Part shown: positions 1 to 36,933 of the stretch, piece by piece
Layout of the letters: every line of letters starts with the position of its first letter
Position numbering within the stretch: the first letter of the stretch is position 1
Virus record (IMG/VR): IMGVR_UViG_3300032254_000019
Span: 1-36,933 of that record
Length of the DNA stretch: 36,933 nt
Source of the DNA: a virus
Taxonomy: Duplodnaviria > Caudoviricetes
Reading direction: 5' to 3' (one strand)
Notes under the pieces: generated by a model
Told to the model about the DNA's origin: nothing
Database searches by the model: none
What the model saw: the letters and a program-made list of their open reading frames with translations, nothing else
Position numbers and translations under genes: made by a program

Positions 1-71
1 TCTCTATCTATATTGGCAACGGCTGGGCGAATCAGCGCCGGATACGTAACCGGCATTATTTTAAGGAGACG

Positions 72-293
72 ATGATGAAAGACTATGAGTATTTGAGAAA
101 TTATGCTGCATCATTGCATGGGCAGCCTAAGCGCGTTGAGCGACTTGAATTGATTGCTGACCGGCTGAAAAAACTAGAATCAGCATATTGCAAGTTGACC
201 AACTGCGAGTATTACCAAGACGGGCCGAATTTAGCCGGTGTGTACTGCCCGTCTGAATTGCTGTATGAATTTGATGATTTGTTTGACGCATAA
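72..293 (+). CDS. Hypothetical protein (cassette-like ORF)
   Basis: AAGGAG RBS upstream; TAA stop lies in core GCATAAC (288-294). Confidence 0.8.
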   Translation: MMKDYEYLRNYAASLHGQPKRVERLELIADRLKKLESAYCKLTNCEYYQDGPNLAGVYCPSELLYEFDDLFDA

Positions 294-416
294 CGATAAT
301 GGTAACTTGCCGCCGAATTGAAACCGATGAACTTAGGGAAACAAAAATGCCAAACGAAACTACAGAAATAGAAAACCGCGCCGAGGTAGGCGGTCGAGTT
401 GACCCGCTTGTTAGCG
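288..416 (-). repeat. attC-like site 1 (129 bp)
   Basis: Minus strand reads CGCTAAC-AAGCG-GGTCAACT...AGTTACC-ATTATC-GTTATGC: canonical R''-5bp-L''...L'-6bp-R' layout with extra C and CGAC bulge. Confidence 0.9.
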
Positions 417-631
417 GTGGCCGGTTGAGTAGTGCTTATAACGCTGCAAATCTTCAGGTTTGTGCTTGCTACGGTGCTATATCGCATATAGACGCAGCAG
501 AAAAAAGGTTGCGCTCTACACAGCGCGCACCTTTATGGCTTCTCAAACATCTTGACGAGGCGCGCAGAAAAATGAATACGACAATTTTGCCTGAATTGAT
601 ACGCAAACGCGATGAGTTATATTACCGCTAA
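347..631 (+). CDS. Hypothetical cassette protein (start inside attC1; ORF track start 299)
   Basis: ATG at 347 after AGGGAA; reads through the right arm of the site; TAA in core CGCTAAC. Confidence 0.75.
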   Translation: MPNETTEIENRAEVGGRVDPLVSGGRLSSAYNAANLQVCACYGAISHIDAAEKRLRSTQRAPLWLLKHLDEARRKMNTTILPELIRKRDELYYR

Positions 632-706
632 CCAAAAGCTAACAGGAGAGGAACGAAATGAGTGAAACGAATGTAGAGACGAGTCCCGTTGAGCGCCTTG
701 TTATGC
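626..706 (-). repeat. attC-like site 2 (81 bp)
   Basis: + strand CGCTAAC..GCTAACAGG....GAGTCCCGTTGAGC-GCCTT-GTTATGC. Confidence 0.85.
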
Positions 707-915
707 GTGATGGGTATTGCTGCGACTGTAACCACAACCCTGCTGAGACGATTGTTGAGGCAGCAAAAAGGCCGGGACACAAATGCAATGGATGCTGGTT
801 CACAGACCGCAAGCCGAACTGGGCACCGAAGGACGGAAAACAATATTACACAGAAGACGGTACGCTGATGAATTCGGACGGTAGCCGAAGTATTTTTGAC
901 GATGTGGACGCCTAA
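658..915 (+). CDS. Hypothetical Cys-rich cassette protein
   Basis: AGGAGAGG RBS and ATG inside attC2; CCDC and CNGC motifs; TAA in core GCCTAAC. Confidence 0.8.
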   Translation: MSETNVETSPVERLVMRDGYCCDCNHNPAETIVEAAKRPGHKCNGCWFTDRKPNWAPKDGKQYYTEDGTLMNSDGSRSIFDDVDA

Positions 916-1011
916 CGCTAGAACTCAGGCGACCAGAACCGCCTGCGATGAACTTTAAATTTAACTATGAGGCCGATGCGGTTCTGGGTCGGCTGGAGTG
1001 ATTTGTTATGC
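910..1011 (-). repeat. attC-like site 3 (102 bp)
   Basis: GCCTAAC-GCTAGA-ACTCAGGCGACCAGAACCGC ... GCGGTTCTGGGTCGGCTGGAGT-GATTT-GTTATGC; long stem with extra bases on the right arm. Confidence 0.9.
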
Positions 1012-1274
1012 GTATCTCAATTAGAAAAAACACATGCGATAGCGCGATTGGCGAGGCGACAGTCAACGCGCCTGGAGCAAATATAACGATTGATTATGAT
1101 CGCGACGATTTGGCACATGAGCTTGTAAATGCGTACAGAGACCTATTTGATAATACCGATGATTGGGTGGCTCACCTAAGTATGTATATTGATTCTAGCG
1201 AAAAGGCACAGCTCAGGCCGATGCTTTTGGACGAGGACGGAAACAGAAGCATCTTTGACGATGTTGACGCATAA
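1008..1274 (+). CDS. Hypothetical cassette protein
   Basis: ATG is within core GTTATGC; GGAG RBS (995-998) is within the L box; TAA in core GCATAAC. Confidence 0.8.
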   Translation: MRISIRKNTCDSAIGEATVNAPGANITIDYDRDDLAHELVNAYRDLFDNTDDWVAHLSMYIDSSEKAQLRPMLLDEDGNRSIFDDVDA

Positions 1275-1393
1275 CGTCACAAATTACCGGCAATGTGCAA
1301 CTGGGAGCTTGCCGAATTGGGTGAATTTTAACTTAACTGCCAACACAAACAAACACTGCGGCACATTGTCCGAGTAGATTTGTTTTGTTGGGC
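1269..1393 (-). repeat. attC-like site 4 (125 bp)
   Basis: GCATAAC..AATTACCGGCAATGTGC ... GCACATTGTCCGAGTAGATT..GTTGGGC. Confidence 0.85.
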
Positions 1394-1412
1394 GGGCTAC
1401 GGAGTGAATGAA

Positions 1413-1628
1413 GTGAGTAACCTACAAAGAGCTAAAAAATGCGTCACGCATCACCATGCCTGCGATTGCAGAGAATACAAATTTAATGAGATGGAGAGTG
1501 CGCTTAAGGTAATAGCAACATGGGCATCGTGCTCAAACATGGATCGGAAGCCACATGCCAAGCAAATGCTGGATATTGAACTGAAAGCAATGGCTGCTTT
1601 GAATGCCTTAAACGGTATTGACGCCTAA
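1413..1628 (+). CDS. Hypothetical cassette protein with Cys/His cluster (ORF track start 1380)
   Basis: GGAG at 1401 then GTG 1413; CVTHHHACDC motif; TAA in core GCCTAAC. Confidence 0.75.
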   Translation: MSNLQRAKKCVTHHHACDCREYKFNEMESALKVIATWASCSNMDRKPHAKQMLDIELKAMAALNALNGIDA

Positions 1629-1682
1629 CCCCGCGATAAAACGCGGAGCGTAGCGGAGTCGGATTTAATTGCATTGTTAGCC
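1623..1682 (-). repeat. attC-like site 5 (60 bp)
   Basis: GCCTAAC...GGAGCGTAGCGGAGTCGGATTTAATT-GCATT-GTTAGCC; length of a classical 59-base element. Confidence 0.85.
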
Positions 1683-1699
1683 GTATTTTGGAGATGATT

Positions 1700-2008
1700 A
1701 TGGATTACTGGGAAGAAACAATTTCAGAAGCATTTGAAGACGCTGGAATTGCTGCGACAAAAGAACAGATACAAACTGTCGCTAGTTGGGTTGAGGGTGC
1801 TCATGACAACTACGGAATGGCTCACGGATACGATGCAATACCAAGCCACGTAAACAGCGAGATCGAGCAGATTAAAGCACGTCATGCTGCTGAGATTGCA
1901 GAACTACAAAAGCAGGTAAATTGCTACAGAGATAGCGTTGCGTTACGTAGAGGCGTGAAGCGGGAAGATGTTTACCTCGATAGCAATGGCTGCGTTATGT
2001 ACGGCTAA
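1700..2008 (+). CDS. Hypothetical cassette protein with coiled-coil segment (ORF track start 1688)
   Basis: GGAG at 1690, ATG 1700; TAA in core GGCTAAC. Confidence 0.85.
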   Translation: MDYWEETISEAFEDAGIAATKEQIQTVASWVEGAHDNYGMAHGYDAIPSHVNSEIEQIKARHAAEIAELQKQVNCYRDSVALRRGVKREDVYLDSNGCVMYG

Positions 2009-2052
2009 CCCCGGAGCTTAATTGCTCCGTCAATTACAGCGCCTTGTTATGG
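2003..2052 (-). repeat. attC-like site 6 (50 bp, very short)
   Basis: GGCTAAC-CCCGGA-GCTTAATTGC-TCC-GTCAATTACAGC-GCCTT-GTTATGG. Confidence 0.8.
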
Positions 2053-2069
2053 CGCGTGGAGATGAGAAA

Positions 2070-2366
2070 ATGAAGTGTGAAATCTGCGATAAACCAATAG
2101 GAGGCGACCACATTTCTCAGGAGACCAAGGTCCGTTTGTGGGACAAGCTCGCAAAACGGCACACCGAATACCACCGTGGCTGCTGGAATGAATACGCTGC
2201 CGGCATAACATCTGAGCCTGAGCGTTTGTGGCGTGAGCGTCTAGAGCTAGCAAAAAGCAAGATGGCGGACTGCCACAAAGACGACAAAAAACACTGGCGC
2301 GCATGTGTTGCCGAAGCGAAACAGAGAATTAAGGAAATTGGAAATGGGCATACAAGTACATATTGA
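2070..2366 (+). CDS. Hypothetical protein, possible Zn-binding (CxxC...HxxC) (ORF track start 2022)
   Basis: GGAG then ATG 2070, MKCEICDKPI...YHRGC; first of two ORFs in one cassette. Confidence 0.8.
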   Translation: MKCEICDKPIGGDHISQETKVRLWDKLAKRHTEYHRGCWNEYAAGITSEPERLWRERLELAKSKMADCHKDDKKHWRACVAEAKQRIKEIGNGHTSTY

Positions 2367-2571
2367 TGACACCTACAACGTAACGCTAAACGATCTGTTG
2401 GGGCTTGTGCCAAACAGCAAAGCGGCTAAACGATATGCCGAAATAATGGATGATTTAGGACGGTTGCAGAAGATCGTTTCTGGCGCCGCAGAATGGGCTG
2501 ACGCGGAGCACAGGAGCAGGATGGACCCTGAGTGGCTAGTAGATGCTCGTAATTACTTGGGCACGGACTGA
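2344..2571 (+). CDS. Hypothetical protein (second ORF of two-gene cassette)
   Basis: ATG 2344 after AAGGA, overlaps the previous ORF; TGA abuts core GCCATAAC. Confidence 0.7.
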   Translation: MGIQVHIDDTYNVTLNDLLGLVPNSKAAKRYAEIMDDLGRLQKIVSGAAEWADAEHRSRMDPEWLVDARNYLGTD

Positions 2572-2572
2572 G

Positions 2573-2663
2573 CCATAACCCATTTAGCACAGGCGACGAA
2601 CGCAGTGAGGAGTCCAGTGGAATGAACGAAGTGAGTGAAACGAGTGTGCCTGAAGTATTTGAT
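2573..2663 (-). repeat. Degenerate attC-like site 7
   Basis: CCATAAC-CCATTT-AGCACAGG..GAGTCC.. and loop GAACGAAGTGAGTGAAACGA nearly identical to site 2, but no right-hand GTT core. Confidence 0.55.
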
Positions 2664-2735
2664 GATGAAAATGCCGCTAGGGCGAAGAAGAATATTGAAC
2701 GATTGTTTCAACACCGCAGCCAGGAGGCAACATAA
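2622..2735 (+). CDS. Putative 37-aa peptide MNEVSETSVPEVFDDENAARAKKNIERLFQHRSQEAT
   Basis: Manual translation; GAGGAG upstream; TAA falls in core ACATAAC like neighbouring ORFs. Confidence 0.5.
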   Translation: MNEVSETSVPEVFDDENAARAKKNIERLFQHRSQEAT

Positions 2736-2854
2736 CCTTTGGGTAACGCGCCGCATTAAATAAACAAACATTGGAGTAACTGAGATGACGAACGAAACTA
2801 CAAAACCAGAAGCAAGCACAGAGTTAGGCGGTCGCGTTGACTCAGCTGTTAGTG
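2730..2854 (-). repeat. attC-like site 8 (125 bp), paralogous to site 1
   Basis: ACATAAC..GGTAACGCGCCGC ... GCGGTCGCGTTGACT-CAGCT-GTTAGTG. Confidence 0.88.
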
Positions 2855-3042
2855 TGCCTGAACTTTTCAGGGTGCGCTGGTGGATTCAGGACACTATGGA
2901 AAGTGGTCATTGGGAAGTGTCTGGCTTGGTTGGCCTAAAAACTGCCCAGCAGTATGTGCGCTGCGGTTATTACGAGCAGGCACAAATTGTACTAGATGAA
3001 GATGGTTGGCCGATATACGAGGGTGATTGGTGGGCACACTAA
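2785..3042 (+). CDS. Hypothetical cassette protein
   Basis: GGAG and ATG inside attC8; TAA in core CACTAAC. Confidence 0.8.
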   Translation: MTNETTKPEASTELGGRVDSAVSVPELFRVRWWIQDTMESGHWEVSGLVGLKTAQQYVRCGYYEQAQIVLDEDGWPIYEGDWWAH

Positions 3043-3085
3043 CACTGGGCTATACACACCTGATAAGGTAGGGAGCGTAAAAACA

Positions 3086-3391
3086 ATGACTTATAGAGCA
3101 AATAAAAAAGCACGAAAACTGTGGTCATTACAAGCAAACGCCGCAAAAGAAAGAAAAAGACTCGCTGAAAAGGATCAGCATACTGACTTTGTAGATATTG
3201 ATCCTTACATAAAAATCACAATAGAACGCAGGCACACAAAAGAAGTCGCAATATTTGAGTGTCTTGAGGGCAATAGAATTGATAACTACAGCATCTATTG
3301 CAACGATGAGCACTTAGGGATTCATGGCATTACGTTTTTAATGAACCGCATCAGAAAGTCATTACCAAGGTTTAGACGGTTTGATAAATAA
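3086..3391 (+). CDS. Hypothetical basic protein (ORF track start 2996)
   Basis: GGGAG at 3071, ATG 3086; AT-rich; converges on the primase gene. Confidence 0.75.
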   Translation: MTYRANKKARKLWSLQANAAKERKRLAEKDQHTDFVDIDPYIKITIERRHTKEVAIFECLEGNRIDNYSIYCNDEHLGIHGITFLMNRIRKSLPRFRRFDK

Positions 3392-3406
3392 GCCGCTATG
3401 AACTAG

Positions 3407-5827
3407 TCACATAGCAGACTGTGGACCTTTAAGGCCTATCCCGATATAGTACATAGCTCCATCTGCCCGGCCTTTATTAAAACCTCTCTCAGACATTTTA
3501 CGGCCAAACAACGTTTGAGTCATAGGCTTCTCATTACGTTCCTTCTTCCACGATGAATATGTGTGATATAGAACTGACCCTGCAACCTTGACACTTGCTG
3601 GATCAATATCCATGTGCTTGGCAACTATGCAGTTATCCCCCATAAACCGCAGTAATTCGTCTGACTCATCCTGGTATGCGCGGGTAGCTGCTATAACAGA
3701 TTCAGGCTCACAAAGACCTGTTTTTTGCCACTCAAGGCACCCTTTAATTGCCCAGTTCAGAATCCCGGCTGACTCACTCTCAAGGGTTTTAATAAGGTCT
3801 TTATCACGTTTCTCTTCCGGGATTGTTACTTCAAACGGAATTAGTCTAAGTCTGCGCCACATTGCGTGATCTGTACCATAAACGGTCGGTTTGTGATTGG
3901 TTGACATCCATGGTTTGAACTTTGGCGCGTATGAGAAGAATTCACCAAATGGAAACCTGCCTTCTATCTTATCTTCACCTGTTGCAACCTTTATAAGCTC
4001 TTCCCGCAGCCTGCCTGATTCATTGGTCTCTGACATAAACAGTGCCCTGGCAGCTCGGAATCCAGCAAACCTGTAATTATCTTCAGCCGATGGTTTCGCA
4101 CCTATAAACGCTGCTGTGGACGTTGCCATACCCATATCGCCTAGCAACATAGCCATTAGCCGCATAAACGTAGATTTACCATTAGCGCCAGTGCCGTGCA
4201 TAATAAAGAATGCCTGCTCACCTGTTTTACCTGTGAGTGTGTACCCAACAGCGCGTTGAAGAAACTTAACTGTTTCAATGTCTCCGTCCATAATTTCTAA
4301 CATAAATTGTTCCCAACGTGGGCATGTAGCAGTGGCGTCAGCAACGACATGCGAGCGGGTAGTAATAAGATCCTCAGGCTCTGAGTTACGGAGCTTGCCG
4401 GTGCGTAAATCAACCACACCGTTTGAGACACCTAGTAGCCAGTCGTCACCATCAAGATCGCCAGTTGAGATTGAGATACCGGCGCACGACTGTGCGGCCT
4501 CGATGCAGCTCTTGGCACCACCGACAGCCTCGAGTCGCCTAACTGTCTTTAGCTGCGCATTAAGGGCTTTCTCATCCTTTCCGCAGCGGTCTCTTACTTC
4601 AAACTCCATACTCGGGACCATGGCCCATACTCTACGAATCATCTCACCTGATGTATCGAATACCCATCCTCGTGCTGGTGCGGCCTCGCCAGGTTTAGCA
4701 GTATTCCCAAACGTCGATTCCCGTGACCCGGATTCCCAAACAAGCCATTTCTGTTGCTCATGTATGAAGCGCATACAATTAGGAAATGAAGCTATTAACC
4801 GTTCAGCGTTACCTTTATCTGAAGATCTGAATTTCCCTTCAGGTATAACAATATCTTCGAAATCAGCCTTACCACTACTAATATCGTCCGATACAGGTAA
4901 AACTGGCTGGACACTAGTAGAGACCTTATTTACATTACGCGCAGCAATAAACTTAGGAATTGCAGGGAATATTTCTCTCTCAAGCGTCGCGTCATCTATT
5001 GGAATAGCGTTATTAGGGCATCGTTCTACATTTACACGTTTGATAGTGGCACGGATCATATCCTCGTCGAGTCCCTTTCCAACAAGATGGCCAACGTACT
5101 GTACTAGCGGTTGAGTGCGGTTGCCGGGTGCAAGTATATCAGGGAGGATAAAAGTGGAGTCCATGTCAAGGGAGATAGGGAGGCTGTGGGATACCTCACT
5201 TGAAGGGAGCATGGACTCCAAACCTGTAGCGACCTGATTACTATCGCCATTTAAAATCTTACCAGATTGTGCGGCTGATACAAGTGTGCGGCACGATATC
5301 TGAGGATGATTACTAATAGAACATTTTACAAGTGCCGGCGAATTGTATTTATGGTTAATAAATCCAGGGACTCTAAGTACCCGGTCAACATTAGTCATTG
5401 ACGGATCACAGCCAAAACGTTTAGCAAGAAGTGCCTGCGAGAGTTTGAACCCAGTTATTGACTCATCATTAACTCGCCATAGGCAGTGCCATCGACCCGG
5501 ACTTGATGTGGTTAGGATATGAGGTCTTGGCATAGCATCGCGGATAGGGCCAAGCGGCGCACCGTCAGTGTCGACGAACAAATAGCGCACATTAGAGATA
5601 TGTGCTTTACCACGGTCAGCCCCTTCATTGACCTGTACGAATATCCCAGCGCCACGTGCATTAAGATCTGATAACGTCTTACTATGCTGACTGAATGACC
5701 CAGTTAATACCCGTGCAAGTGGATCACGACCACCGGGTTTTTTATCGGAAAACGTTTGGAACACATAAAAATCGCTACTCGATATGGCGCTCAAAAATGA
5801 GTGGCTTAAACTGAGGTCGGTCCCCAT
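3407..5827 (-). CDS. Primase-helicase (RepB-like primase N-terminus, D5_N and P4-family SF3 helicase)
   Basis: LFVDTDG and SSPGRWHCLW primase motifs; NGVVDLRTG; Walker A GTGANGKST; TNHKP, WRRLRLIPF. Confidence 0.93.
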   Translation of the reverse strand: MGTDLSLSHSFLSAISSSDFYVFQTFSDKKPGGRDPLARVLTGSFSQHSKTLSDLNARGAGIFVQVNEGADRGKAHISNVRYLFVDTDGAPLGPIRDAMPRPHILTTSSPGRWHCLWRVNDESITGFKLSQALLAKRFGCDPSMTNVDRVLRVPGFINHKYNSPALVKCSISNHPQISCRTLVSAAQSGKILNGDSNQVATGLESMLPSSEVSHSLPISLDMDSTFILPDILAPGNRTQPLVQYVGHLVGKGLDEDMIRATIKRVNVERCPNNAIPIDDATLEREIFPAIPKFIAARNVNKVSTSVQPVLPVSDDISSGKADFEDIVIPEGKFRSSDKGNAERLIASFPNCMRFIHEQQKWLVWESGSRESTFGNTAKPGEAAPARGWVFDTSGEMIRRVWAMVPSMEFEVRDRCGKDEKALNAQLKTVRRLEAVGGAKSCIEAAQSCAGISISTGDLDGDDWLLGVSNGVVDLRTGKLRNSEPEDLITTRSHVVADATATCPRWEQFMLEIMDGDIETVKFLQRAVGYTLTGKTGEQAFFIMHGTGANGKSTFMRLMAMLLGDMGMATSTAAFIGAKPSAEDNYRFAGFRAARALFMSETNESGRLREELIKVATGEDKIEGRFPFGEFFSYAPKFKPWMSTNHKPTVYGTDHAMWRRLRLIPFEVTIPEEKRDKDLIKTLESESAGILNWAIKGCLEWQKTGLCEPESVIAATRAYQDESDELLRFMGDNCIVAKHMDIDPASVKVAGSVLYHTYSSWKKERNEKPMTQTLFGRKMSERGFNKGRADGAMYYIGIGLKGPQSAM

Positions 5828-5893
5828 ATTGTCTCCCAGACTTTAGCGGTTACTTTAACATTAAAAGTAATTGAAGTTATGTGATTATAGTTA

Positions 5894-6076
5894 TTAGATG
5901 ATTACGTCTTTGAATAGATCTGCTTTTGATCCATTAAGCAGGCGGTAGCGGTATAACTCCGGGATGGGCTTTGACTCATCCCACAAGTAAACTGCCTGGC
6001 GTGTGCATCCAATATCGTCAGCAAGCGCAGCTCTGCTACCGTTATAGTAAACTTCAAGTAATTCTTTAAGTGACAT
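5894..6076 (-). CDS. Cro-like HTH DNA-binding protein
   Basis: GSRAALADDIGCTRQAVYLW...IPE Cro-type HTH. Confidence 0.8.
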   Translation of the reverse strand: MSLKELLEVYYNGSRAALADDIGCTRQAVYLWDESKPIPELYRYRLLNGSKADLFKDVII

Positions 6077-6108
6077 GATTGTAACCAAAATGTTTATACA
6101 GTGGACTC

Positions 6109-6172
6109 ACCTTACACTAGATCAATTTTAAATGTCAACAGTGTTGACAAGCTCGATTTTAATGTATAGGAT
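6109..6172. promoter_or_regulatory. Divergent sigma70-like promoters with back-to-back -35 boxes
   Basis: Palindrome TGTCAACA-G-TGTTGACA (6133-6149); + strand TTGACA-17bp-TAGGAT; minus strand TTGACA-18bp-TAAGGT; lies between divergent operons. Confidence 0.7.
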
Positions 6173-6206
6173 TGAATTTAATTACACCAAGTGCAGGGAG
6201 ACAATT

Positions 6207-6428
6207 ATGAATAAGGGAACATACTGGAAGAAGATGGCATTTCACAACCAAGGTGAGCCTATATGCGAAACACCTTATTTTGATGATGTGATCCAGTTAC
6301 TTGCAGATGAGCTTGAAACAGGCAGAGATCATAGTGTGCGCGTACTAGAGCTGCTGCGAATTGGTGCGTCAGAGTACATTGAACGCTGTATGAAGTTTGA
6401 AGGCATAGACCAGGACATATCAGAATAA
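6207..6428 (+). CDS. Hypothetical protein (ORF track start 6132)
   Basis: GGGAG RBS, ATG 6207; TAATG overlap with the polymerase gene. Confidence 0.75.
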   Translation: MNKGTYWKKMAFHNQGEPICETPYFDDVIQLLADELETGRDHSVRVLELLRIGASEYIERCMKFEGIDQDISE

Positions 6429-7534
6429 TGATTGGACTTGATCTTGAAACTGCCCCATGCGAAGGGCAGCCTCAGCCTTATGCACTTCAACCGTGGAGAG
6501 CTAGGGAGGGTACGGCGCATATAACGTCGTGTGCGATTGCTAAGTCATCGGGACAGGCTAAGACAACACCAGGCAGGTACAGCGACCTTAAACAGCTACT
6601 GATAGAGCTTGACGGTAAGTATGTAGCAACATGGAATGGATTATTTGACGTTGCGTGGCTACTTGCCTATGGGTTGGATGAGCATGTCAAAAAGATAAAG
6701 TGGGTTGATGCGATGTTGCTATGGAAATGGGTAGAAAATTCACAGTCCAAGGAGCATGCACCTGCGTGGTCGTTGATGGACGGCGCTAAAAGGTGGCTAA
6801 AAGACTGGCCCCATCTGGATAGGTTTAAGGATATGAAGTCAAAGGAAGTAGCCGCCGGGGAAGACGACAAGTATTGGGAGATGAGAGGCAAACTTGATGC
6901 GCTTGTGACTGTCAAGATCGCTGAGATCCTTCAACATAAATTAACTGACCAGCAGCGTAAATCAGTGTTAATCGAAGCGGCGTGCATTATACCGGCAGCA
7001 AAAGCGTGGATAGGCGGGATAAACATTGATACACATAAATGTAAGGCAATAGCGCCAATAATTACTGACGAAATGAGATCTATAGAGGTTAAGTTGGGCG
7101 TATGCGACAGTACATCAGACAAAGACCAGTGGAAGCCATCAACGCTATTATCATCACCTAAGAAGTTAAGCGTATTATTATATACTACTTGGGGTCTGCC
7201 ATGCTCAGTATTTAGTGATAAAACTGGCGCGCCGAGTTCAAATAAAACCGCACTGACATACCTTGCCGATACCGATCCAAGAGTACTCGATATTCTAAGG
7301 TGGCGCGAGCTGAACACTCAGTATACCAAATTTGTCAAAGGGATCATTGCGACATCAGAGTATATCAATGACGATATAGCATACCCGTCACCGAAAATAT
7401 TCTCGACATATACAGGCAGGTTCACGTATGCAAGTAGGAGTGGAAAGAAAGGCGAGAACTACAAAGCTAAGGTAGGTATACCCATCCACCAATTCCCTCG
7501 GAATAAAACCTTGAGAAAGTTAATTGGAAGTTGA
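6428..7534 (+). CDS. Family A DNA polymerase, N-terminal part (3'-5' exonuclease and thumb)
   Basis: ExoI DLET, ExoII WNGLFD, SSPKKL..LLY...GLP, TGAPSS, TYTGRFT, HQFPR. Confidence 0.9.
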   Translation: MIGLDLETAPCEGQPQPYALQPWRAREGTAHITSCAIAKSSGQAKTTPGRYSDLKQLLIELDGKYVATWNGLFDVAWLLAYGLDEHVKKIKWVDAMLLWKWVENSQSKEHAPAWSLMDGAKRWLKDWPHLDRFKDMKSKEVAAGEDDKYWEMRGKLDALVTVKIAEILQHKLTDQQRKSVLIEAACIIPAAKAWIGGINIDTHKCKAIAPIITDEMRSIEVKLGVCDSTSDKDQWKPSTLLSSPKKLSVLLYTTWGLPCSVFSDKTGAPSSNKTALTYLADTDPRVLDILRWRELNTQYTKFVKGIIATSEYINDDIAYPSPKIFSTYTGRFTYASRSGKKGENYKAKVGIPIHQFPRNKTLRKLIGS

Positions 7535-7730
7535 CGAGCGAACCATGACTAAATTAGCAGAAATTGAATGCAGGATCTTACGGAAAACATACTGCGCATA
7601 CCTTATAGACAATGGGAAATTCAAAATGTGGTTATCAAAGTCACACATAATTGACGAGACAAACTACCTTAACGGCGCTGTACTCACGATCCCTATGTGG
7701 TTAGCACTGAATGAGGGACTGGTGAAGTGA
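7524..7730 (+). CDS. Small hypothetical protein between polymerase halves (alternative ATG 7545)
   Basis: AYLIDNG..MWLSKSHI...LTIPMWLA..EGL resembles a recurrent small phage beta-rich protein. Confidence 0.7.
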   Translation: MEVDERTMTKLAEIECRILRKTYCAYLIDNGKFKMWLSKSHIIDETNYLNGAVLTIPMWLALNEGLVK

Positions 7731-7879
7731 ACGTAATGACGGCAATATGCCTTGCAGGGTCGTTTTTGAGCCTGGTAGGCGCACTACAGGCATACAATAC
7801 TGGACTAAACTATTATCCGTGGTTAATAGCATCTATATGGGCGGGTATAGCAGCATTAGGAAGTACCAATGGGAGATAA
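7727..7879 (+). CDS. Putative 50-aa two-helix membrane protein
   Basis: Manual translation MNVMTAICLAGSFLSLVGALQAYNTGLNYYPWLIASIWAGIAALGSTNGR; GTGA overlap with the upstream stop. Confidence 0.6.
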   Translation: MNVMTAICLAGSFLSLVGALQAYNTGLNYYPWLIASIWAGIAALGSTNGR

Positions 7880-8690
7880 GTTACTTGTTGAGTTCGATGC
7901 CGCGGGGCAGGAAATGCGGATCATGGCCGATTATTCACAAGATCCGGCATTACTTAAAATCTTTAATTCTAAATCCCCCTTTGATGATGTCCATTCCTAT
8001 ACTGGATCAAAGATTGCCGGAATGACGTTTGAAAACTTCCTGGAGGCTAAGGCAGCAGGGAATAAAAGAGTAGTTGGAGAGCACGGGCTGAGACACATGG
8101 GGAAATTTTGCAATTTGTCCGGCCTCTATAGAGTAGGTGTCAAGAAGCAAAGAATAAATGCTCGAGTTCAGTATGGCATTGACAAGGATTATATGACGAT
8201 TAGTAGCTGGCAAGACACGTTCCACCGTGCCTATCCAGGTATCAAACGATACTGGGCTGCTGCGATAGCTACCGCTAAAGATCGTGGGTATGCTGAGACT
8301 CGTGCCGGACGCAGATTCTATATTACTGATTGGAATATCCCGGATAGGGCCTGGGGTTGTGAAAGCTCTGCCATTAATTTCCCGATTCAAGGTACAGGTG
8401 CGGATATGAAGGAGCTGGCTATCGCAGTAATATCTAAAAAGTTCCCTAAATTTGAATTCGCATGGGATCTACATGATGGCGAATTTGGATATATCGAATC
8501 GAAACATATCAATTCTAATATGCAGATAATATACGACATTAGAGAGACACTTGACAATCTACCGTACAAAGAAGCATGGGGATGGGAGCCAACTGTGCCC
8601 ATAACATGGGATGCCGCAGTAGGTAAAACGTGGGGTGATATGAAAGAAGTAAACTGGGATGAAAAAGGATCACTTATAACAACATTATAA
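7869..8690 (+). CDS. Family A DNA polymerase, C-terminal catalytic part
   Basis: Motif A LVEFDAAGQEMR, motif B RHMGKFCNLSGLY, AINFPIQGTGAD, motif C DLHDG; AGGA RBS. Confidence 0.92.
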   Translation: MGDKLLVEFDAAGQEMRIMADYSQDPALLKIFNSKSPFDDVHSYTGSKIAGMTFENFLEAKAAGNKRVVGEHGLRHMGKFCNLSGLYRVGVKKQRINARVQYGIDKDYMTISSWQDTFHRAYPGIKRYWAAAIATAKDRGYAETRAGRRFYITDWNIPDRAWGCESSAINFPIQGTGADMKELAIAVISKKFPKFEFAWDLHDGEFGYIESKHINSNMQIIYDIRETLDNLPYKEAWGWEPTVPITWDAAVGKTWGDMKEVNWDEKGSLITTL

Positions 8691-8701
8691 AGGATAACGT
8701 A

Positions 8702-9394
8702 ATGGCTAAATCTATGGCATGGTCTTTTAGCAGATTAAACGATTTTGAAAACTGCCCTAAGATGTTCCACTCTAAATATATATTGAAAGAGTGGCCTAAG
8801 GAGGATAACTCACCTCATTTAATTAAAGGCCGCAGAGTACACGATAAAATGGAGGTGGCGTTAAAGAAGATGCAAATCACCCTTGGCGGTGAGTATGATG
8901 ACGAGATATTCCCAATGGTGCCGGTTTTACAGAAAATAGTTGCCCATGCACAGAACAACAACGGTGAGATTTATACAGAACTTCAGAAGGCGCTAACAGA
9001 TAAGTTGTCTGCGTGTAGTTGGTTCGATAAGCAGACATGGGTAAGGGCCATCTTCGATGTTCTGATTATGTATAAAGATTCGGCGCTAGTAATCGACTGG
9101 AAAACAGGTAAACCAAGTGAAGATAAAGGACAGCTCGCGCTATTCGCAGCGGTTGTCATGGCCTTGTATCCAAAGATCCAATCAGTAACGACATCGTATG
9201 TATTCATAGATCATAACAAGACAGTTTCGAAGCGGTTCACTCGAGACCAGTATGAAGATCTATGGCATGAGTTCGGGGATAGGGCTGAACTGATTCAAAT
9301 CGCTGTAGAGTCAGGTGAGTGGAGGGCAACTCCGAACCGGCGGAATTGCAAATGGTGCAAAGTACGAGAATGTGAATATAAAGGAGGTTACTAA
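8702..9394 (+). CDS. PD-(D/E)XK (Cas4/RecB-like) nuclease
   Basis: WSFSRL..FENCP, IDWKTGK, QLALF, C-terminal CKWC...C. Confidence 0.88.
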   Translation: MAKSMAWSFSRLNDFENCPKMFHSKYILKEWPKEDNSPHLIKGRRVHDKMEVALKKMQITLGGEYDDEIFPMVPVLQKIVAHAQNNNGEIYTELQKALTDKLSACSWFDKQTWVRAIFDVLIMYKDSALVIDWKTGKPSEDKGQLALFAAVVMALYPKIQSVTTSYVFIDHNKTVSKRFTRDQYEDLWHEFGDRAELIQIAVESGEWRATPNRRNCKWCKVRECEYKGGY

Positions 9395-9918
9395 TGGATA
9401 TCATGATTGACATTGAAACATTATCTACAGATAAAACGGCTACGATTGTAAGTATAGGAGCCGTAGTGTTCGACCCCAAAGCTGGCGGTGATGAGTTTAG
9501 CAACGAGGACAAATTCTATACTGTGTGCGATGTAAACCAGCAACGGTTAGTAGATGTAAGTACAGTGACGTGGTGGATGTCGCAATCTGACGCAGCCAGG
9601 GAAGTATTTACGGATCGAAATGCGGTACATATAACGGCAGCGTTGCAGAGTCTTAAATCGTTTATAGAAGAAGTTTGTCCTGATGGTATATGGGCAAACT
9701 CGCCGAGTTTTGACCTTAGAATCCTTGAAGATGCGTTTAGACAATTTGACATATCAATCCCTTGGATGTTCTGGCAGGAACGTGATGTTAGAACACTAAA
9801 GAACGTAATAAATAAGGACAGGATGCCTGAGTTTGAAGGTACGGCGCATAACGCACTTGCAGACGCAGCGCACCAGGTAAAGCAGGTACAGTACATTCAC
9901 AGCTTAATTGGTGATTGA
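9394..9918 (+). CDS. DEDDh 3'-5' exonuclease (exodeoxyribonuclease VIII N-terminal-like)
   Basis: MIDIETL, IGAV.FD, WANSPSFD, RDVRT, HNALADA. Confidence 0.9.
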   Translation: MDIMIDIETLSTDKTATIVSIGAVVFDPKAGGDEFSNEDKFYTVCDVNQQRLVDVSTVTWWMSQSDAAREVFTDRNAVHITAALQSLKSFIEEVCPDGIWANSPSFDLRILEDAFRQFDISIPWMFWQERDVRTLKNVINKDRMPEFEGTAHNALADAAHQVKQVQYIHSLIGD

Positions 9919-10257
9919 ATGACTACAGAAAATAGAACCTATAAGCTAAGAATACCAAATTGTGAGCATGCGCTTTATTTCACAGTCGCAGGGACACCTG
10001 TGCCGACGATGCTATTTGTGAACTGTAAAGATATGAGATCGTTCGAGTGGTTAACTGCTCTAATGACCGCCTATTCAAGACAACTCAGAGCTGGCGTACT
10101 TGTATCGGACATCATTGGTGATATGTCTGAGACCTTTGACCCTCATGGCGGGTATATGATCCCTGACGGGTCAGGTCGAAAGGCGCACAGCTTGATACAT
10201 CACCTAGGACTTATACTTGAACAGCATATAGATGAGATACGATATGACTCAGCCTGA
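9919..10257 (+). CDS. NrdJb/TSCPD-domain-like protein
   Basis: ALYFTV..LFVNCKDM..FEWLTAL..SRQLR.G...FDPHGGY..SLI..LG.ILE.H resembles the C-terminal subunit of split class II RNR. Confidence 0.65.
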   Translation: MTTENRTYKLRIPNCEHALYFTVAGTPVPTMLFVNCKDMRSFEWLTALMTAYSRQLRAGVLVSDIIGDMSETFDPHGGYMIPDGSGRKAHSLIHHLGLILEQHIDEIRYDSA

Positions 10258-10582
10258 GAAGAAAGTAAAGAACTCGATTAAGAAATCAGTTCTAGATAGA
10301 TTCCCTGGTACATGGATGTACATGCCAGTGCAGACTGGTTATGGTCAACATGGAATTCCTGATTTTGTATGTTGCGTGCCGGTGGTAATAAGCCAAGAGA
10401 TGGTTGGGAAGCGGATCGGTGCGTTCGTAGGTATCGAAGCCAAGACAGAGACAGGTAAATTATCAAAAATGCAGTCATACCAGATTAACGCTATAGCTGA
10501 CGCTAGTGGCGTCGCGGTCGTCATCAAAGGCGAGGTGGAAATCGACAAGGTAATTAGCTTAATAGAGGAGTCTTTAAGTTGA
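10244..10582 (+). CDS. VRR-NUC domain nuclease
   Basis: GYGQHGIPDF...FVGIEAK...LSKMQ...ASG. Confidence 0.85.
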   Translation: MTQPEKKVKNSIKKSVLDRFPGTWMYMPVQTGYGQHGIPDFVCCVPVVISQEMVGKRIGAFVGIEAKTETGKLSKMQSYQINAIADASGVAVVIKGEVEIDKVISLIEESLS

Positions 10583-12123
10583 TAATATCGCAGGCACACA
10601 AAGCAGTGATGGTAAATAACCATATAATGCCTGCTATTAATCTGACACGATTTGATCGGACAAAGCAGGTAACATATAAAGGCGAAGATTTTACAGTGCT
10701 ACCCGATAGTCTAGACACATTCGAGATACTATCAAAGGAGAATGTCACATACGCTGGGCCGATAACACGATATTACTCTTGGCCGGGGCAGTTTACACCT
10801 TTCGATCATCAGATAGAGACATCGGATTTCCTGTGCAGGCATCGCAGGGCGTTTGTATTTAACAGTATAGGGACCGGGAAAAGTTTATCCGCATTATGGG
10901 CGGCTGATTACTTGCGTCGGCAGGGGAAGGTTAGGAAGACGCTTATAGTCGCGACATTATCAACACTTTGGCGTGTATGGGCAGATGAAATATATAAGAA
11001 CTTCCCAGGTATTACTTTCGCTGTACTCCACGGTTCAAGGCAAAAACGATTAAGTATGCTGTCCAAAGACAAGGACTTCTACATTATCAACCATGACGGT
11101 ATGAAGGTACTTCAAGCAGACTTAGATGCGCGTGACGATATCGACTTGGTTATTCTTGACGAAGGAGCACAGTTCAGGAACGCCAAGACCGATAAGTATA
11201 AGTCACTTGATGTAGTAGCAGGTGTAAAGTCTAATCGACGCCTGTGGTGGCTTACTGGAAGTCCAATGCCTAATGCCCCAACTGATATATGGGCACAGGC
11301 AAGGATGATAAACCCTGATCTAGTACCTAGGTACTTCTCACGGTTCAGGGATCAGGTAATGACACAGCGAAACCAGTTCTTATGGGTTCCGAAACCAAAC
11401 TGGGAGCAACAGATATACGCGATGCTGAAACCGTCAATCCGTTACACACGCGATCAGTGCCTTGATCTACCGCCGTGCATTACAGAAGTCCGCGAAGTCG
11501 AAATGTCGAAAGACCAGGAGAAAGCATATAAATCAATGTGTGCCGAATTCATCGCAGAAATGAAAGGCGGTACGGTTATCGCTGTCAATGAGGGAGTTCG
11601 TAGAAATAAATTAATTCAAATTGCTACCGGGTATGTATATGACCAAAACGGAGTGACCCACGACTTGAATTGTAGCGCTAAATATAAAGCACTTATTGAA
11701 GCAGTTGAGGAGTCAGGAAACAAGGCAATTATTTTCACACCGTATAGACACTCTGCTGAGTCAATAGCAAAGCAATTAAAATCAAAATATACAGTCGGGA
11801 TGGTACATGGCGGAGTCTCTACACCGATTAGAAGTAAGATATTCTCAGATTTCCAGGATGGCGATTTACAGCTTATAGTCGCGCATCCTGGGTGCATGGC
11901 CCACGGGTTAACACTGACCGCCAGTAGTACAATCATCTGGTGGGGACCAGTAGACTCTTATGAAATATATGAGCAGGCAATCGGACGGATTACTAGACCG
12001 GGCCAGAAACTAAAGCAGACGATAGTACACCTGGTATGTTCAGACATAGAAAAGAAGGTATATAAACGACTCGGTAAAAAAGAAAGTATGCAGGGATTAC
12101 TTTTGGAACTATTAAATACTTGA
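10579..12123 (+). CDS. SNF2-family (SF2) helicase
   Basis: GTGKS, ILDEG, LTGSP, HGLTLTAS, QAIGRITRPGQ. Confidence 0.92.
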   Translation: MIISQAHKAVMVNNHIMPAINLTRFDRTKQVTYKGEDFTVLPDSLDTFEILSKENVTYAGPITRYYSWPGQFTPFDHQIETSDFLCRHRRAFVFNSIGTGKSLSALWAADYLRRQGKVRKTLIVATLSTLWRVWADEIYKNFPGITFAVLHGSRQKRLSMLSKDKDFYIINHDGMKVLQADLDARDDIDLVILDEGAQFRNAKTDKYKSLDVVAGVKSNRRLWWLTGSPMPNAPTDIWAQARMINPDLVPRYFSRFRDQVMTQRNQFLWVPKPNWEQQIYAMLKPSIRYTRDQCLDLPPCITEVREVEMSKDQEKAYKSMCAEFIAEMKGGTVIAVNEGVRRNKLIQIATGYVYDQNGVTHDLNCSAKYKALIEAVEESGNKAIIFTPYRHSAESIAKQLKSKYTVGMVHGGVSTPIRSKIFSDFQDGDLQLIVAHPGCMAHGLTLTASSTIIWWGPVDSYEIYEQAIGRITRPGQKLKQTIVHLVCSDIEKKVYKRLGKKESMQGLLLELLNT

Positions 12124-12147
12124 CATTGTTTCAACATACTGTATAGT
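12120..12147 (+). promoter_or_regulatory. Putative sigma70-like promoter
   Basis: TTGACA-16bp-TATAGT in the gap before the next gene; shares TGTATAG with the 6144 promoter. Confidence 0.5.
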
Positions 12148-12184
12148 TAGCTTGCCAAACAAAATTCAACATGGGAGGTTGGAT

Positions 12185-12571
12185 ATGGACAACGTAGAGC
12201 GGGCAATTAGTGCCTATATAAAAATTAGAGACGACTTGGATGCCAAAAGAAAGGCATTTAAAGAAGTCGAGAGTGCAGCGAAAGCGAAGTTAGACGAGAT
12301 CTCAGGCTACATCGGGAAGCATATCGGCAGTGCTGAGTCTGTAAAGACAGCTCACGGCACGGCATTCAGAGCAAAAAAAGATTTTACGGCGGTTGAAGAT
12401 TGGGAGTCGGCAATCAAATTTATTGTCGATACCGACAATGTACAAATGCTGAATAAATCAGTTAGCAAAGCAGCGGTAAAAGAATACATGGCGGAGCATT
12501 CAGGAGCTACACCTCCAGGTATTAAATATTCATCATTAATTGAAATCCAGGTTAGGAGACCTACAAAATGA
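12185..12571 (+). CDS. Conserved-type phage replication-module protein (ORF track start 12152)
   Basis: GGAGG RBS; N-terminal coiled coil, SVKTAHGT, V.DW, PPGI, IQVRR. Confidence 0.8.
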   Translation: MDNVERAISAYIKIRDDLDAKRKAFKEVESAAKAKLDEISGYIGKHIGSAESVKTAHGTAFRAKKDFTAVEDWESAIKFIVDTDNVQMLNKSVSKAAVKEYMAEHSGATPPGIKYSSLIEIQVRRPTK

Positions 12572-13584
12572 GCAACCAAATAATTATCCCAGAAGGCACC
12601 CAATTACCGGCGCATCTTCAGAATAGAGTCACAGACAATTCGAGCCTAGCTGTAGTAGATAGCTTTCTACCACGTGTCGTTGCTAAAGATGGACACTTCA
12701 TAATCCGTAAGGACGGCGAAGATAAACATCTACCTTTAGGCCAGGGACTCGGCGTCGTAATCATGGCAGCCTCACCATTAGGTAAGGCGGTAGCCAAGCA
12801 ATTCTATGCGAGTGCTTACTCCCCGGATAGTGACGCCGAACCGGATTGCAGATCAGCAAACGGCGTAGTGCCAGATCCTGGGTGTCTGAACAAACAGTCA
12901 GATACATGTGCAGCATGCCCGAAAAATGCGTGGGGATCGGGTGTTGATGCCCAAGGTATGCCGACGAAGGGTAAGGCGTGTTCAGATCGAAAAGAGCTGA
13001 TTATAGTCCCGAATACTGTAATCGAAGGCGACATCTATATGCTATCTGTGTCACCAAAAAGTTTGAAGCCATTAAGTATTTATGGCCGTGAGCTGGACAA
13101 GCATAATATTCCTGTTAGTGGTATAACCACAACGATTGGCTTCGACCCAGCCGATCCAAAGGTACTTAAATTTGAATTTGGTGGGTTCCTTGATGCAGCA
13201 CAGGATGCGATAATTCAGAAGCGTATCCAATCAGACGAAGTCCAGTCGCACGTAGTTGGATCTGATACAGTTCAGCCGACAGTTCAAGCAGTGTCTGAGC
13301 CGTCTGTGGTGGCCCAACCTGTACAGACCGAGTCTGATGTACCAGACGACCCCTTTAACGCGCCTCAGAAAGAGCTGCATGAATCAGATGTTGACGCTAA
13401 CGGTGATGAGTGGGACGAACAGATCCACGCGGCTACTAAATCGAAAACAAAATCAGGTCTGTGGACGAAACGTAGGTCGACTCAGCAATCCGAAGCTGTG
13501 CAGGCTGCGGTAACGGAGCCGGATCAAATTAGTGACTCAGATGCCGATGAACTTAATAGTATACTCGGAGAGTGGGGCGCGTAG
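12568..13584 (+). CDS. Putative ssDNA-binding/recombination protein
   Basis: PDCRS.NG..P, CAACPKNAWGS, GKAC; long flexible acidic C-terminus ending in W; position in the replication module. Confidence 0.6.
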   Translation: MSNQIIIPEGTQLPAHLQNRVTDNSSLAVVDSFLPRVVAKDGHFIIRKDGEDKHLPLGQGLGVVIMAASPLGKAVAKQFYASAYSPDSDAEPDCRSANGVVPDPGCLNKQSDTCAACPKNAWGSGVDAQGMPTKGKACSDRKELIIVPNTVIEGDIYMLSVSPKSLKPLSIYGRELDKHNIPVSGITTTIGFDPADPKVLKFEFGGFLDAAQDAIIQKRIQSDEVQSHVVGSDTVQPTVQAVSEPSVVAQPVQTESDVPDDPFNAPQKELHESDVDANGDEWDEQIHAATKSKTKSGLWTKRRSTQQSEAVQAAVTEPDQISDSDADELNSILGEWGA

Positions 13585-13599
13585 CCACGGTAGAATATT

Positions 13600-13848
13600 A
13601 TGGATACAGACTATATATTAACTTTAAAGGTGGAGGCTGCCAGGAAGGCAGTCTCTACCGCTGGCGGGCAGACGGCGTTAGCTAGAAAACTAAGTGATCT
13701 GCTTAACGAAAGAATCTCAAATGTACGTGTAGCCAAATGGCTGGTCAACGGAATTCCACCTAGGATGGTGCTTCCAATTTCTGAGATAACGGGTATTAAC
13801 CCAAATGAACTCGACCCGAAACTTTACCCGAAACACATTTTGAGATAA
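13600..13848 (+). CDS. Cro/YdaS-like HTH protein
   Basis: AGGQTALARKL...VAKW...IPP...ITGI...ELDPKLY. Confidence 0.82.
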   Translation: MDTDYILTLKVEAARKAVSTAGGQTALARKLSDLLNERISNVRVAKWLVNGIPPRMVLPISEITGINPNELDPKLYPKHILR

Positions 13849-13861
13849 CGCAGGCGATGAT

Positions 13862-14053
13862 ATGAGTGAAAGTAACCAACAGACCTTAGTTAACAACGCA
13901 AAAATAATACTGGACACTACGCGGATCTTTTGGAGCAGCGAGGCTAGTAATGATTGCGAATGTGATATTTCATATTGTGTCGATACGGGTATGGAGTGTA
14001 GAGAATGTAATATAGCTCCAGTAAGTATAGCGACGCAGGGGAGCATATTCTGA
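13862..14053 (+). CDS. Small Cys-rich hypothetical protein
   Basis: CECD..C....CREC; last gene of the + operon. Confidence 0.55.
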   Translation: MSESNQQTLVNNAKIILDTTRIFWSSEASNDCECDISYCVDTGMECRECNIAPVSIATQGSIF

Positions 14054-14107
14054 AATTATCTATATACGCGCATCGTAAGACCTAAATTACATTGAGCGGT
14101 AATGCAG

Positions 14108-14671
14108 TCACTTACGAAACGTACTAATGATATTGGCAAGCCCGCCTGCCTGTTGCTGACCTGATGCCGCGTTATACCTGGCTTGCTTCTCTTTAGTACG
14201 CATTCCAAAGTACGCTCTCAGCAATGCTGTAGGCGTAGCCAGTACAGCCAGCATGATCTCCCATGAATCTGCAAGTTGCGCTAGTATATCGCTCTCAACG
14301 CTGAAAATTGCATAGGCCCACGCGGCCATAAATATCATAACTGCAATAAATACAGCCATAGCCATTAATTTAGCTATCCATGGGCGTGTACTTGCACCAG
14401 AGGCGTCAGCTTGCGATAAGGAGTTTTGAATCTCAGTCCATGAGCGGATCTCTTCTATATCGACATCGAACTCTTTCATCATCACAAGCGCGGCCTGCTC
14501 TGGTGGAAGAGACTCAACTGCTAGCCTAACCTGATTGCCAGTCGCATTGAGAGGGAGCTTTTTGTCATCTGGCAGAAATGCGTTAACTGCATTGATAACA
14601 GGCCCGGCACCAGGGATTGCCGCAGTCACGACACCAGTTCCGACCTTCTTTAGAATATCCCATAGTTTCAT
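14108..14671 (-). CDS. Holin-like membrane protein, 3TM type (ORF track start 14710)
   Basis: TRPWIA plus hydrophobic helices plus YFGMR; next to the endolysin. Confidence 0.7.
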   Translation of the reverse strand: MKLWDILKKVGTGVVTAAIPGAGPVINAVNAFLPDDKKLPLNATGNQVRLAVESLPPEQAALVMMKEFDVDIEEIRSWTEIQNSLSQADASGASTRPWIAKLMAMAVFIAVMIFMAAWAYAIFSVESDILAQLADSWEIMLAVLATPTALLRAYFGMRTKEKQARYNAASGQQQAGGLANIISTFRK

Positions 14672-14672
14672 G

Positions 14673-14957
14673 TCAAAACCCCTTAAAGTATAGAGCTGTA
14701 ACTGCGGCAAAGACTATCCACAGCGCACGTTCTACCAATCTTGATATGATGAAATTGTTCCCAACTTTATCCCTCATCTCAGAAACTTCAGTTTCTATAC
14801 TATCCAGTTTACGTCCGAACCTTTTTAGCGCATCGTTATGATTAACTATACGCTCGTCGATACGGGCAATGTTCTGAATAATTTCTGTAACCATCGCGAC
14901 TTGCTTTTGAAGATAGTCAATCTTAACAGTAAGTGATTCTATTGAGCCGTCAGCCAT
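14673..14957 (-). CDS. Coiled-coil protein with C-terminal TM helix (lysis cassette)
   Basis: IARIDERI coiled coil, LWIVFAAVTALYF. Confidence 0.7.
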   Translation of the reverse strand: MADGSIESLTVKIDYLQKQVAMVTEIIQNIARIDERIVNHNDALKRFGRKLDSIETEVSEMRDKVGNNFIISRLVERALWIVFAAVTALYFKGF

Positions 14958-15292
14958 TAATAGTCCCCATCAATTTTTTCTTTTAGTTTATCAAATTCGG
15001 CTATAACTTCTGAGTCAGTCATCTTCCGTAATTTATTGGCATCGTACCCAGCGTCAATGAGAAGTTGCTGGCACCTCCAGGCTCTGTCACCAAATATATA
15101 ATGCCCCTTGAATATAGGTTTTGGTGAGCCATCAGCTTTATCCGCATGGAATTGTTTTATCATTCCTGTAATGTCCATGTGGAGAAAATGTGGAAATGGG
15201 AATTTAACGGTACGCGCTTGTCTGATGACAAGATATCCGCCGTTCCGCCAAAGTCTGAATGCCTCCACAAGACAATTACTCCACTTCATCAA
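14957..15292 (-). CDS. Hypothetical protein
   Basis: Overlap-coupled to both neighbours; SNCL..A.RLW..GGYL, PHFLH. Confidence 0.75.
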   Translation of the reverse strand: MMKWSNCLVEAFRLWRNGGYLVIRQARTVKFPFPHFLHMDITGMIKQFHADKADGSPKPIFKGHYIFGDRAWRCQQLLIDAGYDANKLRKMTDSEVIAEFDKLKEKIDGDY

Positions 15293-15747
15293 AATACCTT
15301 TATTCTAGTGGTGTTTCGAACATCACCGTGAAACCATGATACTTTATCTTCAATAGCTGTTAGGTCCGGGAATTTTGACGGGTTTTTTAGAATATATTCT
15401 CTCACCTCGGCGGCTGTGGTATCTCTGAATAAAGCGTCTGAGGCGCGCCCGAACTTATGCTGTGATAGTGAGCGGTCATAGCGTTTAAACATAGCGAGAT
15501 CATCATCACCTCTCTGCCTATAGAACTCAGCTGTGCGGAACCCTGACCAGCTCCGTCGTCCGTAGGTACTTGATAGTGATTCAGAGTGCCATGTATTAAT
15601 AATCATCGTGCCGAAGTAACTACGTAATAAATCATTAGTACGAATAAGGCGCGGGTCGATCAGCTCCCATGCTTTATCCCCGCGCTGCTCGAATATATGC
15701 GGTGGAACGTATTCTTCGATGCTGAAGTAAATAGCTTTAACTGTCAT
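15289..15747 (-). CDS. Endolysin, peptidase M15 family
   Basis: SGFR, SQHKFGRASD, WFHGDVR zinc-peptidase motifs. Confidence 0.88.
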   Translation of the reverse strand: MTVKAIYFSIEEYVPPHIFEQRGDKAWELIDPRLIRTNDLLRSYFGTMIINTWHSESLSSTYGRRSWSGFRTAEFYRQRGDDDLAMFKRYDRSLSQHKFGRASDALFRDTTAAEVREYILKNPSKFPDLTAIEDKVSWFHGDVRNTTRIKVF

Positions 15748-16118
15748 TAGCAGTGTCTCCCACTTGGGTCAAATTTATCAAGTAACCGTTTACAAATCGA
15801 ACGTGACCACCTACCTCTAAAGTCTGTACGATTCTTATTTCTAATCATACGTGATGAGAGAGTGAACTCTTTTGGAAGCTGTAGGAATGGAATCGTGGCA
15901 ACCATATTCAATGCCACGTCCAGTATGACGCCGATAATTAGTATCTGGGCTGCGAACGGTCTGACCCAACCTTCTAGATTCTCTTTATTGCGTTTGAGGT
16001 TCATTACAGCAAGGTAAAATATCCATACTGCGAGAGCGAGAAGGTATGTAAAACCAAGAAACTTTAGGCCAATGACTGCCATAGTGTATAGTTCACTTAA
16101 ATTATCCATTATTTCCAC
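15747..16118 (-). CDS. Membrane protein (two hydrophobic segments)
   Basis: LDVALN...TLSSRM...IC..LLDKFDPSGRHC. Confidence 0.75.
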   Translation of the reverse strand: MEIMDNLSELYTMAVIGLKFLGFTYLLALAVWIFYLAVMNLKRNKENLEGWVRPFAAQILIIGVILDVALNMVATIPFLQLPKEFTLSSRMIRNKNRTDFRGRWSRSICKRLLDKFDPSGRHC

Positions 16119-17620
16119 CTCGCGTCTACAATCATTAATCCCGCTGGGCCACTTCTAGCTAGTGGTGTGTTGCCAACATTGATATAGTTATCATGAATGA
16201 TTTCGTTAACACTTTCCCCATTACCATTATCACACAATTCCATCAAGTCAATAGTGGTTTGTGACATTGGGTCAAGTAAAATTGGCGTAAAATCCGGACT
16301 TGCTTCAAACGGGTGAGGGATTAAATCCATGTCCGCATTTTTCATTAAAGGAGTAAGTTCGATTTCGTCCTCAACCGCTGAGCGTTTTGCTTCGAGTACA
16401 GCTTTTTTGTAAGCTACCTTTTGCGCCATTGATGAATTGGACTTGATAGGTGCAGGCATAGAGAAATTATTATGTTTGATATATTGCTTGCCATCATTAG
16501 TATGACGATCAGCAGTAACTTTTGTTGGACCATTGTAAATCCATGGAGGGGTATCAGCAGAATATACACTAACGATATTGCCCTGTGAGTCTACATTTGC
16601 AAAGATGAAAAATGGAACTTCACCATCACCAAGATCGTATGGAGGTGACGCTGTTACATATCGCTGTTGTGCGGAGGCAATAGCATTATTATTCGCATAA
16701 ATGTTAATGCTCGCACTATAACTATCGCCATAAGTACTGGCAACGTAATTTTGATTAGGATCACTACTGCCCCAATAAGCAGTTGCAATGGGTAAATTCG
16801 ACCTTAATCTAGGGTAGAATCCATGTGCTCCTCCGGGCAAAACCATAATCTGACTATATGGGGTCGTGACAGATACTTCGCCAACTGATGTTTTCAACTC
16901 ATTCTGACCTACTCTACCAACTAAATTTGAATTTGTTATAATCTCACTGCCGTATAAAGATCCGACTGACGTAGTGTTATTTAACTCAAGTGGATTTGCA
17001 CCATCCCAAGCTCCACTATCATCTCTGTCTGTTAAGACGGAGAATGTGTCTGTGTCGGCATATAGCCAAAAATCATCAGCACCGGCAGTTGTATCACTAA
17101 GTTTTATACCCGGATTGGTTCCTTCAACAGTAACCGTGTTAGTGAACGTCTTCGCGCCAGTGATAGTCTGACTCCCGTCTCGCAGCACAGCTCCCCATGG
17201 CGAGAACCGCACAGGTACGATAATGGTGTTGTCTATCACCACTGTTGATGTTTCTAACTGAAAGTAGGCCAGCGGCACACGGCCACTTGTTACGGATGGA
17301 ATACTTGGAGATGCGTTTTCTGTCCCAGTAATGACGTAAGCAGTACCTGTAAGTGGATCAAGCTCTACAAGGTCAATACGAGGATTGACACCTGGCGCTG
17401 TCAAAGGTCCAAGCGTCTGAGCAGCCTGCTCGATGATCGTAGCACCTGTAAACTGCGCCCCACTATCGACCACAACATTCATGTCAGGTGTGGCTGATTC
17501 GTGAACTGAAAACGCTGCCGCCAACTCACTTACGGCCCTGGTCATGGCATCAATATTCGCCTTATACTGAGATCCTGACTGAGTTGTGTAGTCAGGCTGT
17601 AATGGGGTAGCAGTACTCAT
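16109..17620 (-). CDS. Tail fiber/receptor-binding protein
   Basis: NPRIDLV shoulder-type motif, QTITGAKTF fiber repeat; follows the tail tip gene. Confidence 0.75.
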   Translation of the reverse strand: MSTATPLQPDYTTQSGSQYKANIDAMTRAVSELAAAFSVHESATPDMNVVVDSGAQFTGATIIEQAAQTLGPLTAPGVNPRIDLVELDPLTGTAYVITGTENASPSIPSVTSGRVPLAYFQLETSTVVIDNTIIVPVRFSPWGAVLRDGSQTITGAKTFTNTVTVEGTNPGIKLSDTTAGADDFWLYADTDTFSVLTDRDDSGAWDGANPLELNNTTSVGSLYGSEIITNSNLVGRVGQNELKTSVGEVSVTTPYSQIMVLPGGAHGFYPRLRSNLPIATAYWGSSDPNQNYVASTYGDSYSASINIYANNNAIASAQQRYVTASPPYDLGDGEVPFFIFANVDSQGNIVSVYSADTPPWIYNGPTKVTADRHTNDGKQYIKHNNFSMPAPIKSNSSMAQKVAYKKAVLEAKRSAVEDEIELTPLMKNADMDLIPHPFEASPDFTPILLDPMSQTTIDLMELCDNGNGESVNEIIHDNYINVGNTPLARSGPAGLMIVDARWK

Positions 17621-17623
17621 AAA

Positions 17624-20600
17624 TTAGTTACCTGTAATAAATACATCTCGCACCAGTTGAATGTCCACATCATTTTTGTCTAATAAGTATAGATCCGCAC
17701 CTAATACCGTCAAGTTGTCCGCGTATACATCGTACCCTGAAGTGCCTTCTTTTGCCACTGTAACACGTGGTAGCGAGTGAAATTGACGTGGAAATACGAT
17801 CGGAGTAGGTCCTGGGGTGGTAAACTGGAAGTCTCTGACTATGACTGTCTCTTCAACGTTATCGACTGTCGTATCAAACTGTGAAATTATGCCAATCCCT
17901 TTGGCGTTATCCTGAACAATTTCAAACTGGAAGTACCGGCCTTCACGCTCACCAATGGTCCATATCTCACCGCCGTCATAGCTATCACCGTCTAGCCTAT
18001 AGTCTAGGTATACAGCCGTTGATATCTGACCTGTAGACCCTGGCGCCAGATAGGCGTCGAGTGTATACCACATCCTAGCTATGTCATCGAATCCAGCATC
18101 AAGCTCAGGTGCCAAAAACCGACTCTCAGAGAATGGAGAGTACACAGCCTCATCCCACAGCTGTGCGTCTGTCATGTCTGACGCCAACACAGTGGAGTCC
18201 GGTACCAATACCCCTGTCCAGTGTTTAATGAACCTAGTCAGTGTACCTGCCCATGCTGGAGCATTATATTGCTTCGAGATATCTACGTTCTTACTGACTA
18301 TCTCAAGCTGATCGACTGTCTGATTTATTGACTCATTGCCATTGGTATCTACATATTTAGCACCTACTTCCCACACTCCTGGGGGGATATCAGCAGACAG
18401 TTTATTTATACCGCGTTCCCCATCAGATATAACGGCCTTATCTTCCCATGCGCTCCCGACTTTTCCATACGCTATCTTCGCGCCGTCACGCCCGATATCT
18501 GACGTTGCAGGCCATCGCATATCCGCTAGACCACTGCCTGACTGGGTAGCTCTGATTGTTGGAACATCTTCGATCTGGGTACGGGTATAAGGTAGCGTAA
18601 TCGGATCACTTATATTCCCAGATGTATCTACAACATAAACACTTATATTATATGTACCTGGGGTCTTTAGAGCTGCCGTGTCGGATATAAAGTCAAAGCT
18701 GTCAAAGTGGTCATGTGTGGCTGTACCTTCGACTTCGAGCACAAAATAATTGAAATCGACAGGTTTATTTGAATACTCGATGCTTATATAGTGGTCGCCA
18801 TTTGCCTGGCGCGTGACTGTAAAAGTATCCACCGGATCTGGAAGCGCAGCCTTGCCTACAATAGTGTATGCAGCACTAAGTGTACTATTGGCACCACTGC
18901 GTCCACGGTTGTTAAACCCGGTTATCTCAATATCAATCAGGCCGCTAACAGGGCCTTGAAACTCAAACGTGCGGATCGCACCGACGCCACCCATCATAGG
19001 ACGCCATGACTCGCCCGGAGCGCGCCATCTTACCCACGCCCCGCCATAATCACCGCTAACGTCCCACGCCATGGTTATATTCACAGCAAAACTACTTCCC
19101 ACTCGTATAAGTGTATCGGACACCTCAAGGTTTGATAGTGAAGGGTAGAAATTACTATACAGCGATGGGTTGACGTATACGCCGCTACCTAACTCCGACG
19201 CATAATACGCAGGATCTTCATCAGTCGCAGTCAATCTGACTCGCTTATCACTGACAGGTCTGACATCAAGAATTTTAAGTTTCTTTCCAGGTGTCGCTTC
19301 AGGCTCAAAAAACCATAAGTAATCTACAGGATAATTTCCGTCCGGGTCATTATCAGGTGCAGCAGTTAACGGTGTAGTCAGTGTAATGACATTACTTGGC
19401 CCAACCTGATAATCAACGGCGTTCACCTCATACGTCCCATCAGGGTATCGTATGCCTATATAGTGAGTCGTCGCAGGTGTGAACGGAACCTCGCGGTCTA
19501 GTACTAGCGTATTAATAGTCCCAGACTCTAGTCGCCCTGAGTACCCCCAGCTTGTAAGATCATGTGATACGGTTACTACATCACCTCTCTGTACGACCAT
19601 CCCCTCAAAATCACTCTCCCATTCGACGCGGCGACGGCGATAGTACTGCTGAGCTGCCAGGAGAAGGGCTTCCTTCTCGGCTTGAATCTTACTGGTACAC
19701 CCCATCAGTTGAATCTTGGCTATGTTGATCGGTGATGTGACTCCAGGGGTATTCGCCAAAACAACATCTGGCTGCCAATTAAGTGCTGGATTTATAAATT
19801 CAACTTCTATGGCATCGGCGAGTGAGCCGGTAACATAACTTATCTTGAAAGTATCTCGGATAATATTCCCCATTCCGAACTGCTGGATTACGGGCTGATT
19901 GTCCGCGTCCCAGATTACACCTAGCTTCCCACTTGCCCATGATACTGTTGCACGTCCCATGCGTGCAATTATCGTCAAAGTCTCGAATACTGATGTCTTA
20001 CGGTCAAGTACTAGATTAACTTCGAGACCTTTGCTATCGCACCATGCTCCCCACTCTTTGACTGCTTCGATATCAATTCTAGCATCCTGTATATCAGCGC
20101 CGAACATTCTGCGGCCATTAGCCGCAAGCTTGCCAATAGCGAACCATCTGAACCACCACGCAGGGTTACTGGTTGGTTGGCGCACCCACGCAGCGCCTGT
20201 CCATGCCTCGCACTCAGCTGTAGCAATACTATTTAGCGCGTCGATACGACCTTGTAGCTGCCCAGATGCACGGATTGAAAGTGCTAATCTATGCTGTCCG
20301 CTATAGTCAGCGTCGTCGGACTGATATGAGCGTAGCACTGACCATGTAATGTCAGATGTAAATTTGGTTGTGTTCGAATCTGCTGCTGACACACGGCGAA
20401 GCCTAATGTCATATTGCCCCTTTTGGACTTCCCGCGAATACGTTAGACGAACAGGTGCGCGGTCACTATTTGTTATTACTACAGCCGCACTTGAACCTAC
20501 AAACGGAACCCAACTCCCCCCGACGGGGCGGTACTCCATCTCAAGCGTAACCGAGTGACTCTCAATGCCATTATTGCCTGCATAAAACAGGTATCCGGTA

Positions 20601-21811
20601 ATATCTATCGAGAGCTTGACAGTATCAAGGCTTGATGTGCGCGTAGCCCATAATGGCAGTTCAGATACAACGACATTATCTATATAGGCAATTGTTGAAT
20701 CAGTGTCATTTGTGAGTCTAAATGTAGGAGATCCACCGCTACCAGCTACGATAGTTTCAGTCTTTAATCCAACTGTACTGTGTAATACGCCACTAGTACC
20801 CCCAACAGATGCGACTACACCGCCGTAGGCATATATAAGGTTAAACGCTACAAGATAGGAATTACCGGCGCTAACGGTAATATTCTGACTTATAATCCCA
20901 TAATCGTCGCCGCCGAAACGCGCTTGACCGCCATTTGTGTAAACATCACCATTAACATTCCAATTAGAAAGGCCATCGTCAAAATTGCCGTTAGTGACAA
21001 GATTAGGATTGCTGTCCAGCGATACTCCTACCGCCAGGCTATCAACATTACCTGGAAACAGATTAATTGTCGCGCCTACGCTCTCCTCCTGAGATATATC
21101 ACTAAAGTTACTTAACGGCGTATCTCCAATTCGAGTATCGCTAAGCGTCATATCACTTAGGCCATAGTTATATATCCCGTATAAATATTGGTCTGTGCCT
21201 ACCAACTCAGTGTATTCACGTGCTCCAAGGTCCGGATATATCCGATGCTCTCCAATCACGATAGGCATGGGTCCCATAAGTCTTGGGCGATTAGCACCAC
21301 CACTAAGAGAATATGTCGGACTATCATCATCCCCCTGCGCGTCTGCCAGTCGTTGTGTAGGCGGTGGGAGTAACGCATTAACTATCATTAGGCCGCCCAT
21401 GCTAATTAGCGCTTTGCCCACGGCAAGTTTAGTACCAGTAAGTCCTATACCACCAGCGAGGGCAGGCGCTGCGAAATAGATGACTGCCAAGGAAAGCATC
21501 GTACGTGCAACCTTGTTTTTATCGTCTCCACCACCGTGTACCAAAGCCCTTACGGTGATCGTATCCCCTTGAGCAGGGAATGTAATTGGCCATTCAGTAC
21601 GCTCAATTTGTACATCGTTGACATACAAACTGACAGGTCTATCCGCGAATCTAGCATCAAGCCGTGATAGATATGCAGCAATAGACTCACCTTTGAAAAA
21701 TGCCGCGTTAAATGTCTCTCGTCCAGAAGCTGTTAGCGGGTGTGGGCACCAAAGCATTGTAGGTACGCTGCTCGATGCTACTAATGACCTATTACGTGGG
21801 ATCATAGCCAT
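17624..21811 (-). CDS. Tail tip/host specificity protein (gpJ-like with fused gpI-like N-terminus)
   Basis: SPTYSLSGGAN, PIVIGEHRIYPD, SNPAW, FnIII-like C-terminal region; 1395 aa. Confidence 0.9.
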   Translation of the reverse strand: MAMIPRNRSLVASSSVPTMLWCPHPLTASGRETFNAAFFKGESIAAYLSRLDARFADRPVSLYVNDVQIERTEWPITFPAQGDTITVRALVHGGGDDKNKVARTMLSLAVIYFAAPALAGGIGLTGTKLAVGKALISMGGLMIVNALLPPPTQRLADAQGDDDSPTYSLSGGANRPRLMGPMPIVIGEHRIYPDLGAREYTELVGTDQYLYGIYNYGLSDMTLSDTRIGDTPLSNFSDISQEESVGATINLFPGNVDSLAVGVSLDSNPNLVTNGNFDDGLSNWNVNGDVYTNGGQARFGGDDYGIISQNITVSAGNSYLVAFNLIYAYGGVVASVGGTSGVLHSTVGLKTETIVAGSGGSPTFRLTNDTDSTIAYIDNVVVSELPLWATRTSSLDTVKLSIDITGYLFYAGNNGIESHSVTLEMEYRPVGGSWVPFVGSSAAVVITNSDRAPVRLTYSREVQKGQYDIRLRRVSAADSNTTKFTSDITWSVLRSYQSDDADYSGQHRLALSIRASGQLQGRIDALNSIATAECEAWTGAAWVRQPTSNPAWWFRWFAIGKLAANGRRMFGADIQDARIDIEAVKEWGAWCDSKGLEVNLVLDRKTSVFETLTIIARMGRATVSWASGKLGVIWDADNQPVIQQFGMGNIIRDTFKISYVTGSLADAIEVEFINPALNWQPDVVLANTPGVTSPINIAKIQLMGCTSKIQAEKEALLLAAQQYYRRRRVEWESDFEGMVVQRGDVVTVSHDLTSWGYSGRLESGTINTLVLDREVPFTPATTHYIGIRYPDGTYEVNAVDYQVGPSNVITLTTPLTAAPDNDPDGNYPVDYLWFFEPEATPGKKLKILDVRPVSDKRVRLTATDEDPAYYASELGSGVYVNPSLYSNFYPSLSNLEVSDTLIRVGSSFAVNITMAWDVSGDYGGAWVRWRAPGESWRPMMGGVGAIRTFEFQGPVSGLIDIEITGFNNRGRSGANSTLSAAYTIVGKAALPDPVDTFTVTRQANGDHYISIEYSNKPVDFNYFVLEVEGTATHDHFDSFDFISDTAALKTPGTYNISVYVVDTSGNISDPITLPYTRTQIEDVPTIRATQSGSGLADMRWPATSDIGRDGAKIAYGKVGSAWEDKAVISDGERGINKLSADIPPGVWEVGAKYVDTNGNESINQTVDQLEIVSKNVDISKQYNAPAWAGTLTRFIKHWTGVLVPDSTVLASDMTDAQLWDEAVYSPFSESRFLAPELDAGFDDIARMWYTLDAYLAPGSTGQISTAVYLDYRLDGDSYDGGEIWTIGEREGRYFQFEIVQDNAKGIGIISQFDTTVDNVEETVIVRDFQFTTPGPTPIVFPRQFHSLPRVTVAKEGTSGYDVYADNLTVLGADLYLLDKNDVDIQLVRDVFITGN

Positions 21812-22185
21812 TTATAAATCCCTTCGACATCCAGTCCGTATTTTGTCAGATCACGTAAACGGTGAAGGCATACCTGCCCGGCTTTCTCCATCGCGTGAAC
21901 TACAAATGCAACGCCGTTAACTTCGCAGTACACTCCGATATGGTTGGTTCTACCTCTACCAACCATGAGCACACAATCGCCCTCAGAAGGCGTATCGGTC
22001 AATGACGCATAGACATCCTTATGTTTCTGGATTAGGCTGGCATGTGTGCGGTAGTGCTGCACAGTACATACAGGTAGAGAGATACTGACCGAAAATACCT
22101 CCGACAAGACTTTTTCTACGAACATAGCGCAGTTATTTGATGCTGGGTCATACGGCATGCCTATGTATTTCTCGGACCAGTGCAT
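21802..22185 (-). CDS. NlpC/P60 tail assembly protein, gpK-like (ORF track start 22224)
   Basis: YIGMPY..NC, GDCVLM, HIGVY, VHA. Confidence 0.85.
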   Translation of the reverse strand: MHWSEKYIGMPYDPASNNCAMFVEKVLSEVFSVSISLPVCTVQHYRTHASLIQKHKDVYASLTDTPSEGDCVLMVGRGRTNHIGVYCEVNGVAFVVHAMEKAGQVCLHRLRDLTKYGLDVEGIYKWL

Positions 22186-22658
22186 TAATACAGCCCCGGA
22201 GCTAAATCTTTGCTGTATATCCATGCGACACCCTGCTGATTAAATATATCCTGGTATCCCAATGCACCCGATATGACAAGCGGTGATTGACTAACGTTCG
22301 ACAGTTCGAGAGTAGTCTCCCATTCGACGACATCTTGAGCGTCACGCATAACCTGTATAAATCGTACACTAGCTCCTTTCCCGCCCCCGGATACATCGAG
22401 CCACTGTGTAATCTCACGCCCTACATTGTCAATGGATAACTCGGCACTCGGCATGCCTTGTTCTAAATCATCCGGCATACGTACATTGAACGCCATAGCG
22501 ATAAACACATTCCCTAAATGTGTTATATCTGTGTTGTCGTTTACAACCCTAATAGGCACGGGTAAATCGACACTATCTATCTCAAGAAGGATTAACGGCG
22601 CGACACCAGCAGTGGTATTTACCTGTTTATGATAATTCGAAGAATATGTACGAGCCAT
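22185..22658 (-). CDS. Minor tail protein (DUF1833-like)
   Basis: PIRVVNDNTDI, LSIDNVGREI, PGLY; position. Confidence 0.8.
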   Translation of the reverse strand: MARTYSSNYHKQVNTTAGVAPLILLEIDSVDLPVPIRVVNDNTDITHLGNVFIAMAFNVRMPDDLEQGMPSAELSIDNVGREITQWLDVSGGGKGASVRFIQVMRDAQDVVEWETTLELSNVSQSPLVISGALGYQDIFNQQGVAWIYSKDLAPGLY

Positions 22659-23008
22659 TATTCAAAACTCTCAAATACCATAGTTACTGTGAAGTATGCC
22701 ATACTTGCATCTACAGGCGTCGCATCTGATATATCACCTCCAACGATCCTTGTCTGTAAGATGCTGGATGTTCTAGGGTCAGTCCATTCAAACCACCCGA
22801 TATAATCAATAGTAGTTATAATGAAACTCAGGAAAGCCGTGTACTCAGCTGCGGTAAACAAATAAGTAACAGGAAATGTAACCAGTATTCTGCTATCAAC
22901 CCGAGTCTGCTTGATTGAACCATTTTCGAACTCAGTACGCTCGACGGTTGGAAGTCTGCGTTCTTGATACCCGCTAGCCAGTAACTTGCCGCTAGGAAAG
23001 GCAGCCAC
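22658..23008 (-). CDS. Distal tail protein (gpM-like)
   Basis: RTEFENG..KQ, WFEWTDP; directly after tape measure. Confidence 0.75.
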   Translation of the reverse strand: MAAFPSGKLLASGYQERRLPTVERTEFENGSIKQTRVDSRILVTFPVTYLFTAAEYTAFLSFIITTIDYIGWFEWTDPRTSSILQTRIVGGDISDATPVDASMAYFTVTMVFESFE

Positions 23009-26000
23009 TAAAATGCGCCTCTACTGTTAAGTGCACCGTAAATAGGTCCGCCACCTCTAATATCTTCAAGGATTACATTTACAATCATGCCTTCAGGGTC
23101 CATCGTTACTTTAGCACCTCTAACTTCTTTTTGTGCGCCACTATTTGTAATCGTAACACGTACATCAACAGGCGCTGACTCTGCCTGAACGCCAAGATTA
23201 CCGCCTGATAGACGTTTAAGCGGCAGTATAGCCTCTGTCCCTGCCTCGCCCATAAGTCCTGTGCCGCCGTTAGCCATAGGGAATTTTGTAGGTCGAGATA
23301 CTATCCCACCATTCGCAAATGGTACGACATTGCCTTGGTTGAACACGTTTCCATTCGCGCTCTTTACGTTAAGTCCTGGGAGACGCGGATAAGATCCGGC
23401 TCCAACTGCTCCTTCAGTAGGGCCAGAGCCAGGGATTATACTTAGAGCCGTAAGTATCGGCGTAACGATTCGCTGCCGTATGGAGATTGCGAGTAGGTCG
23501 TTCAAAATAGAATCTCGAAGACTCCTAAAGTCAGATTTCCCCTTAATAACTGTCTCAGCTATTGTATTTGAAAATGTATCACCCCAATTTCTTACTGCGT
23601 TCTTCCACTCATCAAGATCTTTGTTACCTGATTTATATAATTCCCTTAACGCGGCCTCATAGTTGTTCAACTGGTCATTATTATCCTTTGTAATTATATT
23701 AGTCTCTTTTAGAATATCATTACGCGCTTTCCCTACTTTTGCAGCAATCTGCTGCTCAGCTGAATATGCAGCAAGTGCGTCACTTCCACGATTACGCGCA
23801 TCTGCCTCCTGATCCAACTGTAATATTTTCGCACCTAGCTTCTCAGATGCTGACATTGCCTGTGCTGACTTAAGTGTAGACTCTAATCGCCTTAGTGCTT
23901 CCTCAGCAGTAACTGTACCTGGAACTAGTTCTTTAAGCTTAGTTCTCAGCTCCGCTAGGTCAGCGGCAGATGTAGGAATTGATCCATTAAGCCTGTCGCT
24001 GGCATCTTTCAAATACGCTAACTTATCAGCGAATTGATTCGCTACCGCTATATTAGGAAACGCTTCATCTCTCAGATTTTTCAATGAAAGTACTAAGTCA
24101 CCAACATTAAATTCTTTAGGAATTTCTACAGACGAAAAGCTTTTGAGGGCAGCCTCAGCAGCAGCTAAGTCTCCTGACGCGCCTGCTAATGAAAGCGCGA
24201 GGTCACGTATATTATTCTTTAAAACTATGATTCTATCGTCAGCAGCGGCGACACTATTAAGACGTTCGAGTGCTTTCTCAGCAGTGTCCGCCCCAGAAAC
24301 GAGACGTGAAAATATTGTCGCAAGACTATTTCTACCACTTAAATATTTCTCGCCGGACTTTGTAAGTGCTGTAAACGGGTCTAAGTAACTGAACGAAAGC
24401 TCATCCCTAAGTCCGATAGCGTCACGTTTTATTTTATCTACCTGGGATCTAAATGTCTCAACATCCTTGCGTAGCTGAGTCTCCTCTATAATCTTACTCT
24501 CAGATCTAAGTTCGCGCATAGTCCCTGTAAATCTATCGACCCTTGATTTTGCGGCGTCTAACTCTCCCTCAAACGTCTTTATGTCATCAGATGCACCAAT
24601 AAATCTATCCCCAAGTGCCCAAACAACGGCAATAAGCGCGCCGATAGGTCCGCCCAGTGTCTTGAATGCAGCACCAGTTCGCTTAACTATCGCAGTAAAT
24701 CCAGATGCGGCAGCGGCAGCTGCATCTACCGAAGTGCGGAACGCAATTATCCCACCGATTGCCGACTTCATTACCGCACCTACGGCGAACCCAGCTATAC
24801 CGGCGAGTACTAAATCTATGTTCCGCACAAGTCCAAGAAGCGCAGCACTCATAAGCTCCGCCATGGCTGTAAATGAGTTCCCGACCGCATTGGTTACGTT
24901 AACATCACCTGTAAGCACTTTTAGTTTAGCGTTGAACTCGGCAACTACTTCAGATAACCCACTTACAAGTGTAGTTCCTGTAGATGCCTGTTCAAAAAAC
25001 TGCGCAACCCGCTCCTTTAGCGTATCGAATTGCCCAGCCAATCCCTTTGCCTCTGCCTCAGCAGCCTTCATCGCGGGTTCAAGGCGTTTTAATAGTAGGG
25101 CCTGTAATTCAAACTGCCGACCTGATTGCTTCAGAAACTTGATTTTATCTTTTTCAGCATCAGTGAACTGAATGCCTGCTCTGCGAAGCGAGTTAAGGTT
25201 AGCTACAGGATCTTCAAACAGACGGCCTAACCTGCGAGTGTTATCACTTAACGACCCGCCTAAAAGTGCTGACAGCCCCTGTGCCGACATCAATACTTGT
25301 TCGAATGTTTCCTTCCCGACTCCTCTGAACGTTAAAAGTACAGCGGCGGCATCTCTAGCGGCAGACGCACTTGTAAGTGTTGCTTCGCCGACGCGAATAG
25401 CCATCTGACCTATTTCATCTGCACTTATCCCAGCAGCCATGCCGGTTGCGTCGATTACACCCTCAATTTTGAGCATCTGAGATTCGAACAATGCTCCGGC
25501 TTTTACAGTTTTAAATAATGCTACCGAGAATCCAGTAATCGCACCGATGGCAGCCGCAACATTTGCAGTATTTCGATTAAATAATGCTGTCATTGCAGTA
25601 ATACGCGATGCGACGCCAGATAGAGGACCAAGTGCTACCTGTACAGACTTAGAAAGATCCTCCATTCTGCGCTTGTACGCTTTTATATCGGCTTTCCGAG
25701 CGGCCGCATTCACACTCGATATTCTGCGTCTGACTGTCCCCAGCCGACTCTCAAGTTTTGCCTGGGCACCTTGTAATGCGTTAGACGACAGCACTCCTTT
25801 ACTGAGTGTACGTTCGTACTCCTTAAATGCACCGCTTGCAAGTTTTGTTGCCCGTGCGCCTGTACCTGAGCGCTGAATAGCAGCAGTCAGATTCCTGACC
25901 TTCTCCCGGGTACTGTCCAATGACTTCTGCTGCCGTAGCTGCGCAGACTCGAAAAGTTTCGCTGCCGCGATGGTATTTCCGCGAAGTTTTGACTGTGCTG

Positions 26001-26541
26001 CTGACTGAGCATTAGCTGCTTTAACAGCTGCTGCCGTAGCTTGCTTTTGAGCCGTCTCCTGAGCCTTAGCTGCTTTAATAGCCTCGGTGGCAGTTTTCTT
26101 ATGCTGAGCCTCTAATTCTTTATTCCTAACTGCCGTGACGCCTATTGTTTTTTCGAGGCGCGCCATTATGGTATTTGCATCTGACTGCGAAAGATTGCCT
26201 ACCTTAACCGCGTCATTGGTAGTACGCTGGGCTTTAAACATCGCCATTAGCGCAGCTGTATACTTGTCCTGTTTTGGGATCAGTGATTCAAGCTGTGCCG
26301 CATTTGCTTTCTTCGCAGCTGCTGCTTTTGTGTCAGCGGCAGACTGTTTATTCCCTGAGTCCTCTGCCGCCTTACTGACCTTGGCGTAACCACCAGACAT
26401 CTTAGACGTAGCTTTCTCGATACGATCAGCCGCAGAATTAACAGCGGCGGTGAGTTTCCCCATCGCCACTACTGCCGCATCAATAGCGGAGGTGTTTACT
26501 TCAATCTGTGTTCTAAGCGACCCAAGGTCAAGAGCACTCAC
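23008..26541 (-). CDS. Tape measure protein
   Basis: 1177 aa, Ala-rich helical; C-terminal FANGGIV..PT.F...GLMGEAGTEAILPL. Confidence 0.95.
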   Translation of the reverse strand: MSALDLGSLRTQIEVNTSAIDAAVVAMGKLTAAVNSAADRIEKATSKMSGGYAKVSKAAEDSGNKQSAADTKAAAAKKANAAQLESLIPKQDKYTAALMAMFKAQRTTNDAVKVGNLSQSDANTIMARLEKTIGVTAVRNKELEAQHKKTATEAIKAAKAQETAQKQATAAAVKAANAQSAAQSKLRGNTIAAAKLFESAQLRQQKSLDSTREKVRNLTAAIQRSGTGARATKLASGAFKEYERTLSKGVLSSNALQGAQAKLESRLGTVRRRISSVNAAARKADIKAYKRRMEDLSKSVQVALGPLSGVASRITAMTALFNRNTANVAAAIGAITGFSVALFKTVKAGALFESQMLKIEGVIDATGMAAGISADEIGQMAIRVGEATLTSASAARDAAAVLLTFRGVGKETFEQVLMSAQGLSALLGGSLSDNTRRLGRLFEDPVANLNSLRRAGIQFTDAEKDKIKFLKQSGRQFELQALLLKRLEPAMKAAEAEAKGLAGQFDTLKERVAQFFEQASTGTTLVSGLSEVVAEFNAKLKVLTGDVNVTNAVGNSFTAMAELMSAALLGLVRNIDLVLAGIAGFAVGAVMKSAIGGIIAFRTSVDAAAAAASGFTAIVKRTGAAFKTLGGPIGALIAVVWALGDRFIGASDDIKTFEGELDAAKSRVDRFTGTMRELRSESKIIEETQLRKDVETFRSQVDKIKRDAIGLRDELSFSYLDPFTALTKSGEKYLSGRNSLATIFSRLVSGADTAEKALERLNSVAAADDRIIVLKNNIRDLALSLAGASGDLAAAEAALKSFSSVEIPKEFNVGDLVLSLKNLRDEAFPNIAVANQFADKLAYLKDASDRLNGSIPTSAADLAELRTKLKELVPGTVTAEEALRRLESTLKSAQAMSASEKLGAKILQLDQEADARNRGSDALAAYSAEQQIAAKVGKARNDILKETNIITKDNNDQLNNYEAALRELYKSGNKDLDEWKNAVRNWGDTFSNTIAETVIKGKSDFRSLRDSILNDLLAISIRQRIVTPILTALSIIPGSGPTEGAVGAGSYPRLPGLNVKSANGNVFNQGNVVPFANGGIVSRPTKFPMANGGTGLMGEAGTEAILPLKRLSGGNLGVQAESAPVDVRVTITNSGAQKEVRGAKVTMDPEGMIVNVILEDIRGGGPIYGALNSRGAF

Positions 26542-26738
26542 CTTTTTCTCCTCTGATTAGATGCACGTTTCTGCGTTATTTTATCCTTTTCCTCGGATAA
26601 TTGCATGTACGCGACCCAAGTATCAAACTCATCTGGAGGCATATCATTTTCAATTTCGAATGCAAATTTACCTAGTCGTTCCGCTAAGCTGTGAACTATC
26701 TGCTTATAGTAATCACGTCTTAGCTCTCTGAGTTTTTT
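26538..26738 (-). CDS. Tail assembly chaperone -1 frameshift extension (gpT-like)
   Basis: Open -1 frame from A-AAA-AAC (26738-26732): LRELRRDYYKQIVHSLAERLGKFAFEIENDMPPDEFDTWVAYM...; TGA overlaps the tape measure GTG. Confidence 0.85.
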   Translation of the reverse strand, partial: KKLRELRRDYYKQIVHSLAERLGKFAFEIENDMPPDEFDTWVAYMQLSEEKDKITQKRASNQRRKR

Positions 26739-27094
26739 CCTTCCACGTCCTCGACGTTCATCAATCTGCTAACTACTTCACCAAACTGGTCCAGGAATCC
26801 TCCTGCTGGCTTTTCAACCATCGCGTCATAGTCGCTTGAGTCAAATACATGCTCATTTGTACCTGGTACATAGGTATTGTAGATAACACCCCAAGTCATG
26901 AAATCGAGAATATCTATCTTACCAGAGTCGTCAGAGCATTTAGAGTACAGCTCTCTCCTGACTTTAACTGACGGTTGGCGGATCTCTACCTCAATGCCAC
27001 CGAACTTAACTTCTTCACGCTTAAACTGCGATGCTGCGCCTACCGTAGCGGATCTGATTTTATCTCTTAATGATTTGGTTGCTTGATTGCTCAT
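26720..27094 (-). CDS. Tail assembly chaperone (gpG-like)
   Basis: Between tail tube and tape measure; ends EGKN at a slippery site. Confidence 0.85.
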   Translation of the reverse strand: MSNQATKSLRDKIRSATVGAASQFKREEVKFGGIEVEIRQPSVKVRRELYSKCSDDSGKIDILDFMTWGVIYNTYVPGTNEHVFDSSDYDAMVEKPAGGFLDQFGEVVSRLMNVEDVEGKNSES

Positions 27095-27104
27095 TTGTTA
27101 CTCC

Positions 27105-28133
27105 TTACACAGTTGAAATCGCACCTGACCCCTGAAATGAAAAACTAAACTCGTTCATAGCATCAACCCCGCCGGCAAGCGACGCATCTGTAACAACGAT
27201 CTTACCTGAGTAGCCGGTCGTCCCGTTAGGTAAATACCTAGCATCTATTTCCGTCTTGCCTGCCCATGCCGACAGACAAACTTGAACGGACTGGCTCAGT
27301 GTAGTGTTTACTGAGTCATGATACCACCCGAATGGAATAGCTGAATCGCCAGCAGGTACAAACAAATTGAATGTAACACTCTCAGTTTCATCGCCGCCTA
27401 CATCACCCGATTGGTTATCCGCAGAGAGTTTAAAGAATCCCCGCGCCAATGAGTACCCATTGCCGTCAGGATTAAGTTCGATAATGTACTCATCCCTTGC
27501 AGTCAAAGCAGCGTTAAATCCGTTAGCCGAGTCATAAAAACCTGACATTTCAAGCGTAGCCGTTAAAAGCGTCGGCGAAAATGTAGCGAAACCATTATTT
27601 GCTTGCGCTGTTGACAAGTCGGTAGTTTCAGTTGTATCTGCACTTTGAGTTAGTGAGAATGACTGTGCCTTGCCGAAGTCAGCAGTAGGGAAATAGTTTC
27701 CGTCAATGGTAATAGGGCCAGTCTGAGCGACGTTGAATGTAACTATCCCGAATAGGTAATCGACACTTTCAATCTCACTTGCAGGAATGGCAACTAGGTT
27801 ATCGTAGAATGTAAATGATGCGCTCCTATCCCATATTTGCTTTGCAGCCGCATCAATCTGATAACTATTACCTGAAGTATTTGTAGCCGTTTCGCCTGTC
27901 ATTATAGTCGATGTGCCTTGCTTCTTTATAGTGGCTACATACCCGGCGAACCCCTTATAGTACCCGTTGGCACTCATTGTCCATGATATAATGCCTGGCT
28001 GATTTGATCCAAAATCCTGCCCAAAAACAGTGTCATCGAGGGCACTTCCATCTCGATTAAAGTCGCCTGTACTTCCAGGTAATGTATACCAGTTTACACC
28101 AGCGTCGTCTGATACTTGAATTGTCTTAGCCAT
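27105..28133 (-). CDS. Major tail tube protein
   Basis: Position; beta-rich; ends FSFSFQGSGAI. Confidence 0.85.
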   Translation of the reverse strand: MAKTIQVSDDAGVNWYTLPGSTGDFNRDGSALDDTVFGQDFGSNQPGIISWTMSANGYYKGFAGYVATIKKQGTSTIMTGETATNTSGNSYQIDAAAKQIWDRSASFTFYDNLVAIPASEIESVDYLFGIVTFNVAQTGPITIDGNYFPTADFGKAQSFSLTQSADTTETTDLSTAQANNGFATFSPTLLTATLEMSGFYDSANGFNAALTARDEYIIELNPDGNGYSLARGFFKLSADNQSGDVGGDETESVTFNLFVPAGDSAIPFGWYHDSVNTTLSQSVQVCLSAWAGKTEIDARYLPNGTTGYSGKIVVTDASLAGGVDAMNEFSFSFQGSGAISTV

Positions 28134-28144
28134 CGTTCATTCCT

Positions 28145-28564
28145 CTATAAAGATTGTCTATTGCCGCCTGTGTCCATCTCTCTCACTAGCGCCCAGTTGG
28201 ATACTAGTAATGGCCTATTATTAGTATCATAGCCTAAAGGAGTTATATCTCCAATTTGTGAGAACCGTACATATCGGCTCCCATTAATTACCTGTGTGTC
28301 AGCACCAAGTAGTACGTCCTTTATAGACTGAGCTTTTCCAAATGTTCCGAGATAATCTCCAGGTGCCCCTCTGACTCTGACCTGTACCGTAGGTTCGTCT
28401 CTAAGGTATGCTGGGTTGGGCTTAAATCCGCCTGTATCAAGAACTGTTACGATAGCATCGTCTATGCCGTCATAGTCAGGCTCCTTTCCTACAAAGATAT
28501 CAGATGCCAGTGTGCCTATACCTGAAGTCTGTAACATTGTCGCTATATCAAACGAGGTAATCAT
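28145..28564 (-). CDS. Tail terminator protein
   Basis: IFVGKEP, PTVQVRVRG, LGYD.NNRP; position. Confidence 0.8.
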   Translation of the reverse strand: MITSFDIATMLQTSGIGTLASDIFVGKEPDYDGIDDAIVTVLDTGGFKPNPAYLRDEPTVQVRVRGAPGDYLGTFGKAQSIKDVLLGADTQVINGSRYVRFSQIGDITPLGYDTNNRPLLVSNWALVREMDTGGNRQSL

Positions 28565-29031
28565 TTAGCCTTACTCGCAATTAAACCAGGGATCTTGCCG
28601 CTAAGGTTTTTGACAGCTGTCTCAAGAAATTTCCATTGTGCCCTCGGTGGGTTTCGGCCACTGCCCATTTCCTTTGTATGAACCTCAGGCTGAAGTTCAT
28701 GTACATATACCGCATACGGTGCTTCCTTTGTACTGCTTATCCCCTCAGTAACAGATGCGCCACCTTTCGCGTCGTAACCGATCTCAGCGATCATCTTTGA
28801 AGGGCTACGTTTGAATGCCAGGTACTGGCTTTCGCGCAGATCTCCTGTATCTATAGGCGTCATCTCGCGTGATTCGTCATATAGAGCCTTTCCTGCTACC
28901 TTTAAACCTTCATAAGTAGCATTTTCTATGCCCTTTAAGGCTTTAGCTAATTTACGTTCTACAGCAGCTATCGACTTACGTGCATCTTCACGTACGACTT
29001 TATACGACGTACTTCCACGGTTAACAGCCAT
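28561..29031 (-). CDS. Neck/tail completion protein (HK97 gp10-like)
   Basis: TPIDTGDLRES, YAVYVHE, KFLE. Confidence 0.85.
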   Translation of the reverse strand: MAVNRGSTSYKVVREDARKSIAAVERKLAKALKGIENATYEGLKVAGKALYDESREMTPIDTGDLRESQYLAFKRSPSKMIAEIGYDAKGGASVTEGISSTKEAPYAVYVHELQPEVHTKEMGSGRNPPRAQWKFLETAVKNLSGKIPGLIASKAK

Positions 29032-29366
29032 TACATAAACGCCTGCAAAATATCACTTCGACCCCGTAACCTTGGAACACGTTTAAAATCCTTAACCTCA
29101 ACAGCTTCAGCAACAGTTATAGGCGACGCGCTCGAAGTTTCATCCCCAAGATATAAATAATCACCGACACTTACAGTGGTCTCAAGTAATGTATTCGATC
29201 TACTGACTATCTCTTGGCCACTAAGAGTTGTAACAAGCTGTGATACGTCTTCCCACCTGCCAAGTATGGCCACAGGTGGACTCCACCTTGGGCTGCCGTA
29301 TACGTCAATGCCAGACCTTGCCCACCATGTAATCGTCTGGTTATAATTTCGCGTACCTAGACTCAT
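29031..29366 (-). CDS. Head closure protein
   Basis: NQTITWW, DVYGSP, RWED; position. Confidence 0.75.
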   Translation of the reverse strand: MSLGTRNYNQTITWWARSGIDVYGSPRWSPPVAILGRWEDVSQLVTTLSGQEIVSRSNTLLETTVSVGDYLYLGDETSSASPITVAEAVEVKDFKRVPRLRGRSDILQAFM

Positions 29367-29716
29367 AGCACTGTTAACCTGGCCGTCTTACGTGTCGTTG
29401 ACTCAAGTGTTTTAGTGGTATCCAGTGCGATAGCCTGCATACCATATCTTGTTGACTCTAGCCCGTCGCCCTCGAACCTTCTGTAGCTCTCAGATGCCTG
29501 TCCTGCACGTTCGCTAACAACCCCACCCTTCTCATCTGTAAGAACAGTGAAATGGGCAGCCAGGTATAGCTCTATCTGCCGTAGTCGGTGGTTAGACAGG
29601 CCTTTATCTAGTAAATCTTCTCTTACAATAAGATCCGCAGTATCAATAAAGCTACTTAAATCGGTTATTGACGTATCAACGATGGCCTTTACTTCTGCAC
29701 TTGTCACCATCGCCAT
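29363..29716 (-). CDS. Head-tail adaptor protein
   Basis: VT..EVKAI, YLAAHF, STRYG.QAIALD. Confidence 0.8.
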   Translation of the reverse strand: MAMVTSAEVKAIVDTSITDLSSFIDTADLIVREDLLDKGLSNHRLRQIELYLAAHFTVLTDEKGGVVSERAGQASESYRRFEGDGLESTRYGMQAIALDTTKTLESTTRKTARLTVL

Positions 29717-29722
29717 GCGGTA

Positions 29723-30007
29723 TTACTCCCATGAGTCCAGATCGGCTGCATCGGCTTCCTTAGGTACAACTGACTCAGCCACAACATCGCTAACCTTCTT
29801 AGCTGATTTTCGCGACTGTTTAGGATTCACCTTTACATTATCAGGTACGAACACACCAGATGCCAGTTCGATTTTATCTTTGATTTTTTCAGCTTCAGCA
29901 GATGTGAGTTCGATCATATCATTACGCTTATACTGCTTAAAATTACCGCCTTCGCGTCGAAAATGCTTCCCAGACGTGAGTCGATATGTGGTTGCTTTAT
30001 TACTCAT
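29723..30007 (-). CDS. Small hypothetical protein after capsid
   Basis: GGAG RBS; charged low-complexity C-terminus. Confidence 0.75.
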   Translation of the reverse strand: MSNKATTYRLTSGKHFRREGGNFKQYKRNDMIELTSAEAEKIKDKIELASGVFVPDNVKVNPKQSRKSAKKVSDVVAESVVPKEADAADLDSWE

Positions 30008-30021
30008 ATCTTACACTCCGT

Positions 30022-31002
30022 CTAACTTAGGTGAACAATACCACTACGACCTTCGGCATCCGCACTAATACGTGGGACCATAATGGACATAACTTTGAAA
30101 TTATTCACCATGCCGCCGTTAGTCTCCCACTCGATAGCACTTGGTTCAAGGCCATTAATCATCGTTACGACATCACCAGTCATTTGCACCAAAAGAACGT
30201 TATCAGCTGTTAGATGATCTACAGTTCTGACCGCTGAGATGCCATCAATCTCAAGGAGGCGCTGGCGTGTACTTTTATCTGAATTGGACTTGAAGTCTTT
30301 CTCCAACTCAATGCCGTATGCAGTTGGTACATACAGTACATACGGACCATACATGCGGTCAGCATGCGCAGCAGAAATCATCGAGATAACATCCGCAAGG
30401 ATATTCTCACCTGTGTCGGCTGTCCACGCGGTTCCAAGCGCAACAGTGTTGCGATTTGGATGGTTCAGATATCCATAAATGGTTCCACCACCAAAAGACA
30501 TAGCTGAATTACCATTGACCATCAGATCTTCGATGCCTTCAGCAACCTTACGTGCGGCAACCTCAGCCTGTGCTACATCCAAAGACTCACCTAGGCGGCG
30601 TGATGCTTCAAGTGTGCGGATGTTGATTGAGAAGTCCTTGTGCGTGATCGGCAATGGCATGCTATTCAAGTTGAAAGTCTGGCGACCATTCTGACCAGCG
30701 GTAACGCCGTCCATTGACGTTTCAGCACCGCTCATGTCACCACTGGTCTCCCACTGATGAACGGTAGTACCAAGGCCGTTAGATATATTCTTAACCAGAC
30801 CCGCTTCAACAACATCTGCCGCCATACGCAAACGTTCACGTGCAACCTTTTGAACCACAGTGTCAATCTCGATCCATTCTTCCTTACGAAGTGTTGCGTT
30901 AGTACGGAGCGCGTTTACACTCATACCATTTGCAAGCAACCTGGATGCGGTTGTACCGTTAGCCTGCATTTGACCGGCTGCGTTAGTAGTAATACTGTCC
31001 AT
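30022..31002 (-). CDS. Major capsid protein, HK97 fold, encapsulin/linocin-like (ORF track start 31050)
   Basis: AAGGAG RBS; LRKEEW.EID..V, PLPITHKDF, IYGYLNHPNR, GPYVLYVP. Confidence 0.9.
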   Translation of the reverse strand: MDSITTNAAGQMQANGTTASRLLANGMSVNALRTNATLRKEEWIEIDTVVQKVARERLRMAADVVEAGLVKNISNGLGTTVHQWETSGDMSGAETSMDGVTAGQNGRQTFNLNSMPLPITHKDFSINIRTLEASRRLGESLDVAQAEVAARKVAEGIEDLMVNGNSAMSFGGGTIYGYLNHPNRNTVALGTAWTADTGENILADVISMISAAHADRMYGPYVLYVPTAYGIELEKDFKSNSDKSTRQRLLEIDGISAVRTVDHLTADNVLLVQMTGDVVTMINGLEPSAIEWETNGGMVNNFKVMSIMVPRISADAEGRSGIVHLS

Positions 31003-31012
31003 TATATGCTCC

Positions 31013-31474
31013 TTAAACGATTTCAATCTGGATGCGTGCTTCAGCAGCACCCGCAGAGTTATCCACGGCCTCGATAGCGCGAGCTACGATTGCCTTGCTT
31101 GATATGGTATATGTAGCTGCCCCGCCCTCGACCACTGCCTGAGCTGTATGCTTACGCAGTGTGCCATCACCGGCAGACTCCAAAAAGTCACCCTTGACGA
31201 TAGCGGCGGCAGCGGCAGCAACCAGACCGTACACCTCATCGCCAGGGGTGAACACCGAATAGAGAACTTGATCTGCGATGGCATAATCATCGTCAATGCC
31301 TTTACCTGCGATGTCATTCTCAACTGCAAACGCTGCTGCCGCGTCAGTACCGGCAGAACTATGTGGTTGAACGCCAGTTGCGCCAAACTCCAGAAGATAC
31401 CCAGGAGTAACTGCTACATCAGCAGCAGCTTCCTTACGAGTACCTAGACCTTTAAGACTAATCGTATTTGGCAT
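31013..31474 (-). CDS. Head decoration/cement protein
   Basis: VTPGYLLE, GDFLESAGDGTLR, A.A.EAVDNS; between protease and capsid. Confidence 0.75.
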   Translation of the reverse strand: MPNTISLKGLGTRKEAAADVAVTPGYLLEFGATGVQPHSSAGTDAAAAFAVENDIAGKGIDDDYAIADQVLYSVFTPGDEVYGLVAAAAAAIVKGDFLESAGDGTLRKHTAQAVVEGGAATYTISSKAIVARAIEAVDNSAGAAEARIQIEIV

Positions 31475-31477
31475 GGT

Positions 31478-32845
31478 TTAACCCTCCGAGCCAGTTTTTT
31501 TGATATTAAACACAGGAAGGGGTGCAGGGATTGCATCGTCCTTACCATCCACATTTACAGTTGGACCCCCACGGGCACTGTAATCATCAGTTACCGCGAT
31601 CTTTGACAGTCGCTCTAACATTGTCATCGTCATGTTGTTCAGTTCATCGTCACTGAAATCACACTTTTCATTGGCACTCAAAGATGTCACTAACGAAGCC
31701 TTCTTTTCGGCGTGCATCTTTAGGCCGCTCTGAAGCATATCGCGCATATCGTCCGGCGCTGCGGCGATATATTCATCAGCAGTCGCTGGAGCGTTATGCT
31801 CTACATTAACAACAACGGGTTCAAGCTTTTCAAGCTGCCCCTCATCAAGGCTTTCAAGCCATTCCGAGTCGGCATCGGAAAAGTTCGTTAGTTCGTTTGC
31901 GATTAGTGCTGTAACACGCTCGTTCATACTCATATCAGTCTTCCTCTCTATATCTATATACTCAGTTGTTGGTCTCACCTCGACCATATCTTCACCCAAA
32001 GTAACTGTACCTTTGTCGTCCGTCAGTGAGTAGTCTCTCCTGTACATCGTATCATCAGCGTAATACACGAAGTAATCATCGAATACCGCGACAACATAGG
32101 CCCACTGCTCATCAAGCGCTGAAATAATCGAAGTACGCAAATCCTCATCACTAACTTGGTTATATTTAGCTAAAACCTCTTTCTCACCTAGTGCTTGATT
32201 ATGAGCATCAGCATTAGACTTTACCTTTTCTTCACATCCGGTACCGTCCTTACAGCCTTCGCAGCAGAATTCCTTGTGAGTTCTGAAATTCATTCTAGGT
32301 GCGCCGCATCCATCTTCCCACGAACACGCTCCTTTCTCCCCAGGCTCTAGAATAGCAAGATGGTCAGGGATAATGTTTGACTGAACTCCGAAATACTGTG
32401 CGTTATTATGGAATCCTTCGGTAGGTGTTACGTCGCAGAAGTACCCCGTGCTAACTTCAATCTCTTCACCACTTTCAAATCGTGAAAGCAAACTATCGGG
32501 TGCAACCTGTGTATCTACCCACATCTCCATTTTCAGCTTGGTCTCATCCTGGAATGTGTTAAAGATAAATCCTACAGTTTCAGTCTCCATTACATCAGGA
32601 GACCCTGCTGATACATACGCTCCATTACGCTGCGGATGCCCCATTGTTACAGGACGGGCATTCCACGAAGGTACAACCTTTGAAAACTCAGATGCCGCCA
32701 CAAATTCTGGCGTTTCACTCGTTGCACCTTGCAGCACACCTTCAACAAGTGCTACTACTGGTACGACAAGGTGCTCATTTCCTAGAAATGACTCTCGTCT
32801 GACTGCATCAGGTGCAGATTTAAGTGTGATGAACCTATTGTTCAT
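31478..32845 (-). CDS. Prohead protease/scaffold (DUF2213-like)
   Basis: WNARPVTMGHP, EVSTGY, PDHLAIL...GACS..DGCG; acidic helical C-terminus. Confidence 0.85.
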   Translation of the reverse strand: MNNRFITLKSAPDAVRRESFLGNEHLVVPVVALVEGVLQGATSETPEFVAASEFSKVVPSWNARPVTMGHPQRNGAYVSAGSPDVMETETVGFIFNTFQDETKLKMEMWVDTQVAPDSLLSRFESGEEIEVSTGYFCDVTPTEGFHNNAQYFGVQSNIIPDHLAILEPGEKGACSWEDGCGAPRMNFRTHKEFCCEGCKDGTGCEEKVKSNADAHNQALGEKEVLAKYNQVSDEDLRTSIISALDEQWAYVVAVFDDYFVYYADDTMYRRDYSLTDDKGTVTLGEDMVEVRPTTEYIDIERKTDMSMNERVTALIANELTNFSDADSEWLESLDEGQLEKLEPVVVNVEHNAPATADEYIAAAPDDMRDMLQSGLKMHAEKKASLVTSLSANEKCDFSDDELNNMTMTMLERLSKIAVTDDYSARGGPTVNVDGKDDAIPAPLPVFNIKKTGSEG

Positions 32846-34127
32846 TAGACTTTTCCTCGCTCATATTAGGAAGTATATCCTTCTTTTCTGGTAAATCAAG
32901 CCATTTGCGCCTAAATTCGTCGATTGTGATCGTTTCTTCACCTAAACTACGCTGTCTAGCAATATTAAGTGCTGCTGATGATATTCTCTGCGCATTCTCT
33001 GCCCGCTCAGACTCAGTAAGTGACTCAAGGACAGGCCATTTAATAGTGTATGCTTCACTAGGAAGTGCGCCGATTGCGATAAACCTATCAATAAGTGGTC
33101 TTAGAATAATAGGTTCAGCATAGGAGGCCGCTCTTTCACTAATCCGCTCCATCCAATTTGCCCTGTCCTGGCTAGATGCTAGTTGTCCGCGCTCACTACC
33201 CGTCAGTATACGCATCGGTATTCCGGTTGCACCTGAGATTAATGACATTATAGTGTTAAACGGCCCTCTTGGATCGGCGATCTCACTCCCTAATACCTTA
33301 GCAGTCACCCCCCGCGTCTGGAACACTCTTCTGAGGCCGTGGATATACTCCTGTATCTGGTCATCCATCTTGGCTTCATCGTCAGCCGATAAGTCCATAT
33401 CCTTATCAAGATCAAATTGCATTCCTCTATCAGCTATCCGCCAGAAAAACTCTGCTGAGCCGCCAACAACCTTTGCAAGGTCGTCCATAAGGTTAAATAC
33501 CCGCTCAAGCCTAGGTCGCCCATAAATATCATCTTCTAGTAGCCCCTCCGCGATATGAATTACACGGCTATGATGTACCTTAAGTGTCTTGGAATCGAAT
33601 CCTGCGGTATTTGTTCCAACACTGATTGAATACATAACAGGTAACCCAAAACGAGGCGATGCGGGACTTGATTCGATTTTGCTTATAGTAGCAGTGCCCT
33701 CTGAGTAAGCAGATAAATATAGAATATCATCAGGACTGCGGGTCTTACTTATCTGAGTCGAAAGATCATTAGATCCCCTTGTCCCGATCACGAGAACGCC
33801 ATATCTGCCAATACCTGATAACCGATCCGCACGTTCGACTCTGTGTATCAGTTTAAGACGTGTTGAAATAGAGTCCCACGCACTTGTAAACTCCTCACTG
33901 GCAATTACTTGAGGCTGTTGTCGCCATGTTGCCAGGGCAGGGGCATCAACTATTCGACCGGCAATCGAATCCCTATCGTACCGTGCTAGATAATCGGTAA
34001 AATTAGGTAATCTGGTATATCCTAATGTTTCATACACATCTCGTTTACCAGCAAAGCTTTTACCTGCTTTCGATGCCAGCGCGGCTCTACTTGCGATTGC
34101 AGAGATGTTATCTTTAATTGTTTGCAT
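32835..34127 (-). CDS. Portal protein, DUF1073-like (ORF track start 34169)
   Basis: IAGRIVDAP, PRFGLP..Y, VHHSRVIH, TGIP.RILTGSERG.LAS. Confidence 0.9.
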   Translation of the reverse strand: MQTIKDNISAIASRAALASKAGKSFAGKRDVYETLGYTRLPNFTDYLARYDRDSIAGRIVDAPALATWRQQPQVIASEEFTSAWDSISTRLKLIHRVERADRLSGIGRYGVLVIGTRGSNDLSTQISKTRSPDDILYLSAYSEGTATISKIESSPASPRFGLPVMYSISVGTNTAGFDSKTLKVHHSRVIHIAEGLLEDDIYGRPRLERVFNLMDDLAKVVGGSAEFFWRIADRGMQFDLDKDMDLSADDEAKMDDQIQEYIHGLRRVFQTRGVTAKVLGSEIADPRGPFNTIMSLISGATGIPMRILTGSERGQLASSQDRANWMERISERAASYAEPIILRPLIDRFIAIGALPSEAYTIKWPVLESLTESERAENAQRISSAALNIARQRSLGEETITIDEFRRKWLDLPEKKDILPNMSEEKSNEQ

Positions 34128-34150
34128 GTTTTTCTTATACTGTCGAGTGG

Positions 34151-35896
34151 TCACGCAGCGCTCCCCCATAGAATGCTTCTAGATTTATTACGTCCAAGCA
34201 TAAGCTCTCTTAGTGCATACACAGCAGCATCTAACCTATTCGGCGATGGTCCTGACCCGTCATATATACACATCTCGTCCTCAAGTTTAGAAAACGTACC
34301 AACATGTTTAATCCGTTCTTGTTCATATAGCGCTGCAATAGGTTCAGCACGTAGTATCTTGCCCTGGCTCGCATGTATCAACTTAACCGGCACATTCGGG
34401 TCGATAGTGTGGATTGTATGCTCGACCATCTCACCGCCTTGATTCTTCTCTGCGACAATTATATCCGCATCAAAGTTATGGAATGTATCCACTGCTATCT
34501 GTGCCCACTCACGTGGACTCCCTTGAACTGAGTAATCACCTAGTAAATACCCCACTTTGTCACTGTCAATCCCGGCGACGCAAATACCGGCTTCATCACC
34601 TGTACTTGACCCTGAGGGGTCGACACCGACTGCTTTACGGATGATATTATCCGGCGCTGTAGATATACGCACTTTACTGAGGATATCATAGTTCCACAAC
34701 GCACCCTCAACGTCGTCAAGAATCTCAGCATTAAGCTCTTGCCGTCCTATACGTGTCCCCTCATATTGGGAAATGATCTGCTCTCTAAAAGTCTTCGATA
34801 GATTAGCAAAATTATCATACGTGGACCCTCGGATAATATATACATCATCACGCTGGATAAGATCTTTAAGTAGCTTTATCGGTTTAGGTGTAGTCGTCAC
34901 GGCGCATTGAGACCGCCCTAATCTGAGTCCAAGCATTAAGTTCGACCAGACATCTTCAATCTTGTTCCTGCCATACGACGCCATTTCGTCCACCCATGCC
35001 GTATCATGTGACGGGCCACGTAATTGCTCTGGATCTTCCGCCGTAAAAATCGTCGCCCTCGCACCATTAGCCCACTCAACACGTCGCTTTGACGGCTCGT
35101 ATACTGGACGGTCTCGTTTTGGATGGACTGCAAGTATTCCTGACTCGCCCTCAACCATAACACCACGTGCGTCGGCGGCTGATTGTGCGACGAGGGCAAT
35201 ATGTCCGGCTCCTCTCTGTACCTGCTCTCTTACCCACTCTGCCGCTGTGCGTGTATTGTGCGTTGGGATGCAGTTATTACCCGCAAGGTATAATCTAGAT
35301 GGACTGTCAACTGTGATGCACCGTACTGGCACTGAATCTACAGCTATAATCTCTTCAATAGTGACCCTACGTGCCTGTAGCCCGTCGACTTCAGGGCATA
35401 AAATTGAGCATTTATGGCTGTGTTTTTCAATAGCATGTTTTATTCTATGCGTCTCAAGTGTGAAATAACGATCTGGAAAAGCCTCAAGCTCTATGCGCCA
35501 TAAATGTTCTGAGTCTGCTACGATTCGCTCACCATCTGAGAACCTCACCTCGAAACAGTCACGGTCATATAGTACGTCGTGTGCTTTCTCCACCATACAA
35601 TACTCACCGTGCTCATCTGCTACGATATCGCCTGTCTCCAGCTCGCCCATGGTGCTCCACCCATCAGCTGTTAGAATAGGTGTGTCCAGCGCCAGCGCTT
35701 TCCCGAACCCTCGGCCTGCAAGTAGAAGGTAAATAGAGTGATTCGTATCTGGCAATATTTGGTTATCCCGCGCCCAGCCCCTCCAATCGTAAAGGATTGC
35801 CTCTGCTTCAGCCTCGGACATTTTATTTACAGCGTCAAAAAAAGTATCCCGCCCTACTTTCTCGATTAAATCCCGATACTTAACTTGCCCATTCAT
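34151..35896 (-). CDS. terL: Terminase large subunit containing an intein
   Basis: Walker A AGRGFGK/T, LRGP, Walker B WVDE, TTTPK, nuclease VGVDPS, SPNRLDA. Confidence 0.95.
   Translation of the reverse strand: MNGQVKYRDLIEKVGRDTFFDAVNKMSEAEAEAILYDWRGWARDNQILPDTNHSIYLLLAGRGFGKALALDTPILTADGWSTMGELETGDIVADEHGEYCMVEKAHDVLYDRDCFEVRFSDGERIVADSEHLWRIELEAFPDRYFTLETHRIKHAIEKHSHKCSILCPEVDGLQARRVTIEEIIAVDSVPVRCITVDSPSRLYLAGNNCIPTHNTRTAAEWVREQVQRGAGHIALVAQSAADARGVMVEGESGILAVHPKRDRPVYEPSKRRVEWANGARATIFTAEDPEQLRGPSHDTAWVDEMASYGRNKIEDVWSNLMLGLRLGRSQCAVTTTPKPIKLLKDLIQRDDVYIIRGSTYDNFANLSKTFREQIISQYEGTRIGRQELNAEILDDVEGALWNYDILSKVRISTAPDNIIRKAVGVDPSGSSTGDEAGICVAGIDSDKVGYLLGDYSVQGSPREWAQIAVDTFHNFDADIIVAEKNQGGEMVEHTIHTIDPNVPVKLIHASQGKILRAEPIAALYEQERIKHVGTFSKLEDEMCIYDGSGPSPNRLDAAVYALRELMLGRNKSRSILWGSAA
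35255..35698 (-). mobile_element. Mini-intein (148 aa, Ala-start, class 3 signature) in the TerL Walker A motif
   Basis: GFGK|ALALDTPILTADGW...ADSEHLW...PVRCITVD...IPTHN|TRT. Confidence 0.93.
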
Positions 35897-36201
35897 GATA
35901 GATTCTCATATACCATAAAATCTTCAATGTCAGTGCTCCATGTTCCGCCAGGGAGGGTAATAACGGCCTGAACATACCATCTACCTGTCATGTCAATGTC
36001 ACCAACTACTGTGGTGTATTTCAGGAGTCCATCAGTGCCGTTTGTTACAAACGATGCCTGTCTCAATATAACAGAACCACCTGGTTTTTTGAATTTAATC
36101 GTTTTGGACGTAGATGTAGATACATCTACAACGGCACCATCATTAATCTCAAATTCAAACAGTGTCCCTATATCGCCTTCGTGCACTTCGTCTATAGCCA
36201 T
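35893..36201 (-). CDS. BppU-N-like beta-sandwich virion protein (ORF track start 36213)
   Basis: GDIGT.F, FKKPGG, DGLLKY....GDID..GRW..Q. Confidence 0.6.
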   Translation of the reverse strand: MAIDEVHEGDIGTLFEFEINDGAVVDVSTSTSKTIKFKKPGGSVILRQASFVTNGTDGLLKYTTVVGDIDMTGRWYVQAVITLPGGTWSTDIEDFMVYENLS

Positions 36202-36202
36202 T

Positions 36203-36933
36203 TTATAAATCAACCTTAAATGTTTTTACACGTACAATATTAAGCTTAAATGGTTTTACACGTACAATATTAAGCTTAAACTCAAGCGTATCGCCAATTA
36301 TTGTTACTTCTGGTGTGTAGTATGTAGTCCCATTGATTGCGGTGTTTAAAGTGATGTCGCCGTCAATATCAGCATTTAAAGTAAAATCAAGCGTCGAAAC
36401 AACCGCTATAGGTACAGGTATATCTCCACCAATGGTATTTATAGATGTATAAGTGACTTGGCTTGCTACACCTATGGGGATAGAGACCGATCCAGAAAGG
36501 TCAGCGTTAAGCGTATAGTCAGTCGTACCCGCTACGCTCACCGGGACGGTTACATCTCCGATAATTGCACCGCTTGATAGATAGCTCGTCGTACCCGCTA
36601 CGCTCACCGGGACGGTGACTGCCCCAGAAAGGTCAGCATTAAGCGTATAATTGGTCGTACCCGCTACGCTCACCGGGACGGTTATATCTCCAATAATCCC
36701 ACCGCTAGATAAGTAGCTGGTCGTACCCGCTACGCTCACCGGGACGGTGACTGCCCCAGAAAGGTCAGCATTAAGCGTATAATTGGTCGTACCCGCTACG
36801 CTCACCGGGACGGTTACATCTCCGATAATTGCACCGCTAGATAAGTAGCTTGTCGTACCCGCTACGCTCACCGGGACGGTGACTGCCCCAGAAAGGTCAG
36901 CGTTAAGCGTGTAATCGGTCGTACCCGCTACGC
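36203..36933 (-). CDS. Tandem-repeat beta-rich protein, 5' end outside window
   Basis: Frame open to the window edge; 22-aa repeats. Confidence 0.85.
   Translation of the reverse strand, partial: VAGTTDYTLNADLSGAVTVPVSVAGTTSYLSSGAIIGDVTVPVSVAGTTNYTLNADLSGAVTVPVSVAGTTSYLSSGGIIGDITVPVSVAGTTNYTLNADLSGAVTVPVSVAGTTSYLSSGAIIGDVTVPVSVAGTTDYTLNADLSGSVSIPIGVASQVTYTSINTIGGDIPVPIAVVSTLDFTLNADIDGDITLNTAINGTTYYTPEVTIIGDTLEFKLNIVRVKPFKLNIVRVKTFKVDL
36221..36280 (-). repeat. 30-bp tandem duplication (FKLNIVRVK x2)
   Basis: TG(T/G)TTTTACACGTACAATATTAAGCTTAAA twice. Confidence 0.9.
36490..36933 (-). repeat. Coding tandem repeat, 66-bp units of two alternating types (132-bp period)
   Basis: Recurring GTCGTACCCGCTACGCTCACCGGGACGGT; VTVPVSVAGTT+SYLSSGAIIGD alternates with VTVPVSVAGTT+NYTLNADLSGA. 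Confidence 0.95.

Follow-up and report, generated by a model that had tools for sequence, protein, structure and literature searches.

Research on integrons has treated them as bacterial devices for stocking resistance and anti-phage genes. In Nivina et al. (2016; PMC5027507), the attC sites of such arrays have a length range of 57–141 nt and a G16/T23 extrahelical geometry, and according to Loot et al. (bioRxiv 10.1101/2022.09.11.507474), the integrase IntI also places cassettes at short GWT sites outside integrons, termed attG. Clusters of attC sites without an integrase (CALINs) have been reported from virulent phages by Qi et al. (2023; PMC9892861), who found 17 of them in 10,705 genomes and showed that IntI1 recombined five of six tested phage attC sites with a preference for the bottom strand. 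Since phage attC clusters and their recombination by IntI1 are thus in print, that part of the present description is not new. The first-pass annotation of our sequence, which had held integrase-less clusters to be known mainly from bacterial replicons, was right in placing an attC cluster in a phage.

The stretch of DNA that we analyzed (the window, 36,933 nt) belongs to a tailed phage by its protein families and is a linear contig estimated to be 61% complete, about 39% of the genome being absent; a 53-kb contig that encodes an identical protein exists. Phage-record searches yielded no close relative of its backbone and matches that gave no inference of host, and no relative of its array was found among 50,697 phage records. 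The parts of the array are collected in Table 1.

Table 1. Coordinates of the array, its flanking gene and its terminal site in the window.
Feature	Positions	Strand	Details
73-aa gene, left of first hairpin	72–293	+	stop TAA inside first crossover core
attC site 1	288–416	top strand on −	extrahelical G16 and T23; 30.6 bits; ribosome site and ATG (347) of downstream gene in loop
Cassette 1	294–631	+	hairpin and 94-aa ORF 347–631, no family; R box 7/7 when circularised
attC site 2	626–706	top strand on −	G16; ribosome site and ATG (658) in loop; 22.4 bits
Cassette 2	632–915	+	85-aa Cys-rich ORF 658–915
attC site 3	910–1011	top strand on −	G16; ATG (1008) within right core; 40.4 bits
Cassette 3	916–1274	+	88-aa ORF 1008–1274
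attC site 4	1269–1393	top strand on −	three extrahelical bases at 17, 21 and 25, one position farther out than usual; 16.8 bits, E 0.08
Cassette 4	1275–1628	+	ORF end 1628; presumed start GTG 1413
attC site 5	1623–1682	top strand on −	L box and extrahelical bases irregular; 25.6 bits
Cassette 5	1629–2008	+	102-aa ORF 1700–2008, phage family phrog_12330
attC site 6	2003–2052	top strand on −	50 nt; extrahelical C16; 26.0 bits
Cassette 6	2009–2578	+	two genes (2070–2366, 2344–2571) per unit; R box 7/7 when circularised
Relic cassette 7	2573–2735	+	left core; remnant, lacking its right arm, of a hairpin of the site 2 type (626); 37-aa ORF 2622–2735
attC site 8	2730–2854	top strand on −	G16 and T23; related to site 1; ribosome site and ATG (2785) in loop; 23.6 bits
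Cassette 8	2736–3042	+	85-aa ORF 2785–3042; adjoins docking site; core pairing 11/11
attI-like terminal site	3040–3085	−	lone core, 5-nt spacer, L-box-like element, second conserved box
Conserved 101-aa basic protein gene	3086–3391	+	no known family; position and direction of intI in an integron

All seven palindromes that the first-pass annotation had picked out, together with the pairing of the cores that flank each gene block, were recovered at the same positions and with the same mismatches. Cores around the same gene block paired at 6.0 of 8 positions beyond GTT/AAC, compared with 3.6 in other pairings (permutation p = 0.0014). The annotation had proposed a check by covariance model; one trained on the bottom strands of 37 independent attC sites (bacterial and Shewanella-prophage) matched 7/7 hairpins at their exact coordinates, and the next-best match in the window scored 10.9 bits (E 1.8). 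Rfam returned no match. The degenerate site proposed at 2573 fared less well: its left core is present, while its right arm is absent and the covariance model did not match it. Folding of whole sites by minimum free energy, also proposed, was uninformative where loops are long.

An attC scanner whose false positives reach scores of about 16 returned eight sites at a score of at least 13.4 in positions 1–3100, namely the seven named ones and an intragenic match at 2373, which we treated as chance. On 100 dinucleotide-preserving resamples it gave a mean of 0.12 matches (maximum 1), and on the remaining 33.8 kb eight matches, none of them reaching 15.5. R boxes with AAC/GTT, L boxes, 5–6-nt spacers and an imperfect hairpin were found in all seven sites, and an extrahelical G16 is present at sites 1, 2, 3 and 8, in sites 1 and 8 together with T23 (Table 1), with atypical or irregular arrangements at sites 4, 5 and 6. 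Six of the seven lengths fall within the range of PMC5027507; site 6, below it, has the scanner-given length of a TJE1 site that IntI1 recombined (PMC9892861). The seven sites lie inside 2.6 kb, where two neighbouring attC suffice for a CALIN. These results support the identification of the hairpins as attC-type sites.

Compared with bacterial integrons, as PMC5027507 describes them, the locus has the same R and L boxes, 5–6-nt spacers, G16/T23 bases, variable loop and cassette array, and likewise has one end closed by a fixed simple site that is followed by a gene. It differs in that the phage genes are antisense to the top strand, each hairpin preceding its gene and often coding for its start, in that an unnamed 101-aa gene stands in place of intI, and in that transcription runs toward the docking site and not away from it. 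Unlike a complete integron, it has no intI beside the site, and its genes are not carried on an attC top strand read from Pc. The likeness to the clusters of Qi et al. lies in attC sites amid small phage genes, with no integrase found in the contig; that text (PMC9892861) mentions neither genes antisense to attC polarity nor a docking platform nor shuffling among relatives. Our literature searches found no earlier description of the reversed polarity or of the docking platform.

The orientation of the sites was consistent throughout. Placing the top strand on the minus strand gave the higher score in 7/7 sites, whereas in control arrays 11/11 Vibrio and 8/8 Shewanella sites pointed along with their own array (an orientation caller based on the longest ORF erred on controls, and another caller was used). 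All seven covariance-model matches were on the plus strand, so the hairpin-forming, putatively recombinogenic bottom strand is the coding strand, and each hairpin therefore belongs to its downstream gene; in several cases the hairpin carries the ribosome site and start codon of that gene and codes for its first residues. The crossover is placed at the left TAA/C core, which is the stop codon of the upstream gene. The canonical polarity implied by the first-pass annotation, with crossover at the plus-strand G/TT after each hairpin, is contradicted by the extrahelical bases, the covariance model and the breakpoints. Neither the gene-inverted polarity nor the conserved attI-like site and gene past 3040 had appeared in that annotation.

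The same annotation had expected related phages to vary with breakpoints at the cores, and related phage DNA did differ exactly at a core: locus L006 carries one cassette more than locus L005, with the crossover inside the left core. Among the loose ends of sister contigs that were listed, 16 of 29 lay no more than 4 nt from a TAAC core, such positions making up 2.4%, and five lay at the GTT core, all in hairpin-only matches. Seven homologs of the cassette 2 protein have the same body and differing, hairpin-encoded N-termini, which, along with the five GTT-core ends, indicates that hairpins are also swapped between genes. Contigs from three runs match the window up to 294–297 and then carry other hairpins; the gene at 72–293 is either a fixed flank or the last gene of an earlier cassette, the contig beginning at position 1. 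Near-identical copies of cassette 3 (360 bp) turned up in four further runs, which belong to two studies, and at least four different hairpins follow it; the hairpin type of site 5 precedes other genes in three runs. The unit gained, lost or moved runs from the C of one TAA/C through the hairpin and gene to the next TAA. These observations support the gene blocks as mobile cassettes; in the contigs of seven runs no excision joint or circle was found. The two cassette proteins with matches among the collected loci matched viral loci only (0/133 bacterial loci), and homologs of the cassette 5 protein occur in some cases within inverted arrays and in others without attC. The presence of one phage gene family with and without attC flanks, two-gene cassettes, and hairpins re-paired with different genes all bear on the origin of cassettes.

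We consider that this locus is probably a mobile cassette array with gene-inverted attC hairpins, a fixed attI-like end and a conserved small gene, likely shuffled by a host IntI in trans. IntI would cleave the folded coding strand at its AAC, with circular cassettes entering mainly at the 3040 site, the promoter-distal end of the transcript; because the upstream stop codon would survive each insertion, the array would stay an expressed operon. A promoter scan returned nothing exceeding chance. Phage cassettes taken up at a host attI would read antisense to its Pc promoter, and host (defence) cassettes acquired by the phage would run antisense to the phage operon, so that the two cassette pools would be expected to stay apart. 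Phages appear to use integron chemistry with flipped polarity, which would give them the use of the host's enzyme and leave host defence cassettes unexpressed.

Genome searches with the terminal-site pattern and the 101-aa profile identified neither a host nor a host IntI. An unlikely alternative is that the same inverted cassettes are moved by a phage-encoded recombinase, the product of an IntI- or Xer-like gene that lies in the part of the genome absent from the contig or is carried by a co-infecting phage or prophage. No tyrosine recombinase matched anywhere in the window, which as a 61% complete contig leaves room for such a gene, and no integron integrase was found in the contig or to the right of the array, the DNA left of position 1 being absent. 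Integrase-like ORFs lie downstream in six platform loci (those with the terminal site and 101-aa gene), and in three of these they gave weak matches of Xer type; however, the ORFs are preceded by excisionase-like ones, were not recognised by the integron-integrase model, and are lacking in most platform loci. PF00589 was also unmatched in three complete or near-complete relatives, G004 (100%), G006 (95%) and G009 (97%), as was TIGR02249 in five platform phages, two of them with terminal repeats, in family searches that may miss divergent recombinases and called no candidate in two contigs with integrase-like ORFs.

It is improbable that the hairpins are gene-boundary modules (translation start, RNA structure) swapped wherever short sequences are shared, through homologous or illegitimate recombination, with integrase activity historical or irrelevant. 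Such swapping would accord with the recurrence of hairpin families beside unrelated genes, with the 15-nt shared stretch in which the L005/L006 crossover falls, and with the similar 3′ ends of cassettes 2 and 3. Yet many breaks have only a 4–7-nt core in common, the integrase-specific bulges are conserved, and pairing of the R boxes is better once a cassette is circularised (6–7/7) than in the array (4–6/7), all of which count against this reading.

The array ends at a platform, a terminal site and a 101-aa gene common to many unrelated phages. The site extends without gaps over 46 nt from its core to the next ATG, a distance found in 17/18 gene-bearing loci (56 nt in the other), as against 2/239 other ORFs. 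Inverted arrays lie upstream of the platform in 16/18 loci carrying the gene, and the covariance model found 45 matches in 12/15 platform loci, all inverted and all upstream. Between two of these loci (L323 and L326) and window positions 1–14,000, the only common stretch was 3039–3392. The terminal site has a degenerate L box that might instead be a leftover attC left arm. TAAC read on the opposite strand is a GWT-type site, a likeness to attG insertion as bioRxiv 10.1101/2022.09.11.507474 describes it; in unrelated phages, conservation of the end site extends over 46 nt, more than a chance GWT would show. Inverted arrays without a platform were seen at L005 and L276, and one locus (L329) has the terminal pattern without array or gene, which we treated as chance. 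The pattern was absent from 401 genomes of one proteobacterial class and 401 of another phylum, with no match to a host attI.

The 101-aa protein belongs to a family of 176 clusters and had no sequence match in Pfam, PHROG, NCBIfam, PDB or the ESM Atlas, nor did a tblastn search of phage records with one homolog return any. An AlphaFold model (pLDDT 75, pTM 0.42) has a helix, four strands and a helix, and Foldseek gave nothing at E ≤ 0.001; the best Z was 4.2. Modelling of the protein in complex with a bacterial IntI used as a stand-in scored 0.00 and was uninformative either way. Across 400 + 351 + 351 genomes, the profile found one distant homolog (E 5e-4) with a degenerate site and no attC in 2.1 kb, and a viral scan with that homolog returned nothing usable. 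A second profile match in these genomes was spurious, being antisense to recA.

We think it quite improbable that this protein is a novel type of recombinase acting on attC-like hairpins, or the catalytic part of one. It takes the position of intI, with a fixed spacing to the core in 18/18 loci, and is a basic protein (pI 9.8) with Arg, Asp, Asn, Tyr and Cys residues that do not vary; against this, it is one third the size of IntI and matches no recombinase family, arrays and site copies occur without its gene, and the hairpins retain the G16/T23 geometry read by IntI. Its likeliest role would be that of an accessory factor serving the platform, which may bind the site or control recombination. 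More tentatively, it is possible that the locus is a parasitic mirror image of an integron, in which an attI-like dock and a dedicated protein of about 100 aa would switch on, recruit or redirect host IntI for a phage-only pool, ordinary phage genes becoming cassettes once bracketed by two such insertions. For testing, the platform provides a defined site together with a defined, as yet unnamed protein family.

A captured piece of a bacterial integron with canonical crossover at the plus-strand G/TT is highly improbable, even though core pairing by itself is compatible with both polarities and canonical phage arrays exist (TJE1; 5/19 viral loci), given seven inverted sites of seven, breakpoints at the left core and phage-type cargo with viral matches only. 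Two further arrays of PMC9892861, those of PH101 and MW202573, were inverted in our analysis, and two PH101 sites, in an array inverted by the annotation of its record, are among those that IntI1 recombined with bottom-strand preference. As two published phage arrays are of the inverted type, predictions of phage attC sites need to be read with regard to strand.

The array at 288-3043 has attC anatomy, inverted polarity, defined unit boundaries and a conserved end site with its gene. The first-pass annotation had described seven palindromes and seven pairs of cores, all of which lie where it placed them. Beyond the triplet, cores flanking the same gene block paired at 6.0 of 8 positions, compared with 3.6 for other pairings (p = 0.0014), and an attC scanner run on positions 1-3100 returned eight sites, namely the seven named and one intragenic site (mean of 100 resamples, 0.12). 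A covariance model trained on 37 attC bottom strands from bacterial loci and a Shewanella prophage integron, the training loci having been classed as canonical by our own orientation caller, matched all seven sites at their exact ends and matched nothing else in the window below E 1.

attC sites are asymmetric, with an unpaired G at position 16 and T at 23/24 on the bottom strand, which is the strand recombined (PMC5027507). In the window it is the + strand, on its right arm, that bears the extrahelical bases, which makes this coding strand the bottom strand. Each of the seven sites scored higher with inverted polarity, and control sites in a Vibrio prophage (MK672802, 11/11) and a Shewanella prophage (MZ568829, 8/8) were oriented with their own arrays. 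Because the + strand is the bottom strand, the predicted crossover is each hairpin's left-hand AAC. For 8 of 10 genes this AAC forms part of TAA plus C, the TAA being the stop codon, and R-box pairing, 4-6 of 7 in the array, rises to 6-7 of 7 once the unit is circularised at the left AAC. Within sites 288, 626 and 2730 there is also a ribosome site rich in purines, together with an ATG that shares the reading frame of the downstream gene.

Related DNA pointed to cassette mobility. Locus L006 contains a 368-bp cassette that is absent from L005, with flanks 98.7% and 100% identical; the hairpin found after the shared gene in L005 ranks second in L006, and therefore hairpins travel with their downstream gene. 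We also aligned contigs of seven sequencing runs from five studies (X3-X5 being one study, and X1 possibly the source sample of the window) to positions 1-4200. Of the 29 loose ends listed, out of 41, 16 were no more than 4 nt from a TAAC core, five lay at a GTT core and eight elsewhere; hairpin-only matches accounted for all five GTT ends and three TAAC ends. Copies of cassette 3 with 0-1 differences recurred in X3, X4, X5 and X6, spanning 912/913 (924 in X6) to 1270-1277, and at least four different hairpins came next. No circle and no skipping joint was seen in the contigs of the seven runs. In seven homologs the body of the cassette-2 protein is retained and the hairpin-encoded N-terminus differs, and in L276 hairpin types of the window head other genes; hairpins have therefore been re-paired with genes over longer times, we infer by top-strand or homologous recombination. 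Together these homologs and L276 speak against a strictly one-sided hairpin-gene linkage.

Duplicated cassettes within one array were observed in L006 and L336; the copies share the type of hairpin upstream and differ in the hairpins downstream. Separately, the unrelated proteins of cassettes 2 and 3 share a C-terminal motif of ~20 residues, and many attC-free prophage proteins likewise terminate in it.

The array ends in a lone core, followed by a 101-aa gene that has the place and direction of an intI. Compared with window positions 1-14000, loci L323 and L326 had only 3039-3392 in common, and the inverted arrays upstream of this platform were wholly unlike that of the window. A profile search with the 101-aa protein found 16 viral loci, including L323, giving 18 platform loci with the window and L326 (three of the 16 have their last cassette in common). 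The core-to-ATG distance was 46 nt in 17 of the 18 and 56 nt in one (other ORFs, 2/239), and the docking site, which contains an element resembling an L box and another conserved box, aligned gaplessly. Inverted sites lay upstream in 16 of 18 loci, the remaining two having <200 nt of upstream DNA, and the model gave 45 matches in 12 of the 15 platform loci searched, all inverted and all upstream. The protein family comprises 176 clusters within the length range searched, without annotation. Since the inverted arrays of L005 and L276 have other kinds of end, the platform is one of several array ends.

The L323 phage (G009, 97% complete, no PF00589 match) carries a second inverted array terminating in a second copy of the docking site, and otherwise has only a tail gene in common with the window; the 84-87% identity of this gene in otherwise unrelated phages hints at a common host. 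In L323, the sister array holds two DNA methyltransferase-like genes, and the cassette adjoining the docking site, its gene in canonical orientation, is possibly a captured host cassette. Another platform phage, L347 (G1163, 79.8 kb), is classed as a provirus, and its flanking DNA might reveal a host. Our search for the host of the window phage found none.

We scanned viral and bacterial collections with a single attC-like pattern. Among the viral matches listed (123 loci, 14 with paired sites), 16 intervals were inverted, 4 canonical, 6 undecided and 2 mixed; among the bacterial matches listed (133 loci, 21 with paired sites), 30 were canonical, 5 inverted, 2 undecided and 1 mixed. Covariance-model matches in 79 of the listed viral loci were inverted at 41 of 53 sites, canonical at 11 and undecided at 1. 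Inverted polarity is the majority state in viruses, and no rule. Viral arrays L037, L081 and L091 have canonical polarity and phage-like genes, and in two of them the genes finish in the same few residues.

As the first-pass annotation had stated, the window shows no integrase: a six-frame PF00589 search of this contig (~61% complete) was empty, and 52 ORFs were scanned, of which those right of 3400 include primase, family-A polymerase, nucleases, helicase, lysis, tail, capsid, portal and terminase and no recombinase. Three array phages with near-complete genomes gave no tyrosine-recombinase match, and five platform phages, of which two have terminal repeats, gave no integron integrase, in searches that divergent enzymes can escape. 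Integrase-like ORFs lie downstream in six platform loci, and none of these ORFs fits the integron model. In a published assay, IntI1 recombined both sites of phage PH101, with the bottom strand preferred (PMC9892861). The assayed bottom strands fall on the coding strand of the PH101 record, and therefore the hairpins of inverted phage arrays are real IntI substrates. The MW202573 array is inverted too; that of TJE1 is canonical. For the P12002L site (L010), the single site that failed in that assay (PMC9892861), the stated bottom strand coincides with the coding strand, and the covariance model did not match this site.

We are highly confident of mobile inverted cassettes as such, and consider it probable that the whole is an inverted mobile array at an attI-like end site with a small gene, shuffled by host IntI in trans. 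Host IntI would recombine the folded coding strand, new cassettes would enter mostly at 3040, and upstream stop codons would survive insertion; the opposite polarity may insulate the phage and host cassette pools from each other. As intI is commonly LexA-controlled (PMC8876359), this control offers one route to its use in trans. attC clusters in virulent phages are already known. Among the titles and abstracts of the open-access literature searched, none dealt with phage arrays of reversed polarity or with this docking platform, and the text of Qi et al. (PMC9892861) makes no mention of antisense genes.

Coordinates of array, platform and side features
Feature	Genome or locus	Positions	Observation
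attC-type sites	window	288, 2730	textbook G16/T23 pair
attC-type sites	window	626, 910	G16
attC-type sites	window	1269, 1623, 2003	extrahelical bases deviate
C-terminal motif, cassettes 2 and 3	window	840-916, 1200-1275	
Array ORF	window	1700-2008	phrog_12330
Lone core	window	3040-3043	array's end
101-aa gene	window	3086-3391	
Small regulators	window	5894-6088, 13600-13848	Cro/YdaS-like
Family-A DNA polymerase	window	6428-7534, about 7869-8690	two ORFs (6428-8690)
Small ORF	window	7524-7730	phrog_8389
Small ORF	window	7747-about 7875	
Tail gene	window; G009	16102-17170; 23222-24344	84-87% identical
Terminal ORF	window	36203-36933	minus strand, truncated at contig end
Duplicated cassettes	L006	1066-1334, 2307-2568	
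Duplicated cassettes	L336 (PH101)	26529, 27931	
Methyltransferase-like genes and canonical-orientation cassette gene	L323	2042-2695, 3882-4505, 4605-5069	
P12002L site	L010	~30016	

The window record is a linear viral contig with no terminal repeats and a completeness estimate of 61%. None of the ten ORFs of 72-3042 matched Pfam, and one had the sole PHROG match. No CI-like repressor or integrase was matched in this contig, and two small regulators were present. Two small ORFs lie between the polymerase halves. The terminal ORF is made of ~57-nt tandem repeats, which are the likely cause of the assembly break.

Follow-up and report, generated by a model that had tools for sequence, protein, structure and literature searches.

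An array of inverted attC cassettes in a phage suggests a reversed-polarity integron platform

Integron cassettes are usually regarded as bacterial, and as units in which a gene is followed by its attC site. The window analyzed here, a viral record of 36,933 nt that is 61% complete, carries eight attC sites within 288-2854 that read canonically on the minus strand, in a row of genes annotated on the plus strand. The locus raises the question whether gene and attC are truly joined in reverse order, and what moves such units. Eight attC sites in 2.6 kb on a single strand make the row a likely CALIN, defined here as at least two attC sites on the same strand, separated by under 4 kb, with no intI nearby. 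The first attC starts 287 nt from the left contig end; no attC was seen upstream of the first ORF, where the contig begins 71 nt before it. An Rfam search of 1-3400 gave no match.

Table 1. Features of the attC row and its right-hand end. Positions are those of the window; for attC sites, the strand is the top strand.
Feature	Position	Strand	Evidence or remark
First ORF of row, 73 aa	72..293	+	stop is the TAA of attC 1
attC 1	288..416	-	orientation score 12 vs 6
Cassette ORF, 94 aa, no family found	347..631	+	family search and codon score
attC 2	626..706	-	orientation score 10 vs 7; ATG 658 within loop
Cassette ORF, 85 aa	658..915	+	codon score; 68% homolog in L019
attC 3	910..1011	-	orientation score 11 vs 8
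Cassette ORF, 88 aa	1008..1274	+	codon score
attC 4	1269..1393	-	orientation score 8 vs 6
Cassette ORF, 71 aa	1413..1628	+	codon score 2.6, weakest in row
attC 5	1623..1682	-	tied on orientation score; 5 L-box pairs on minus, 4 on plus
Cassette ORF, 102 aa, phrog_12330 (phage family, function unknown)	1700..2008	+	
attC 6, 50 nt	2003..2052	-	orientation score 11 vs 7
One cassette, two overlapping ORFs (2070-2366, 2344-2571)	2070..2571	+	
attC 7, degenerate (R'' without AAC)	2573..2664	-	orientation score tied; ATG 2622 inside
Cassette ORF, 37 aa	2622..2735	+	codon score
attC 8	2730..2854	-	orientation score 12 vs 6; ATG 2785 inside
Cassette ORF, 85 aa	2785..3042	+	homolog in L059
attI-like terminal site	3037..3071	-	TAAC box, fixed in related loci
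Conserved ORF, 101 aa, no family found	3086..3391	+	homologs in viral loci

The boxes that the original prediction had quoted for attC 1 and attC 3 are present as quoted, and its view that the sites are canonical on the minus strand was borne out. Watson-Crick pairs of the L boxes favour minus at 8 of 8 sites (5-7 of 7 versus 3-4 of 7), and the R'' (RYYYAAC), R' (GTTRRRY) and L''/L' boxes, with spacers of 5 and 5-6 nt, are complete on minus in seven. Scored as top strands, minus was ahead at six sites and tied at two (those starting at 1623 and 2573), so that no site scored better on plus. The predicted GTC on the right arm holds for seven sites, but not for 2573-2664. G16 and T23 are extrahelical bases of the bottom strand (Nivina 2016, PMC5027507). 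Counted from the plus-strand 3' end, they are exact in four of the eight sites and shifted or substituted in the others, and the mirror pattern counted from the 5' end occurs in none. In minimum-energy DNA folds, the L-box stem formed on plus for four sites only (starting at 288, 626, 910 and 2730), with the R box unpaired, and the other four sites favoured alternative folds; the more stable strand was plus in only five of eight.

The second version of our attC detector, which was written after the sites had been seen, called six sites in 1-3200, compared to a mean of 0.17 and a maximum of 2 in 200 dinucleotide shuffles. It replaced a first version that mis-paired the arms (two sites versus 0.2 shuffled). 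As controls, phage TJE1 had the top strand on plus in all three sites and genes on plus, the canonical arrangement, and the piece of a Vibrio chromosomal integron in Va_p16 had the top strand on plus in 11 of 15 calls, with annotated genes on plus in 12 of 15. The sequence features of the window and the natural junctions described below suggest that the recombinogenic strand is the plus, and thus the coding, strand.

This arrangement would be ordinary if the true genes lay on the minus strand, where ORFs of 26-88 aa overlap most of the plus ORFs. However, codon scores were positive for all 11 plus ORFs, most of which have a ribosome binding site (RBS), and negative for all of the best overlapping minus ORFs, and the plus-strand proteins are conserved. 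Moreover, the TAA of the left box, the predicted crossover, is the stop codon of the preceding plus gene in seven of eight cases, one short of what had been claimed. We therefore regard minus-strand genes as extremely improbable and the plus ORFs, as predicted, as the real genes. Gene starts are contained in the attC at five of the eight window sites: the gene after attC 1 has its RBS and ATG 347 in the loop of that site and continues in frame through L'' and R'', and the gene after attC 3 uses GGAG of the L'' box and ATG 1008 of the R'' box.

The inverted polarity extends to other phage arrays. In a survey based on a single attC pattern, with the gene strand assigned by a codon model, 46 viral sites were inverted and 4 canonical (n=61), as against 2 inverted and 54 canonical among bacterial sites (n=80). 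The codon model replaced an assignment by ORF length (viral: 33 inverted, 5 canonical, 23 unclear; bacterial: 7, 44 and 29), because a shadow ORF had made the latter miscall L104. The suggestion of a phage-adapted cassette class is supported in that the polarity is typical for phages. It has exceptions, as TJE1 has the canonical arrangement and one locus (L296, see below) carries a bacterial-type cassette. Of the 41 loci retrieved with ORF 658-915, most through a short C-terminal motif, 40 were non-self (L019-L058), and sites were called in just 4 of these. The phage backbone had no close kin: the primase had none in viral contigs, region 1-3400 none among GenBank phages, and the terminase only relatives of less than 60% identity.

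The original prediction held that each cassette is an attC followed by a gene, with the crossover at TAA|C. Related phage DNA does break at TAA|C, which upholds this cassette unit. Loci L004, L005 and L006 have a common gene up to GTATAAC and then three different attC sites, and L006 contains an additional attC-plus-gene unit, absent from L005 and bounded by TAAC. Across 120 viral loci, counted by hand and with pairs that share loci, the 41 ends of 39 shared stretches fell at the left box (22), at the right box (3), inside a site (8) or elsewhere (8). Whole shared units ran from left box to left box in four cases and from right box to right box in none.

Junctions in the window itself were compared with assembled contigs of four sequencing runs. 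Of 18 loose ends, 13 were listed, and 8 of these lay at most 4 nt from TAA|C, in zones that make up 2% of positions; they lead into other attC arms or arrive from other gene ends. Continuations into other attC arms were found after 297 (a minority contig of run X1), after 295 (X3 contig) and, at attC 4, at three loose ends at 1275-1277. attC 3 and its gene occur as one unit in contigs of X3 and X4 (913-1277, 913-1270), and in these runs attC 5 look-alikes have different flanks on both sides and other gene ends precede 3040. Excision joints or circles were not found in the contigs of the four runs. Their absence, the lack of an integrase in the record, the one degenerate site and the weak folds would be expected of a frozen relic of an integron-bearing ancestor in which rearrangement has ceased. 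This is very unlikely, because units of at least 99% identity have other neighbours in other runs, and because the run that may be the source includes a minority contig (depth 19 versus 58) with a different attC after the first gene, although this contig differs at 4 letters and may be another phage's.

Not all exchange points to the left box. Over 120 nt, attC 8 shares 95% identity with an L008 attC that heads a different gene body, and the L059 homolog of ORF 2785-3042 matches solely between the right box (2848) and the TAAC that follows (3043). These attC-only and gene-only shared pieces, the former also seen between L073 and L091, suggest that attC and cargo re-pair at the right-hand box as well. 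In L005 and L006, the attC sites in front of the common gene seem to be chimeras; bottom-strand recombination by IntI explains neither these nor the shared-stretch ends inside sites. All of these observations would suit an integrase-free alternative, in which attC-derived sites are short homology and translation modules and single-strand annealing proteins of the phage shuffle the genes by microhomology. The same is true for left-box junctions that share up to 13 nt, for the RBS and start codons inside 31 of 164 sites, and for homologs of two cassette genes that occur without attC (L019, and for ORF 1700-2008 L001-L003, its homologs in L004-L006 lying in inverted arrays). Nevertheless, we consider this alternative unlikely: at several junctions the common sequence is no longer than about 5 nt (window/L296), the ends prefer the left box by 22 to 3 although the boxes are equally short, L-box pairing and extrahelical bases are conserved across unrelated sequences, and a non-hairpin site joins many upstream genes at one fixed base.

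This latter site marks the actual end of the array, which had been placed at 2854; the earlier reading was incomplete in that it overlooked the attI-like site at 3037-3071 and its linked ORF. An attI is a fixed non-hairpin site that receives cassettes at G|TT. The terminal site consists of a TAAC box, 5 nt, a second box with TATA and a conserved third motif; it has no attC partner arm and is non-hairpin. In 19 of 19 viral loci, the TAAC is located 46 nt (56 in one case) upstream of the ATG of the 101-aa ORF, and the columns TAACA, TA, AA and GT are invariant among 16 distinct terminal-site sequences. An inverted attC is present upstream in 15 of the loci, the other four having at most 552 nt of upstream sequence. 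The same terminal site is found behind differing upstream genes (L341/L345/L347, L350/L352, window/L296), and L098, retrieved with a separate query, adds one more. The site would fit an attI in its position, its box spacing and the variation of the genes before it, judged by a box geometry based in part on the published Shewanella attI. A likeness to a motif of Pseudoalteromonas L233 that lies 151 nt from intI was dropped, as the site at 235 nt better matches the Shewanella attI. The terminal-site consensus had no match in the five bacterial genomes tried, and no host attI counterpart was found in them. In L296, the unit adjoining the terminal site is canonical, of bacterial type and docked antisense; its gene has 68 homologs, and all three with an organism name are bacterial. 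The terminal site is not always last, since L296 has more attC-like sites about 740 nt past the terminal module and a downstream site occurs in 3 of the 19 loci.

The 101-aa ORF occupies the place that intI takes in integrons. It had no match in Pfam, PHROGs, NCBIfam or the Atlas, and none to recombinases. Its predicted model (pLDDT 79.5, pTM 0.45) had no Foldseek match at E 0.001 among viral structures, and the best Z among 48,161 PDB chains was 4.2.

Searches for the integrase found no tyrosine recombinase in the window record (36.9 kb, 61% complete) and no IntI above cut-off in the 19 platform-bearing records, and PF00589 had matches in just 6 of the 47 records with arrays. The same architecture could still be served by a recombinase of the phage itself, encoded in the unsequenced part of this incomplete record, or by a tyrosine recombinase of Xer type other than IntI. 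G044, a complete 43-kb phage with five inverted attC sites and a TAAC half-site, encodes its own IntI on the strand of the genes (371.8 bits versus the TIGR02249 cut-off of 265), ordinary phage tyrosine recombinases lie directly behind the terminal module in L105, and integrase-like ORFs do so in L348 and L355. We nevertheless think such an enzyme improbable. PF00589 is absent in 8 of 9 records that are at least 90% complete, including G009 (97% complete), whose terminal module is 95% identical. The sites also keep the classic 5+8 / 7+5-6 geometry, G16 and T23 included, and bacterial arrays beside IntI are found by the same pattern.

Altogether, this part of the window probably represents a reversed-polarity integron platform of attC-then-gene units, which are likely exchanged at TAA|C by an IntI that is likely external, with new units likely entering at 3037-3071. 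Site anatomy, gene strand, the TAA|C junctions, the fixed terminal site with its varying upstream genes and the split in polarity between viral and bacterial DNA were observed; that IntI made the junctions, we infer. Genes on the opposite strand and a conserved end site with varying genes suggest that the phage borrows a bacterial integron integrase.

Clusters of attC sites without intI have already been published for phages (Qi 2023, PMC9892861). These CALINs resemble the window in having small genes without assigned function, and, like relatives of the window, they carry DNA methyltransferases. IntI1 recombined attC1 and attC2 of PH101, the bottom strand better than the top (Qi 2023, PMC9892861), and we find that the flanking genes are annotated on these same bottom strands. 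The available text interprets the arrays as bacterial-like cassettes and neither discusses gene direction relative to attC nor describes, for a virulent-phage CALIN, a terminal module resembling attI; on our re-examination, PH101 is mostly inverted and ctTUS972 inverted, in contrast to TJE1. Our detector gave no convincing array in P12002L, Shewanella 3/49, jenny 12G5, H188 and Saratov-12 from the same list.

Bacterial integrons (Cury 2016, PMC4889954; Nivina 2016, PMC5027507) share with the phage array the attC geometry, extrahelical bases, co-directional sites, a fixed non-hairpin end site at the attI position and the R' crossover as unit boundary. They differ in that phage genes are on the bottom strand and point at the terminal site, and that the phage cassette is attC-then-gene, often with RBS and start within attC. 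A complete integron has intI beside attI and top-strand genes read from Pc away from attI; here, the neighbour of the terminal site is the unrelated 101-aa ORF, and the genes read toward the site. The 'opposite orientation' of Nivina (PMC5027507) results from an accident of top-strand use in which an entire cassette is flipped together with its attC, whereas in the window all attC sites are co-oriented and the genes alone are reversed. A description as Delta-attI-type cassette, a unit that can recombine and has an attI-derived site in place of an attC as its boundary, could suit the 3039-3391 module, which otherwise unrelated phages share at 95%. However, such cassettes are canonically oriented resistance cassettes from integrons of classes 1 and 2 (Gonzales Machuca 2026, PMC12901181), and the phage site is last in the row at most loci.

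In the proposed platform, an integron integrase, supplied by the host or by a co-infecting IntI-bearing phage, would likely cut out units and insert them at TAA|C, and new units would likely enter at the attI-like site. The row may form a single early operon that is read from its left side toward the entry site, so that the newest cassette would be last, opposite to Pc-driven integrons. Because the crossover directly follows the previous stop, an attC loop can carry the beginning of its own gene, with RBS, ATG and the first codons, and start signals in the loop would still travel with that gene. Less often, exchange at the right-hand box (R'', top-strand crossover) would join an attC to a new gene body in frame. 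Bacterial cassettes entering the terminal site would land antisense, silent unless promoter-bearing.

A bolder reading, which we hold to be doubtful, is a mirror-image phage integron system with a phage-only attC-then-gene pool and a phage-specific attI, in which the 101-aa protein recruits or induces the host integrase, polarity separates the pools and R'' exchange creates cassettes. If it were true, host cassettes, including defence genes, would land silent in the phage, and attC-encoded leaders with new gene bodies would make a route of cassette creation visible. These loci offer direct substrates for the question of cassette origin, because a defined box appears to be the point at which an attC and a new gene body are joined in frame. 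Surveys that pair each gene with the attC behind it mis-assign inverted phage cassettes. The near-complete flip of polarity in viruses, the conserved docking site and the usual lack of an integrase suggest that many phages are likely to reshuffle accessory genes via host IntI, which would explain part of phage mosaicism to base-pair resolution.

The window is an entire linear IMG/VR record of 36,933 nt, estimated as 61% complete. PHROGs and Pfam scans of 50 ORFs point to a long-tailed phage with primase, split DNA polymerase A, exonucleases, helicase, lysis, tail, head and terminase genes; no PF00589 match was found anywhere in the record. The attC row is situated at the left end of the window, and its small plus-strand ORFs converge on primase. 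Codon log-odds were positive for all 11 plus ORFs between 72 and 3391, from 2.6 up to 18.9, and negative for every best overlapping minus ORF. Searches with four of the plus proteins gave homologs. These results support the original prediction that the plus ORFs are the real genes.

At seven of eight sites the stop of the upstream gene is the TAA of the left box, which would hold the crossover TAA|C. The next gene starts within the attC loop in four cases and in the right (R'') box in one, with the right-hand box in frame in all five. Among 164 non-redundant strong viral sites, all turned to one direction before stops and starts were counted, a plus ORF stopped in the left box at 87 and no more than 30 nt away at 35, and a minus ORF stopped in the right box at 21. 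Where such sites contained an internal ATG (31 sites), GTT was in frame 0 in 22, in frame 2 in 9 and in frame 1 in none; frame 1 would in many cases produce a stop codon, or its absence has no other explanation here.

Features of the left end of the window; attC orientation is from two-strand scoring (tied for attC 5 and attC 7) and L-box pairing
Feature	Position	Strand	Remark
attC 1	288-416	minus (top strand)	
attC 2	626-706	minus (top strand)	
attC 3	910-1011	minus (top strand)	
attC 4	1269-1393	minus (top strand)	
attC 5	1623-1682	minus (top strand)	
attC 6	2003-2052	minus (top strand)	
attC 7	2573-2664	minus (top strand)	
attC 8	2730-2854	minus (top strand)	
Terminal site	3037-3071	minus	left box, no partner arm; 3' of ORF 2785-3042
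Conserved ORF, 101 aa	3086-3391	plus	3' of terminal site

Some further features were noted in the record. Neighbouring cassette genes share a 42-nt 3' end (876-917 and 1235-1276; 83%) with a C-terminal SIFDDVD motif, which is also the terminus of about 40 metagenome proteins, most without attC. DNA polymerase A consists of two ORFs (6428-7534 and 7869-8690) with small ORFs in between (6428-8690 overall), and is a split gene or carries an inserted element. The terminase large subunit (34151-35896) has an extra N-terminal piece, residues 57-138 matching separately. A 16-nt stretch repeated at the extreme contig end (36852-36933) may be an assembly end effect, and lone attC-like scores within genes, without neighbours (32671-32727 and 13121-13261), are probably due to chance.

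The expectation that the sites read canonically on the minus strand was borne out: scored as attC top strand, minus was ahead in six of the eight and tied in two, and L-box pairing was better on minus in all eight. G16 and T23, described as the extrahelical bases of the purine-rich attC bottom strand (Nivina 2016, PMC5027507), were present on the plus strand in four sites and in mirror pattern in none, and the purine share of the plus strand exceeded one half in seven. Against the inverted-attC reading, the L-box stem appeared in the minimum-energy fold of only four sites, plus was the more stable folded strand in no more than five, and attC 7 is degenerate. Our attC detector passed six sites in 1-3200 versus a mean of 0.17 in 200 shuffles, a count to be read with the detector's revision on already known window sites in mind. 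As controls, all three sites of phage TJE1 fell on the same strand as its genes; in the Vibrio integron piece of Va_p16, one strand held 11 of the 15 site calls and 12 of the 15 annotated genes, so the strand scorer errs on weak calls.

Natural junctions delimit the cassettes. A homolog of ORF 1700-2008 is common to three related loci (L004, L005 and L006), and identity stops at GTATAAC, followed by three different attC sites. L006 has one attC-plus-gene unit more than L005, with this box as its boundary. When 120 viral loci were compared all against all, 39 shared stretches emerged. Of their 41 ends near sites, 22 were at the left box (one, at the terminal site, assigned by eye), 3 at the right box, 8 within the site and 8 elsewhere, these ends not being independent and loci picked by the attC pattern sharing R''-L'' by construction. 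Four whole shared units extended between two left boxes, and none between two right boxes. In contigs of four public sequencing runs, one of which (X1) may be the source sample, comparison with 1-3600 revealed attC 3 and its downstream gene as a single piece (913-1277 and 913-1270) but no recombination joint; among the 13 loose contig ends listed (5 more exist), 8 lay at TAA|C. Judged from these shared-stretch ends, identity breaks and contig pieces, the swappable unit is attC-then-gene with a probable crossover at TAA|C, in agreement with the original prediction. The inverted array is well supported as real by natural junctions, its recombination and its enzyme being putative.

A second boundary is less frequent. 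Up to GTTA, attC 8 shares 95% identity with an attC of locus L008, behind which stands a different gene body; for ORF 2785-3042, the match of its body to locus L059 starts only at 2848. At about 3925-3985 in both L005 and L006, the attC sites ahead of a 99%-identical gene have the same right half, different left halves and poor L-box pairing; they look chimeric, with the join near the GTCC bulge, a form that bottom-strand recombination by IntI does not explain. One cassette is present twice in L006 (2066-2334 and 3307-3568), with the upstream attC in each copy.

A protein search placed the 101-aa ORF in a family of 20 members, whose alignment found 19 viral loci. Each of the 19 has a TAAC 46 nt (56 in one) ahead of the ATG; the terminal site, in 16 distinct sequences, has several invariant columns and no convincing attC partner arm in any of the 19. 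An inverted attC lies upstream of it in 15 loci and a site at most 3 kb downstream in 3, and identical or near-identical terminal sites are preceded by different genes. Locus L296 carries the same module (95% identity) beginning at TAAC, 3' of its own inverted array, in a record (G009) that is 97% complete and otherwise like the window solely in tail-fibre pieces. The unit adjoining this terminal site is a canonical cassette, its gene lying on the top strand and ending before its own attC; among 68 homologs of this gene, the three with organism names are all bacterial (Desulfobulbia, Deltaproteobacteria, Geotalea). Position, strand and crossover suggest that the terminal site behaves as attI, with the 101-aa ORF in place of intI. 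A structure model and Foldseek, PDB, Atlas and family searches gave no functional assignment for this ORF. Excisionase-like or integrase-like ORFs, judged by eye, often follow it (L340, L341, L345, L348, L355, L357; the domain scan, of L105/L357, gave ordinary phage tyrosine recombinases in L105), so that several carriers look temperate. The phage of L296 has a further inverted array of three sites (G009 3804-4472, L333). By sequence motifs, ORFs in inverted cassettes of L008, L098, L114 and L296 presumably resemble DNA methyltransferases.

None of the 19 records with the terminal module contained an IntI above cut-off, and any PF00589 match occurred in 6 of 47 array-bearing records and 1 of 9 near-complete ones. 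Record G044 has a layout like the window's with a true IntI in the intI position. It is a complete 43-kb phage (locus L104) with three tyrosine recombinases, one being the true IntI, located at the end of the inverted array, and is a ready source of phage-coded integrase for assays.

One top-strand attC pattern matched 108 loci (111 matches) in viral contigs and at least 127 loci (at least 136 matches) in bacterial genomes, where 9 of 64 parts of the collection were covered. Removal of sites without partner (5 viral/8 bacterial), duplicates (10/11) and weak sites (35/37) left 61 and 80. By the codon model, 46 viral sites were inverted, 4 canonical, 2 mixed and 9 unclear, versus 2, 54, 3 and 21 bacterial ones (Fisher p 9e-23, overstated because related sequences are not independent). 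The proposed phage-typical inverted class holds up but is not exclusive, as the TJE1 array is canonical. In that array (L011, 244-1519), two genes enter attC and stop inside.

Phage CALINs, as defined by Cury 2016 (PMC4889954), and their activity were reported by Qi 2023 (PMC9892861), the text of which does not treat gene direction relative to attC, although its figures or Dryad annotation could show it. Nine of its 21 listed phages were re-examined. PH101 has four sites whose genes are mainly on the bottom strand, with a possible plus ORF between two of the sites. ctTUS972 has three inverted sites, TJE1 three canonical ones, and Va_p16 is canonical. Our detector found no convincing array in P12002L, Shewanella 3/49, jenny 12G5, H188 or Saratov-12. 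The PH101 bottom strands recombined by IntI1 (Qi 2023, Table S3) correspond to the minus strand of its record, on which the annotated flanking genes also lie. Delta-attI cassettes have been described (Gonzales Machuca 2026, PMC12901181); literature covering few subscription journals gave no account of inversely oriented cassettes in phages or of a phage-borne attI module.

Beyond the observed anatomy, gene strand, junctions, terminal site and polarity split, a mechanism may be proposed. An IntI supplied by the host or by a helper phage would excise attC-plus-gene units at TAA|C, the terminal site being where it would insert them. With the row read from the left, Pc would not be needed and the newest unit would stand last. 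The purine-rich bottom strand would provide RBS and leader codons, and top-strand exchange at R'' would re-pair leaders with bodies, in frame. More speculatively, reversed polarity may silence host cassettes, which are often anti-phage according to two preprints (10.1101/2024.07.02.601686, 10.1101/2024.07.02.601719).

Follow-up and report, generated by a model that had tools for sequence, protein, structure and literature searches.

A phage cluster of inverted integron attC cassettes whose sites probably supply gene starts and N-terminal leaders

Introduction

Bacterial attC sites, as described in the available text of PMC5027507, have R and L boxes, a purine-rich bottom strand and extra-helical bases G16 and T23 opposite the AAC; the cassette gene lies on the top strand, ahead of its site, and the top strand recombines at a low rate (Nivina et al. 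2016). Clusters of attC sites without an integrase (CALINs) have also been published from phages, and such phage sites have been recombined by IntI1 and have methyltransferase cargo (Qi et al. 2023, PMC9892861). The same paper notes divergent sites in P12002L; the available part of its text contains neither ‘start codon’ nor ‘ribosom’ and describes no bottom-strand genes.

Recombination sites can lend translation signals to genes, as do ORF-11/17/18 of attI1 and the short ORFs of attC sites, according to the available text of PMC8876359 mainly by coupling through separate short peptides encoded on the top strand. When attC sites are engineered to encode peptide linkers they still recombine, and module shuffling has been proposed on that basis (Nivina et al. 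2020, PMC7439510, available text).

We describe an attC array in a Caudoviricetes sequence of 36,933 nt (IMG/VR record IMGVR_UViG_3300032254_000019, positions 1 to 36,933), called the window below. We read it as a phage cluster of integron attC sites with inverted cassettes, starts in the site loops, an integrase probably borrowed from the host and leaders that are swapped between genes, and put the probability of this reading at roughly three in four. The array resembles the phage CALINs in the available text of PMC9892861, with attC sites among small phage genes and no intI. It differs from the attI1 and attC short ORFs in that the start shares the reading frame of the gene and moves with it, and from the engineered sites of PMC7439510, as its available text presents them, in that these are natural protein-coding attC sites and encode N-termini. 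No account of phage cassettes with this inverted layout and a start within attC came up in the literature searched, which included few subscription papers and no figures or bioRxiv supplements.

Results

The array is not a chance pattern: in positions 1-3100 an attC hairpin detector called four sites, where 40 shuffles gave 0.025 on average. RYYYAAC and GTTRRRY cores around an imperfect hairpin are clear at sites 1, 2, 3, 6 and 8; sites 4 and 5 are degenerate, and the right core is absent from site 7 and from a ninth, half site. The extra-helical bases opposite the recombining AAC are G and T at sites 1, 2, 3 and 8, C and T at site 6, and non-canonical at sites 4 and 5; they occupy positions 16 and 23, matching attC aadA7. 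Comparison of each GTT core with the TAAC core that follows gave 7-10 reverse-complementary bases out of 10 in seven units, a fit to cassettes that pass through a circular intermediate. By cores, extra bases and complementary ends these are attC sites. The folding energy of whole sites is modest, and the minimum-energy fold leaves the full stem unpaired at sites 1, 5, 6 and 8. An Rfam search of 1-3500 gave no match, and a promoter scan was at chance level (3 found, 5.4 expected).

With at least two co-oriented attC sites and no intI nearby, the window classifies as a CALIN; PF00589 (tyrosine recombinase) has no match in it, the record being about 61% complete. The same search was negative in five related array phages, four of them at least 90% complete, so that none of the six records has the intI beside the array that marks a complete integron.

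The array spans 72-3391, with all features on the plus strand; it extends to the left end of the contig and may continue past it, left of ORF1. ORF1 (72..293), the first visible cassette gene, has its own Shine-Dalgarno (SD) sequence AAGGAG and stops in the TAAC of site 1; in related contigs the sequence ends at 294-297, beside that stop. Site 1 (287..416) has an ATG at 347 in its loop and the extra G and T on its right arm (extra-base score 9.9 for the right arm, 3.5 for the left, and in this order below). It opens ORF2 (347..631), a 21-residue leader and a body, where the first in-frame ATG past the core comes late. Site 2 (625..706; 6.1, 2.7) has SD and ATG 658 in the loop and opens ORF3 (658..915), a 14-residue leader on a Cys-rich body with a second ATG, preceded by a weak SD, within the core; a paralogue of site 2 in contig L001 precedes a different body. 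Site 3 (909..1011; 8.2, 4.8) forms with ORF4 (1008..1274) a unit, 913-1275, of which copies at 99-100% identity occur in other contexts. Site 4 (1268..1393; 5.6, 0.7) is followed by ORF5 (1413..1628), which has its own SD and GTG and belongs to a widespread, mostly leaderless family. Site 5 (1622..1682; 4.3, 3.9) is short, and near copies of it (pieces 1626-1679) precede other bodies. ORF6 (1700..2008), of family phrog_12330, has its own SD and ATG, and related pieces begin at 2010, within the short site 6 (2002..2052; 7.1, 3.1).

Site 6 and the TAAC at 2576 are separated by two overlapping ORFs (2070-2366 and about 2344-2571), whose unit (2070..2571) has a core match of 9/10. Site 7 (2572..2735) is damaged and lacks the right arm; the start of its loop resembles site 2 (family D8, 92% over 24 nt). 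Site 8 (2729..2854; 9.7, 3.5) has GGAG and ATG 2785 in its loop; it was claimed to be a paralogue of site 1, and the two are indeed 72% alike over 82 nt. The same site is seen ahead of another body. ORF9 (2785..3042) again consists of a 21-residue leader and a body. A half site (3036..3085), with TAAC and left arm, ends the series of sites, and the last array gene, ORF10 (3086..3391), is convergent with the primase gene. The TAA stops of seven ORFs (ends 293, 631, 915, 1274, 1628, 2008 and 3042) lie in TAAC cores as had been reported, and a 37-residue ORF (2622-2735) likewise ends in the TAAC at 2733. Genes of ordinary cassettes may also stop in a TAAC core, although the core in question is then the other one of the site.

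In the hairpin, G and T are left unpaired on the coding strand, and the genes therefore run opposite to those of ordinary cassettes; the right arm outscores the left for the extra bases at all seven scored window sites. The sites are thus attC read on the bottom strand, and the names of the boxes swap relative to the initial annotation. Window genes lie on the bottom strand behind their site, whereas in a canonical cassette a top-strand gene is followed by its own attC.

We compared the window with related loci, most of which were picked by a pattern taken from its sites. The site families and the link to the upstream site are therefore over-represented, and the loci do not count as independent. 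L181, identical in sequence to the window, and L001, L054, L055 and L182, copies of the L185 array, were dropped before counting; the set of L185 copies dropped differs between the strand and base counts and the start-signal counts. Among 129 sites (179 loci) that do not match the search pattern, found by the detector, which gave base identity no bonus, the first extra base is G in 115 and the second T in 116. All 42 multi-site loci use a single strand. In the first 50 of 76 segments, 22 bottom-strand ORFs had PHROG matches and none of the 50 opposite ORFs did. Viral segments between sites were 102 inverted and 11 ordinary with 13 ties, and those of intI-linked chromosomal arrays 9 inverted and 34 ordinary with 1 tie, 8 of 20 chromosomal regions having been left out with fewer than two detected sites. 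This measure supersedes a cruder one based on the longest ORF, which is biased (58 inverted, 22 ordinary, 46 ties). A Vibrio control array is ordinary; so, as a point against our reading, is the TJE1 phage array. In our own check of the Qi 2023 phages, PH101 and one MW202573 site are inverted, and the PH101 ‘bottom strands’ that IntI1 recombined, as named in the available text, are the coding strand of the phage. The PH101 sites are short and leaderless, unlike the long sites of the window.

The initial annotation held that the sites supply start signals, and the leaders it proposed, MPNETTEIENRAEVGGRVDPLVS (ATG 347), MSETNVETSPVERLVM (658) and MTNETTKPEASTELGGRVDSAVS (2785), are all present; each runs in frame through the core, whose GTT is a Val codon at 410, 700 and 2848. 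The SD is AGGAG/GAGG ahead of 658 and GGAG ahead of 2785; ahead of 347 there is AGGGA alone, a weaker one, and an in-frame ATG at 299 in site 1 has none. In site 3, also as proposed, the right arm provides GGAG, and ATG 1008 lies within the core GTTATG. At sites 4, 5 and 6 the gene that follows brings a start of its own. In the wider set, SD plus ATG is present in 63 of 111 long loops but in 1 of 94 short ones, and 57 of 64 loop starts stay open for at least 40 codons beyond the core, compared with 18 and 25 when the frame is shifted. An inner start of their own is found in 7 of the 57 leader genes and in 97 of 141 others (p about 1e-13). Across 12 intI-linked chromosomal arrays, a bottom-strand loop SD and ATG occurs in 1 of 40 long sites, with none open. 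These patterns support the claim, and an attC site of this kind likely provides the start signal and the first 14-21 residues of the gene. Among the listed sequencing runs with related sequence there was no RNA run.

Since the sites are inverted, the usual crossover, TAA|C, falls ahead of the leader, and leader and gene would normally travel together. In near-identical sequences from other runs, 16 of the 29 loose ends listed are at TAAC, 4 at GTTA and 9 elsewhere. Four homologous pairs have site and body in common with TAAC borders on both sides, and no homologous pair with a measurable downstream site shares that site. The upstream site has changed in three full-length or partial homologous pairs (L058/L073, L115/L125 and L051/L052).

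Leaders also occur on other bodies. A search with the leader peptides was predicted to return unrelated proteins sharing only the N-terminus, and it did: P0005, for example, has the leader of site 8 on an unrelated body, joined at 2851. In 57 site pairs the loops match and the bodies are unrelated, identity stopping at +6 of GTTRRRY. P0011 combines a body from L001 (87%) with the leader of the next L001 gene (73%). Conversely, 12 ORF3 homologues have one body with many leaders, leader and body identity being uncorrelated (rho 0.11). P0006 begins like ORF2, and P0007 is the ORF2 body without a leader; P0004 and the majority of the ORF5 family are leaderless as well. Leaders thus do change bodies, at the GTTRRRY core. 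Of the suggested route to domain shuffling, the sharing of leaders by unrelated bodies stands; crossover that routinely separates leader from body does not, as the preferred cut in inverted sites precedes the leader.

As to the bodies, PHROG matches that begin right after the leader place 10 of 55 leader proteins in known phage families, including methyltransferases, Lar-like proteins and others, and 45 have no PHROG match. Array ORFs had no match in Pfam, and ORF6 is the only one matched in PHROGs. None of 12 candidates in viral contigs was an ORF2 relative; loci L002-L047 have only the ORF3 C-terminal motif in common, with 1 site in the 46 loci, and the exact site-2 and site-3 patterns each occur in one contig. 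A blastn search against 50,697 annotated phages gave no match, hence no cultured relative or host. The window terminase had no match in four array phages, in a comparison run without a positive control. The annotated N-terminus of the MW202573 methyltransferase was considered as a leader and rejected as internal sequence.

Discussion

With genes on the bottom strand of the sites, a cassette consists of site, gene and TAA. An integron integrase, which the phage would likely borrow from its host, would cut at TAA|C and move the cassette whole. In long sites the ribosome-binding site and ATG in the free loop would likely begin translation, adding an N-terminal leader of 14-21 residues read through the right arm and core; behind short sites the gene would keep its own start. 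Leaders also switch genes at the second core (G|TT), and the likeliest cause is an occasional recombination event on the other strand: a G|TT cut would give a circle of a body plus the next site, leaving the body behind the leader of that site. P0011 is one case that fits this prediction.

The swaps may have another source, either homologous or short-homology recombination within the right arm or the process by which cassettes are built, with cassettes inverted in this account as well. Right arms are highly conserved across families, the identity in L051/L052 and L115/L125 starts within the right arm, and one site with many genes is typical of chromosomal arrays as well. Against this, identity between same-loop sites stops directly after GTTRRRY, every body retains its own matching ends, and the single case of P0011 fits the circle; we give such a route a little under an even chance.

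It is improbable that the loop ATGs are not true starts, with genes beginning at or after the core or upstream frames merely coupling translation. The weak SD of site 1, the core ATG at which ORF3 could begin and the leaderless P0004 and P0007 would suit that account, as would the short ORFs in attC of ordinary integrons, which the available text of PMC8876359 reports to aid re-initiation. But the frame is kept through the core in 57 of 64 sites while inner starts are depleted, an in-frame upstream Met is present in 12 of 12 ORF3 homologues, and a conserved RVRWW stretch of ORF9 precedes its first internal ATG.

Still less probable is the proposal that captured non-coding DNA becomes a new gene at these sites, where start and stop would be ready-made; the 45 unmatched leader proteins might be ascribed to it. 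The ten matched proteins belong to known families, the bodies of ORF3, ORF5 and ORF9 have conserved homologues, and no body was traced to non-coding DNA; since every body with an assignable origin comes from an existing family of phage genes, the data support the re-heading of genes, not their birth from raw DNA. Ordinary polarity, to which the wording of the initial annotation points and in which crossover at G|TT sets each body behind a new leader at integration, could account for the long-term decoupling of leaders and bodies and the four listed GTTA ends but is largely refuted, and the least probable account, given extra bases on the coding strand, bodies that move with the upstream site and in no measurable pair share the downstream one, and 16 TAAC ends to 4 at GTTA among those listed.

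On the inverted-cassette reading, phages would turn over accessory genes by site-specific exchange at TAA|C and not through random illegitimate recombination, an account open to test. Each cassette, bringing its own start, would be expressed wherever it lay in the array. The reading would also explain why the same N-terminal motifs recur on phage proteins that are otherwise unrelated, a pattern liable to mislead both family clustering and start calls. The formation of cassettes, including how a gene first acquires its attC, is a long-open question in integron biology. Cases in which identical sites meet unrelated bodies precisely at the core may be recent snapshots of that process.

More tentatively, and with the odds against it, these phages might maintain an integrase-free inverted integron served by the IntI of the host, in which bottom-strand cuts deliver cassettes to an attI-like anchor and top-strand cuts create new in-frame N-termini. 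Phage arrays would in that case be a natural machine for re-heading genes and a place to watch attC acquisition. The half site at 3036..3085 is a candidate for such an anchor, or a decayed attC. It occupies (at 3040) the position expected of attI, its neighbours vary, and in five runs it is joined to differing upstream DNA at 3039-3040.

attC sites and their orientation

The cassette layout in the window, inverted and start-bearing, is real and is a variant of the known phage attC system; phage CALINs have already been published (PMC9892861), and no description of this layout was found in the literature searched. The window attC sites themselves are real, since a strict hairpin detector calls four of them, with a mean of 0.025 calls in shuffled sequence, and the two ends of each gene unit complement each other at 7-10 of 10 positions. 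The coordinates in the initial annotation proved correct throughout: three leaders (predicted N-termini read from the site loop, starting at 347, 658 and 2785) run in frame across the GTT core, the start at site 3 lies within GTTATG, and seven ORF stops fall inside TAAC. The Shine-Dalgarno motif at site 1 is weak.

The recombining bottom strand of attC is rich in purines and has unpaired G16 and T23 on the arm opposite AAC (PMC5027507), and that of the aadA7 attC is given in the supplement of Qi 2023 (PMC9892861). In the window the unpaired bases are on the coding strand, in the right arm; a right-arm model is ahead at 7/7 sites, by a narrow margin at site 5. By the same detector, the genes of a Vibrio integron and of phage TJE1 lie opposite the bottom strand, as do those in 34/44 segments of 12 intI-linked chromosomal arrays. 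Among viral loci, collected with a right-arm pattern that takes no account of gene strand, genes are on the bottom strand in 102/126 segments, and PHROG matches number 22/50 on the bottom strand versus 0/50 on the opposite one. Qi 2023 cloned two PH101 sites as bottom strands and found that IntI1 recombined them (PMC9892861). Both are on the coding strand of their genes and so lend published functional backing to an inverted orientation of phage sites, although neither has a leader. Two viral loci, L069 and L070, score as ordinary in orientation by ORF coverage, despite which two L070 ORFs match PHROGs on the bottom strand. A longer array, L001 (206-3000; the same array as L185), has about 12 cassettes in inverted orientation; in it, paralogues of sites 2 and 3 precede other genes.

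Leaders as probable translation starts

Strong indirect evidence from sequence suggests that leaders are in use as gene starts. In a survey of 205 distinct sites from 80 loci (the loci related, the starts predicted), a Shine-Dalgarno motif with ATG lies in the loop of 63/111 long sites but 1/94 short ones, whereas chromosomal attC sites differ from the phage sites in having a loop start in only 1/40. The frame stays open for at least 40 codons beyond the core at 57/64 loop-start sites, versus 18 and 25 when the frame is shifted. It reads GTT as a codon in 41 and TTA in 21; the third frame is almost never used. Only 7/57 leader genes contain an independent inner start, compared with 97/141 genes that follow sites without a loop ATG.

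An in-frame upstream Met is present in 12/12 ORF3 (658..915) homologues. P0004 and P0007, which have the bodies of ORF9 (2785..3042) and ORF2 (347..631) respectively, are leaderless. In L186 and L188 the upstream Met of the ORF3 homologue is inside an intact attC of another family. The ORF5 (1413..1628) family is mostly leaderless, with a long N-terminus in 17/122. In the published CALIN phage L193 (MW202573, 2640-2800) the methyltransferase frame stays open beyond the annotated start, reaching upstream across the GTT core; the true start may be a right-arm TTG accompanied by AAGGAG.

Probable unit of movement and leader exchange

A crossover at TAA|C would move site, gene and stop as one unit. 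Four homologous pairs on different contigs share exactly this, identity beginning and ending at TAAC, although these pairs are biased by the seed pattern; no downstream site is shared among the homologous pairs where one was measurable. Contigs from sequencing runs are free of that bias. Among 29 listed of 39 loose ends from seven runs, 16 lie no more than 3 bases from a TAAC core (14 of them from three studies distinct from the possible source study), 4 at GTTA and 9 elsewhere. Site 3 with ORF4 (1008..1274) recurs at 99-100% identity in four runs from two studies, beginning at 912-924, and in three of these different sequence follows 1275-1277. The half site at 3040 (3036-3085), at the array end, has different upstream DNA attached in five runs; it occupies the position expected for attI and may equally be a decayed attC.

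Leaders also change bodies. As the initial annotation expected of a leader-peptide search, unrelated proteins are alike at the N-terminus only: P0005 and ORF9 have just leader 8 in common, and one contig joins site 8, with 7 differences over 121 nt, to the P0005 body at 2851. Where loops match but bodies are unrelated (57 pairs, 44 sites), identity stops after GTTRRRY, and variation in the ORF3 leader is uncoupled from that in the body (rho 0.11 across 66 non-independent pairs). A single case, P0011, combines an L001 body (87%) with the leader of the next L001 gene (73%), the product expected of a top-strand excision circle. Because top-strand attC recombination is known, at low rates (PMC5027507), it is slightly favoured as the source of leader swaps over homologous recombination in the right arm or some unknown cassette-building step.

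The proposed route to new genes stands in part: the support covers re-heading of genes and does not extend to birth from non-coding DNA. PHROG matches, in 10/55 leader proteins, start just after the leader, and bodies that can be placed are existing families. A C-terminal motif is common to ORF3 and ORF4 (876-917 and 1235-1276; 83% over 42 nt), and many unrelated viral proteins have it as well; a swap of 3′ ends is possible.

Recombination enzyme and genome setting

Searches of the window and of five related array phages turned up no tyrosine recombinase. Supply of the integrase by the host is plausible, since IntI is present in 68/301 sampled genomes of one bacterial phylum.

The window, a single viral contig of 61% estimated completeness, encodes siphovirus-type head and tail genes, DNA polymerase, helicase and primase; its small-gene array (1-3391, + strand) extends past the left contig end. 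The polymerase (phrog_17) is split over two ORFs (6428-7534 and 7869-8690) with small ORFs between them (7524-7730, phrog_8389; 7727-7879), and the hairpin detector found no attC site between the polymerase ORFs (6428-8690). The replication genes end with a small repressor-like gene (13600-13845; phrog_35, Pfam YdaS). A 66/132-bp tandem repeat (36492-36933) lies within a minus-strand gene truncated at the contig end, and a 30-bp duplication is at 36215-36280.
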